Source: Nanobdellati archaeon (GTDB taxonomy: Archaea; B1Sed10-29; JAGVWA01). From it: a stretch of 36,880 nucleotides of DNA. The notes under the pieces are model-generated. The model was not told where the DNA came from, did no database searches, and worked only from the letters and a program-made list of their open reading frames with translations. How positions within the stretch are numbered: position 1 is the first letter of the stretch; the number at the start of each line of letters is the position of its first letter. Shown one piece after another: positions 1 to 36,880 of this stretch. Location of the stretch: contig JAGVWA010000020.1 in NCBI GenBank assembly GCA_018304505.1, forward strand, positions 1-36,880, in the 5' to 3' direction. A program made the translations under genes and the position numbers.

Positions 1-309
1 TCCTGTCGGCACGTGCGCACCGGTGGTTTTCTTTTGCGGCTTGCTTATAAAGTTCTCAAGAGCTTCAATGTCCGCCTTTGGAATCTTTTTGCTGCTGCTG
101 TTTTTTTCCTCGATGTCTTTTAGTGTTTCCGTAAGGCCAGTGAGTTTTTCGATTTCCATGGGGTCCTGTTCCTGTGATTTTGCCATGCCTACAGAGATCT
201 GCAGGCTGTTCGTCATGACCTTGATCTGCTCCTTGTCAGCTTCCTTTGCAACCTTGACAAGTTGTTCGATCTTGTTTTCAAGTTCGGTTCGTGCGTCGTT
301 TTCAGGCAT
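1..309 (-). CDS. Hypothetical charged/coiled-coil protein, partial (runs off left edge)
   Basis: Own translation of the minus strand from ATG at 309: MPENDARTELENKIEQLVKVAKEADKEQIKVMTNSLQ...GAHVPTG, open to position 1; divergent from the pilus locus. Confidence 0.6.
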   Translation of the reverse strand, partial: MPENDARTELENKIEQLVKVAKEADKEQIKVMTNSLQISVGMAKSQEQDPMEIEKLTGLTETLKDIEEKNSSSKKIPKADIEALENFISKPQKKTTGAHVPTG

Positions 310-439
310 TTCATCACGTATGGATAGTATTACTATTGTCTCCTTTTTTATACTATGCTGAAAGCGTTTCACTGTAGCTCCGTCGGCTTCAGTATGGTGT
401 ATTCTATAGTTTTATATAGTTTGATGGGGTTTTTATGGC

Positions 440-1573
440 ATGGGAATTCGTGGGCAGGTGGCTGCGGAATACGTTCTCTTAGTCGGCCTGCTGTTGCTTT
501 TAATCACGCCGTTCCTGTACTTCGGTTTCCAGAGTTCTGGCCAGCAAAGCAGGCTGCTGCAGGCCGAAAAACTCGTTTCGGATCTGGCGCAGGCTGCTGA
601 TTACGTGTATTCGCAGGGGGCCGGTTCCAGGGTGACGGTTTCTGGCATTATTCCTGGCGGTGTGACTTTTGAGGACTCGTATATTGGTAAGCCGCCCAAC
701 GCTACTGGCAACATTACCTCGAAGATCATTAATCTCGTGTTGCAGATAAACGGAATTGATCATGATGTTTGGAAGGAAACTGGTGCGGAGTTGTGTATTA
801 GCAGTCAGTGGCCTAGCGATTTTGGCGGCGCCTTTACAGGACCGGTTTTGTTTACGATAGAGGTTGAGGATGAGGGTTGCGTTTCAATTCTTCCGTTCGA
901 CGTGGGCTTCTTTGCAGAGCCACCAGTCATTGTTACTGATTGTATTACAGTGGGCGCGTCAGCGGGTTTCGTGATTACCCTAACCAATAATGATGAGGCA
1001 AACCCGGTAACGATAAGCGTTTCCGGTAGCGGCGCAGGCAGCAGCTTCATGTCGTTCAACAACACGAACGTGACGATTCCGGCAGACGGCACGGAAAAAA
1101 TACTTATGACGATAACGATTCCCACGGGGACATCGTTGGGTGTGCACTTTGGAAGCGTGGTTTTCCAGAGCAACGACACGGTTCAGGAAGTGCCGGTTGA
1201 CATCCTTGTTTGCGGCACGACTGATGGAAACCAGACAACAGAAGAGTGCTGTAATGCAACGTTGCTGAATTACACGATAGGAACGTTCGAGGATGAGGCT
1301 TGCTCTATTGCAGAAACAGTTTTTTACAAGCCAAGGACGACGGTTTTCAGCAGCACAGGTTGGCTTCCAGCTTCTAATCTGACCCTGGATTTAGATCACT
1401 CGAATACGAGCTCGGCAATTGGTTTCCCGGTCATTATCGCGGCAAATTCCACTGGTGGATTTAGTTACACATGGAATCCTGCCTTGCAGCCTGCCGATAA
1501 TTACTCAGTTTCGGTGACTGATGGCAACATCACAAGGTCAAATAATTTGGTGGTTAATGCATGTCCAACATAG
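440..1573 (+). CDS. Class III signal peptide minor pilin-like protein with Ig-like C-terminal domains
   Basis: N-terminus RG|QVAAEYVLLVGLLLLLI (Gly cleavage site, +5 Glu, hydrophobic helix); beta-rich Thr/Asn/Ser C-terminal region with many N-x-S/T sequons. Confidence 0.8.
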   Translation: MGIRGQVAAEYVLLVGLLLLLITPFLYFGFQSSGQQSRLLQAEKLVSDLAQAADYVYSQGAGSRVTVSGIIPGGVTFEDSYIGKPPNATGNITSKIINLVLQINGIDHDVWKETGAELCISSQWPSDFGGAFTGPVLFTIEVEDEGCVSILPFDVGFFAEPPVIVTDCITVGASAGFVITLTNNDEANPVTISVSGSGAGSSFMSFNNTNVTIPADGTEKILMTITIPTGTSLGVHFGSVVFQSNDTVQEVPVDILVCGTTDGNQTTEECCNATLLNYTIGTFEDEACSIAETVFYKPRTTVFSSTGWLPASNLTLDLDHSNTSSAIGFPVIIAANSTGGFSYTWNPALQPADNYSVSVTDGNITRSNNLVVNACPT

Positions 1574-4500
1574 CTCGAAGTTTGATGGTTGCCATGTTAG
1601 TGGTCTTGCTTATGTTTACAGGTATTGCTACTGACGCGACGATGTCTTACTATGACAGCGGTTCATCGTCAAGCCCAAAAATTCGACATTGGGATGAAGT
1701 GTCATGGTCAAGCGTGAGTAGTGCCGTGAGTACCGGGAACAACGATAACTTTCATGTTTTGAAAGCTTCACCTGTAAAGGATGAATTCATCCTCGCAGTT
1801 TCTGATTCTAGTAAGGATGTTAATGTGCAGGTGTACAACGGCTCTTCATGGGGAAATTTGGTTGAAGTGAGTATAGGCATCAATGATGCGGAGCAGCGTG
1901 GTTTTGATGTTGCTTATGAGTCGTTGTCTGGGGATGCGGTTATTGCTTATGGTGATGATCCCACGGATGGGATGTATTATCGTGTGTGGAATGGTTCTTC
2001 GTGGTCTTCGCAGGCGACGGTTTTTACGCACCCTAGTTCGGAGCCCGAGTGGGTTTCTTCGGCTTCGAATCCTTTTAGTGATGAGATTGTTGTTGTGTCG
2101 TTGCATCAGAATGGTGATGCGTATGCTGTGGTTTGGAATGGGAGTGCGTGGGGGGGTGAGTTTGAAATTTCTCCTAAGATTACGGATATTGATTCTACGT
2201 CGCCAGATGTTATGCCAATGGACGTGATTTATGAACAGCAGTCGGGCAGGGCTGTTGTGGTGTATGCAGAGGCTGTTACCACGCCACGTTACAGGATTTG
2301 GAATGGTTCTTCATGGAGTGCCGCGTCGAGCTTGAATTCTGTTGGATCTAGCGACGTGAAATTCATAAGGTTGGCCACAGACCCGAGCTCTAACACGATT
2401 TTGATGGGCAGCCTCGACGGTGGCAGCGATTTGAATGTGCAGGTATGGAATGGTAGCTCCTGGGGGACGAACACTGAATTGGATGACAGCATTGAAGGGA
2501 GCGTCGAAATGCACTTCGATGTTGCTTTTGAATCGCTATCTGGAAAGGGAATGGTATTGTTTGGCGACTTAGATCAGAATACCGCCGAGTATTATACATG
2601 GACTAGTGGTGGCGGTTGGAGTGCTTCGGCCCTTGCAGCAAGTGGAAATGATGACCCCCAGGTAGTCGAGTTAGAGGCCGACCCGAACAGCAACGAAATT
2701 TTTGGAATGATCGTTGACGTGCTCCTTGACGTGTCTGTTCAGAGGTGGACTGGTTCTGCATGGGTTGATTTCCAGGCAGTGGAACTTGGATCCAAGGCCA
2801 ATATGCACCCATTCGACATTGAATTCAAGCGTTATGTGCCGTCTGTTGCCAACGCTGTCACATTTGTTGACCCAACGCCTGCTAACGGATCTACAGTTAT
2901 CGTTGACAACGTTTTCATTAACGTTACGACGAACTTCGCCGGTTCAACAGGTTTGTTAGAGTGGAACGGCGTTAATGAATCAATGACTGTTGGCAACGCG
3001 ACAAATTTCTATAAAAGCAAAACTGGCCTTGCTAATGGTGTTTACACTTACCGTGTTTATGTGAACCATACAAATGGAACGTTCTATGTGTCTGAAACGC
3101 GAACTGTAGAAATCAGCGTGCTTGTGGTGTTTAATGGTACGGCGATGATGTCTTATTATGATGCTGGGCTCTTAGCGTTTCCGCAGATCCGCAGGTATAA
3201 TGGAAGTTCCTGGGGTGCTGCGGATAGTGCATTTGATACCGGCGGCAATGACAAGTTCCACGTGCTGGAATCTGCAACGACACGAAATGAGTTTGCTTTG
3301 GCTGTACAGGATGGAAGTGCTGATGTTAATGTGCAGATCTTTGATGGCGTTTCATGGGGTAACCTGTTGGAAGTTACTACAGCAGTAGATGAAACTGGCC
3401 AGAGGGGATTTGACATGGCCTATGAAACACTATCTGGAGACTTAATTATAGCTTACGGCAGCAATAACGACAACGAAGTCAGGTACAGGGTCTGGAACGG
3501 CAGCACATGGACTAGCGAGGCCTTTGCCATCAAGAATTCTAGCGCTACAACCGAGGCACAGTGGATAAGGCTTGTACCAAGTCCGTTAACAGATGAGGTC
3601 ATCCTAGTTGCAGGTCATGAAGATGGCGACGGCTTTGTCCAGGTCTGGAATGGAAATTCGTGGACAAACAACATTGAAATTTCAGCAAATCTTGAAGGCC
3701 TAGAAGGAACGGACACTGACACAATGGCCTTTGATGCAATTTATGAACAGCAATCGGGTCGCGGGGTAGTTGTTTACGCAGAGGATGGGTCAAGCAGTCC
3801 GAAATACAGGACATGGAATGGTTCATCTTGGTCTTCTGAGTTGAGCTTGAACAGCGTTGGTAGTAGTGATATGCGCTGGATTCGTTTGGCTGCAGACCCT
3901 GGCTCGGACAGAATCATTATGGCGAGTGTCGATTCCAGCAGCGATTTGAATGTGCAGGTTTGGAGTGGGTCTTCTTGGGGAAGCAACACTGAGCTTGATG
4001 GAAGCATTGAAAGTTATACAACAAGGACGTTTGACGTCGCTTTCGAGACGAGCAGTGGCACTGGCTTGCTGTTGTTCGGCGACTCGGATCAGGATAGGGC
4101 AGAGTACTATACATGGACTAATACTAGCGGATGGAGCACATCCGCACTTGCAGCCGCTGGCACCACTGATCCAAAAATGGTCCGCTTGGTTTCGAGCCCT
4201 GCTAGTGATGAAATGTTTGGAATGATCATTGACGATGGCAGTGACGTTAGTGTGCAAAGGTGGACGGGCTCTGCATGGACTGATTTTTTAGAGGTCGAAA
4301 CAGGCTCGATAGCCCTCAATTTCCCATTCGCAATCGTTTATGGCAAGGCGAATGTGACTCCACCAGCTGTTGGAAACCAGGTTACGTTCGTTGCGCCAAC
4401 CCCTGCAAGCGGCGCGGACTTGAATGCAACATCGTTAGTAATAAACGTCACGACAAACTTCAACGGCTCTACGGGAATTCTTGACTGGAACGGAACAAAT

Positions 4501-5940
4501 CAGACGATGGTCAATGCTAGTGCTACGAATTACTATCAGAACAAAACTGGCCTTGCTAATGGTCTTTACACTTACCGTGTTTATGTGAACCACACAAATG
4601 GAACGTTCTATGTAACAGAGGCACGCAACGTCACGATAAACTTCACGTTTGACTATAATCCTGGTTCCCTGACGGTCTCGCAGAAAAATCTGACAAATTG
4701 CCCAACCAGGATATGTATTAAGATCACGAAGAGCAAGCCCAGTACGTACAGCAAGATCCTACTCGATCCTGGGAACGTGACGCAGCTGCAGAACCTGAGC
4801 ATTTCAGAGGACGAGCACATCGAGTATTATAACTTGACGACGACTGACTTGACGGGAAACTGGACAGTCCAGGTTTCGGAACTGTTCTGTCGGCTAGACC
4901 TTGAATTCAACTTAACTGTGCTTGATCAACCCGTCAACGAAACCGGCGACGGAGAACCGCCGGATGACGATGATTGTACAATATTCGCTATTGATGACGA
5001 TCAGGATGAGTTGCAGGTCATCGACCTGTTCGGGTCGCTGAACATCACGATTATTGGTGAAACTAGAACGAGCAGTGGGAAATTGATTGACGAGATCGAG
5101 TCACTAGAAATGATTGGCGAAGATCTCTACGGCGCAACAGACATTGGAGGTAAGAATTCAAGGTTCTACAAAATCAACCCCAAAACAGCACAGACAACCC
5201 TCATCGGCGATACTGGGTATGAGGACATTGAAGGCCTTGCATATGATGAAATCAATGGCATAATGTATGCAATTAGCGGCGCCACAGATCAACTTTTAAC
5301 AATAAACATAACCACCGGCGCTGCTACCGCGATCGCTAACATAAGCCTGAACGTGAAAATCGAAGGCCTGGCTTACGACGCAACAGAGAATGTGTTGTAT
5401 GCGGCTGACGACTCGACGAATAAGTTGTTAAAGATCAATATAAGCACTGGCATTGCAACAGATTTGGGGCTTATCCAACTTGATGGTGAAACGTTGACGC
5501 ACATTGAGGCGCTCGAAATTCTACCCTCCAGCATGTTGATCGGAGCAAACGACAAGACCGGAGTAATAGTGTCGATAAGCAAAACCAACGCCGTAGCAAC
5601 GAGACTGACGCCCGACAACACACACCCGGATTATGAGGGCATGGTGTGCTCACTAACGGTGTCTCTTGACGACATCTGCGTTGACAGGGACAACGATGAC
5701 ATTTGCGACAACATTGACGCGTGTGTTGATGAAGACGATGACGGTGAATGCGACGATGTCGACATGTGCATCGACGATGACGACGATGATGACTGTGATG
5801 ACGTTGACGACATATGCATAGATAGGGACCATGATGAAGATTGTGATGACGTTGACGCTTGCGTTGATGAAAACGATGACGGCAAATGCGACCTTGGGGT
5901 GTGTGATGACGATGACAATAATGATTTCTGCGATGGCTAG
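1561..5940 (+). CDS. Large secreted putative adhesin (two WNGSSW-repeat propeller-like modules, two Ig-like domains, C-terminal propeller-like region, Asp/Cys-rich tail)
   Basis: Sec-type signal peptide; repeated V/IWNGSSWS blades; internal duplication of about 508 aa; GLAYD-type repeats near the C-terminus; six CxDxD/NxxxxCD repeats; no C-terminal TM. Confidence 0.85.
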   Translation: MSNIARSLMVAMLVVLLMFTGIATDATMSYYDSGSSSSPKIRHWDEVSWSSVSSAVSTGNNDNFHVLKASPVKDEFILAVSDSSKDVNVQVYNGSSWGNLVEVSIGINDAEQRGFDVAYESLSGDAVIAYGDDPTDGMYYRVWNGSSWSSQATVFTHPSSEPEWVSSASNPFSDEIVVVSLHQNGDAYAVVWNGSAWGGEFEISPKITDIDSTSPDVMPMDVIYEQQSGRAVVVYAEAVTTPRYRIWNGSSWSAASSLNSVGSSDVKFIRLATDPSSNTILMGSLDGGSDLNVQVWNGSSWGTNTELDDSIEGSVEMHFDVAFESLSGKGMVLFGDLDQNTAEYYTWTSGGGWSASALAASGNDDPQVVELEADPNSNEIFGMIVDVLLDVSVQRWTGSAWVDFQAVELGSKANMHPFDIEFKRYVPSVANAVTFVDPTPANGSTVIVDNVFINVTTNFAGSTGLLEWNGVNESMTVGNATNFYKSKTGLANGVYTYRVYVNHTNGTFYVSETRTVEISVLVVFNGTAMMSYYDAGLLAFPQIRRYNGSSWGAADSAFDTGGNDKFHVLESATTRNEFALAVQDGSADVNVQIFDGVSWGNLLEVTTAVDETGQRGFDMAYETLSGDLIIAYGSNNDNEVRYRVWNGSTWTSEAFAIKNSSATTEAQWIRLVPSPLTDEVILVAGHEDGDGFVQVWNGNSWTNNIEISANLEGLEGTDTDTMAFDAIYEQQSGRGVVVYAEDGSSSPKYRTWNGSSWSSELSLNSVGSSDMRWIRLAADPGSDRIIMASVDSSSDLNVQVWSGSSWGSNTELDGSIESYTTRTFDVAFETSSGTGLLLFGDSDQDRAEYYTWTNTSGWSTSALAAAGTTDPKMVRLVSSPASDEMFGMIIDDGSDVSVQRWTGSAWTDFLEVETGSIALNFPFAIVYGKANVTPPAVGNQVTFVAPTPASGADLNATSLVINVTTNFNGSTGILDWNGTNQTMVNASATNYYQNKTGLANGLYTYRVYVNHTNGTFYVTEARNVTINFTFDYNPGSLTVSQKNLTNCPTRICIKITKSKPSTYSKILLDPGNVTQLQNLSISEDEHIEYYNLTTTDLTGNWTVQVSELFCRLDLEFNLTVLDQPVNETGDGEPPDDDDCTIFAIDDDQDELQVIDLFGSLNITIIGETRTSSGKLIDEIESLEMIGEDLYGATDIGGKNSRFYKINPKTAQTTLIGDTGYEDIEGLAYDEINGIMYAISGATDQLLTINITTGAATAIANISLNVKIEGLAYDATENVLYAADDSTNKLLKINISTGIATDLGLIQLDGETLTHIEALEILPSSMLIGANDKTGVIVSISKTNAVATRLTPDNTHPDYEGMVCSLTVSLDDICVDRDNDDICDNIDACVDEDDDGECDDVDMCIDDDDDDDCDDVDDICIDRDHDEDCDDVDACVDENDDGKCDLGVCDDDDNNDFCDG
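3018..4613 (+). repeat. Near-identical 72-bp repeat pair (3018-3089 and 4542-4613) in the two Ig-like domains
   Basis: CAAAACTGGCCTTGCTAATGGT...GGAACGTTCTATGT with 2 mismatches, offset 1524 nt. Confidence 0.9.
5677..5937 (+). repeat. Six Cys/Asp-rich thrombospondin type-3-like repeats
   Basis: CVDRDNDDICD, CVDEDDDGECD, CIDDDDDDDCD, CIDRDHDEDCD, CVDENDDGKCD, CDDDDNNDFCD. Confidence 0.8.
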
Positions 5941-5997
5941 CGGGTATTAATGAATTTCTAAAGCATGTTTAAATAGCTTCTCTGATTCTTTTACAAC

Positions 5998-6408
5998 ATG
6001 TCGGTTTCGCGCGGCCAGGCCTCATTTGAGTTCCTTGGGGCGTTCACAGTATTCTTTGTCTTAGTGTTGATTTTCATCGGCCTGTTTTTTTCGCGGGCAG
6101 GCGACGTCGTTGAACTAAATTCCCTTTCGAGGACGGTCCAGTTCGCCGATGATATTTCGAACAAGATCAACATCATCAGCGTTGAGGGCCATGGTGCCGC
6201 TATTGAATTCGATCTCGACGAGCAATTGTACGGCGAAAACTACACACTGGAATTGAATACCACAAACCGCGTCCTCGAGGTCATTACGGAAGACGAGACT
6301 GAGTACGCAACAGCATATCTGATTACGGACAACGTTGAAGTGATTTCATGGAACTATGGCGGCACCCAAGTTATTGAAAACGTGAACGGCAAGGTGATTG
6401 TGAAGTGA
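5998..6408 (+). CDS. Minor pilin-like protein, class III signal peptide
   Basis: RG|QASFEFLGAFTVFFVLVLIF. Confidence 0.8.
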   Translation: MSVSRGQASFEFLGAFTVFFVLVLIFIGLFFSRAGDVVELNSLSRTVQFADDISNKINIISVEGHGAAIEFDLDEQLYGENYTLELNTTNRVLEVITEDETEYATAYLITDNVEVISWNYGGTQVIENVNGKVIVK

Positions 6409-6857
6409 ATCTAAAACAAAGATCAAAAGGACAACTGTTCCTTGCCGACGTGTCCCTGGCTGTTCTGGTGTTTGCCCTGATGCTCCTTGTAGCGTTCTTC
6501 CTGTTCAATTCCTTGATGGCGCGTACCGGCAACACCGTGGCGTACACGAAGCTCGAAAAAAAAGCAGAGTTTGTTACTGACGCAGTTTACAACAGCATCT
6601 CTGACAACGCGGTGTTCGACAACACGTCAACGTTCAATTTCTTCCAGCAAAACCAGACGCAGGTAGACGCGCTGTTCGACATCAGCCACAATTTCACGAT
6701 CAAGCTAACTGATTCTGCTGGCGCGGTGTTGCTGCTGAACAACGCGAGCATGTCTGTCGGGCAGGATCCAGCTAGGGACGTCAGGAACATCGTTACTGCC
6801 AGGCGCATTGGTTTACTCAATGGCACAGCTGCAAAGGTGGTGATGAAGATATGGTAG
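6405..6857 (+). CDS. Minor pilin-like protein, class III signal peptide
   Basis: KG|QLFLADVSLAVLVFALMLL; GTG start overlaps the previous stop. Confidence 0.78.
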   Translation: MNLKQRSKGQLFLADVSLAVLVFALMLLVAFFLFNSLMARTGNTVAYTKLEKKAEFVTDAVYNSISDNAVFDNTSTFNFFQQNQTQVDALFDISHNFTIKLTDSAGAVLLLNNASMSVGQDPARDVRNIVTARRIGLLNGTAAKVVMKIW

Positions 6858-7306
6858 ACGGGCGAGGCAGCACAGGGAGGGGCTTTGTCTTTTCGTTTGA
6901 TGCGGTTGTTGGTTTAGTGTTCATGATACTCTTTGGGAGCTTTATTATATCCTATCTTGACCAGTCAGACTTTTCCCAATACAGGCTGTACGAGAGGTAT
7001 GCAGCTGCAGATAGCGGTTTGACCGCCATCATCGCATCGGGATCTGTGCAGACTGCTGTCAATGAATCAATACAAGTTGGGTCGCAAACAGCTGGGGCGA
7101 CCTTGCGTGGTGTAATGGGCCTGCTCGAAGGCGGGGCTAGGTATCAATTGCAAATCGAGGTATTCAACTCAACAGCCAAGTACGTTGACATTTCAGAAAG
7201 CACGCCACGCGGAAGGATACCAACGACGCGTGACACGGTTTTGGTTTCAAGAAAGGTATTCAGTTATGGGGGAGATTATGGAATCGCAACGCTCAGGACA
7301 TGGTGA
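6851..7306 (+). CDS. Minor pilin-like protein, class III signal peptide
   Basis: RG|FVFSFDAVVGLVFMILF; C-terminal ...LRTW resembles neighbour's ...MKIW. Confidence 0.78.
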   Translation: MVDGRGSTGRGFVFSFDAVVGLVFMILFGSFIISYLDQSDFSQYRLYERYAAADSGLTAIIASGSVQTAVNESIQVGSQTAGATLRGVMGLLEGGARYQLQIEVFNSTAKYVDISESTPRGRIPTTRDTVLVSRKVFSYGGDYGIATLRTW

Positions 7307-7313
7307 TGGCGCA

Positions 7314-8384
7314 ATGATAAACGGAGGCAAGGGCTTCATTTTCACGTTGGCAGCAACCGCGGCATTCATTATGATTTTAGCAGCCATGGTGTTCTTCATT
7401 ATCAACCAGGCGCAGAAGAGCCCCCTGCTCATTAATGTCAAGCAGAACATGGGCCTTCAGGATTCTGTTTTCAAGCTTTTGAATGACAAGCTCATGTTAA
7501 ATCATTCACGGACAAGCAACACCTATATGATTACAGAGGCGTATGCCCCGACCAAGCAGTCGTCGTTGGCAACAAAGGTGGCGTCGATAGCCGCGATTGC
7601 AAATACCACAGCATTCCGGTCTGGCCTGAACTTCTCGTTCAACAACCAGGGCTTCTCGCTGCTGAACCTGAGGTCAAAGGGTTTCTCCTATTACTGGTTG
7701 TCCAACACGGATCTGCTGATTGAGGCGAACTCAAGCCATGAAAACTTCACAGCGTTGAATTTGTCTTTCTCCACAACCGCGAACTCAAACAACATAACCA
7801 ACAACTGCTCAGGCAGCGGTAATGTAACAATCACCGTGGCTTCAAATAATCAACAAGCGTCAGCGACACCAACAGGGAGCTGTACGATAACCATCAATTA
7901 CCCAAGTAATTCGATTGCCGTGAACTACATCAGCGACAATTCCTGGAACGTGTCGTTCGCTGGCATGCCAGACAACGCAGTAATCACGGCTAACATTTCA
8001 GTAAGCCCAGGCACGAATTTCGCAGACTTCAGCAGCATAATTTACAGGGCAACGCTGACGACATCCAACCCTGGAGTTACGGAACCAACATACCCTGGCA
8101 CAACTGCTGCGATAAAATACTTTGGAAACGTCACTGTGGAAGCCCAGGTATACCAAGTAATCGTTATTGATTATGACAATGATTCGGTGTATGAATCGGC
8201 ATACTTTGACGTGGATCAGGACAACGCCTTTAACAGCAGTGCAGACCTTAAGTTAGTGAGGCGGGGCGTAGCAATATATTTAAACAACAGGGTCCTTCTA
8301 GTGGACAGTGGCACTGCGGAAATCACCTTACTGAGTAAGCTTGGCGTTTTCGCAAAACGAGGGGAAGTTACAGTGATTCGATGA
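7314..8384 (+). CDS. Large minor pilin-like protein, class III signal peptide
   Basis: Start moved to ATG 7314 after a GGTGAT RBS; KG|FIFTLAATAAFIMILAAMVFFII; Asn/Ser/Thr-rich extracellular domain; DYDNDS and DVDQDN motifs. Confidence 0.75.
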   Translation: MINGGKGFIFTLAATAAFIMILAAMVFFIINQAQKSPLLINVKQNMGLQDSVFKLLNDKLMLNHSRTSNTYMITEAYAPTKQSSLATKVASIAAIANTTAFRSGLNFSFNNQGFSLLNLRSKGFSYYWLSNTDLLIEANSSHENFTALNLSFSTTANSNNITNNCSGSGNVTITVASNNQQASATPTGSCTITINYPSNSIAVNYISDNSWNVSFAGMPDNAVITANISVSPGTNFADFSSIIYRATLTTSNPGVTEPTYPGTTAAIKYFGNVTVEAQVYQVIVIDYDNDSVYESAYFDVDQDNAFNSSADLKLVRRGVAIYLNNRVLLVDSGTAEITLLSKLGVFAKRGEVTVIR

Positions 8385-9127
8385 AGGAAAACATTGAGAC
8401 GAAGGCTGACCAGCTGTATAGCATGGTGATAAAGCAGAAGAAAATAAGCATTAGCGAGGTAGCCAAGGTCTTGGACATGGAGCCGCAGCTTGCAGAAAAA
8501 TGGGGCAAGGTGCTGGCAGAGGACAAGTTCATAAGAATGGTTTACCCGTCAAACATCCTGCAGGAGCCGTACCTTGAAGCTGTGGCAGAAATTGCTGAAG
8601 CCCCAAAGACCAAAAAATCAGACAACATCTTCGACATCTTGAGAAAAGGCCTCGTTGGTTTCGAGGAATGGAAGGAGGAAAAAATGCAGATGAAGGCAAA
8701 GCTCGAGAAAATAGAGCAGACGGAAAAGGAGTTCTTCAAAAAGCACAAGGAGGAAATTAAGGCGCAAACAGGGATGAAACACAGGGCCAAGGCGCTCCCA
8801 AGCAGCCTCATGGACAGGCAGGCCGCCAAGAGGCTTGAAAACCTGAGGCTCGTCAATGAAGCAGAAGCCAAGAAGGCAGAAGGCGCACTACTGGAAATGT
8901 ACAACGCAGGCCTTGTTGGAAAAAAACTCAGCGATGATGAACTAAAGCAGGTCCTCAGTGATCCGCAAAAGGCGATTGAAAATGCGCAAGCGCCAGACAA
9001 GGCAAAAGAAAGCATGGACAAGCGATATGTAAAAGCGATATCCGCAAGGGCAAAACAAGTAGTGACAAAACAGGTGGTCAAGAGCAAACCAGAGAAAGCA
9101 CCCCGGATAAGCAGCAAAAAGAAGTGA
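8381..9127 (+). CDS. Pilus-locus cytoplasmic protein with N-terminal wHTH-like domain and Lys/Glu coiled coil
   Basis: IETKADQLYSMV..KKISISEVAKVLDM..LAEKWGKVLAEDKFIRMVYP; translationally coupled to both neighbours. Confidence 0.7.
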   Translation: MKENIETKADQLYSMVIKQKKISISEVAKVLDMEPQLAEKWGKVLAEDKFIRMVYPSNILQEPYLEAVAEIAEAPKTKKSDNIFDILRKGLVGFEEWKEEKMQMKAKLEKIEQTEKEFFKKHKEEIKAQTGMKHRAKALPSSLMDRQAAKRLENLRLVNEAEAKKAEGALLEMYNAGLVGKKLSDDELKQVLSDPQKAIENAQAPDKAKESMDKRYVKAISARAKQVVTKQVVKSKPEKAPRISSKKK

Positions 9128-10650
9128 TGGAGAAGGGATTAATAATGGATAAAGAGTTAGAGGGCTATGAAATAACCGCAGCGGGCCTGGTGGCAAGGAT
9201 CTCGATCGTGGACGAGGGAAAGTTCGTGCCGCGCTACAAGGTAACGTTTCCCCAAATCGGTCACGCCACGTTAATGATTCTGGATAGCGTCAGGGACGAA
9301 TTGATTAAGCAGACAACGGTAAAGGCCAAGGAGATACTTGATCCAAAAATTGCGAGGATCATACAGAAGAGGTTCGCTGACAAGGCCGAGGAATTAGTGT
9401 CGCGTTATTTTCCTGGCATTGATACAATAAGCAAGGGCGAGCTCGTTGGCCTTCTCGTGAACGACATGGTTGGCCTTGGAGAAATCGAGGTGCCCCTAAA
9501 TGACGACGCCCTCGAGGAAATCGTAATCAACAACGCTGCAGAGCCCCTGTGGGTTTACCACAAGCGCTACGGCTGGTTGGTGACTAACATTACTTTGGAG
9601 GACGAGGAAAAAATAAAAGACTATGCAAACCTAATCGGCCGGCGGGTTGGAAGGCAGATAAATACCCTGACACCGCTTATGGATGCTCACATGCTCGAGG
9701 GAGACCGTGTCAACTCAACCCTGTTCCCGATTTCTACAAAGGGCAACACGGTAACAATTAGGAAATTTGCGAGAAAACCGTGGACTGTGACAGACCTTAT
9801 TCAACTGAAAACCTTTAATGATGAAATTGCGGCCTTGCTCTGGCTGGCAATGCAGTATGAATTAAACGTGCTTGTCAGCGGTGGAACCGGTAGCGGTAAG
9901 ACGAGTGCGCTCAACGTGCTCATGCCCTTTGTTCAGCCAAATCAGCGCATCTTGTCAATTGAAGACACGCGCGAATTGAACCTGCCGAGTTATCAGCATT
10001 GGGTTCCAATGACGACAAGGGATCCGAATCCCGAGGGCAAGGGGGAAGTAACAATGCTTGACCTGATGTTGAATGGGCTCAGGATGAGGCCCGACCGGAT
10101 AGTTGTCGGTGAAATCAGAAAGCGGGCAGAGGCCGAGACCTTGTTTGAAGCGATGCACACCGGCCACGCGGTATACTCAACGCTGCACGCAGATCGTGCT
10201 GAACAGGTCAAGCGAAGGCTGACAACGCAACCAATAGACATTTCAGAAGCCCTTCTGGAATCATTGCACATCGTGCTGGTGCAGTACAGGCACCGTAGGC
10301 TGGGCATAAGAAGAACCCTTGAGCTGGCAGAAGTAGTCCCGGTCGGCGCCGGGGGTGATGAAGTTACCATAGACATGCGCACGCTTTACAGGTGGAAGCC
10401 GCGTCAGGACACTATTATGAGAGAGAAGCCGTCTGTGCGGCTATTCGGCGAAATCGAGTCACTGACGGGTTTGCTTGAGTCGGAAATCAAAGAAGACCTG
10501 GAACAAAAGAAGTCAATTTTGAAGTGGATGGTTAACCAAAACATAAACGACGTTGACGTGGTCGGGACTCTGATGGCCAGGTACTACCGTGACCCCAGCG
10601 ATTTAATCAAGCTCGCAAGGATTAATAAGCCATTCACGCCCGAAGAATAG
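9124..10650 (+). CDS. CpaF/TadA/VirB11-family type IV pilus assembly ATPase
   Basis: Walker A GGTGSGKT, SIEDTREL, LRMRPDRIVVGEIR, His box TGHAVYSTLHA; alternative starts 9127/9145. Confidence 0.95.
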   Translation: MMEKGLIMDKELEGYEITAAGLVARISIVDEGKFVPRYKVTFPQIGHATLMILDSVRDELIKQTTVKAKEILDPKIARIIQKRFADKAEELVSRYFPGIDTISKGELVGLLVNDMVGLGEIEVPLNDDALEEIVINNAAEPLWVYHKRYGWLVTNITLEDEEKIKDYANLIGRRVGRQINTLTPLMDAHMLEGDRVNSTLFPISTKGNTVTIRKFARKPWTVTDLIQLKTFNDEIAALLWLAMQYELNVLVSGGTGSGKTSALNVLMPFVQPNQRILSIEDTRELNLPSYQHWVPMTTRDPNPEGKGEVTMLDLMLNGLRMRPDRIVVGEIRKRAEAETLFEAMHTGHAVYSTLHADRAEQVKRRLTTQPIDISEALLESLHIVLVQYRHRRLGIRRTLELAEVVPVGAGGDEVTIDMRTLYRWKPRQDTIMREKPSVRLFGEIESLTGLLESEIKEDLEQKKSILKWMVNQNINDVDVVGTLMARYYRDPSDLIKLARINKPFTPEE

Positions 10651-10673
10651 CGGTTTCAAATAGCGGTTTTACA

Positions 10674-11567
10674 ATGATTAAGTTACCTTTCCTCCCAATA
10701 AGCATCGAAAGGCTGGAGCGCATATCGAGAGTTTTTCTAGGGGTCGGGAAGCAACTTGAAGGCATGTTTCCGTTTCTTGAATCAGACCTGATCCAGCTTG
10801 AGGAGGACATTGAAGCGAAGCAGTACCTGTCCATCGCAATAATCGCCTCGATTTATGGATTTGTAATGGCGTTAGTGCTAACGTATTTACTGGTAACGAC
10901 TACCCTTAGTGGATCGGCCGGCCAGCTGATGATTTATATTCCAGTAGCAGGGCTCGTATTGGGGCTAGTGACATTTCTCCAGACCGTTTACTATCCAAGG
11001 TTGCTGCTGCAGAAAAAGGCAAAACGCCTGAACCGTGATTTGTTGTTTGCCTTGCGCCATATTCTTGTGCAGCTGAATTCAGGAGTGCCATTGTACGAGT
11101 CAATGGTCTCTGTGGCATCCGGGGACTATGGCGTTGTGAGCGAGGAATTTGGAAAGGCGATTAAGGAAATCACTAGCGGTGGCGTGTCTCAGACTGACGC
11201 GTTGGAGAACATGATAGTCAGAACCCCGTCAACGTTCTTGCGCAGGGCGGTTTGGCAGATCTCCAACGCGCTCAAGGCCGGCTCTGACCTTGTTATGGTA
11301 ATGTCTGATCTTGTAAAGGATTTTTCAGAAGAGCAGAGGGTGACGATCCAGCGCTTTGGCAGGGAACTGAGCCCGTGGGCCCTGATGTACCTTCTGCTTA
11401 CAGTGGTTTTTCCGAGCATGGGTGTCGCCCTCATTATTATTCTGAGCTCGTTTATAGGGTTTGAAGTCGGCGCAGACTTCCTTCTCTCCCTTACAGGGGC
11501 CTTTATAGCGATGCAGTTCTTCTTCATTAAGTTCCTAAAAAGCAAGAGGCCGGACGTGAGAATATGA
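10674..11567 (+). CDS. Type II secretion F / TadB-TadC-like membrane platform protein
   Basis: DLLFALRHILVQLNSGVPLY...YGVVSEEF; multiple TM segments; follows the ATPase. Confidence 0.9.
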   Translation: MIKLPFLPISIERLERISRVFLGVGKQLEGMFPFLESDLIQLEEDIEAKQYLSIAIIASIYGFVMALVLTYLLVTTTLSGSAGQLMIYIPVAGLVLGLVTFLQTVYYPRLLLQKKAKRLNRDLLFALRHILVQLNSGVPLYESMVSVASGDYGVVSEEFGKAIKEITSGGVSQTDALENMIVRTPSTFLRRAVWQISNALKAGSDLVMVMSDLVKDFSEEQRVTIQRFGRELSPWALMYLLLTVVFPSMGVALIIILSSFIGFEVGADFLLSLTGAFIAMQFFFIKFLKSKRPDVRI

Positions 11568-12577
11568 AGCTCAGCGACAGGGTATACTTTACTGTGCAGA
11601 AGTTTTTGCCCAGGTTCTATGTTGAAATAATTAGCAGGAAGATACGGTATGCCAACATCAAGATCCAAAAAGAGGTGTGGGCAGGCTTTACATTCATGGT
11701 ATCGCTTTTCATTTCGATATTAATCACAGTGGTTATGGCTTCTCAAACCCAGTCGCAGGGTCTGCTGATAGCGTTTTTCCTTGGGGTGTTCTTCGCAGTG
11801 TCGTATACTATATATGTTATTGTGCAGCTAATGTCAGACCAGCGTACGCAACAGATAGAAAATGTATTGCCAGACGCGCTGAGGTTGATTTCGGCCAACA
11901 TAAAAGTTGGCATTACGCCTGACAAGGCGCTGTTTCTGTCAGCGCGCCCTGAGTTTGGGGTCTTCAGCGACGAGATACTACGCGTAGCTGAGGAAACGAT
12001 AGCTGGAAAGACAATTATGCAGGCTATGGTAAGAATGACCGATAGAACCGAATCGGTCTTGTTGAAGCGCGTCGTGGAGCTCATTAATGAGGGCCTGAAT
12101 TCAGGCGGCGAGCTGGCTTCCTTGCTTGAGAAAACCGCTGACGACATAAGGGTGTCAAGTGTATTGAATCAGGAGATACAATCAAACATAGGCAGCTACG
12201 TGATTTTCATGATGCTCGCCGTACTCATCGCAGCGCCGATGCTCTACGCAACGTCGATGAATTTTATTGTGTTGACAGATAGCATAAAGCAGTCCATAGG
12301 CCTGGAAGCGCTTTCGCAAGCAGCAGTGACAGGCGTCAACATCCCATTCATCGGGTCATCCAAGCAGATAAGCATAGACTTCGGGGCCCTGAGGCTGTTT
12401 TCAGTGATCAACATTTCGATCTCGGCGTTCTTTGCGTCCATGCTGCTCGGTATATTCAGGGATGGCCAGGAGCGCACAGGCCTACCCTATGTGCCGGTTT
12501 TCATCATTGGCGGTCTCCTTGTTTATTTCATCGCAGACGCGCTCATTGGGGGCCTGATGGCGGGTTTCTTCAGCTAA
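11564..12577 (+). CDS. Type II secretion F / TadC-like membrane platform protein
   Basis: IENVLPDALRLISANIKVGITPDKAL...RPEFG; SGGELASLL. Confidence 0.9.
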   Translation: MKLSDRVYFTVQKFLPRFYVEIISRKIRYANIKIQKEVWAGFTFMVSLFISILITVVMASQTQSQGLLIAFFLGVFFAVSYTIYVIVQLMSDQRTQQIENVLPDALRLISANIKVGITPDKALFLSARPEFGVFSDEILRVAEETIAGKTIMQAMVRMTDRTESVLLKRVVELINEGLNSGGELASLLEKTADDIRVSSVLNQEIQSNIGSYVIFMMLAVLIAAPMLYATSMNFIVLTDSIKQSIGLEALSQAAVTGVNIPFIGSSKQISIDFGALRLFSVINISISAFFASMLLGIFRDGQERTGLPYVPVFIIGGLLVYFIADALIGGLMAGFFS

Positions 12578-12596
12578 TTGCGCGCTCATGGTAAGC

Positions 12597-12656
12597 TTTA
12601 TAAAGGAATCATGCCTTTTTACAATTAAATCCTAATAATGGGAAATCCTAATAATG
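12597..12656 (+). promoter_or_regulatory. TATA box (TTTATAAA 12597-12604) and 14-bp direct repeat upstream of pilin 1
   Basis: AAATCCTAATAATG at 12627-12640 and 12643-12656; GAGGTG RBS before ATG 12670. Confidence 0.55.
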
Positions 12657-12669
12657 AGAGGTGTATAAT

Positions 12670-13128
12670 ATGAGAAAAGGACAAGGCGCGTTCGAGTACA
12701 TCATGACCTACGGATGGGCAATCATCATCGTGATTATTGTCGGAATCATCCTGTACAACTCAGGTGTGTTCGGCCAAGCAACAGAAAGCCAGCAAGGGTT
12801 CATTAGAATCAGGCCCGCAGACTTCATATTCGGGGTCAACAACGCCTCAGTGAATGGAACCTCAACAATTGTCTGGGACAACGTCGCAGGACAGTCTTTG
12901 AAGGACGTCAACATCACCTATGATGGCGACCAAGACGGCGTCTTTGAAGACCAGGGATTCAGCGGAAACATCAAGGCAGGAAAAAGAGAAACGGATTCGC
13001 TGTTCATTTCAAGTCTTGAGTGTGGCGATGGAGATGCAGCGGTTGTTGACGCAAAGGTTTCATACAGAACAGAAGCGGGCGTAACAAGGACTGAAACTGG
13101 AACCATTAGAGGAACCTGTTCAGCTTAA
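12670..13128 (+). CDS. Archaeal type IV pilin 1 (candidate major pilin)
   Basis: MRKG|QGAFEYIMTYGWAIIIVIIVGIILY; sequons NAS/NGT/NIT; C-terminal Cys pair. Confidence 0.9.
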   Translation: MRKGQGAFEYIMTYGWAIIIVIIVGIILYNSGVFGQATESQQGFIRIRPADFIFGVNNASVNGTSTIVWDNVAGQSLKDVNITYDGDQDGVFEDQGFSGNIKAGKRETDSLFISSLECGDGDAAVVDAKVSYRTEAGVTRTETGTIRGTCSA

Positions 13129-13138
13129 AACCACAACT

Positions 13139-13178
13139 AACCCCGCACGGGGTTTTTTATCTATTTTTTTATTTTTTA
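13139..13178 (+). terminator. Hairpin plus T-tract terminator after pilin 1
   Basis: AACCCCG-CA-CGGGGTT followed by several oligo-T runs. Confidence 0.7.
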
Positions 13179-13221
13179 TTTCCCATAGCAGCAGCAATTT
13201 TTTCAAATAGTAGTAGCAATG

Positions 13222-13229
13222 TTTATAAA
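13222..13229 (+). promoter_or_regulatory. TATA box for pilin 2
   Basis: TTTATAAA about 50 nt upstream of ATG 13279. Confidence 0.5.
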
Positions 13230-13278
13230 TGCGCGTGCCCTTATTTTGTATAAACAACAAACGCAGAGAAAGATTCAC

Positions 13279-13737
13279 ATGAGAAAAGGTCAAGGCGCGT
13301 TCGAGTACATCATGACCTACGGATGGGCCATACTCATCATCATTATAGTGGGCATCATCCTGTACAACGCAGGCGTTTTTGGCCAGTCGACTGAAAGCCA
13401 CCAGGGCTTCATTAAGGTACGGCCTGCCGATTTCTCATTCGGGGTCAACAACGCCTCAGTAAATGGGACTTCAACTATCGTGTGGGATAATGTCGCGGGC
13501 CAGAACCTGAAGAACATGAACATCACTTATGACGGGGATCAAAACGGGGTCTTTGAAACACAGGGCCTAACCGGAACAATCGGCACCGGCAACAGAAGGA
13601 CAGACTCTGTTTTCATTTCAGGCCTCAGTTGCCAAGACGGCGAGGCCGCAGTCGTTGACGTCAAGGTTAGCTATACCACGGAAACAAAGATCACCAAGAC
13701 AGAAACAGGAACCATCAGGGGAACTTGTGAAGAATGA
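13279..13737 (+). CDS. Archaeal type IV pilin 2 (close paralog of pilin 1)
   Basis: MRKG|QGAFEYIMTYGWAILIIIIVGIILY; colinear with pilin 1 and sharing FGVNNASVNGTSTIVWDNVAGQ. Confidence 0.9.
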   Translation: MRKGQGAFEYIMTYGWAILIIIIVGIILYNAGVFGQSTESHQGFIKVRPADFSFGVNNASVNGTSTIVWDNVAGQNLKNMNITYDGDQNGVFETQGLTGTIGTGNRRTDSVFISGLSCQDGEAAVVDVKVSYTTETKITKTETGTIRGTCEE

Positions 13738-13776
13738 GCAAGGCACTTGTGAAGAATGAGCAAGGAACTTGCGAAG
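13721..13776 (+). repeat. 22-bp tandem repeat (2.5 copies) spanning the pilin 2 stop codon
   Basis: GAACTTGTGAAGAATGAGCAAG / GCACTTGTGAAGAATGAGCAAG / GAACTTGCGAAG. Confidence 0.9.
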
Positions 13777-13846
13777 CCTAATCCTGATTGGTAGCTTTTT
13801 TCTTTATCATCATAAGCCTTATAAACAGCCACTGCCTTTTTAGAAC

Positions 13847-14290
13847 ATGACGGTAGGCAAAAAGGGCCAAGGTGCAATGGAATACCTGATGAGTTATGGC
13901 TGGGCGCTAATAATAGTTTTGATCATCGGAATTGTGCTGTTTAACTCAGGCGTGTTCGACCAGAACGCCGAAAGCGCGACAGGCTGGATGCGCATACGGC
14001 CGAGCAACTTTAGATTCTCAATGACAAACCCGTCGCAGATCGCGTGGGACAACGTTGCCGGGCAGTCACTGCGAAATGTGACATTCACATACTCGGGGGA
14101 CTGCGTTGAACCTGCAGCGACAATTGGAAACATGGCTCAGGGCGCGCGAATAATAGACGCTGTCACGTGTAGCACAACCTGCTCGCCAATCGGCGCGGGC
14201 CTCGTGGTAAACGCAACAGTTGAGTATAGGACAGAGGACACCATTGAGCACAAGGAAGCTGTGAAAATCAGGGCGCTGTGTGAAACATGA
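13847..14290 (+). CDS. Archaeal type IV pilin 3 (more divergent paralog)
   Basis: KKG|QGAMEYLMSYGWALIIVLIIG; shared WDNVAGQSL motif; TATA-like CTTATAAA at 13818-13825 suggests a leaderless transcript. Confidence 0.9.
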   Translation: MTVGKKGQGAMEYLMSYGWALIIVLIIGIVLFNSGVFDQNAESATGWMRIRPSNFRFSMTNPSQIAWDNVAGQSLRNVTFTYSGDCVEPAATIGNMAQGARIIDAVTCSTTCSPIGAGLVVNATVEYRTEDTIEHKEAVKIRALCET

Positions 14291-14320
14291 TTTGAGCAAA
14301 ACGCAAATGAGTGATGATTT

Positions 14321-14995
14321 ATGGATAGGGTAAAAACCAACATAAGCGGCTTCGATGACTTAATAGACGGCGGGATTCCGAGGGGGTCATCGGTGCTGCT
14401 GTCAGGCCCATGCGGCGCTGGCAAGGTTTACTTTGCATCGGAATTCCTGTACAAGGGAGCAGAGCCGAGCATTTATTACGCGTTTGAGCAGAGCCAGGAA
14501 TCCATGAAGGAAAACCTGTCGGTCTTCAATTGGGACATGGACAAGGCCATAAAGGGAAAGCAGTTCAACATTATCCAGAGCGAATTGTATCAATTTGAGT
14601 CATTCCTGTCAGACCTGGAGGACAACATTGAAAAAACGGGCGCAGCGAGGGTCGTCGTTGATTCATTGACAGTGATTGGGGAATTCTTTGACTCGCCGTA
14701 CAAGCTGCGCAAGAGCCTGCTTGAGCTGAAACGGATGGTAAAAAACAATGACGCGACGGCTATCCTATTGTCTGAAACACCCGCAAACACTGATAAGCTT
14801 AGCACGTTTGGCTCAGAAGAATTCGTTCTCGATGGTGTCATCCTGCTGCACTTGATAAAAAGCCAGACTGAGCTCAACCACGCGGTGAGTGTTCGAAAAA
14901 TGATCGGCACGAACTTTGCCTCAACAATACACCCGTTCGAGATCCGTAACACAGGGCTTAAGGTGCACAAGATCCGGGAACTCAGGGGCTTATGA
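14321..14995 (+). CDS. KaiC/RecA-superfamily single-domain ATPase (RAD55/GvpD/FlaH-like)
   Basis: RVKTNISGFDDLIDGGIPRGSSVLLSGPCGAGKV, Walker B RVVVDS, DGVILL...VRKM. Confidence 0.88.
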   Translation: MDRVKTNISGFDDLIDGGIPRGSSVLLSGPCGAGKVYFASEFLYKGAEPSIYYAFEQSQESMKENLSVFNWDMDKAIKGKQFNIIQSELYQFESFLSDLEDNIEKTGAARVVVDSLTVIGEFFDSPYKLRKSLLELKRMVKNNDATAILLSETPANTDKLSTFGSEEFVLDGVILLHLIKSQTELNHAVSVRKMIGTNFASTIHPFEIRNTGLKVHKIRELRGL

Positions 14996-15499
14996 GCCTT
15001 TCAGGAAATCGTTTATCTGCTTGATCTGCTTTTGTATACCCTGCTTTTCTTTCTTGTTGTCCATCTGATCCATAACTGATCCGCATTCAGAGCACTTGAA
15101 GTCATATTCAAACGCCAGTTCAAAGGGCAGTTTTTCGCAGCCTCTGGAACACTTAAAGAAAACATAACTCTCCTCGAAATCAAGCTGCTTCTCGAGCCCC
15201 CGGAGTTTTTCCTGATACCGCTCATTCAATAACTCCAGCGCACGCTCTTTTTTCACGTACCACGTGTACGTGTACCAGTTGCTGTCAGTGGCTTTTTCTT
15301 TTGTGTAGATTATTATTCCAAGATAATGCAGCTTGTTGAGCGCTGCGCGGATTCTGTTAACGTCAAATTTTGTTAATTTAGAAATTCCCTCGTCTGTCAG
15401 GCCGCCTTTTGCGAGCGACCGCATAACCTTGTATGAGTCATCGCCTGCATTTGCAACGATAAAATCACGAACAAGAGGATCATTCATCTTCAAAGCCAT
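14990..15499 (-). CDS. tfe: Transcription factor E (TFIIE-alpha homolog)
   Basis: wHTH (TDEGIS...IRAALNKLHYLG), WYTYTW motif, Zn ribbon (C..GC...FKCSECG). Confidence 0.92.
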   Translation of the reverse strand: MALKMNDPLVRDFIVANAGDDSYKVMRSLAKGGLTDEGISKLTKFDVNRIRAALNKLHYLGIIIYTKEKATDSNWYTYTWYVKKERALELLNERYQEKLRGLEKQLDFEESYVFFKCSRGCEKLPFELAFEYDFKCSECGSVMDQMDNKKEKQGIQKQIKQINDFLKGS

Positions 15500-15572
15500 T
15501 AAAACCCCAACTCGCTTTATAGTTTGTGAACTACATTCTATATTAATCTACCGCGACGCCGGCGATTTGTTT

Positions 15573-16079
15573 TTATACTAGTTTTTTTCCGCGTTTCTGT
15601 GGAATGATTTTCTTTCCCCCGCTGAAATCCGGAACAGGCTGGAGCACGTTCAAAAACACAGCCAAGGCTGCAACCTCACTATGAGGTTGATTTCCTATTG
15701 CGATGTTGTAATCCGCAAGCTGGTAGACCTCTCCCGGAACTTTTTGCCCACCTATGATGACAAGCATATCGCGAGGCACGGATTTTATTTTATTTTTGAT
15801 GCCTTCTAATTCGCTTTCAAGCGGCAGGCCGTACATCGTTAAGTGTACCTTCACACCTGTGAATTCGGTGATTATGCGCCGCCAATTTCTCTCGTACCTT
15901 GTCTTGAAATCGCCGCCGAAATTCCGCGCGACTTTGTCAATGCTTTCCATCAGTTTGTCATCGCGCTCGCCTGAAAAAATTATTTCATCTGCCCCAAATG
16001 CGCGTGCGACAAGGCCACAGTGCGTGCTGATCCGGTGATCCCTAACGTGCCTGTGCCCCAACCTCAATACCGTAATCAT
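15573..16079 (-). CDS. trm56: tRNA (cytidine(56)-2'-O)-methyltransferase, aTrm56 (SPOUT)
   Basis: VLRLGHRHVRDHRISTHCGLVARAFGA, VHLTMYG, IGGQKVPGEVYQLADYNIAIGNQPHSEVAALAVFL; start moved to 16079. Confidence 0.95.
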   Translation of the reverse strand: MITVLRLGHRHVRDHRISTHCGLVARAFGADEIIFSGERDDKLMESIDKVARNFGGDFKTRYERNWRRIITEFTGVKVHLTMYGLPLESELEGIKNKIKSVPRDMLVIIGGQKVPGEVYQLADYNIAIGNQPHSEVAALAVFLNVLQPVPDFSGGKKIIPQKRGKKLV

Positions 16080-16184
16080 TAAGCCACCATTAAATCTGAG
16101 ATATGAAATCGGAATCAATGTTATCCTAAAGTATTTAAAGCCAATGAATCTATAATAAGCTGCTCTTTCTGCGTAAATGAGTAA

Positions 16185-16291
16185 GGGCCCGTAGCTCAGT
16201 CTCCAACCAAAACTCAGGTCTTGGCTGGCTGAATTGGCAGAGCGCCTGGCTTTTAACCAGGGTGTCAGGGGTTCAAATCCCCCCGGGCTCG
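16185..16291 (+). tRNA. tRNA-Lys(UUU) with a 33-nt non-canonical D-loop intron (16202-16234)
   Basis: Acceptor GGGCCCG/CGGGCTC, anticodon arm CCTGG-CTTTTAA-CCAGG, T-loop TTCAAAT; removing 16202-16234 restores GCTCAGTCTGGCAGAGC; TCAG/CTGA helix with 3-nt bulges. Confidence 0.92.
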
Positions 16292-16590
16292 CTAATAGGG
16301 CTTCGCATGCAACGAAGCATAGCTTCGTTGATGATTTGAAAAACAGTGTTTTTCAAATTTTACAAACGTGAAGCGTTCTGTCAAATCTCAAGGAACCCTG
16401 TTCCTTGCAGATCTCCTGTATCCATGGAGTGCATTTGACAGAAACCCTTTGGGTTTTGTCAATTTCGACAAAAGGGTTTTCAAAATCTCGCTTCGCTCGG
16501 TAGCACGGGGGTTTCCTCTGCGAACTGCGTTCTTTGCAGACACCCTCACTTCGTGCGATGTAGAGCGGTTCTGAGCAGTGGTTTTTTTCA
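16292..16590. repeat. Hairpin-dense non-coding element downstream of tRNA-Lys
   Basis: Successive inverted repeats: CAACGAAGC-ATA-GCTTCGTTG, TTTGAAAAACA-G-TGTTTTTCAAA, CAAGGAAC-CCT-GTTCCTTG, TTCTGTCAAAT...ATTTGACAGAA. Confidence 0.7.
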
Positions 16591-16649
16591 CGTCTCATAA
16601 AGTTTCATAGAAAGCCATATAAAGAATACAGAGGAGAATTATCAATAAC

Positions 16650-16723
16650 GGGGAGGTAGCTCAGCTCGGGAGAGCGCCACGCTGAAGACGTGGATGTCGC
16701 GTGTTCAAATCACGCCCTTCCCA
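16650..16723 (+). tRNA. tRNA-Phe(GAA)
   Basis: GGGGAGG/CCTTCCC acceptor, CCACG-CTGAAGA-CGTGG anticodon arm, GCGTG-TTCAAAT-CACGC T arm; CCA not encoded. Confidence 0.95.
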
Positions 16724-16887
16724 TTAGCCTTTGGCACGCCAAAGGTTGGCGAATATGAAAAAGCAAGGCTTTTTCAATTCTCAACAAATCCTTTGATTTG
16801 TTGCAGAAAGGCGATTCGTACCATCGCTTAGCGATGGCGCAGCAGAGTGCCTGTACGCCCTCGGGCGTTTGAATCACGCCCTTCCCA
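16724..16887. repeat. Hairpin-dense element ending in a 16-bp copy of the tRNA-Phe 3' end (att-like)
   Basis: AATCACGCCCTTCCCA at 16708-16723 and 16872-16887; internal hairpins CCTTTGGC-AC-GCCAAAGG, TGAAAAAGC-AAG-GCTTTTTCA, CAACAAATC-CTTT-GATTTGTTG, CCATCGCT-T-AGCGATGG. Confidence 0.8.
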
Positions 16888-16993
16888 CAAAATTCTTTTT
16901 CTGTGCAACTGAATACTTTGCTGCACTCAGTTTATGCATTACTATGCTTTTATATAGAAGTACGTTATATAACTTACCTGTAAGTGAAAATAG

Positions 16994-17200
16994 ATGAAAT
17001 GCACCATTCAACCAACACGACATGCAAAGGATAAGATGATTGAAAGAGGAATTAGCAAGCAAGAAGTTCTTGATGCAATAACCAAGGGTGCGAAGCGAAG
17101 ACAAGAGTACAAGATTGTTTCAAGGTATCGTTGGGTTGAAGTAGTATTCATTCAAAAACCGTGCCACTACTATCTGATAACCGTTTATTGGGAGAGATAA
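16994..17200 (+). CDS. DUF4258-like (BrnT/RelE-fold) putative toxin
   Basis: TRHAKDKMIERGISKQEVLDAI...YLITVY; palindrome ACTTAC-CT-GTAAGT upstream (16972-16985). Confidence 0.8.
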   Translation: MKCTIQPTRHAKDKMIERGISKQEVLDAITKGAKRRQEYKIVSRYRWVEVVFIQKPCHYYLITVYWER

Positions 17201-17201
17201 T

Positions 17202-17531
17202 ATGAATTGTCCTGTATGCAATGGGAAAATGAAAAGAAAAAAAGAGCAATACGCCTATAACGACATTGTTTTTGGTCGTTTTGACGCAGATGTGTGCACC
17301 AAGTGTAGGGAGGTGTTTTTTACAGAAAAATCTTCTGACGCCATTGATGCCAAGGCCAAGGAGATAGGTGTATGGGGATTGGAAAGGGAGACGAAAATAA
17401 GCTACTCGGGCAACTCCTTAATAATACGGATACCAAAGGCCATCGCTAGTTTTATGGGTTTGAAAAAAGGAAGGGGCGTGTCGGTGCATCCAGAGGGGAA
17501 AACAAAATTGGTTATGGAATTAGCAAATTAG
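17202..17531 (+). CDS. Putative antitoxin: YgiT/MqsA-type Zn finger fused to AbrB/MazE-like DNA-binding domain
   Basis: CPVCNGKM...CTKCREVFFT; KISYSGNSLIIRIPKAIASFMGLKKG. Confidence 0.8.
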   Translation: MNCPVCNGKMKRKKEQYAYNDIVFGRFDADVCTKCREVFFTEKSSDAIDAKAKEIGVWGLERETKISYSGNSLIIRIPKAIASFMGLKKGRGVSVHPEGKTKLVMELAN

Positions 17532-17686
17532 ATTGGCCATGAGATTCCATCCCACAAAATTCTTTTTACCTCATTTTTGTGTATTTAATCAATATAATAT
17601 GTATATAAGCAGTTCATTGAGCGTCGCCACAAACACGCTGTCAATCCAGCGCGCTCTCGACAAGCTTTAAAAACAAAAGTTGCTTA

Positions 17687-18247
17687 ATGAGGAACATGAA
17701 GTCCAAGGCAATGTTAATCCTTCTGCTCATCGCGTCGCTAGCCGTTGCCCAAGCGCTGGATTTCGGCATCAAGGACTTCACTTACGAGCTGAACGAGCCG
17801 CGCCAAGAAATCGAACTCACGGTGACGGTGCAAAACAACGCAGCCCAGCAGCGATTTTTCAAAATCACTGTTGATTCTGAACTCGGCAGCCAGACCAAGA
17901 ACCTTGCCAACGTGGACCAGAAATCCGAGCGGAACTTCAGGTTCGTTTTCAACATCGCAAATCGGGACATACGAGTCCTGAATTTCGTCGCCTCTGTGGA
18001 ATATAATGGGCAGGTTGATGTGCGCAACATAGGCCTGTCATTCGAGCCAATGGAAGATGCGCAGGACGGGAATGGGGAATTTCCGAAACTCTCAGAGAAC
18101 CTTTTTGTGTATCTAATGGGGATACTGATTTTCCTGATCTTCCTGATCATGTACCTGCCGAGCATCATTAACAGAACGCCATTCGTAGGGAAGAAGCAGC
18201 TGAAGGACTTCCTGAAAGAAGAAGACGTCGATCGATTTATGCGATAG
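17687..18247 (+). CDS. Secreted, membrane-anchored protein with Ig-like domain
   Basis: N-terminal signal peptide (AVAQA), beta-rich core, C-terminal TM followed by a charged tail; alternative start 17696. Confidence 0.7.
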   Translation: MRNMKSKAMLILLLIASLAVAQALDFGIKDFTYELNEPRQEIELTVTVQNNAAQQRFFKITVDSELGSQTKNLANVDQKSERNFRFVFNIANRDIRVLNFVASVEYNGQVDVRNIGLSFEPMEDAQDGNGEFPKLSENLFVYLMGILIFLIFLIMYLPSIINRTPFVGKKQLKDFLKEEDVDRFMR

Positions 18248-18303
18248 CCCTCCCAAAAAGGTTATTAAGCAACAAGGCAGAGAATATCTACATAATGTCA
18301 TAC

Positions 18304-18374
18304 GCGCCGATAGTCTAGTGGCATGATAGTGGCCTTCCAAGCCGCGGGCCCGGGTTCAATTCCCGGTCGGCGCA
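18304..18374 (+). tRNA. tRNA-Gly(UCC)
   Basis: GCGCCGA/TCGGCGC acceptor, GTGGC-CTTCCAA-GCCGC anticodon arm, CCGGG-TTCAATT-CCCGG T arm. Confidence 0.95.
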
Positions 18375-18376
18375 TT

Positions 18377-18468
18377 AGAGGAGCTTGGCGCTCCTTCTAT
18401 CCTCGCAGTGCACCTCGCTTTTGCTCGGTAGCACAGAGGAGCTTGGCGCATGCAATGAAGCAGTGCAC
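18377..18468. repeat. Repeat element downstream of tRNA-Gly related to the post-tRNA-Lys element
   Basis: AGAGGAGCTTGGCGC twice (18377-18391, 18435-18449); CTCGCTTTTGCTCGGTAGCAC and GCATGCAATGAAGCA match 16487-16506 and 16305-16319. Confidence 0.7.
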
Positions 18469-18472
18469 AATT

Positions 18473-19075
18473 TTATTTTCCCTTCATCAACTCTAGAATG
18501 CGCTCGAATTTCTTAGCCTGGTAAACCGCGTCCTGCAGCGCATTGTGGTTTTGGCCCCGTTCAGGTATTTTGATTTCATTGATACCCGCGTTAACATTCC
18601 CAGTTGCGCCTCTGTACATTGAACTCATGTCCTCGCCGCTGTACCCGAGCGGGTTCTCCTTGTTGTAAAAGTTGTCAAAGTACCAGGTACTGAACATGCC
18701 GTCGAACTTTATGGGTGCAGCCACTTCGACGGGCCTGAATCCCTGCGTGTTCTCCAAAACCCATTTTGCATAATCTGCCATTGCGTCTTCTGGTTTAGAG
18801 CCCGTTTTCTCAAGCGCCCCGAGAACTGCAAGAGGATCGAAATTCGGATTCTTTGGGTTGTATTCAGGCAAGTGCTTTAGGTCTTCGAGGCACTGCAGGC
18901 CCAAGCAGCCGATCCTGATGGCCTCGAGAACGTAGTTCATGTTCAACGGTTTCAACTCACGGTAGAATTGCACACCAGTATTCCCGACAACGCAGGCCCC
19001 CAATGACAGCATTGAATACCTTCCGGGCGTGGGCCCCGAGGCCTCAACGTCGAAGGAAACGTATTTCTTTTCCAT
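18473..19075 (-). CDS. DEDDh-family 3'-5' exonuclease
   Basis: ExoI FDVEASG, ExoII KFD, ExoIII HNALQDA. Confidence 0.85.
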   Translation of the reverse strand: MEKKYVSFDVEASGPTPGRYSMLSLGACVVGNTGVQFYRELKPLNMNYVLEAIRIGCLGLQCLEDLKHLPEYNPKNPNFDPLAVLGALEKTGSKPEDAMADYAKWVLENTQGFRPVEVAAPIKFDGMFSTWYFDNFYNKENPLGYSGEDMSSMYRGATGNVNAGINEIKIPERGQNHNALQDAVYQAKKFERILELMKGK

Positions 19076-19130
19076 AGCAGGGTATATGTATGAGAATGTT
19101 ATTATAGCTTTACTTCGCTTTATTTAGTGT

Positions 19131-19481
19131 ATGGCGAAACGCGATGCTCCGCGCAGGCGGCAAAAACCGAATTGGGTGAAGGACCTCGCACTGAAACGGA
19201 TAAGGCGGCTTTTCGAGCTCGCGGAGCAGGAACTCGAGGTGCACCCAGATCGAACAAGGCGTTATGTTGAACTTGCGCGGAAGCTTTCTACAAAATACAA
19301 CACAACGATTCCGAAGGAATTGAAGGAAAAGATGTGCAAGCAGTGCAATTCCCTGTTGATAGAAGGGAAATCGATGCGTGTAGAGCAAGTGTCGAAGGTG
19401 AATTATGCGCTTGCGGTGTGCCTGAACTGCATGAACGCGAAAAAGCGCTTTTTGGGAAGTTGGCTTCGGCAGCAGCTTTGA
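19131..19481 (+). CDS. rnp4: Ribonuclease P protein component 4 (Rpp21)
   Basis: ALKRIRRLFELA...RRYVELARKLSTKY, CKQC...CLNC Zn ribbon; upstream of S19e as in the conserved archaeal cluster. Confidence 0.9.
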   Translation: MAKRDAPRRRQKPNWVKDLALKRIRRLFELAEQELEVHPDRTRRYVELARKLSTKYNTTIPKELKEKMCKQCNSLLIEGKSMRVEQVSKVNYALAVCLNCMNAKKRFLGSWLRQQL

Positions 19482-19539
19482 TCTATAATCACATACGAAG
19501 TCTGAACCAGCGGGATGTGGCTTTCCGAGAGCAAAAAGC

Positions 19540-19547
19540 TTTATAAA
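19540..19547 (+). promoter_or_regulatory. TATA box for the S19e operon
   Basis: A-rich BRE-like AAAAAGC followed by TTTATAAA. Confidence 0.5.
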
Positions 19548-19648
19548 CCCAGAAAGACCAAAAGAAAGGGAACAGCTTGGTTCTATACGAAAAGCTAGAA
19601 AATACACACAAAAACAACAAATTTTGATGTTTTACCGAGAGTGAATAC

Positions 19649-20368
19649 ATGGTTTCAGTGCTAGAAGTCAATGCACAGCAGCTCATAAACAACGTGGCAG
19701 AAAAGCTCAAGACACAATACAAGATACAGCAACCCGCGTGGGTAGGCTATGTTAAGACCGGCGTGCACAGGGAAAGGCGGCCCCAGAACGAGGACTGGTT
19801 CTTTGTTAGGAGCGCCTCAGTGCTTAGAAAACTTTACATTGAAGGTAACACCGGAGTGGGCAAATTCAGGGCCTGGTATGGTGGCAAGCAAACCAGAGGG
19901 GTGAAACCAGAACACCACGCTGACGCGTCAGGCAACATCATAAGGAAGTCACTCCAGTCCCTGGAAAAAGCAGGCCTGGTAAAAAAGGAAAACGTTGGTA
20001 GAATCATTACGCCGGAAGGCAGAAAACTGCTTGATAAGGCAACACTGGAGCTGCGCGGAAAGCGCGAGAAGGCAAAGCCAAAGCTCGAATTCCAGAAACC
20101 GAAGAAAAAACCGCAAGCGCAGCCAAAGGCGCCAGCAAAGCCACAGAAAATCGAATCAGAGGCTAAGACTGAAAAGAAGGAAGTGAAGAAGAGTGCAGCA
20201 AGAAAACCTGGACCAGCTAAGGCAGCAGCGACTAAACCAGCTGCTACAAAGTCAGCAAAACCAGGAACTAGCAAGACAGCAGGCAAAACTGCAAGTAAGG
20301 CAGGCGCTAAGAAAACTACTAAGCCCCCAGGCGCAGGAAAGGCTAGCAAACCTAAGGCTAGCAAATGA
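19649..20368 (+). CDS. rps19e: 30S ribosomal protein S19e with a ~100-aa Lys/Ala/Pro-rich C-terminal tail
   Basis: WVGYVKTGVHRERRPQNEDWFFVRSASVLRKLY, YGG, SGNIIRKSLQSLEKAGLV, GRIITPEGRKLLD. Confidence 0.95.
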   Translation: MVSVLEVNAQQLINNVAEKLKTQYKIQQPAWVGYVKTGVHRERRPQNEDWFFVRSASVLRKLYIEGNTGVGKFRAWYGGKQTRGVKPEHHADASGNIIRKSLQSLEKAGLVKKENVGRIITPEGRKLLDKATLELRGKREKAKPKLEFQKPKKKPQAQPKAPAKPQKIESEAKTEKKEVKKSAARKPGPAKAAATKPAATKSAKPGTSKTAGKTASKAGAKKTTKPPGAGKASKPKASK

Positions 20369-20516
20369 GGAAATGGCCGAGCAAATCGAAGCCCTGATAG
20401 TCTACATGCATCAGGCTGGCCAACTCAAGGCCCCACTACAAGACGGGGACCTGAAACAATTGCTGCTAACAATCAACGCACGCAACACAAGAAAAACTAA
20501 AATAACGAGAAAGTGA
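20193..20516 (+). CDS. PDCD5-family (MTH1615-like) DNA-binding protein, overlapping S19e in the +1 frame
   Basis: LDQLRQQRLNQL...LRKLLSPQAQERLANLRL...AEQIEALIV...LKQLL...KITRK; conserved position after S19e. Confidence 0.9.
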   Translation: MQQENLDQLRQQRLNQLLQSQQNQELARQQAKLQVRQALRKLLSPQAQERLANLRLANEEMAEQIEALIVYMHQAGQLKAPLQDGDLKQLLLTINARNTRKTKITRK

Positions 20517-20520
20517 TAAA

Positions 20521-20757
20521 ATGGCGAGAAACAAATCCCAAAGGAAGAAAATGCACATTGTGAAGGCGAAGAAGACCAACAGGCGCGTACCGGTGTTCCT
20601 AGTGCCGAAAATGCGAGACCGCAATGTGTATAGGGAATCAGCACCACGCGGATGGCGCCATGGCAAGGGCCTGTTTAGCAAGATCAAGACAGCATTCATG
20701 AGAAACCTCTGGAACAGGGGAAAGCACAACACGAAGGAAAGATTCCAATTAAAGTGA
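20521..20757 (+). CDS. rpl39e: 50S ribosomal protein L39e, C-terminally extended
   Basis: MARNKSQRKK...KKTNRRVPVF...RGWR; syntenic position. Confidence 0.85.
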   Translation: MARNKSQRKKMHIVKAKKTNRRVPVFLVPKMRDRNVYRESAPRGWRHGKGLFSKIKTAFMRNLWNRGKHNTKERFQLK

Positions 20758-20763
20758 TGAACA

Positions 20764-21264
20764 ATGGCAGCTGAAGAAAAGAAAACAGATGAAGTGGGCG
20801 AAATAAAGCCGGTGACGGAACCTATGGAATCGGTGGAACAGTCAGCAGCTGAAGCAAAGGCTGCACCAGAAGAAAAGAAAGCAGCAGCATTAAAAGAAGA
20901 TCCCGAAGACAAAACACAAGCAGCAGCAAAGGAAGAACCAAAATCGGCAGTGAAGGAAGAGCCTAAATCTGCGGCGAAGGAAGAACCAAAACCAGCAGAA
21001 AAGGCTGAAGAGCGTGTCCTGACCCTGCCGCTGAGGGATGCCTGGAAATCGGCAAGAAGCAACCGTACAAAGGCCGCCATCTCGGTTTTGAAGAAACAGC
21101 TAAAGAAGCATTTCAGGCAAGAGCCAAAGATTGACAAGTCACTTAACGAAGCCATCTGGGCCCACGGGCTGCACAAGCCCCCCAGGAGGATCCAAGTCAG
21201 GGTTAGAAAAACGGCAACAGAACTCCTCGCATTTCCCGTAACAAAGACCGTGAAAAAGCAATGA
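20764..21264 (+). CDS. rpl31e: 50S ribosomal protein L31e with Glu/Lys/Ala-rich N-terminal extension
   Basis: ERVLTLPLRDAW...RTKAAISVLKKQLKKH...IDKSLNEAIWAHGLHKPPRRIQVRV. Confidence 0.92.
   Translation: MAAEEKKTDEVGEIKPVTEPMESVEQSAAEAKAAPEEKKAAALKEDPEDKTQAAAKEEPKSAVKEEPKSAAKEEPKPAEKAEERVLTLPLRDAWKSARSNRTKAAISVLKKQLKKHFRQEPKIDKSLNEAIWAHGLHKPPRRIQVRVRKTATELLAFPVTKTVKKQ
20923..20994 (+). repeat. Three 24-bp tandem units (A[AV]KEEPK[SP]) in the L31e extension
   Basis: AAKEEPKS AVKEEPKS AAKEEPKP. Confidence 0.85.
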
Positions 21265-21896
21265 TGATCAAGTCAAGCATAATGGGGTACGCGCAAGTCG
21301 GGGTATTCTGCGCAACCAATGACGAGATAACGCTTGTTCCATTATCGACACCGGCGCATTTTGTATCAACAGTCAAAAAGGTTCTAGGGACAGATGTTAT
21401 CAAGATGAATCTGTGCAACTCGCAGCTCTTGGGGCTGTTTAGCACGTGCAGCAACAGTGAAATCATAATTCCCCATATTGCACAGCAGCACGAAATCGAC
21501 ACGCTGAAGGACAACTTCAAAAAAGTCATAGTATCCGATTCTGCACTCACAGCGATTGGAAACCTCGTTGTGATGAACGACAACGTTACCCTGGTGTCGT
21601 CTGATCTGAAAAACCACAAGCAGCTCAACGCAAAACCATTCAAACTCAAAGCCACAGTGCTCATCGGCTCAGGAATCGTTGCTACTAATCAGGCATTCAT
21701 CGCGCACCCGGAAACAACAGACGCAGAGCTTGAACAGCTCAAGGACCTTCTAAAAGTGGAAGGGGACGTTGGCACGGTCAATTTCGGAAACCCCTACGTG
21801 CGCGCAGGTTTGCTGGCCAACTCCAACGGAATCATAGCAGGCAATCTCTCCAGCGGGCCAGAATTAAATAGGATAGACGACATATTCAACAGGTAG
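21261..21896 (+). CDS. eif6: Translation initiation factor 6 (aIF6)
   Basis: VGVFCATND, AIGNLVVMND, GTVNFGNPYVRAGLLANSNG...SSGPELNRI. Confidence 0.95.
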   Translation: MMIKSSIMGYAQVGVFCATNDEITLVPLSTPAHFVSTVKKVLGTDVIKMNLCNSQLLGLFSTCSNSEIIIPHIAQQHEIDTLKDNFKKVIVSDSALTAIGNLVVMNDNVTLVSSDLKNHKQLNAKPFKLKATVLIGSGIVATNQAFIAHPETTDAELEQLKDLLKVEGDVGTVNFGNPYVRAGLLANSNGIIAGNLSSGPELNRIDDIFNR

Positions 21897-21906
21897 GTGA
21901 TTTACA

Positions 21907-22329
21907 ATGGCGACAGAAGCAGAAATGGCTGAAAGGCAACGCGCAATGGAAACCCTCTCGCGGCTCAAGATGCTCGATGAGCAAAGAAAAGTAACACAGG
22001 CAAAATACGGCGAGATAGATGCATACTTCACAGAATTGACAAGGGCAAGGGAAGCGCTCGAGGAAATACAAAAGCAAAAACAAGCAACTGGAACGCTGAT
22101 ACAGCTTGGTGCAGGGGTATTTTTGAAAACCAAAACCGAGAAAACAGATACGGTCTTAGTGGACGTCGGGGTCGGCACAGTTGTCGAGAAGAACATAGCA
22201 GACACAATCGGCCTGATAAAACAGCGCGAACAGGAAGCCGCAGACGCACGCAGAGCACTGATCGGGGAAATAACCTCGCTAGAAGTTACGTACCAAGACC
22301 AAATACACAAATTGCCCCAGCAGCAATAA
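21907..22329 (+). CDS. pfdA: Prefoldin subunit alpha
   Basis: Coiled coil, LIQLGAGVFLK...VLVDVGVGTVVEK, coiled coil. Confidence 0.92.
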   Translation: MATEAEMAERQRAMETLSRLKMLDEQRKVTQAKYGEIDAYFTELTRAREALEEIQKQKQATGTLIQLGAGVFLKTKTEKTDTVLVDVGVGTVVEKNIADTIGLIKQREQEAADARRALIGEITSLEVTYQDQIHKLPQQQ

Positions 22330-22399
22330 TTAATTGCCAAAGCAGCAATAATCAAATTGACTGCAAGTTGAGTACAAGTATATTGAGTTCTGATGCCCC

Positions 22400-23686
22400 A
22401 TGTTTGGTTTAATCAAGAACAAAATCAAGAGCTTTGCAAAGAGCATAGAGGATAAACTAAAAACGAAAGAACCAGAGCCAGCAGAAGAAGTTGAAGAAGT
22501 AGTAACGGAACTCGAGGAAAAGGCCACAGCAAAAGAAGCAGAAGAGCAACCACAGAAACCAGCGAAAACAGAAGCGATCCTGGAAAAGAAAAAGCCAAAG
22601 GAAGCAAAAGAGAAACCAGCGGAGAAACCGCTTGAGAAACCAGCGCAATTTAAAGCGCCAGCGCAAGAGCCAAAGCAGGAATCGGTACTAGCAGAACCAG
22701 AAGCCCAGAGGCCGAAACTCGAAGACGCGAAAGCAAAACTGGCAAAGCAAAAAACCAGGGCACAGGCTGCCAAGGCAGAGAAACCGAAGGAAGTAACGAA
22801 GGAAAAAGTCGGCCTGCTGACGAAGCTCAAGAAAACCGTTGTTGGGACAGTCTCATTGTCATCATCGGAGTTGGATCAGTTTTTGCTCGACCTCGAATTT
22901 TCAATGCTCGAAGCAGATGTCGCAGCAGACTCGGCAGAAAAAGTCGTGTCGCTGCTTAGGGACAAGTTTTCCAAGGCCAAGTTCAAGAGAAATGAGGACA
23001 TTTCACAAAAAGTCATGGAATTATTCAGGGAATCGCTGTCAGAGCTCTTTCAGCAAAACAAGGCTTTTGATATCCTCGCAAAAACGCAAACAGCAAGGCC
23101 ACTCAAAATCCTGATGCTCGGGCCCAACGGCGTTGGCAAAACCACGACAATTGGAAAAGTCACAAAGATGTTCCAAAACCAGGGCAAGAAAGTCGTTTTC
23201 GCCGCGGCAGATACATGGAGGGCAGCGTCAATAGAGCAGCTGGAAGAGCACGCCAACAGGCTTGGGGTAAAGGTCATAAAACACGCTTACGGAGCAGATC
23301 CCACGGCTGTTGCTTTTGATGCCGTGAAACACGCGGAAGCACACAACGTCGATGTTGTGATCATTGACACCGCAGGCAGGCAAGAGACCAACGTGAACCT
23401 TGTAGAACAACTGCGCAAAATCAACCGTGTAATACAACCTGACCTCAGGCTCTTCATTGGCGAGGGCATTGTCGGCAACGCGATTCTTGAGCAAATAAAG
23501 GCGTACAAGGAAACAATAGGCCTTGATGGTGTCATTCTGACAAAGATGGATCTTGACAACAAAGGAGGCACAGTTCTTTCAGTGCTGATGGAAGACGTGC
23601 CAGTGCTCTATTTTGGTGTGGGTCAGGGCTATGATGACCTGATTCCGTTCAGCAAGGAATTCCTGCTGGAAAAAATGTTGTCATAG
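22400..23686 (+). CDS. ftsY: SRP receptor FtsY with long charged N-terminal region
   Basis: GPNGVGKTTTIGK, AADTWRAASIEQL, DTAGRQ, TKMD, GVGQGYDDL. Confidence 0.96.
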   Translation: MFGLIKNKIKSFAKSIEDKLKTKEPEPAEEVEEVVTELEEKATAKEAEEQPQKPAKTEAILEKKKPKEAKEKPAEKPLEKPAQFKAPAQEPKQESVLAEPEAQRPKLEDAKAKLAKQKTRAQAAKAEKPKEVTKEKVGLLTKLKKTVVGTVSLSSSELDQFLLDLEFSMLEADVAADSAEKVVSLLRDKFSKAKFKRNEDISQKVMELFRESLSELFQQNKAFDILAKTQTARPLKILMLGPNGVGKTTTIGKVTKMFQNQGKKVVFAAADTWRAASIEQLEEHANRLGVKVIKHAYGADPTAVAFDAVKHAEAHNVDVVIIDTAGRQETNVNLVEQLRKINRVIQPDLRLFIGEGIVGNAILEQIKAYKETIGLDGVILTKMDLDNKGGTVLSVLMEDVPVLYFGVGQGYDDLIPFSKEFLLEKMLS

Positions 23687-23752
23687 TTTGTCTCGGAGAC
23701 ATTTCGAGCAACACTGATTTATAAATCAAGCAACAAAAGGAGTACTGATTGA

Positions 23753-25087
23753 ATGCTAAGCAAAATGCGAGACGTGCTCGCCAAAATCACGAAATCCAAC
23801 ATCCTGGACGAGAACACGGTAAACGACATAGTAAAGGACATCCAGCGCATACTCATAACGAGCGATGTCAACATTTCGCTAGTCAAGCAATTAAGCGACG
23901 AGATCAAAAAACAGGCGCTGGAAGAGAAGCTGCCCCCGGGCGTCAATCGGAAGGAGCATCTGGCCAAAATCGTTTACGACCAGCTTGTCAAGATTCTCGG
24001 GGGATATGAGCACCAACCGCGCATGGACCCGCACAAAATCCTGTTATGTGGCCTATATGGCAGTGGCAAGACCACGACCATCGGAAAACTCGCCAAGTTT
24101 TACAGCAAGCGCGGCCTCAAAACGTGCATGATCACTACCGATATTTGGAGGCCCGCGGCGTTCGAGCAGGTAAAACAACTCGGGCAGCAAATCGACATCC
24201 CGGTTTTTGGAGACCCGAAAGAAAAGGACCCGGTAAAGATCCTTGACAAAGCGCTACAAGACACCAAAGGCTACGATCTAATTTTGGTGGATTCAGCAGG
24301 CCGCGACAGCCTCGACGACGTCTTGTTGAAGGAGATAATAGAAATACAAGCACACTTAAACGCGGAGGAAAAATACCTCGTCATTTCAGCGGATATTGGA
24401 CAAACTGCTATAAAGCAAGCCGAGGCATTCAACCGCGCACTCGGATTAACCGGCGTCATCGTGACAAAGGCAGACTCAAGCGGAAAAGCAGGCGGCGCAT
24501 TGAGTGCGTGCCACATCGCCAAGGTACCCGTTACTTTCGTTGGCACAGGCGAAAAAATGGATGACTTCCAAGTCTTCAACGCCGAGAAGTTCGTGTCACG
24601 ACTACTAGGTTATGGAGATCTCGGGGAACTAGTTAAAAAAGTACAAGAAGCAGTGGAAGAAACTGAATTCAATCCAGAGGACATACTAAAAAAGGATTAC
24701 AACCTTGATATTTTCTACAAGCAACTTGAAGCAACAAAGAAAATGGGTCCACTGAAGAAGGTTTTCGAAATGCTCGGCATGGGTCAATTGCCTGATGAGT
24801 TAGTGCAGACGGGCGAGGAAAAAATGAAGGGCTACAAAATCATAATGGATTCAATGACAAAACATGAAAAGGAAAACCCCGATGACATAAAATCGCAGCG
24901 CATTGCAAGAATAGCAAGCGGTTCTGGAAAGCAGGAACAAGACGTCAAGGAACTCATCAAGCAATTCAATACGGGCAAGAAGATGATCCAGAAACTAAAA
25001 AAAGGCAAGCGCCCGAGGGGCGGAATGGGCAACCTTGGTGGATTAATGAAACAATTCAAAGGCATGGGCGGATTAAGTGGAATGTAA
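23753..25087 (+). CDS. srp54: Signal recognition particle 54 kDa protein
   Basis: GLYGSGKTTT, DIWRPAAFEQ, DSAGR, GGALS, M domain IMDSMT...RIARIASGSG; TATA TTTATAAA at 23718-23725. Confidence 0.96.
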   Translation: MLSKMRDVLAKITKSNILDENTVNDIVKDIQRILITSDVNISLVKQLSDEIKKQALEEKLPPGVNRKEHLAKIVYDQLVKILGGYEHQPRMDPHKILLCGLYGSGKTTTIGKLAKFYSKRGLKTCMITTDIWRPAAFEQVKQLGQQIDIPVFGDPKEKDPVKILDKALQDTKGYDLILVDSAGRDSLDDVLLKEIIEIQAHLNAEEKYLVISADIGQTAIKQAEAFNRALGLTGVIVTKADSSGKAGGALSACHIAKVPVTFVGTGEKMDDFQVFNAEKFVSRLLGYGDLGELVKKVQEAVEETEFNPEDILKKDYNLDIFYKQLEATKKMGPLKKVFEMLGMGQLPDELVQTGEEKMKGYKIIMDSMTKHEKENPDDIKSQRIARIASGSGKQEQDVKELIKQFNTGKKMIQKLKKGKRPRGGMGNLGGLMKQFKGMGGLSGM

Positions 25088-25147
25088 AACTGTTCGCTTT
25101 TCAAGAACATTTGTTCTAGTATATAGAACATAATTGGCGGAAGTAAA

Positions 25148-25657
25148 ATGAGGACATTCATCATACAAATGAACCACGACCTCGAGAAATTCGAGCTGAA
25201 TAATCTGACACAGAACAGGATCGACTTGCTGGCACGCGCTGTCAATGCTGCACTGTGGCTTGACAAAACGATACGCCGCGACGTCATCGTGTACTTTGTG
25301 TTCAACAACAAGACAGTGAAGGTTGACCCCGTCGGGCTGAAAAGGATGGGCCCTGACGAGAGGAACATTTCCTCGTTCATTAAGCACACCCTTGACGGCC
25401 GATCATTTCCGGGCCTGGAAATTAACGGACAGAAAATCAGCGACCTTATTAAAGGCAAAAAAGCATATGTCCTTGACGTGTCGGGAAATGACATACGTGA
25501 AGCAGGGTTAGATGACAACGCGTGCTATGTCCTCGGCGATGATGCTGGGTTGACAGTGAAGGTCAAGGGCGACAAAATCAGCCTCGGGCCAAAGGTGATA
25601 CTGACAAGCCACGCAATCGCCATAATAAACAATGAATTAGACAGGCGAGAACCATGA
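25148..25657 (+). CDS. trmY: tRNA (pseudouridine(54)-N1)-methyltransferase
   Basis: RIDLLARAVNAALWL..IRRDV, PDERN, YVLGDDAG, ISLGPKV..SHAIAIINNELD; coupled to pus10. Confidence 0.88.
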   Translation: MRTFIIQMNHDLEKFELNNLTQNRIDLLARAVNAALWLDKTIRRDVIVYFVFNNKTVKVDPVGLKRMGPDERNISSFIKHTLDGRSFPGLEINGQKISDLIKGKKAYVLDVSGNDIREAGLDDNACYVLGDDAGLTVKVKGDKISLGPKVILTSHAIAIINNELDRREP

Positions 25658-26922
25658 ATGTGCTAGAAAAACGAGACAAGATAATTGAACTGTACGGCGA
25701 CTCGATTTGTGACATTTGCCTAGGCCGGCAATTCACGCAACTGTACATGGGCAAGGAAAACGGCAGGATAGGCTCTGTGTTGAGGCAGGTAAAAACGGAA
25801 GACCAGATAGAGGCACTGCTGGCAGAAGATCACGACCTGCAAACCGGCGACTACTGTAAACTCTGCAATGGAATATTCGCACACATGAATGACGTGGATT
25901 CGTTGTACGGCAAGCTGCTAAAGAAAGCCAAGGCATATGAATACAATAATTTTCTCATTGGAACAGTGATTCCGCAGGAACTGCAGGACGAGGAAGAAAA
26001 GCTCTGGGAAAAAGCAGGTATTGAGGAAACGGAGCCGCTAAAGAAGGAACTCAACCGCGTCATCGGCAAGAAGTTCGCGCAGGAAACCGGAAAGATTGCA
26101 GAGTTCGAGGCCCCAGACATTAACTTCATTGTCGATTTTCGAAGCAACGGCGTAGATGTTTCAGTCAATTCATTATTCATAAAAGGACGGTACACAAAAC
26201 ATGTTAGGGGCATTCCCCAGACAAAGTGGCCATGCCGCACTTGTAACGGCTCTGGGTGCAAGAAATGCGATTTCACTGGAAAACAGTATCAGGAGAGCGT
26301 TGAGGAACTCGTTGCCAAGGTTCCGTTGCTGAAATTCGAGGCAATGGGCGAGAGCTACCATGGGCAAGGACGTGAAGACATCGACGCGCTGATGCTTGGA
26401 GAAGGCAGGCCATTCATTTTAGAACTCAAAAAACCCAGGTTGCGTTTTACAGATCTGAAAAAACTTGAAGAAGAGATCAACGCGTCGACAGACAAGGTGC
26501 AAGTGAAAAACCTTGAATACAGCACCAAGAAAGAAGTCCGGGAGCTAAAAGCAGAGCCATCAGACAAGACATATCAGGTGATTATCAAGGTCGAAGGCAA
26601 AATAACAAACGATGAGCTTGAAAAACTCACCGCAGAGTTTGAAAACAAAAAACTCGATCAGCGGACCCCGGTGAGGGTGGCTCACAGGCGCGCAGACAAG
26701 GTCAGGCAGCGCAAGATTTATTATGTAAAGCCAGAGTTGATTGACGAGAGCACATTTAAGGCAGAGATAAAAACAGAAGCAGGAACCTATGTGAAAGAAT
26801 TGATTTCAGGCGACGAGGGCAGGACAAAGCCTTCATTCAGTGCATTTCTTGGCAAGCAGTGCAAGTGCGAAGAATTAAATGTGGCAGAAGTGCATGACGA
26901 TAAGAAGAACGAGAAAGAGTGA
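25654..26922 (+). CDS. pus10: tRNA pseudouridine(54/55) synthase Pus10
   Basis: ICDICLGR, GRYTKHVRGIPQTKW, GREDIDALMLG, QRTPVRVAHRRA, GTYVKEL. Confidence 0.95.
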   Translation: MNVLEKRDKIIELYGDSICDICLGRQFTQLYMGKENGRIGSVLRQVKTEDQIEALLAEDHDLQTGDYCKLCNGIFAHMNDVDSLYGKLLKKAKAYEYNNFLIGTVIPQELQDEEEKLWEKAGIEETEPLKKELNRVIGKKFAQETGKIAEFEAPDINFIVDFRSNGVDVSVNSLFIKGRYTKHVRGIPQTKWPCRTCNGSGCKKCDFTGKQYQESVEELVAKVPLLKFEAMGESYHGQGREDIDALMLGEGRPFILELKKPRLRFTDLKKLEEEINASTDKVQVKNLEYSTKKEVRELKAEPSDKTYQVIIKVEGKITNDELEKLTAEFENKKLDQRTPVRVAHRRADKVRQRKIYYVKPELIDESTFKAEIKTEAGTYVKELISGDEGRTKPSFSAFLGKQCKCEELNVAEVHDDKKNEKE

Positions 26923-26933
26923 CAAGTGAATAA

Positions 26934-27812
26934 ATGATTGAATACCTTGCAATAGCAATCGCCGTCCTGGGTACCGCATACTTTGCCAAAACCGACTACC
27001 TGACAGGCTATTTACCTGACGGGCCGATGCATGCAATGATCTTGTCAGGTATTGCCTTTGTGCCGTTTGTTTACTCGGGGATTGTTTTGGAAGTATATGC
27101 CCTGGCCGCGGTTGTTTTCGCAATCGGCTTTGGATTTTACACCCTCGGAAACCTCGGCGGCGGGGACGTCAAGCTGTTTACTGCCCTGGCGTTGCTGTTG
27201 CCGTTCCACCAAAGCTTTGGCAATTCGATTTCTGGTTTATTCGGCGTACAGGCGCAGACATTGAGTTACCCGTTCGTTATTTCAATCTTTGTCTTGTCAG
27301 GCTTGCTGTTCATGGCAGTGATGCCACTGATGTTTTTCAGAAAAATCATGGGCAAGAGAAAAAAGGTAGAGAAATTTGAACTGAAGACACAGCGTGGGGT
27401 GCTGCTTGCAGCCCTTGTTGTCCCATTGGCCATGTTGTGGTACCAGTACATTTCGTTTGCGGTTGTTGTTTTCTTTCCCCTCGTGTTTGCAATGTTCATT
27501 ATGCCATTCAAATCAGATTTTGTGAAGCACATCTTTGCCGAGAAGAAGTTAGTTAGTAAGCTTGATGATGACGATGTGTTGGCCCTTGAGGTGATCCCAC
27601 AGCACGTCAAGAATAAGTTGGGGCTGCGCTGGAGAAAGACCTTCACAACCGGAGAAATAAAATCGTTAGTCAGGAAGGCAGGCAAGCACGGCATCAAAAC
27701 GATTATGGTCTGCGAGAACATGCCAAAGTTCGTCCCGTATATTTTCACCGCGCTTCTCCTGAATCTTGTTTTCGGCGACCTTATTGTTTACGTGCTTTTT
27801 AGTGCGCTGTAG
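26934..27812 (+). CDS. Prepilin peptidase, A24 family (FlaK/PibD/EppA-like)
   Basis: Catalytic Asp motifs KTDYLTG and LGGGDVKL; C-terminal PKFVPYIF; many TM helices. Confidence 0.9.
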   Translation: MIEYLAIAIAVLGTAYFAKTDYLTGYLPDGPMHAMILSGIAFVPFVYSGIVLEVYALAAVVFAIGFGFYTLGNLGGGDVKLFTALALLLPFHQSFGNSISGLFGVQAQTLSYPFVISIFVLSGLLFMAVMPLMFFRKIMGKRKKVEKFELKTQRGVLLAALVVPLAMLWYQYISFAVVVFFPLVFAMFIMPFKSDFVKHIFAEKKLVSKLDDDDVLALEVIPQHVKNKLGLRWRKTFTTGEIKSLVRKAGKHGIKTIMVCENMPKFVPYIFTALLLNLVFGDLIVYVLFSAL

Positions 27813-27861
27813 AAACAGCAGTGCATAATCGTCCGGTCTGCATGCTAATCAGGCGTGCATG

Positions 27862-28266
27862 CTAGTCATTTAGAACGTCTTTCCAGGCAGACCTCACTTC
27901 ATTAATCTGCCGGTCGAAAATCTGTGACCTTGTTGCATTTGTTTCCCTGCAGTCGTCTGCTTCCTCTTTCCATGTTTTGAGGACAAACTCAAGCCCCTCT
28001 TTCACGTCCTTGCCGCTTAATCGGGTAAGCATCTTGATTGTGGTTGAGTGACCGTTTTCGTCAGGCTCGTCAGTTATGCGATCAGTAATGTATATCCTGC
28101 CTTTTTCTGTGTCACCGTGGAAACCAACCGGGTCTGGCAGTGGAGCCCGTGCGCCTTTTTCTTCAAGCTCGCTTACTAGCTTTAAGTAAGCCTCTTCTGT
28201 TTTGCCATCGGGGCGCTGTATAAATCCCCGTACAACTCGCTGTTCTCCGTGTTTTATTGCCCACAT
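27862..28266 (-). CDS. Hypothetical protein
   Basis: 134-aa ORF with GGTGA RBS and normal composition; no recognised motif. Confidence 0.6.
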   Translation of the reverse strand: MWAIKHGEQRVVRGFIQRPDGKTEEAYLKLVSELEEKGARAPLPDPVGFHGDTEKGRIYITDRITDEPDENGHSTTIKMLTRLSGKDVKEGLEFVLKTWKEEADDCRETNATRSQIFDRQINEVRSAWKDVLND

Positions 28267-28350
28267 GTTGATTCACCATTCTTTTTGGCATTTGTTGCAA
28301 TAAAAAGCTTTCGGTTGGTCAGAATCCAAATGAAAACAAGCTAAAACGAA

Positions 28351-28370
28351 ACGTTTAAATATTTTAACGT
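28351..28370. promoter_or_regulatory. Near-palindromic operator overlapping the TATA box of the vapBC-like operon
   Basis: ACGTTTAAATATTTTAACGT. Confidence 0.45.
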
Positions 28371-28404
28371 ATATATGTTTTTTAACAAAAAGAGGTGTTT
28401 AACT

Positions 28405-28641
28405 ATGGTGTCAATAACAGTGTCGGTACCTGTTCATACAAAGGAACTTATGAATAAATTTTCTGAAATCAATTGGTCCGGCTTTGTCAGAAAATGCATT
28501 GAGCAAAAGGCCGACCAATTATCTTGGAAAGATGACATGCTTAAGAGGCTTAAGAAAGAGGAAGAATTTAGTGAATGGGCCGTTGAAACCCTGAAAATAT
28601 CCAGAAAGGGCCGGTTGCTGAAAAAGAAAGGTCTGATATGA
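28405..28641 (+). CDS. RHH-type antitoxin (VapB-like)
   Basis: MVSITVSVP...INWSGFVRKCI; GAGGTG RBS; coupled to the PIN gene. Confidence 0.8.
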   Translation: MVSITVSVPVHTKELMNKFSEINWSGFVRKCIEQKADQLSWKDDMLKRLKKEEEFSEWAVETLKISRKGRLLKKKGLI

Positions 28642-29087
28642 TGCGGTTTGTTGTAGACTCAAATGTCTTATTCACCTTCTTCTGGAAAGGCTCGGTGTTT
28701 AAGAAGATTTGTACAGAACAAGACTGTATGTTGTTCACCCCTGAATTTGCCTTAGAGGGGATCAACAAACACCATGTGCAATTATTGAAAAAAACGGGCA
28801 TTTCAAGGAGTGAATTTAAGGAGTTGCTAAAAGAGCTTGCAGCAAGAGTTGAATTCATGCCCCTGGCGAACTATGGGCCTGCTATTAAGAAGGTCAAGAA
28901 ATTGTCAGGGTACTTTAGAAGTGAAGACCGATCAGAATTCCTTGAAGATTTAGATTTCTTTGCTTTAGCTTTGCACTTGGGGCTGCCCATCTGGTCTAAC
29001 GATAAGTTGTTAAAAAAGCAGCCAGAGGTTATCGCGCTTTCCACAAAAGAAATTATAGAACTGGTTGATGCTCAGCCTATTGAATGA
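28638..29087 (+). CDS. PIN-domain toxin (VapC-like)
   Basis: FVVDSNVLF, DLDFFALAL, IWSNDKLL. Confidence 0.88.
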   Translation: MMRFVVDSNVLFTFFWKGSVFKKICTEQDCMLFTPEFALEGINKHHVQLLKKTGISRSEFKELLKELAARVEFMPLANYGPAIKKVKKLSGYFRSEDRSEFLEDLDFFALALHLGLPIWSNDKLLKKQPEVIALSTKEIIELVDAQPIE

Positions 29088-30093
29088 GTTGCGCTTGGCT
29101 TGAGACAGAGACAACATTATCATCTGAAACCTTGAATTTCACAGGCAGGAATTGCTCTGTCACGAAAATGTTGGTCCTGGTGTGCTCTGTAATTGAGCTC
29201 GTTTTGAAGCTGCCGCCGCAGAGCGCAATGAAAGGAACTAAGTTATCAGCTAAGTTTTCGTCAACAGCAGCGCCACTTTTTATCTCCATGTTCATCCGCT
29301 CTGCAGCTTCCCTTCCAACATCCTCGGCGGGCTTGCCCCGATCACCGAGTGCATCGGTGCCCAAGAAGCCGTTGTTTAGCCACAGTGTGCAGCTGGTTCC
29401 CACACTCGTACCCCTGGCTGATTCCGTGATTTCAACGGTTCTGTATAGCGTTTTCAGTTCCTTCTCGATCGCCACGCGTTCGCGTTGGGCAATTTCCATG
29501 TTTAACCCCGTAACGACGCAGACCCCGGAAATTTGCGGGTTGTCGGGCTGCGTTAGAAAGTGCTTTTCAAGACAGTGCTTTTTCGGTTTTATCATTACGG
29601 AGACCTTGCCGCCACCTTCTGGGTAGTATCCGCGCTGAAGAATTTTTAGGTCTACTTCGTAGCCGAACTCATTCAAGGCCCGCAGTGTGACGTTTTTCAC
29701 GTAATCGATTGTTGGGCTCCAGCGCACTTCCGTCCCGCCCTTCAGCTCAAACTCAACTTCCTCAGTCACGTTGAAGCACCCAATTAGAGCCATTTGCAGT
29801 ATCAGGCTAACTGACCCTGCTGTGCCGACGTCTTCACGGAGCTTCTTGTGCGTGAATTCTCGCGGGGTAAAAGTGAGCTCGCGCGACCCCTTTTCATTTC
29901 CAATTACGTCAGCCTTTGTTAGGTCCTTCATTACCCTGATTGCGGTCACCAACTGATTCGTCAAGCCAGGCTTGTCGCGCTTGGCCCGTATGTTGGTAAT
30001 GCGCACTGGTTTCATTGTCAGGCATGACAGGCCGATTGATGTCCTGACGATCTGGCCCCCACCTTCACCATAGCCGCCATCGATTTCTATCAT
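29077..30093 (-). CDS. rtcA: RNA 3'-terminal phosphate cyclase
   Basis: IDGGYGEGGGQIVRTS, IRAKRDKPGL, GYYPEGGG, catalytic His in TEHTRTN; start moved to 30093. Confidence 0.95.
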   Translation of the reverse strand: MIEIDGGYGEGGGQIVRTSIGLSCLTMKPVRITNIRAKRDKPGLTNQLVTAIRVMKDLTKADVIGNEKGSRELTFTPREFTHKKLREDVGTAGSVSLILQMALIGCFNVTEEVEFELKGGTEVRWSPTIDYVKNVTLRALNEFGYEVDLKILQRGYYPEGGGKVSVMIKPKKHCLEKHFLTQPDNPQISGVCVVTGLNMEIAQRERVAIEKELKTLYRTVEITESARGTSVGTSCTLWLNNGFLGTDALGDRGKPAEDVGREAAERMNMEIKSGAAVDENLADNLVPFIALCGGSFKTSSITEHTRTNIFVTEQFLPVKFKVSDDNVVSVSSQAQLIQ

Positions 30094-30106
30094 GAAAGTC
30101 ACAGGG

Positions 30107-31351
30107 TCACAGTAGGTATAACGATATGGCGTACATTGCGATTGGGGCCAGTGTGCTGATGAGGAGGGGCTTCCAGGATTTCCGTATGATTGCTCCTCCA
30201 TTTGCAAAGTGCAGTACTACGACGTTGCCGATAACGCTTCCGAGGTGCGCGATGAGTATTGATTGTACGCCGGCATGCAGCCCGATTTGCCCGGTAGCCA
30301 GCAGGGTTGACACAGAAGCGATGCTTGCGGTACTGCTGGCGATTGCTGCAAAAAACGAAGCGAGCAGGAAGAAGTTTGGTCCCAGCTGCTGCGATAAGTC
30401 AAGAATTGGGAAAATCAGCAGGAGGCTAATGCCGAGTTTTACTGCCTCAGCAACGTGGAAAGGCGAATCGATTTTGAGTTTCTTTGAATCAGAGGCACCG
30501 ATGATGTTAAGTGAAAACGCAAAGAAGAAAGCAAGCGTAGTCAGCAACGGAATGATTAACACAGGAATTGAATAAATGTTCGGTAGCATCACGATGAGGA
30601 AGTTTCTCAGGTACATGGCCGCGTTAAGCAGCAGGAATGATGAAGTAAGCACCCCGATGAGCTTCCTGTTTTCGCTGTACGAGTTTGCAACAAGGAAGGA
30701 CGTGGCCTTTGAGTTTATGACGCCGCCGAGAAAACTCAGGACTTCTAGCTCATAGCGCAATTTCAAATACCTTGAAAGGACAAATGCCACGAAGTTTATT
30801 AATGAAATAATGACGATGAGCAGCCAGATGGTTTGCAGCGGAAACACAATGCCAGCTACATCGAACTTTCCGGGTATCAGCGGATAAACCACGCCGAGCA
30901 GTATCAGGAATTCCATAAGGTCGGCCACTTCCTTGTGCGTTAGTTTCGAGATGAGCGCATGGGCTTTCTCGCGCGAAAACAAGAGAATAGCGACGATGAT
31001 GCCGAGGAACACCGTTTCTACAAAAAGCCCGAAGCCACTCATGGCGCCGAAAATGTAGGCAAGCATCAGTGAAATGTTTGTTGTGAAGCCCACGTGCTTT
31101 CGCCGCGCGCCGGTTACATACATGGCGATAGCGAAAACAGCGACAGCGACGAAACCGATGTACACAAGGATGAAGTTCTTCAGGAGTTGCTCTGACACAA
31201 TTACGGTAACTGAGCCGAGCAATGATATGAGTGCAAAGGTCCGCAGGCCAGCGATTTCTTGGTGCTTGGTGTGCTCTCTCTCCAAGCCAAGAAGGGCACC
31301 GATCAGGATTGCCAAGCCCATTTTCTGTAGGAAGAGTTGTTCAAGCGCCAT
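30107..31351 (-). CDS. MgtC/SapB-family membrane protein with DUF4010-like C-terminal region
   Basis: LIGALLGLERE...AGLRTFALISLLG; many TM segments. Confidence 0.88.
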   Translation of the reverse strand: MALEQLFLQKMGLAILIGALLGLEREHTKHQEIAGLRTFALISLLGSVTVIVSEQLLKNFILVYIGFVAVAVFAIAMYVTGARRKHVGFTTNISLMLAYIFGAMSGFGLFVETVFLGIIVAILLFSREKAHALISKLTHKEVADLMEFLILLGVVYPLIPGKFDVAGIVFPLQTIWLLIVIISLINFVAFVLSRYLKLRYELEVLSFLGGVINSKATSFLVANSYSENRKLIGVLTSSFLLLNAAMYLRNFLIVMLPNIYSIPVLIIPLLTTLAFFFAFSLNIIGASDSKKLKIDSPFHVAEAVKLGISLLLIFPILDLSQQLGPNFFLLASFFAAIASSTASIASVSTLLATGQIGLHAGVQSILIAHLGSVIGNVVVLHFANGGAIIRKSWKPLLISTLAPIAMYAISLYLL

Positions 31352-31410
31352 TTCTCAAGCCACCGCTACACATTTAGGATTTTGATTTATAAAAAGCCGT
31401 GTGCAAAGGG

Positions 31411-32211
31411 CTACTCACGCCTGAATTCCTTTTGCCCGTTCTTTTTGATCTTCTCATCGCGCACGTTCATTAGGGCGTCGTTGATTTCCTTTATCTTTGC
31501 ATACGCGTCCTGGGCCTGTTCCACGGCAGTGCCAGTGACTATGATGTCTGCTCCGGCTAGCGCTTTCTGAGCTGCTGTTTTGCCATCGCGAATTCCGCCG
31601 CCGACAATGAGTGGTATGTCGCAGAGTTGTTTTGTCAGGGAGATCATTTCGTCCTCTATTGGATGTGAGGCTCCGCTGCCGCCCTCGAGGTAGAAGCATT
31701 TCATGCCCATGAACTGCGACGCCAGGCCAAAGGACGCGGCGATCTTGGGCTTATATCTTGGGATTTCGTTGACGTCGCCGTAGAAGCCGATGCTGGTTTT
31801 CACGTCTGATTCTACTACAACGTAGCCCATGCCTATTGGTTCCAGGCCGAATTTCTTCACTGCGACGCTGGCATATGCTTGCGCCATTGACAGGTAATAT
31901 CTGGACCTGCTGTTCATCAGGGTCATGAAAAATATGGCGTCTGCAAACTTGGTAATGTCTGAGATGTTGCCCGGAAAAATTATCGTAGGCAGTGAGGTGT
32001 TTTTTGTGATGGCCTCTGCGGTGGCGTCCATTACGGTTGTGTCTCCGCCAGAGCCGCCAATCATCAGGCCTGATGCGCCTGCTTTCTCAGCTGCGATTGC
32101 CACGTCACCTGCTCTCTCCGGGTGCTGTGAATCCGGGTCAACAAGAACCAGGTTGATCGTGCCGTCCTGCTTGATTTTGTCTAGCAAGTAGTTGTATACT
32201 TTGCCTTTCAT
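31411..32211 (-). CDS. Geranylgeranylglyceryl phosphate synthase (GGGPS)
   Basis: LVDPD, MIGGS, IIFPG, FYLEGGSGA, IVGGGIR, IIVTGT. Confidence 0.93.
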   Translation of the reverse strand: MKGKVYNYLLDKIKQDGTINLVLVDPDSQHPERAGDVAIAAEKAGASGLMIGGSGGDTTVMDATAEAITKNTSLPTIIFPGNISDITKFADAIFFMTLMNSRSRYYLSMAQAYASVAVKKFGLEPIGMGYVVVESDVKTSIGFYGDVNEIPRYKPKIAASFGLASQFMGMKCFYLEGGSGASHPIEDEMISLTKQLCDIPLIVGGGIRDGKTAAQKALAGADIIVTGTAVEQAQDAYAKIKEINDALMNVRDEKIKKNGQKEFRRE

Positions 32212-32313
32212 TTTTCTATTTCACCTTCTGCGAGGCTATTAGGCACTAACGTTAAATATAAAGGCACTGTTCGCATATCGACGTATTTGTGCTGTTGGGG
32301 CGGGCTGGCTAAT

Positions 32314-32571
32314 TTAAGCAGCCACGAGGGCTTCGAGCTCGGCCCGTATTAAAACATAGTCCTTAGGGCTTAGTCTCCAGCCCGACTTGACGAGGGCTTC
32401 GAGTGCAGTTAGCAACTGCTTTTTGGTCATCTGTTTTTTCTTGAATTGTTTTACAAATAGATAGAGGCTTCCACGTGTATCGATTTTGAGAATTCTGGCA
32501 ATCTCTCTAGCAATGGCCTCATCAATGATGGCAACCGTTTTGTGCTCTTTGGCGAGGCAGAGTACTTCGCG
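32314..32571 (-). pseudogene. 5'-truncated DUF3368-type PIN protein remnant
   Basis: Own translation REVLCLAKEHKTVAIIDEAIAREIARILKIDTRGSLYLF...LEALVKSGWRLSPKDY...*; in-frame TGA immediately upstream and no N-terminal half. Confidence 0.75.
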
Positions 32572-32633
32572 TCACCGTTTACAATTTATGTAATTGCAAA
32601 CATATAACTCTTTCGGTTGTTTGGTGGTTTGTT

Positions 32634-33278
32634 TTAAAGGATCTTGGCCAACTCAAGGCCCTCAGTGATGGACTTTTTGTCACCGACTTGGCCGTGACCG
32701 GGCAGCACTGTGGCTATCGATTTTCTTTTCAATCTGGCCAGCGATTCAATCAGCTCCCATTTGTTTCCAGACGGCAAGTCAAATCGGCCTATTGAATCCC
32801 TGAAAACCGTGTCGCCTGAAACGAGGGTCTTGTGGGTTTTCTCGTACAGGCACACTGATCCGGAGGTGTGGCCAGGCGTGTGTATTACGTCAAGGTTATG
32901 TCGGTTGATCTTGAATTTCCGAGGCAGTTCCTCAACGTGCATCTTTGGCAGCTTCTGGTCAATGAAGTGGCTGCAGGTAATGTAGGGGTCGCCGTTACTG
33001 ATCGCGGTTTTGTCGTCTCCATGGGCGTAGAATTCGGCATTCGGAAATAGGTGGTTGCCGCCGCAGTGGTCGAAGTGGCAGTGCGTATTAATAACAAAAT
33101 CCACATCATCTAGGCGCAGCTTGAGTTTTTTCAACTCCTTGGCAATGTACTCATTTGATTGAAGACCCGGGTCAATGACGAGGTTCTCTCGACCGGTAAC
33201 TATGTACGTGTTGGAGTCCATGCCGTAGCTTTGTATCATGTGGAATATGCCGAACTTCTCCATGGTTTCATTATACAC
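32634..33278 (-). CDS. MBL-fold metallo-hydrolase (glyoxalase II-like)
   Basis: THCHFDHCGG, HTPGHT, SGDTVF, PGHG; start uncertain (33278/33263/33239). Confidence 0.9.
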   Translation of the reverse strand: MYNETMEKFGIFHMIQSYGMDSNTYIVTGRENLVIDPGLQSNEYIAKELKKLKLRLDDVDFVINTHCHFDHCGGNHLFPNAEFYAHGDDKTAISNGDPYITCSHFIDQKLPKMHVEELPRKFKINRHNLDVIHTPGHTSGSVCLYEKTHKTLVSGDTVFRDSIGRFDLPSGNKWELIESLARLKRKSIATVLPGHGQVGDKKSITEGLELAKIL

Positions 33279-33405
33279 TGGTGTTTTAATAGATTGCGGT
33301 ATTCAGGTTGTATGAATGCATTATTCATATTGCATAAATGGGTTGTAAATAAACCCGCTAGGGTTAGTTTTATATTCCCGTTTTGATTACCCATTACCGA
33401 GGAAC

Positions 33406-34344
33406 ATGGGCACAACCGACATTCTGAGTAACTATTCATTGATCGTGGAGCGCATTGTCAACAGGTCAGACCTGACAGAGGACACCGTGAAGCAACGCAT
33501 CGGCGCGAAGATACAGGAGTATGGCGGCCTGCTGACAGAAGCTGGCGCGGCCTACTCATTGGCGAAGGAACTCAACGTTAGCCTTGCGGACGACGATTAC
33601 AAGGCTCAGGCGCTTGTACAAGAAGCGCGGTTCTCGAAGGTCAACGAGCTGCAGGAAGGCATGTATGGCATTAGCGTTATTGCGCGCATCGACACCAAAT
33701 ATGAAACCCGCCATTTTAACAGCAACGGCCGGGCGGGGAACGTGACAAACTTGTTCGTGGCTGACGAAAGCGGGAAGGCTAAGGTGGTGATGTGGAACAA
33801 GGAAGAGCAGGCTCAGGAACTACACGAAGGTGAGGGTATCGAGATCAAAAACGGATACACCAAGAAAAACATGAACGGCTTCCTCGAAGTGCACTGCAAT
33901 GAAAAGACAGAAGTAAAGAATACAGCGCTGCCTGCCGAATTAGAGGTGGGTGTTGATAAAATCAGCAGCCTGAAGCACGACGACAAGAATCGCACCATAG
34001 AAGCCACGGTGACCGAGATTTACAACCCGACCCTGATAGATGTTTGCAGCCAGTGCAGGGGCATAAACAACAAGTGCGGGCACAACGCGCCGCAGAGCAA
34101 GAGTTTTGTCTTGAACTGCAGCCTCAATGACGGCACAGGCACAATCCGCGGTGTTCTGTTTCGGAACAAGGCGGAGCAGTTCCTTAATCTCGAGGCCATC
34201 AAGTATCTTGAAAACAACGGTCTGCTTGAGGAATCAAAGCGCAGCGTCATTGGAGAAAATTTTCAGTTTACGGGCAATGTAAAGGAAGACTTGGACTGGA
34301 ACCGCAAGGACTTCATAGTCAACAGTTTTAACAGAATGGTTTAA
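33406..34344 (+). CDS. RPA/SSB-like OB-fold protein with N-terminal helical domain and Zn finger
   Basis: GGLLTEAGAAYSLAKEL, ADESGKAKVVMW, CSQC...CGH, LNDGTGTIRGVLF. Confidence 0.85.
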   Translation: MGTTDILSNYSLIVERIVNRSDLTEDTVKQRIGAKIQEYGGLLTEAGAAYSLAKELNVSLADDDYKAQALVQEARFSKVNELQEGMYGISVIARIDTKYETRHFNSNGRAGNVTNLFVADESGKAKVVMWNKEEQAQELHEGEGIEIKNGYTKKNMNGFLEVHCNEKTEVKNTALPAELEVGVDKISSLKHDDKNRTIEATVTEIYNPTLIDVCSQCRGINNKCGHNAPQSKSFVLNCSLNDGTGTIRGVLFRNKAEQFLNLEAIKYLENNGLLEESKRSVIGENFQFTGNVKEDLDWNRKDFIVNSFNRMV

Positions 34345-34420
34345 TACTTTGGTTATGTAATTTTCTTTATGCAGACTGATTCAACACAGGTAGCGCAGGC
34401 GAGGCTGTGCAGGGCTCAGC

Positions 34421-34470
34421 TATCGGTATTCTAAATACCGAAAAACTTAAAATATCGGTATTCTAAATAC
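34421..34470. promoter_or_regulatory. Twin palindromic operator-like sites flanking a TATA-like box
   Basis: TATCGGTATTCTAAATAC at 34421-34438 and 34453-34470; first copy forms the perfect TCGGTATT-CTA-AATACCGA. Confidence 0.65.
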
Positions 34471-34881
34471 GGATATGGGCATAGGTATATTGCTTTGCTG
34501 AAGGAGTTTTTCGTCGATCCGCTTGCGAGGAAGGATTTCGAAAGGGATTCTCGGAGGAGCAACAATGCAATAGCTTTTGCTATTTGGATGTTGGAGTATG
34601 CGCGCGCAGGGGTTGAAAAGCAAAAGAAGAAAAAGTCCCCCGCTTCAGGGCGTGGGTAGTGCTAAATCAGGTCCTTGGTTTTCCACACCTTGATTTTGTT
34701 TTGTTTGTCAAAGTCTTTGTCTGCTGTCCAGAGGCCGTCGTTGTCAATTGAGAGTGCGAGGGCAGCTGCGGCAATGCACCATATCAAATCATATTTCAAA
34801 CCATTTTCAGCAAGCTTAGCTAGTAAAATGATGAAACTTTATATACTTTAAAAGGCAATATTATACAAGTGGGTGAAGGTT

Positions 34882-35082
34882 ATGAGTACAGTGACACTTG
34901 AGCAAATAAATAATGGTATTTTAGACATAAAACAAGAACTTGATGAAATAAAAGATTACCTTGAAGAGGAACAAATGGAACTTAGTGATGAAACCAAGAA
35001 AAGAATACAAGAATCACGAAGCAGGCCTATTTCTGAAATGAAGACGCAGAAAGAAATTGAAGAGAAGTACCATGAGCTTTGA
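34882..35082 (+). CDS. Putative antitoxin (acidic, upstream of RelE)
   Basis: Small acidic ORF overlapping the relE start; GGTGA RBS. Confidence 0.75.
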   Translation: MSTVTLEQINNGILDIKQELDEIKDYLEEEQMELSDETKKRIQESRSRPISEMKTQKEIEEKYHEL

Positions 35083-35326
35083 ATTGCGTTGGGACTTAAA
35101 AGCAGAAGAACAACTAGATAAGTTGCCAAAAGAAATTTCTATACGAATTGTTAAAAAAGTAGCTCAAGTTGCAGAAACTGGAAGAGGTATTGAAGCCCTC
35201 AAGGAATTTAAATATGGGCATAAGATCAGGGTAGGGGATTACCGGGCTCTAGTAGATGTTTATTACGATCCTGATCTAATAGTAGTGCGTGTTGTTGACC
35301 ACAGAGGCAAGATTTACAAGAGGTAA
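35072..35326 (+). CDS. RelE/ParE-family toxin
   Basis: AEEQLDKLPKEISIRIVKKV...KIRVGDYRALV...VRVVDHRGKIY. Confidence 0.9.
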   Translation: MSFELRWDLKAEEQLDKLPKEISIRIVKKVAQVAETGRGIEALKEFKYGHKIRVGDYRALVDVYYDPDLIVVRVVDHRGKIYKR

Positions 35327-35364
35327 TGTACCTATTTAAGAATAATAATAAGGCGTGGGTAGTG

Positions 35365-35609
35365 CTAAAGCAGGTCCTTGGTTTTCCACACCTTGATTTT
35401 GTTTTGTTTGTCAAAGTCTTTGTCTGCTGTCCAGAGGCCGTCGTTGTCAATTGAGAGTGCGAGGGCAGCAGGTCTATGTACATGAGGGTCTCTTGTAGGG
35501 CGTATTCGGGTATGAAGAGTTCGTGGGCTCCGCTGATAATGATTTTTCTAACACCAGAGTCTTTGATCATCGCTGAGAGCATTATGTTGGCGTCTACGAT
35601 GAGCCTCAT
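35365..35609 (-). pseudogene. VapC/PIN toxin pseudogene (internal deletion plus frameshift)
   Basis: N-terminus MRLIVDANIMLSAMIKDS...PEYALQE joined out of frame near 35470 to the C-terminus ALALSIDNDGLWTADKDF. Confidence 0.82.
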
Positions 35610-35839
35610 GCTTTCATCAGCTCTTTGTGGCGTTGCCAGAGCCCCTTCTTGATTACATCATCCAGTTCTTCAACATCCCTGCTTGTCATTTGGCTTTTTG
35701 CGACGAGTTTGTCGAGTAAGTCTAGGTCTCTGATTTTCTGTTTTATTGCTTGCCGGGCTACGTCGCTCCAGTTCAGTTCTGAGTGTTTTTTCATCCTTTG
35801 TGCCAGCGGCGCGGGGATTGATAGTGTCATGCTAACCAT
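35606..35839 (-). CDS. RHH-type antitoxin (paralog of 28405-28641)
   Basis: MVSMTLSIP...KHSELNWSDVARQAI; coupled to the PIN pseudogene. Confidence 0.82.
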   Translation of the reverse strand: MVSMTLSIPAPLAQRMKKHSELNWSDVARQAIKQKIRDLDLLDKLVAKSQMTSRDVEELDDVIKKGLWQRHKELMKA

Positions 35840-35848
35840 TTTTATCAC

Positions 35849-35873
35849 TACGTTTATTATGTGCATAAACGTA
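35849..35873. promoter_or_regulatory. Palindromic operator upstream of the antitoxin
   Basis: TACGTTTAT-N7-ATAAACGTA next to a TATA-like box. Confidence 0.55.
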
Positions 35874-36091
35874 TATAAAAGTTGCGTTCAATATTGGGAT
35901 GATATAACAATAAAAAACAACTTATCGTATTTATTGTATGGATGCGACTGTCAGGGCGAGGTTGAAAGCTGCGCGTGAACGCGCGCTAAGGAGGCTCGTG
36001 ACGTGCCCCGAAAAACCGGCGCGGGTTTAAACCAGTTTAAACTAACTTCAGTGGCAAAATCGTTATAAGGAAAGCATGCCAGAATAATTAG

Positions 36092-36511
36092 GTGAATTAC
36101 TATTTCGACAGTGATGTATGGATCTGTTATATGGATGAAACCGATGCGCGACACGATGATGTGGTCGCGCTATTTAGCATGCTGATGAGAGAAAAAAGCA
36201 TTGTACTGACATCAGAAAGGCACGTAAAAGAGATGAAGAGCACTGGTAACTTGGAAGAATTCGAGAGGGTACAATCCAACCTCTGGAAAAACAGGTGGTG
36301 CCTGCAGGTTCAGTCTACGGAATTTGATCGGCAGCTTGCCCTCCGCCACAATGAGAAATTCAAGGTCGGCTTTGGGGATTGTTTGCATTTAATACTGGCA
36401 GATACACACAAAGCGATCGCATGCTCTTATGATAGGCATTGGCACACAGTGGGTAAAGAGTTGGGAATTAAAGTCTATTATCCTCGAGATCTTCTTTACT
36501 TGGGAAATTGA
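36092..36511 (+). CDS. PIN-domain protein (VapC-like)
   Basis: YYFDSDVWI, HVKEM, FGDCLHL, CSYDRHW: the acidic PIN catalytic set. Confidence 0.82.
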   Translation: MNYYFDSDVWICYMDETDARHDDVVALFSMLMREKSIVLTSERHVKEMKSTGNLEEFERVQSNLWKNRWCLQVQSTEFDRQLALRHNEKFKVGFGDCLHLILADTHKAIACSYDRHWHTVGKELGIKVYYPRDLLYLGN

Positions 36512-36722
36512 AGTACTTTCTGTGTTTTTCTTGATCCCTTAGCAGGTCATCAAACATCATGTTGAATGCTTTTACATGGTCGCCATTGGCTTTTCTAAGA
36601 TATTCGAGATCGATTTTTCTCTTTGCGCGGCGCGCGATCAATGTGCACCGCTCCATTTTCTCATGTGGATCGTCCAGTTGCGTTTCAAATGTACTAGTGG
36701 GGGCTGCTGTTGCTTCAGCCAT
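36468..36722 (-). CDS. Small hypothetical protein, possible antitoxin, convergent on the PIN gene
   Basis: 84-aa ORF with GTGAT RBS; 3' end overlaps the PIN gene by 44 nt. Confidence 0.55.
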   Translation of the reverse strand: MAEATAAPTSTFETQLDDPHEKMERCTLIARRAKRKIDLEYLRKANGDHVKAFNMMFDDLLRDQEKHRKYFNFPSKEDLEDNRL

Positions 36723-36880
36723 AATTAATCACTTATTCTATTTGCGAAGCGCAGGTATTTAATGATTTTGCCAACCGCGATGGGTTTAAACCGGCGCGGG
36801 TTTAAACCCACAGCTGTTGCAAAAACTTATTAAGCATGTTTTGTCAAAACACATGCATGGTATTGCGCATTAAAGACATG

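Follow-up and report, generated by a model that had tools for sequence, protein, structure and literature searches.

What does a 1459-amino acid exported protein do in the midst of a run of pilin genes? The DNA analysed here (the window; 36,880 nt of contig JAGVWA010000020.1 from a Nanobdellati archaeon) contains at 440-8384 one such protein among five pilin-like genes that encode class III signal peptides, as seen in the ORF listing. The first-pass annotation read this as a pilus tip module analogous to that of bacterial PilY1. We favor, with moderate confidence in the reading as a whole, an Epd-like ('system 1') type IV pilus operon in an archaeon of DPANN type with a small genome, in which the large protein would dock as a plug into a socket on pilin 1 and carry binding heads for a host or surface.

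Organization of the operon

The region is the front half of a 14-gene operon spanning 440-14995 (Table 1). All the genes lie on the + strand, and the junctions between them range from -13 to +150 nt (-13 to +57 nt for the front ten). The remainder of the operon (8381-14995) encodes the ATPase, a pair of platform proteins and a KaiC-like protein as well as three paralogous major pilins, and a prepilin peptidase gene lies further on at 26934-27812. The T2SSE, two T2SSF and KaiC-like genes support the assignment of the six genes at 440-8384 to a type IV pilus operon. The FlaI and TadA models also match the ATPase, under their cut-offs. The three tandem pilins are probably the major pilins; related loci have just one orthologue at this position. 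The KaiC-like gene closes the operon in every locus whose end falls on the contig.

Table 1. Coordinates of the pilus operon, the domains of the large protein and the prepilin peptidase gene.
Feature	Position	Strand	Remarks
Minor pilin 1, 377 aa	440..1573	+	Class III signal peptide MGIRG/QVAAE
Large exported protein, 1459 aa, predicted pilus-docked adhesin	1561..5940	+	ORF overlaps minor pilin 1 gene by 13 nt
Sec-type signal peptide (aa 1-24)	1561..1632	+	By inspection; cut after GIA
8-bladed beta-propeller 1 (aa 27-420)	1639..2820	+	Blades ~50 aa, W-x-G-S-x-W
Ig-like domain 1 (aa 426-521)	2836..3123	+	All-beta in AF2 model
8-bladed beta-propeller 2 (aa 528-925)	3142..4335	+	55% identity to propeller 1 (alignment)
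Ig-like domain 2 (aa 930-1030)	4348..4650	+	
Ig-like domain 3 (aa 1034-1122), predicted 'plug'	4660..4926	+	Invariant Cys1047
6-bladed DUF6923-type beta-propeller (aa 1139-1369)	4975..5667	+	PF21959 E 3.4e-7
Asp/Cys-rich tail (aa 1371-1459)	5671..5937	+	42 D + 12 C in 89 residues
Minor pilin 2, 136 aa	5998..6408	+	RG/QASFE
Minor pilin 3, 150 aa	6405..6857	+	KG/QLFLAD; DUF7287 match weak (E 9.1e-4, under cut-off)
Minor pilin 4, 151 aa	6851..7306	+	RG/FVFSFD
Minor pilin 5, 356 aa from likely start	7314..8384	+	KG/FIFTLA, no acidic residue
Conserved cytoplasmic protein, 248 aa, upstream of ATPase	8381..9127	+	Matched in 7/9 mapped loci
Pilus assembly ATPase (T2SSE family)	9124..10650	+	PF00437 E 4.9e-38
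Platform-protein genes (T2SSF), two	10674-11567, 11564-12577	+	PF00482 E 2.9e-17, 8.3e-12
Three tandem paralogous pilins	12661-13128, 13279-13737, 13847-14290	+	KG/QGAFEY or QGAMEY
KaiC-like ATPase, last operon gene	14321..14995	+	PF06745 E 2.1e-48
A24 prepilin (class III signal) peptidase	26934..27812	+	PF01478 E 1.5e-8; 12 kb downstream

The run of five class III signal-peptide genes is confirmed by the ORF listing and a hydrophobicity scan; each protein has a single N-terminal hydrophobic stretch directly after the (K/R)G sequence. Even with a loose regular expression for pilin N-termini, matched by 74 of the genome's 1092 ORFs, five matches side by side are far beyond chance. The ORF of minor pilin 5 is listed as 7185-8384 on the + strand, and its true start is most likely the ATG at 7314 because this lies 7 nt past the preceding stop and gives a length that fits the orthologues (338-373 aa).

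In minor pilin 1 the pilin N-domain is followed by a middle Ig-like domain and then by a C-terminal Ig/transthyretin-like domain (aa ~257-377; the 'socket') in which Cys375 is invariant in the alignment of full-length orthologues. PF04021 matches this protein under its cut-off (E 0.0019).

The graded loss of the acidic residue along the five pilins (E5, E5, D6, D6, none), remarked upon in the first-pass annotation, is real and conserved across related loci. As judged by eye, E or D is present at +5 in pilins 1 and 2 in nine of nine readable loci, and D or E at +6 in pilins 3 and 4 in all ten loci; in pilin 5 an acidic residue is lacking in all ten. In the GspK-GspI-GspJ tip of the type II secretion pseudopilus the largest, last-encoded minor subunit lacks the conserved acidic residue, and pilin 5 resembles that subunit in this feature.

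The large exported protein

The large protein is exported and anchorless, and built of propellers and Ig-like domains with an acidic tail, as first described; this is borne out by the hydrophobicity scan, AlphaFold2 models of the propellers and Ig-like domains, and composition. The one hydrophobic segment comprises aa 1-29, and orthologues have a comparable N-terminus immediately ahead of the propeller. A search for a hidden membrane or lipid anchor found no second hydrophobic segment (the maximum 19-residue Kyte-Doolittle mean past residue 30 is 1.35) and no lipobox, the first Cys lying at or after residue 1047.

Propeller 1 was modeled with pLDDT 90.8 and pTM 0.84. It matches the 8-bladed cd1 nitrite reductase (VIA Z 25.8 over model residues 1-402) and resembles the sugar-binding PLL/PHL lectins (Z ~25, rmsd 3.7, ~313 residues aligned). 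Lectins, nitrite reductase and WD40 proteins tie at Z 24-26; the fold matches are generic, and sugar binding by the propellers is therefore only a lead. No Pfam family was matched by the 8-bladed propellers, and the propeller profile gave no matches to PDB sequences at E<=10. With PF21959 the DUF6923-type propeller scores 30.7 bits, above the cut-off of 27; the core of its AF2 model has pLDDT >89, and its Foldseek matches are Pizza6, kelch and YWTD propellers. Domains homologous to Ig-like domain 1 are found in many giant proteins. The Asp/Cys-rich tail matched no family at E<=10 and is modeled as disordered (pLDDT <50); from its composition it is a putative Ca-binding region.

An exported protein with no anchor could be a free lectin or enzyme, its release aided by a pilus-like machine in the manner of the type II secretion pseudopilus. 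Type II secretion does use an ATPase, platform and minor pseudopilins homologous to their pilus counterparts. We consider this very improbable: a single-membrane archaeon needs no second export step past Sec, no catalytic domain was found in the large protein with Pfam or NCBIfam, and the operon encodes major-pilin paralogues and a predicted docking domain.

Conservation and the variable slot

Orthologous operons are present in nine other genomes of the same order. In a synteny survey a large protein with a signal peptide lies after pilin 1 in six of nine readable loci. The proteins in this slot are 1459, 894, 743, 732, 679 and 510 aa long and bear differing heads, for example Laminin_G_3 (E 8.9e-30; G011). 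The propeller type of the window occupies the slot in one related genome only (G010), and in another (G004) pilin 4, of 915 aa, bears a VWA module. Pilin 1 is 351-377 aa in the six loci with a slot protein and 137-140 aa in the three without, a pattern rather than a statistic as the related genomes are not independent.

The sole part common to all six slot proteins in the alignment is Ig-like domain 3. A profile of this domain gave 12 matches in 10 of the 31 genomes of the class, and the six strong ones (E<=1.3e-28) are exactly the six slot proteins. In the archaeal locus L035 there are natural fusions (670 and 955 aa) of a class III signal peptide, the pilin 1 N-domain, an Ig domain and the same propeller. 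The N-domain matches residues 6-149 of G010 pilin 1 (E 4.65e-16), and the propeller part matches the large protein (E 3.8e-76). Synteny and natural fusion, with the complex prediction that follows, support a tie between the large protein and one pilin.

Predicted docking of the large protein on pilin 1

The complex prediction, suggested at first pass for the five mature pilins, was passed for pilin 1 (residues 35-377) with the Ig fragment of the large protein (residues 1025-1135). The score was 0.77, with one of three runs at 0.36, and the best of three controls scored 0.00. In calibration, 116 of 157 solved complexes attained the mark as against 2 of 215 mismatched pairs; these figures are only rough here given custom 6-row alignments from six related genomes. 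The runs share >=50% of contacts, with partner pLDDT >=69. Note that the score is the model's own confidence, and that packing between Ig domains is generic. In this model the large protein is probably plugged onto pilin 1.

The predicted interface lies on residues 267-376 of pilin 1, placing its C-terminal domain against the conserved Ig domain. The contacts of lowest error are between pilin residues 372 and 373 and partner residues 20 and 21 respectively, a register that aligns the invariant pilin Cys375 with the invariant partner Cys23 (i.e. Cys1047 of the large protein). The numbers of cysteines in the pilin and Ig domain are equal in five related loci (1/1, 1/1, 2/2, 2/2 and 2/2). This parity argument fails in the window because the counts there are 8 and 3, with 25 Cys in the two proteins together.

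Distribution of the propeller module

The propeller module is not specific to pili. Of 20 archaeal loci, 14 have at least two pilin-like ORFs (by the loose regular expression) within 5 kb of the module, as do 8 of 60 bacterial loci; fewer than two are found in 52 of the 60 bacterial and 58 of all 80 loci, and a T2SSE ATPase lies within 10 kb in 9 of the 80. In bacteria the module often lies away from pilus loci, a concern raised at first pass. The propeller recurs alongside pilin clusters in Methanosarcinales, CPR bacteria and Planctomycetota, and in pil operons of the latter two (L044, L059, L096, L037 and L046) the module follows a pilin or PilX-like N-terminus within one fused polypeptide.

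The module is also frequent in giant surface proteins that lie far from any pilin, a distribution that would fit an envelope or S-layer-like protein that is co-expressed with the pilus and attached to no pilin, for example to open a way through the cell wall for the filament or to act as an adhesin in its own right. A propeller-plus-Ig/PKD architecture is known in a Methanosarcina surface-layer protein (1l0q, Foldseek rank 50), and S-layer-like proteins in pilus loci are listed in the accessible parts of both archaeal pilus surveys (PMC4858521; PMC13705601). We regard this as unlikely. The large protein has no C-terminal anchor or second hydrophobic segment, and the slot content (lectin-like, propeller or none) varies in a manner unlike a structural wall protein. 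Moreover slot proteins accompany the long pilin 1, the module is fused to that pilin type in L035, and the complex prediction was passed.

A model for presentation of the large protein

From the observed genes, gene order, conservation and predicted folds we infer the following. The three major-pilin paralogues would build the filament, which the five conserved minor pilins would prime or decorate. The socket of pilin 1 would hold the third Ig-like domain of the large protein by beta-strand pairing, which may be locked by a disulfide between Cys375 and Cys1047. The large protein could then present two 8-bladed lectin-like propellers, the 6-bladed propeller and the acidic Cys-rich tail as binding heads on the pilus, directed to a host cell or surface and probably to glycans. 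This offers a concrete candidate for how small symbiont-type archaea grip a host or surface. Bacterial minor-pilin sets prime the filament and come to lie at its tip, and by analogy the large protein might sit at the very tip.

The same docking evidence would apply were the minor pilins a short stalk or held in the membrane, with pilin 1 tethering the large protein at the cell surface, in the manner of the Sulfolobus bindosome, rather than on a long pilus or its tip. The bindosome assembly ATPase model matches the operon ATPase (E 2e-44, far below its cut-off), pilin 1 retains Glu5 and by analogy with GspK is not the expected extreme-tip subunit, and minor pilins are drawn at the base of archaeal pili in the available part of Makarova et al. 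2016 (PMC4858521). We judge surface tethering rather unlikely: the three major-pilin paralogues after the platform genes argue for a real filament, and the bacterial precedent, shared by the available part of the TM7x work discussed below, favors the tip. Presentation on a pilus remains our preferred reading.

Comparison with known systems

The analogy with PilY1 holds for an anchorless propeller protein in a pilus operon but not for kinship in sequence, since no Pfam or NCBIfam PilY1 model matched the large protein at E<=0.1. PilY1/PilC with FimU-PilVWX of bacterial type IVa pili (P. aeruginosa, Neisseria and M. xanthus) likewise place a large anchorless Sec-exported protein inside a minor-pilin operon; both have a beta-propeller and, here as a prediction, bind a minor pilin. 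VWA and propeller are combined, as in PilY1, in Methanosarcinales relatives of the module, whereas the large protein itself has no VWA domain. PilY1 has a single modified 7-bladed propeller in contrast to the two 8-bladed and one 6-bladed propellers here, where docking is predicted through an Ig domain instead of the propeller. Class III signal peptides and a pair of platform genes mark the machinery as archaeal. Streptococcus sanguinis reportedly has modular pilins, PilB with a vWA module and PilC with a ConA-like lectin module. The VWA pilin 4 and the Laminin_G_3 slot protein are comparable adhesive modules on pilus subunits, but the module of the window is a separate polypeptide predicted to dock.

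A tip adhesin for archaeal pili is not a new idea. In the parts available, Makarova et al. 2016 (PMC4858521) proposed that archaeal clade-1 pilus loci encode PilY-like tip adhesins along with five or more minor pilins, and a 2026 survey (PMC13705601) describes adhesin-like proteins in many archaeal pilus loci; system 1 is reported in some DPANN. None of these adhesin-like proteins has been characterized experimentally, in agreement with the first-pass annotation. As described in these papers, the clade-1/system-1 (Epd-like) loci with large DUF2341 proteins as proposed PilY-like tip adhesins resemble the window in uniting, in one locus, a large secreted protein and five or more minor pilins with the ATPase and a pair of TadC-like platform genes. 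The large protein of the window lacks DUF2341 and has another domain set. We rate it as a variant of these adhesins proposed in 2016; slot-and-socket organization and a docking domain are absent from those accounts as far as available (PMC4858521; PMC13705601).

Efficient host binding by Saccharibacteria TM7x requires PilX2, a minor pilin that bears a propeller, according to the accessible text (PMC11623550). TM7x too is an ultrasmall episymbiont in which a type IV pilus operon presents a lectin-like propeller (PMC11623550; PMC12206443). By description, PilX2 has a C-terminal PLL-lectin-like propeller of RCC1 type with 7 blades, fused to the pilin, while that of the window has 8 blades and is a separate Sec substrate. 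The window's own propeller module is found inside pil operons at three CPR loci (L044, L059 and L062).

The pilus operon and its genomic setting

The five minor pilin genes and the gene for the large protein form the front half of a larger pilus operon. All six are present on the + strand in the ORF listing, i.e. five pilin-like genes and that encoding 1459 aa. The listing and the hydrophobicity show that each of the five small proteins has [KR]G followed by a hydrophobic stretch, in agreement with the first-pass annotation of them as class III signal-type genes. The Pfam model of this signal (PF04021) matches only the first of the five, with E = 0.0019 and 18.5 bits, under the cut-off of 23.7. 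The gene for the large protein starts within that of the first pilin, overlapping its end by 13 nt, and the junctions of successive genes between 440 and 12577 are -13, +57, -4, -7, +7, -4, -4, +23 and -4 nt. The start of the fifth pilin gene is probably at 7314 rather than 7185.

Features of the operon, of the large protein and of the associated peptidase
Feature	Position	Strand	Remarks
First minor pilin, 377 aa	440-1573	+	
Large protein, 1459 aa	1561-5940	+	
Third Ig-like domain	aa 1034-1122 of large protein		
6-bladed propeller	aa 1139-1369 of large protein		DUF6923 (PF21959)
Asp/Cys-rich tail	last 89 residues of large protein		42 Asp, 12 Cys; modelled as disordered
Conserved 248-aa cytoplasmic protein	8381-9127	+	Lys/Glu-rich middle; directly upstream of ATPase
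T2SSE ATPase	after 248-aa gene	+	PF00437, E 4.9e-38
Two adjacent T2SSF platform genes	after ATPase	+	PF00482, E 2.9e-17 and 8.3e-12
Three tandem paralogous pilins, 155, 152 and 147 aa	12661-14290	+	KG followed by QGAFEY or QGAMEY; after platform genes
KaiC-like ATPase	operon end	+	E 2.1e-48
A24 prepilin peptidase (Peptidase_A24)	26934-27812	+	E 1.5e-8

A counterpart of the 248-aa protein was matched in seven of nine mapped loci. It matches the Pfam dsDNA_bind family with E = 1.2e-9, which composition alone may explain. In place of the three tandem pilins the related loci have a single orthologue, and the three are probably alternative major pilins. The genome comprises 917,116 bases in 21 contigs and is 92.79% complete, and the other genes in the window are archaeal housekeeping genes (S19e, L31e, eIF-6, prefoldin, SRP54, FtsY, Pus10, PcrB); the small genome and this gene set together indicate a small-genome, DPANN-type archaeon. 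A search for sequencing runs gave seven of DNA and none recorded as RNA.

Structure of the large protein

The sole hydrophobic segment of the large protein is at residues 1-29, and the N-terminus is of Sec type by inspection. No C-terminal membrane anchor or sorting signal is found; there is no hydrophobic segment beyond residue 29, and the chain ends in the acidic tail. Its earlier description as Sec-exported and anchorless therefore stands. We also considered reading the N-terminus as a class III signal (ARS followed by LMVAML...); this was rejected because the orthologues start with ordinary Sec-type ends before the first propeller strand.

The protein contains an internal duplication, residues 27-525 being repeated as 528-1030, with 55% identity in the propeller part (alignment A2). 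Each copy has eight repeats of about 50 residues with the motif W-x-G-S-x-W, followed by an Ig-like domain. An AlphaFold2 model built from a 39-row alignment is an 8-bladed propeller plus Ig domain with a pLDDT of 90.8 and a pTM of 0.84. In the VIA fold search the 8-bladed cd1 nitrite reductase aligned to model residues 1-402 (Z 25.8, rmsd 3.2, 346 residues), and the Photorhabdus PLL/PHL lectins to residues 40-392 (Z ~25, rmsd 3.7, ~313 residues, 12-14% identity). Lectins of the PLL/PHL type are 7-bladed with sugar sites between the blades, whereas the model has eight repeats; many unrelated propellers tie at the same fold score, so the likeness to lectins is a lead only. Searches of Pfam and NCBIfam gave no family covering the 8-bladed module, and a protein atlas search with the propeller gave low recognition (1456), returning only clusters that are unnamed or weakly labelled BNR_4. 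Potential glycosylation sites (N-x-S/T sequons) number 40 in the large protein, and the motif WNGSSW contains several of these.

Beyond the third Ig-like domain, the assignment of the 6-bladed propeller comes from a PF21959 match above the gathering score at residues 1198-1298 (E 3.4e-7; 30.7 bits, cut-off 27); at E ≤ 0.001 the region has matches in 5234 proteins of the library. The core of its AlphaFold2 model is confident, and Foldseek matches the fold to Pizza6, kelch and YWTD propellers. Cysteines at residues 1139 and 1363 (window 4975 and 5647) flank this propeller in its first and last strands, and could form a ring-closing disulfide. The acidic tail matched no family at E ≤ 10 in the family searches; its likeness to calcium- or metal-binding sequences of the thrombospondin type 3 or MopE kind is only a resemblance. 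The models, the fold matches (Foldseek, VIA) and the composition thus uphold the original view of a protein made of propeller modules, Ig-like domains and an acidic tail.

A variable slot after the first pilin gene

T2SSE ATPases are present in all 18 genomes of the order. Nine of these genomes contain a close orthologue of the window's ATPase (54-66% identity), and its surroundings were compared. The common gene order is first pilin, an optional large protein with a signal peptide, four pilins, a protein like that of 248 aa, ATPase, two platform genes, major pilin and KaiC. Nine loci can be read, counting the window and leaving out G006, a relative in which the locus is cut by the contig end. 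Six of them have a protein in the slot immediately after the first pilin gene (1459, 894, 743, 732, 679 and 510 aa), and there the first pilin has 351-377 aa. In the remaining three (G005, G004 and G015) the slot is empty and the first pilin has only 137-140 aa.

The heads of the slot proteins differ. That of G011 is a ConA-like Laminin_G_3 domain (E 8.9e-30), while the G010 protein combines the window's propeller with a 470-aa core that is also found in G007 and G008. The sole element common to all six is an Ig domain, which in the window's protein is the third. A profile of this domain (alignment A5) gave 12 matches in 10 of the 31 genomes of the class; the six strong matches (E ≤ 1.3e-28) are exactly the six slot proteins, and the others have E ≥ 4.8e-8.

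In G004 the fourth-position minor pilin (L134, 10296-13043), an archaeal equivalent of the VWA-bearing pilus proteins of bacteria, is enlarged to 915 aa and contains a VWA domain (E 1.3e-14). A paralogous operon on another contig of the window's own genome (C19; L135, 6956-17763), with an ATPase 51% identical to the window's, encodes an 801-aa first pilin with MG2/Ig-like domains and four more pilins, and has no separate slot protein.

Predicted docking of the large protein on the first pilin

The co-occurrence of slot protein and long first pilin pointed to these two as a docking pair. The complex was predicted for pilin residues 35-377, i.e. lacking the helix (alignment A4), with residues 1025-1135 of the large protein containing the shared Ig domain (alignment A5). 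It scored 0.77, compared with 0.00 for the best of three controls. Three runs gave 0.78, 0.36 and 0.77, with at least 50% of the contacts in agreement and a partner pLDDT of at least 69. The prediction passes a mark that 116 of 157 solved complexes attain, as against 2 of 215 mismatched pairs; these counts are approximate for the custom alignments used here. A pilin interface for the large protein, whose absence the first-pass annotation had named as a refutation, is predicted, and the model supports binding between the first pilin and the Ig domain. Sequence search found no similar solved complex, so it is unlikely that the model simply reproduced a known structure; packing of Ig on Ig is, however, a generic arrangement.

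The predicted interface comprises pilin residues 267-376 and residues 1030-1059 and 1087-1126 of the large protein. The residue pairs of lowest error include pilin 372 with partner residue 20 and 373 with 21, which places the invariant Cys375 of the pilin in register with the invariant Cys23 of the Ig domain (i.e. Cys1047 of the large protein). The numbers of cysteines in pilin and Ig domain are 1/1 in G010 and G008, 2/2 in G011, G007 and G001, and 8/3 in the window. The counts in the relatives fit an intermolecular disulfide and are no proof of one; those of the window do not match each other.

Pilin and propeller are joined in a single chain at an archaeal locus (L035) whose ATPase matches the window's with E = 5.8e-169. 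Two proteins of 670 and 955 aa have a class III signal peptide and the N-domain of the first pilin (E 4.65e-16 against the G010 pilin), and then carry an Ig domain and the 8-bladed propeller (E 3.8e-76 against the large protein). In the 955-aa fusion (4997-7864) a Cys-rich stretch with putative metal-binding motifs of the MopE type (PF11617, E 8.7e-16) is inserted into the propeller. We note that this insert echoes the Asp/Cys-rich tail of the window's protein.

The propeller module in other archaea and bacteria

Among 7997 scored candidates 242 proteins contain the 8-bladed module at E ≤ 0.001. In species-representative genomes it was confirmed at 291 places, 80 of them retained for analysis. 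Two or more pilin-like ORFs occur within 5 kb of the module gene at 14 of the 20 archaeal loci and 8 of the 60 bacterial ones, as counted with a loose regular expression for pilin N-termini that also matches 74 of the 1092 ORFs of the window's genome. With the stricter acidic-residue class of pilin the numbers are 10 of 20 and 6 of 60. A T2SSE ATPase is found within 10 kb at 9 of the 80.

Methanolobus has proteins of about 1960 aa that combine VWA (PF00092, E 2.9e-38) with the propeller, with pilin-like genes (DUF7287, DUF7288 and DUF7289) as neighbours on the flanks. At another archaeal locus (L013/L018) six Pilin_N-type genes are followed by an 850-aa homologue and a gene with, by inspection, an A24 peptidase-like N-terminus. 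Bacterial fusions of about 565-620 aa join the module to pilin- or PilX-like N-termini in pilB-pilC-pilin operons of Moraniibacteria (L044), Amesbacteria (L059), Isosphaeraceae (L096), Phycisphaerales (L037) and a Planctomycetota MAG (L046), and a Saccharibacteria pil operon (L062) also holds the module.

At most of the other 58 of the 80 loci the module belongs to a giant bacterial protein that has no pilin neighbours, and module-bearing proteins of 4342 aa (G045) and 711 aa (G040) have no evident pilus neighbours. The first-pass annotation had named homologues routinely located away from pilus loci as evidence against a tip complex, and for the propeller module such a location is frequent in bacteria. 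The module is thus a surface-binding domain of general use, taken up by pili on repeated occasions, rather than one specific to them.

Comparison with PilY1 and with archaeal pili

The large protein resembles PilY1 in being encoded within a minor pilin operon and in having (by inspection) a Sec-type rather than a prepilin signal; these parts of the proposed analogy stand. No Pfam or NCBIfam model of the PilY1/PilC C-terminal propeller family matches it at E ≤ 0.1, and it has no match to the VWA domain that is N-terminal in PilY1. The propeller profile (A2) matched no sequence at E ≤ 10 among the PDB entries, which presumably include PilY1. The top matches listed in the fold searches (Foldseek, VIA) are lectins, cd1 nitrite reductase and WD40 proteins; the absence of PilY1 among those listed is no evidence that the folds differ. 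The analogy is largely sound if confined to function, whereby the large protein would work like PilY1 from outside the PilY1 family.

The locus has the T2SSE/VirB11-type ATPase, the platform protein split into two genes, the class III signal peptidase and the five minor pilin-like genes (such loci have five or more) of archaeal system 1 or clade 1 (Epd-like). Makarova et al. 2016 (PMC4858521) describe clade-1 loci that combine an ATPase with two TadC genes, five or more minor pilins and large DUF2341 proteins, the last proposed to be PilY-like at the tip. By contrast with that predicted adhesin (arCOG03508), the window's protein has no PF10102 match; precomputed matches place PF10102 on P0005 and P0021, which are relatives of the module. 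A 2026 survey (PMC13705601) defines system 1 by the two platform genes, places it in some DPANN, and reports adhesin-like proteins in many subsystems, including the PilY-like arCOG03511. The window's locus is a variant of this already proposed kind, i.e. a PilY-like adhesin in an archaeal pilus locus, with a specific predicted docking mechanism. A limited literature search, which covered parts of PMC4858521 and PMC13705601, gave no account of the variable slot behind the first pilin, of the association of this slot with a long first pilin, of the Ig plug that the slot proteins share and its invariant cysteines, or of the cross-domain recurrence of a propeller module without a Pfam model.

A possible mechanism of adhesion

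We think it fairly probable that, after export by Sec, the large protein is attached to the pilus through the C-terminal domain of the first minor pilin and there presents its propeller heads for adhesion. The graded acidic residue of the five minor pilins (E5, E5, D6, D6, none), pointed out in the first-pass annotation, is conserved in 9/9 to 10/10 loci. In bacterial tip sets it is the last and largest subunit that has no Glu5, and the gradient recalls such sets. If the analogy holds, pilin 5 would cap the stack with the adhesin-bearing pilin 1 just beneath, so that the adhesin would be near the tip of the pilus and not at it; we infer this order purely by analogy. Our best guess for the ligand is host glycans, because of the lectin-like fold and the precedent of PilX2 of TM7x, a propeller-bearing minor pilin needed for efficient host binding (PMC11623550).

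A wider proposal, which we put forward tentatively and consider rather unlikely as a whole, is a plug-and-socket adhesin system with interchangeable heads, one of them a cross-domain propeller module. The standard socket would be provided by the first minor pilin, with its C-terminal Ig-like domain ending in the invariant cysteine, and it would capture interchangeable Sec-exported heads by their conserved Ig plug, perhaps covalently through a disulfide. The 8-bladed propeller, which has no model in the copy of Pfam searched, would then be an adhesin module of pili that CPR episymbionts, Planctomycetota and Methanosarcinales also have. In such a system DPANN archaea could swap what the pilus grips with the pilus machinery unchanged.

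To our knowledge, how DPANN archaea recognize and hold their hosts is largely unknown, and we know of no characterised archaeal pilus adhesin. The locus supplies a candidate adhesin with a name, together with a predicted docking pair of expressible size (about 340 + 110 residues), two invariant cysteines as targets for mutation, and a propeller head suited to a glycan array. The module is present in CPR pilus operons and a CPR propeller-bearing minor pilin promotes host binding, which suggests a type of tool common to the ultrasmall symbionts of both domains.

Other filament genes in the genome

At E ≤ 1e-30 the genome has seven matches to the T2SSE ATPase family, and 34 of its ORFs have a pilin-like N-terminus of the acidic type. 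For 917 kb this is an unusually large commitment to type IV filaments. On contig C9 (74741-84928) a 2383-aa ORF whose N-terminus is like that of a class III pilin (RG followed by QLSLE) precedes five small pilin-like ORFs; a further T2SSE ATPase match lies upstream of this set (C9, 68281-69657). Judged by sequence, this may be a third set of giant head plus five minor pilins. A 652-aa ORF on contig C21 (21957-23915) has an N-terminus, RKG followed by QGAFEYIMTYGWAIII, that is almost the same as those of the major pilins in the window; its product may be a subunit of major-pilin type extended by a large C-terminal domain, and might join the same filament.

Follow-up and report, generated by a model that had tools for sequence, protein, structure and literature searches.

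Can a single stretch of an archaeal chromosome encode, in two frames of the same strand, parts of two conserved core proteins? On prokaryotic chromosomes, long overlaps between genuine genes of the same strand are considered to be almost non-existent. The question is raised by a 36,880-nt stretch of DNA (contig JAGVWA010000020.1, hereafter the window) in which the gene for ribosomal protein S19e (eS19) runs into the gene for a PDCD5 homologue. A preliminary description of this locus, made by a model that was given only the sequence and a list of its open reading frames (ORFs), proposed that selection acts on both frames and that this rare overlap has created a new basic extension of a ribosomal protein. 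From a comparison of the locus with its relatives, we consider it very likely that the same-strand dual-coding region is genuine and selectively maintained, and that it encodes a putatively disordered, basic tail of S19e. The source genome has a size of 0.92 Mb in 21 contigs, an estimated completeness of 92.8% and a GC content of 47%.

The genes concerned lie on the forward strand in the usual archaeal operon, identified from the ORF list and Pfam: Rpp21 (19131-19481), S19e (19649-20368; 239 aa), the PDCD5 homologue (20193-20516; 107 aa), L39e as the next gene (20521-20757), L31e (20764-21264), eIF6 (21261-21896) and prefoldin (21907-22329). The S19e frame ends with TGA at 20366-20368, and TGA is an ordinary stop codon in this genome, where it terminates 186 of 534 long ORFs. 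Since the proposed GTG start of PDCD5 at 20193 lies 544 nt (3 × 181 + 1) downstream of the S19e start at 19649, PDCD5 is in the +1 frame relative to S19e. The dual-coding stretch (20193-20368) comprises 176 nt that correspond to aa 182-239 of S19e and to aa 1-58 of PDCD5. These ORF coordinates agree with the overlap of ~58 codons given in the preliminary description, and the S19e-frame peptide quoted there is the one that we obtain. Taking dual coding to mean that more than 60 nt are shared out of frame by two genes that both have homologues, we find 176 nt shared between members of two Pfam families.

The conserved core of S19e (aa 4-134; 19658-20050) matches PF01090 with an E-value of 1.1e-52 and 177.8 bits, against a cut-off of 29.4, and its closest relatives in the PDB are S19e chains of archaeal 30S subunits (E 7e-40). 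Beyond the end of the Pfam match at aa 134 the protein continues for 105 aa, in keeping with the ~100 aa noticed at the outset. Among the best 60 of 69 matched chains, the solved eS19 proteins are 139-174 aa long, no alignment reaches past aa 147 of the query, and a counterpart of the tail is absent. S19e of the window departs from the usual eS19 of ~140-175 aa in architecture, not in homology. In an AlphaFold2 model the core is folded, with pLDDT mostly 75-95 and a last helix at aa 122-141, and from about aa 142 onward no secondary structure is predicted and pLDDT falls below 60. The tail is thus predicted to be a disordered, strongly basic extension composed of K, A, P, S, T and G. The C-terminal domain of histone H1 is likewise K/A/P/S/T-rich, disordered and highly basic, and the label 'histone-H1-like' that the tail had received holds for composition but not for homology. 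The 105-aa tail has no match to any Pfam family at E<=10 and no linker-histone globular domain, and by homology it does not belong to linker histone H1.

The tail of the window is the longest version of the extension, owing to an additional K/P/A/E-rich linker (20051-20192) that forms its first, non-overlapping part. In alignment A1 (columns ~145-185) this linker is found in the row of the window alone, and similar linkers are present in the two nearest proteins in the database, P0002 and P0005. The nearest of them, P0002, is 62% identical in the core. A scan of metagenome contigs returned a single relative, which has 49% identity and is tailless (L042). We also considered an origin of the tail by tandem repetition and rejected it, as there is no repeat in 19900-20400. 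The sole tandem array encountered in the repeat search is located in an extension of L31e.

The downstream ORF matches PF01984, the PDCD5/dsDNA_bind family, over aa 9-105 (E 5.2e-18; 65.7 bits against a cut-off of 26), covering positions 1-102 of the 106 in the profile, so that the overlap falls within the recognised PDCD5 domain. The ORF also aligns to Sulfolobus SSO0352 (aa 4-104) and to MTH1615 (aa 28-107), and the overlap region matches residues that are present in the solved chains of both proteins. GTG 20193 is the first possible start because a stop codon in the same frame lies two codons upstream (20184-20186). A Shine-Dalgarno-like motif, GGAAGTGA (20179-20186), is located inside the S19e coding sequence, 6 nt 5' of this start. 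The 3' terminus of the 16S rRNA in this genome reads ...GATCACCTCCT; the 16S rRNA gene is interrupted, and its 3' end was located by a short motif search.

Codon choice of PDCD5 within the overlap is strongly skewed. Ten of its 13 leucine codons are CTA and the other three CTG, and past the S19e stop the leucine codons are mixed (3 CTG, 2 CTA, 1 CTC and 1 TTG), which reproduces the counts reported from the first inspection of the sequence. Across 491 long ORFs of the genome, CTA accounts for 13% of leucine codons (binomial P 2.7e-7 for 10 of 13), and in the neighbouring operon genes for 8 of 83. The preference matters because, when read in the S19e frame, CTN codons give Ser, Pro, Thr or Ala and TTR codons would give residues that are hydrophobic. 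In addition, the last A of CTA opens the next S19e codon, which therefore encodes Lys, Thr, Ser, Asn or Arg.

We assessed this skew with a recoding null in which the PDCD5 protein is kept and its synonymous codons are redrawn from genome usage (491 ORFs) in 100,000 draws. An open S19e frame by itself is unremarkable in the window, with a probability of 0.23 under genome usage and 0.25 under local operon usage, because a Q/K/E/R-rich peptide of this kind is encoded by purine-ending codons, and a stop can arise only from a codon that ends in T. In composition, the S19e-frame peptide of the overlap departs clearly from the null: it contains 16 Lys and Arg residues versus 6.5±2.0 expected (P 3e-5), no Asp or Glu (P 0.007) and no hydrophobic residues (P 0.001). 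Its net charge of +16 versus 2.4±3.1 expected was reached by none of the 100,000 draws. The outcome is the same with the codon usage of the neighbouring operon genes.

S19e and PDCD5 are neighbours in most archaea examined, and the overlap recurs among relatives of the window. S19e is present in all 18 species genomes of the GTDB order (Micrarchaeota-labelled), and in 10 of the 18 it overlaps PDCD5 in the same +1 frame by 131-194 nt. These genomes come from families f1, f2 (three of five genomes), f3, f5, f6, f7 (both genomes) and f8. Although this group was picked out by the open frame itself, it still consists of every PDCD5-bearing member of one clade. The preliminary description had named an S19e stop before 20193 in close relatives as evidence against the overlap, and the opposite is seen within the clade. 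In the six genomes of family f4, S19e ends at the core or after a non-overlapping tail of 25 aa. PDCD5 is absent, by a genome-wide PF01984 search, from two f2 genomes, G011 (91% complete) and G015 (80% complete), in which S19e terminates 4-5 aa past the core and L39e follows directly.

A tree of the S19e core, L31e, eIF6 and Rpp21, covering 28 of 32 rows (L012, L020, L029 and L030 lacked some of the parts and were left out), places the 10 overlapping and the two PDCD5-less genomes in one clade, with a modest SH-aLRT of 81 from a quick search with four short proteins. This clade is separate from f4 (SH-aLRT 98) and from class-level relatives (99), and each PDCD5-less genome adjoins an overlapping one (89 and 95). 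Given this topology, the fewest changes are three: the overlap was gained once, and PDCD5 and tail were lost together twice. The 10 cases of overlap are not independent, because the genomes are kin. Since two lineages have lost both tail and PDCD5 without an obvious replacement, neither is indispensable.

Beyond the order, 19 other loci have a downstream PDCD5, and in none of them does S19e overlap the PDCD5 homology by more than 5 nt. Among 81 further archaeal loci, we found the overlap in only three (L045, L048 and L086), which represent genomes already counted because their tails are letter-identical to those of L002, L013 and L014; with these repeats set aside, it occurs in none of 78. Lysine-rich S19e tails encoded in non-overlapping DNA are present in L003, L005, L006, L009, L011, L012, L022 and L026 and in nine further DPANN loci, which suggests that these organisms benefit from a tail of this kind.

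The PDCD5 frame retains its family signature in the overlapping orthologues. Full PDCD5 proteins match PF01984 in all 10, and the overlapped halves alone do so in nine, six of them exceeding the gathering score; the exception, G008, has an overlap that ends ahead of the conserved motif. Four invariant PDCD5 residues (A47, R50, L51 and A57) are within the overlap. Judging from these sequences, the PDCD5 frame is still under constraint there. A GGAGG-like motif is found upstream of the proposed PDCD5 start in all 10 orthologues, and it ends 4-9 nt 5' of the start in nine; the remaining genome, G002, has an ambiguous start. In several of the genomes, it is the Gly-Gly codons closing the S19e core that provide the motif. 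The window also has an in-frame ATG at 20373-20375 (Met61 of PDCD5), 4 nt past the S19e stop. This ATG is peculiar to the window's genome and not conserved, since the nine other overlapping orthologues have Leu, Gln or Arg at this position.

Constraint on the S19e frame can be assessed across genomes that are far apart: the overlapping genomes range from 33 to 56% GC, and pairs of their PDCD5 genes are at most 58% identical in DNA, apart from one same-genus pair at 75%. Third-position identity between PDCD5 gene pairs is 0.444 in the overlap versus 0.33 outside, an excess to which we give little weight because the A/G-rich composition of the overlap partly explains it. Recoding nulls for each of the 10 genomes, in which the codon-usage tables of the relatives come from 5-23 ORFs each, give probabilities of an open frame between 0.003 and 0.23. 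Hydrophobic residues are depleted in nine of the 10 genomes (P<=0.022), and net charge is raised in six (P<0.05). In the remaining four (G001, G013, G008 and G007) the charge lies within the null because the PDCD5 protein sequence already forces a basic -1 frame, and the basic character of the tail is therefore partly a compositional by-product.

A pooled recoding test over codons 4-44 of PDCD5 sets the overlapping genes apart from their non-overlapping counterparts. In the 10 overlapping genes, the S19e frame contains one stop versus 23.9 expected, 9 hydrophobic residues versus 46.4 and a net charge of 95 versus 38.4. In 19 non-overlapping PDCD5 controls, net charge (128 observed, 129.2 expected) and hydrophobic residues (89 observed, 90.0 expected) are as predicted; stops number 30 versus 49.2 expected, and the S19e-type frame is closed in 18 of the 19. 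Third-position T is found in 24 of 517 codons of the overlaps versus 307 of 1792 in S19e cores and PDCD5 3' parts (P 5e-15), and TTR makes up 7 of 103 leucine codons in the overlaps versus 48 of 180 in control codons. In four closer pairs of genomes, the tails are equal in length and 53-64% identical, and the cores are 71-82% identical. The S19e stop is TGA in all 10 overlapping orthologues, formed where a T-ending codon of PDCD5 precedes one for Glu or Asp, and in nine of them it falls at alignment columns 61-68. Selection on both frames, as first proposed for the window alone, is supported by this comparison: for S19e it is indicated by the recoding nulls and codon counts, with a codon bias that is absent from the 19 controls, and for PDCD5 by the domain signal and the invariant residues within the overlap.

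How far do other explanations account for these observations? If a stop had been missed, or an indel introduced, close to where the S19e core ends, the overlap would be an artefact of sequencing or assembly. In favour of an artefact, 19988-20073 is covered by run X1 only, which may be the source assembly, and the accessible text of a survey of 338 genomes judges all 715 co-directional overlaps of more than 60 bp to be errors (PMC2478687). Against it, contigs of other studies' runs are identical to the window over the overlap: those of X3 and X4, which are equal in size and may be one data set deposited twice, span 20119-20600, and those of X5, from another study, span 20074-20459, in each case with 0 differences and 0 gaps. 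The identical 239-aa S19e protein is recorded on four contigs. The orthologues support the sequence more strongly than these contigs do, as the same architecture recurs in nine other, strongly diverged genomes. An artefact is extremely unlikely, and the overlap is not an assembly error. For the same reasons we rejected assignment to class iii of misannotated overlaps, as that survey's accessible text defines it (a 3' extension by frameshift or stop mutation; PMC2478687): S19e does deviate in length from most archaea, but its extension is conserved in 10 genomes and its sequence is confirmed in other runs. The long same-strand overlap and the new basic extension, which the preliminary description had read from one contig, are supported by their conservation in 10 of the 18 genomes, in a single clade. 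We regard it as very unlikely that the overlap exists for a programmed +1 frameshift that makes an S19e-PDCD5 fusion. PDCD5 does lie in the +1 frame in 10 of 10 genomes, next to S19e as in most archaea examined, but it has retained a Shine-Dalgarno motif and start of its own, and no protein with both PF01984 and PF01090 occurs among the best 120 S19e relatives (131-419 aa).

A further possibility is that S19e alone is translated over the overlap, the 5' half of PDCD5 being a relic and a short PDCD5 being made after the S19e stop, for example from ATG 20373 by termination-reinitiation. The position of this ATG just past the stop fits such a scheme, as does the expectation that S19e ribosomes would overrun the PDCD5 start site. 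We find it quite unlikely, because the ATG is confined to the window, the overlapped half matches PF01984 in nine of 10 genomes and holds the most conserved motif of the family along with the four invariant residues, the proposed start closely follows a stop and has a Shine-Dalgarno-like motif ahead of it in every orthologue, and the 47-aa remnant would miss half of the domain seen in solved structures. Finally, the tail may be translated as a neutral by-product, if the S19e stop was lost and the -1 frame of the Q/K/E/R-rich PDCD5 happens to be open and basic without selection. Several observations point this way: the unremarkable open frame in the window, the charge no higher than the null in four of 10 orthologues, the loss of the tail in two lineages, and the non-overlapping PDCD5 genes of f4, in which the same frame is nearly open and very basic without S19e readthrough; in L023, L026 and L029 it is stop-free past its first three codons. 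We still consider this reading unlikely, as codon choice departs from the null in the overlapping genes only, with the deficits of stops and hydrophobic residues given above, and the 19 controls are as expected in charge and hydrophobicity. The leucine codons of the window, with 10 of 13 CTA against 13% genome-wide, argue in the same direction, and the frame has stayed open in all 10 PDCD5-bearing members of the clade despite a third-position identity of 33% elsewhere in the gene.

Under maintained dual coding, the reading that we prefer, ribosomes that start at the S19e ATG (19649) would encounter no stop beyond the conserved core. Moving on in what is the -1 frame of PDCD5, they would cross the ribosome-binding site, the GTG and the first 58 codons of that gene and halt at TGA 20366-20368, so that readthrough of the core end would add the ~105-aa disordered basic tail. 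A separate initiation event inside the S19e gene, at GTG 20193, would yield PDCD5, directed by the Shine-Dalgarno-like motif that PDCD5 has within the S19e codons, and we infer from the sequences that both products, S19e tail and PDCD5, are made from the overlap. Because S19e ribosomes would cross the PDCD5 start, initiation of PDCD5 is likely to be modulated by S19e translation. A bolder extension is that PDCD5 output is tied to S19e synthesis, which, together with the near-universal adjacency of the two genes in archaea, would point to PDCD5 acting at the ribosome near eS19. The position of eS19 in the ribosome is the head of the small subunit, where the tail may serve as a flexible basic arm in contact with rRNA or another nucleic acid.

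The overlap probably had a single origin in the ancestor of the clade, in which the S19e stop was lost and the frame entered the 5' half of PDCD5. This half is rich in Glu, Lys, Gln and Arg, and the -1 frame would therefore have been nearly stop-free and basic from the outset. Family f4, the sister group, shows such a frame: a Glu/Lys/Gln-rich helix encoded in the 5' part of PDCD5 makes the -1 frame there, as a side effect, very basic and all but free of stops. From such a starting point, loss of the stop or a shift by 1 nt where S19e ends would immediately give a hydrophilic basic tail. Later codon tuning would have purged hydrophobic residues and stops from the S19e frame. Synonymous codons of PDCD5 would since have been kept such that this frame stays open, non-hydrophobic and mostly basic, as in the use of CTA and CTG over TTR for leucine and the near absence of T at third positions. 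All told, the locus is likely to represent ancient, clade-wide dual coding in cellular core genes, in which a basic, disordered arm of S19e is overprinted on the structured 5' half of PDCD5, with codon-by-codon co-evolution of the two in seven GTDB families.

The case combines conservation across a deep clade, two ancient housekeeping genes and a measurable compromise between frames at the codon level. As a natural system it lends itself to the study of three processes: the birth of new protein sequence by overprinting in a cell, the acquisition of a disordered basic extension by a ribosomal protein where genomes are very small, and internal initiation at a site that ribosomes of an upstream frame pass over. 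Annotation is affected too, since S19e or PDCD5 would be mis-called in these genomes by any pipeline that trims or flags overlaps of this kind. Full-text searches of the main text of openly accessible papers found no prior description of S19e with overlapping genes in archaea, and for overprinting together with archaea and ribosomal proteins they returned only unrelated papers. Among the matches listed for C-terminal extensions of DPANN ribosomal proteins, no title or abstract start describes the present case.

Among related arrangements, the lysine-rich S19e tails of other DPANN archaea are closest in product: they belong to the same protein, directly follow the core and are of low complexity and K-rich. 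They differ in that they end at or before the PDCD5 start (at most 5 nt of overlap), cost extra DNA and constrain no second gene. In viral overprinting, a new product arises in an alternative frame of an older gene, is disordered and of biased composition, and distorts the codon usage of the older gene. Unlike these viral cases, the S19e/PDCD5 overlap belongs to the chromosome of a cell and involves two ancient core genes, and what is new is an extension of an existing protein, not a protein in its own right. According to the accessible text of the 2008 survey, holD and rimI of Enterobacteria have the longest co-directional overlap that was judged real, at 56 bp (PMC2478687). As described there, holD-rimI resembles S19e/PDCD5 in being co-directional, with the 3' end of the upstream gene over the 5' end of the downstream gene, and in being conserved in related genera, but it spans 32-56 bp versus 131-194 nt, and the S19e/PDCD5 overlap, at this length, is about three times the longest accepted in that survey (PMC2478687). 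The classic exception that involves a ribosomal protein is the nested rnpA-rpmH pair of Thermus (Feltens et al. 2003, as reported in the accessible text of PMC9841429), which, like S19e/PDCD5, is a same-strand, out-of-frame cellular overlap of a ribosomal protein gene with a conserved housekeeping gene; in Thermus both products are made from one mRNA stretch, as would be the case for S19e/PDCD5. According to the same account, rnpA houses the entire L34 gene at its 5' end, with a shared initiation site and starts one nucleotide apart (PMC9841429). In S19e/PDCD5, by contrast, a 3' end lies over a 5' half, the separate starts are ~540 nt apart, the organism is an archaeon, and the overprinted product is a disordered extension rather than a whole protein.

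PDCD5 adjoins S19e in most archaea examined. No PDCD5 match was found anywhere in two genomes, G011 and G015, which are nested among those whose S19e frame runs into PDCD5; at the S19e loci of both (L004 and L021, respectively) the gene directly 3′ of S19e is L39e, and, judged from this gene content and order, PDCD5 seems to be dispensable in these two genomes. The window itself encodes a second PDCD5-like domain, located in a 248-aa protein (8381-9127, plus strand) that matches the dsDNA_bind family PF01984 at residues 106-196 (E 1.2e-9). Directly downstream, and sharing 4 nt with this gene, is that of a T2SSE-type secretion/pilus ATPase (9124-10650).

Further ribosomal proteins in the S19e operon, L31e and L39e, are likewise extended. 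L31e (20764-21264; 166 aa) has a Pfam domain that begins only at residue 97, preceded by an N-terminal stretch, acidic and rich in lysine, with 3.2 copies of a 24-nt tandem repeat in it (20921-20998). The 78-aa L39e (20521-20757) carries its 42-position domain at residues 9-49. Elsewhere in the window, a 1459-aa ORF (1561-5940, plus strand), with a DUF6923 repeat at residues 1198-1298 as its sole Pfam match, is possibly a large surface protein. In the same genome (G000), the 16S rRNA gene is broken near its 3′ end (contig C15, about 18912-22044; loci L125 and L126). The Rfam match stops at 20352 and model positions 1349-1438 are picked up again at 21162-21250, with the terminal GATCACCTCCT at about 22034-22044, implying a pair of insertions, each about 0.8 kb long.

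Within PDCD5, an in-frame ATG (20373-20375) lies 4 nt past the S19e stop (TGAGGAAATG), where termination-reinitiation could yield a 47-aa C-terminal PDCD5 fragment; this ATG is conserved in none of the nine other overlapping genomes. In the sister family f4, where S19e and PDCD5 do not overlap, the -1 frame of the PDCD5 genes (L015, L019, L023, L026, L027 and L029) is strongly basic and has almost no stops past the first few codons. That frame appears to offer ready-made material for the overprinting observed in the sister clade.
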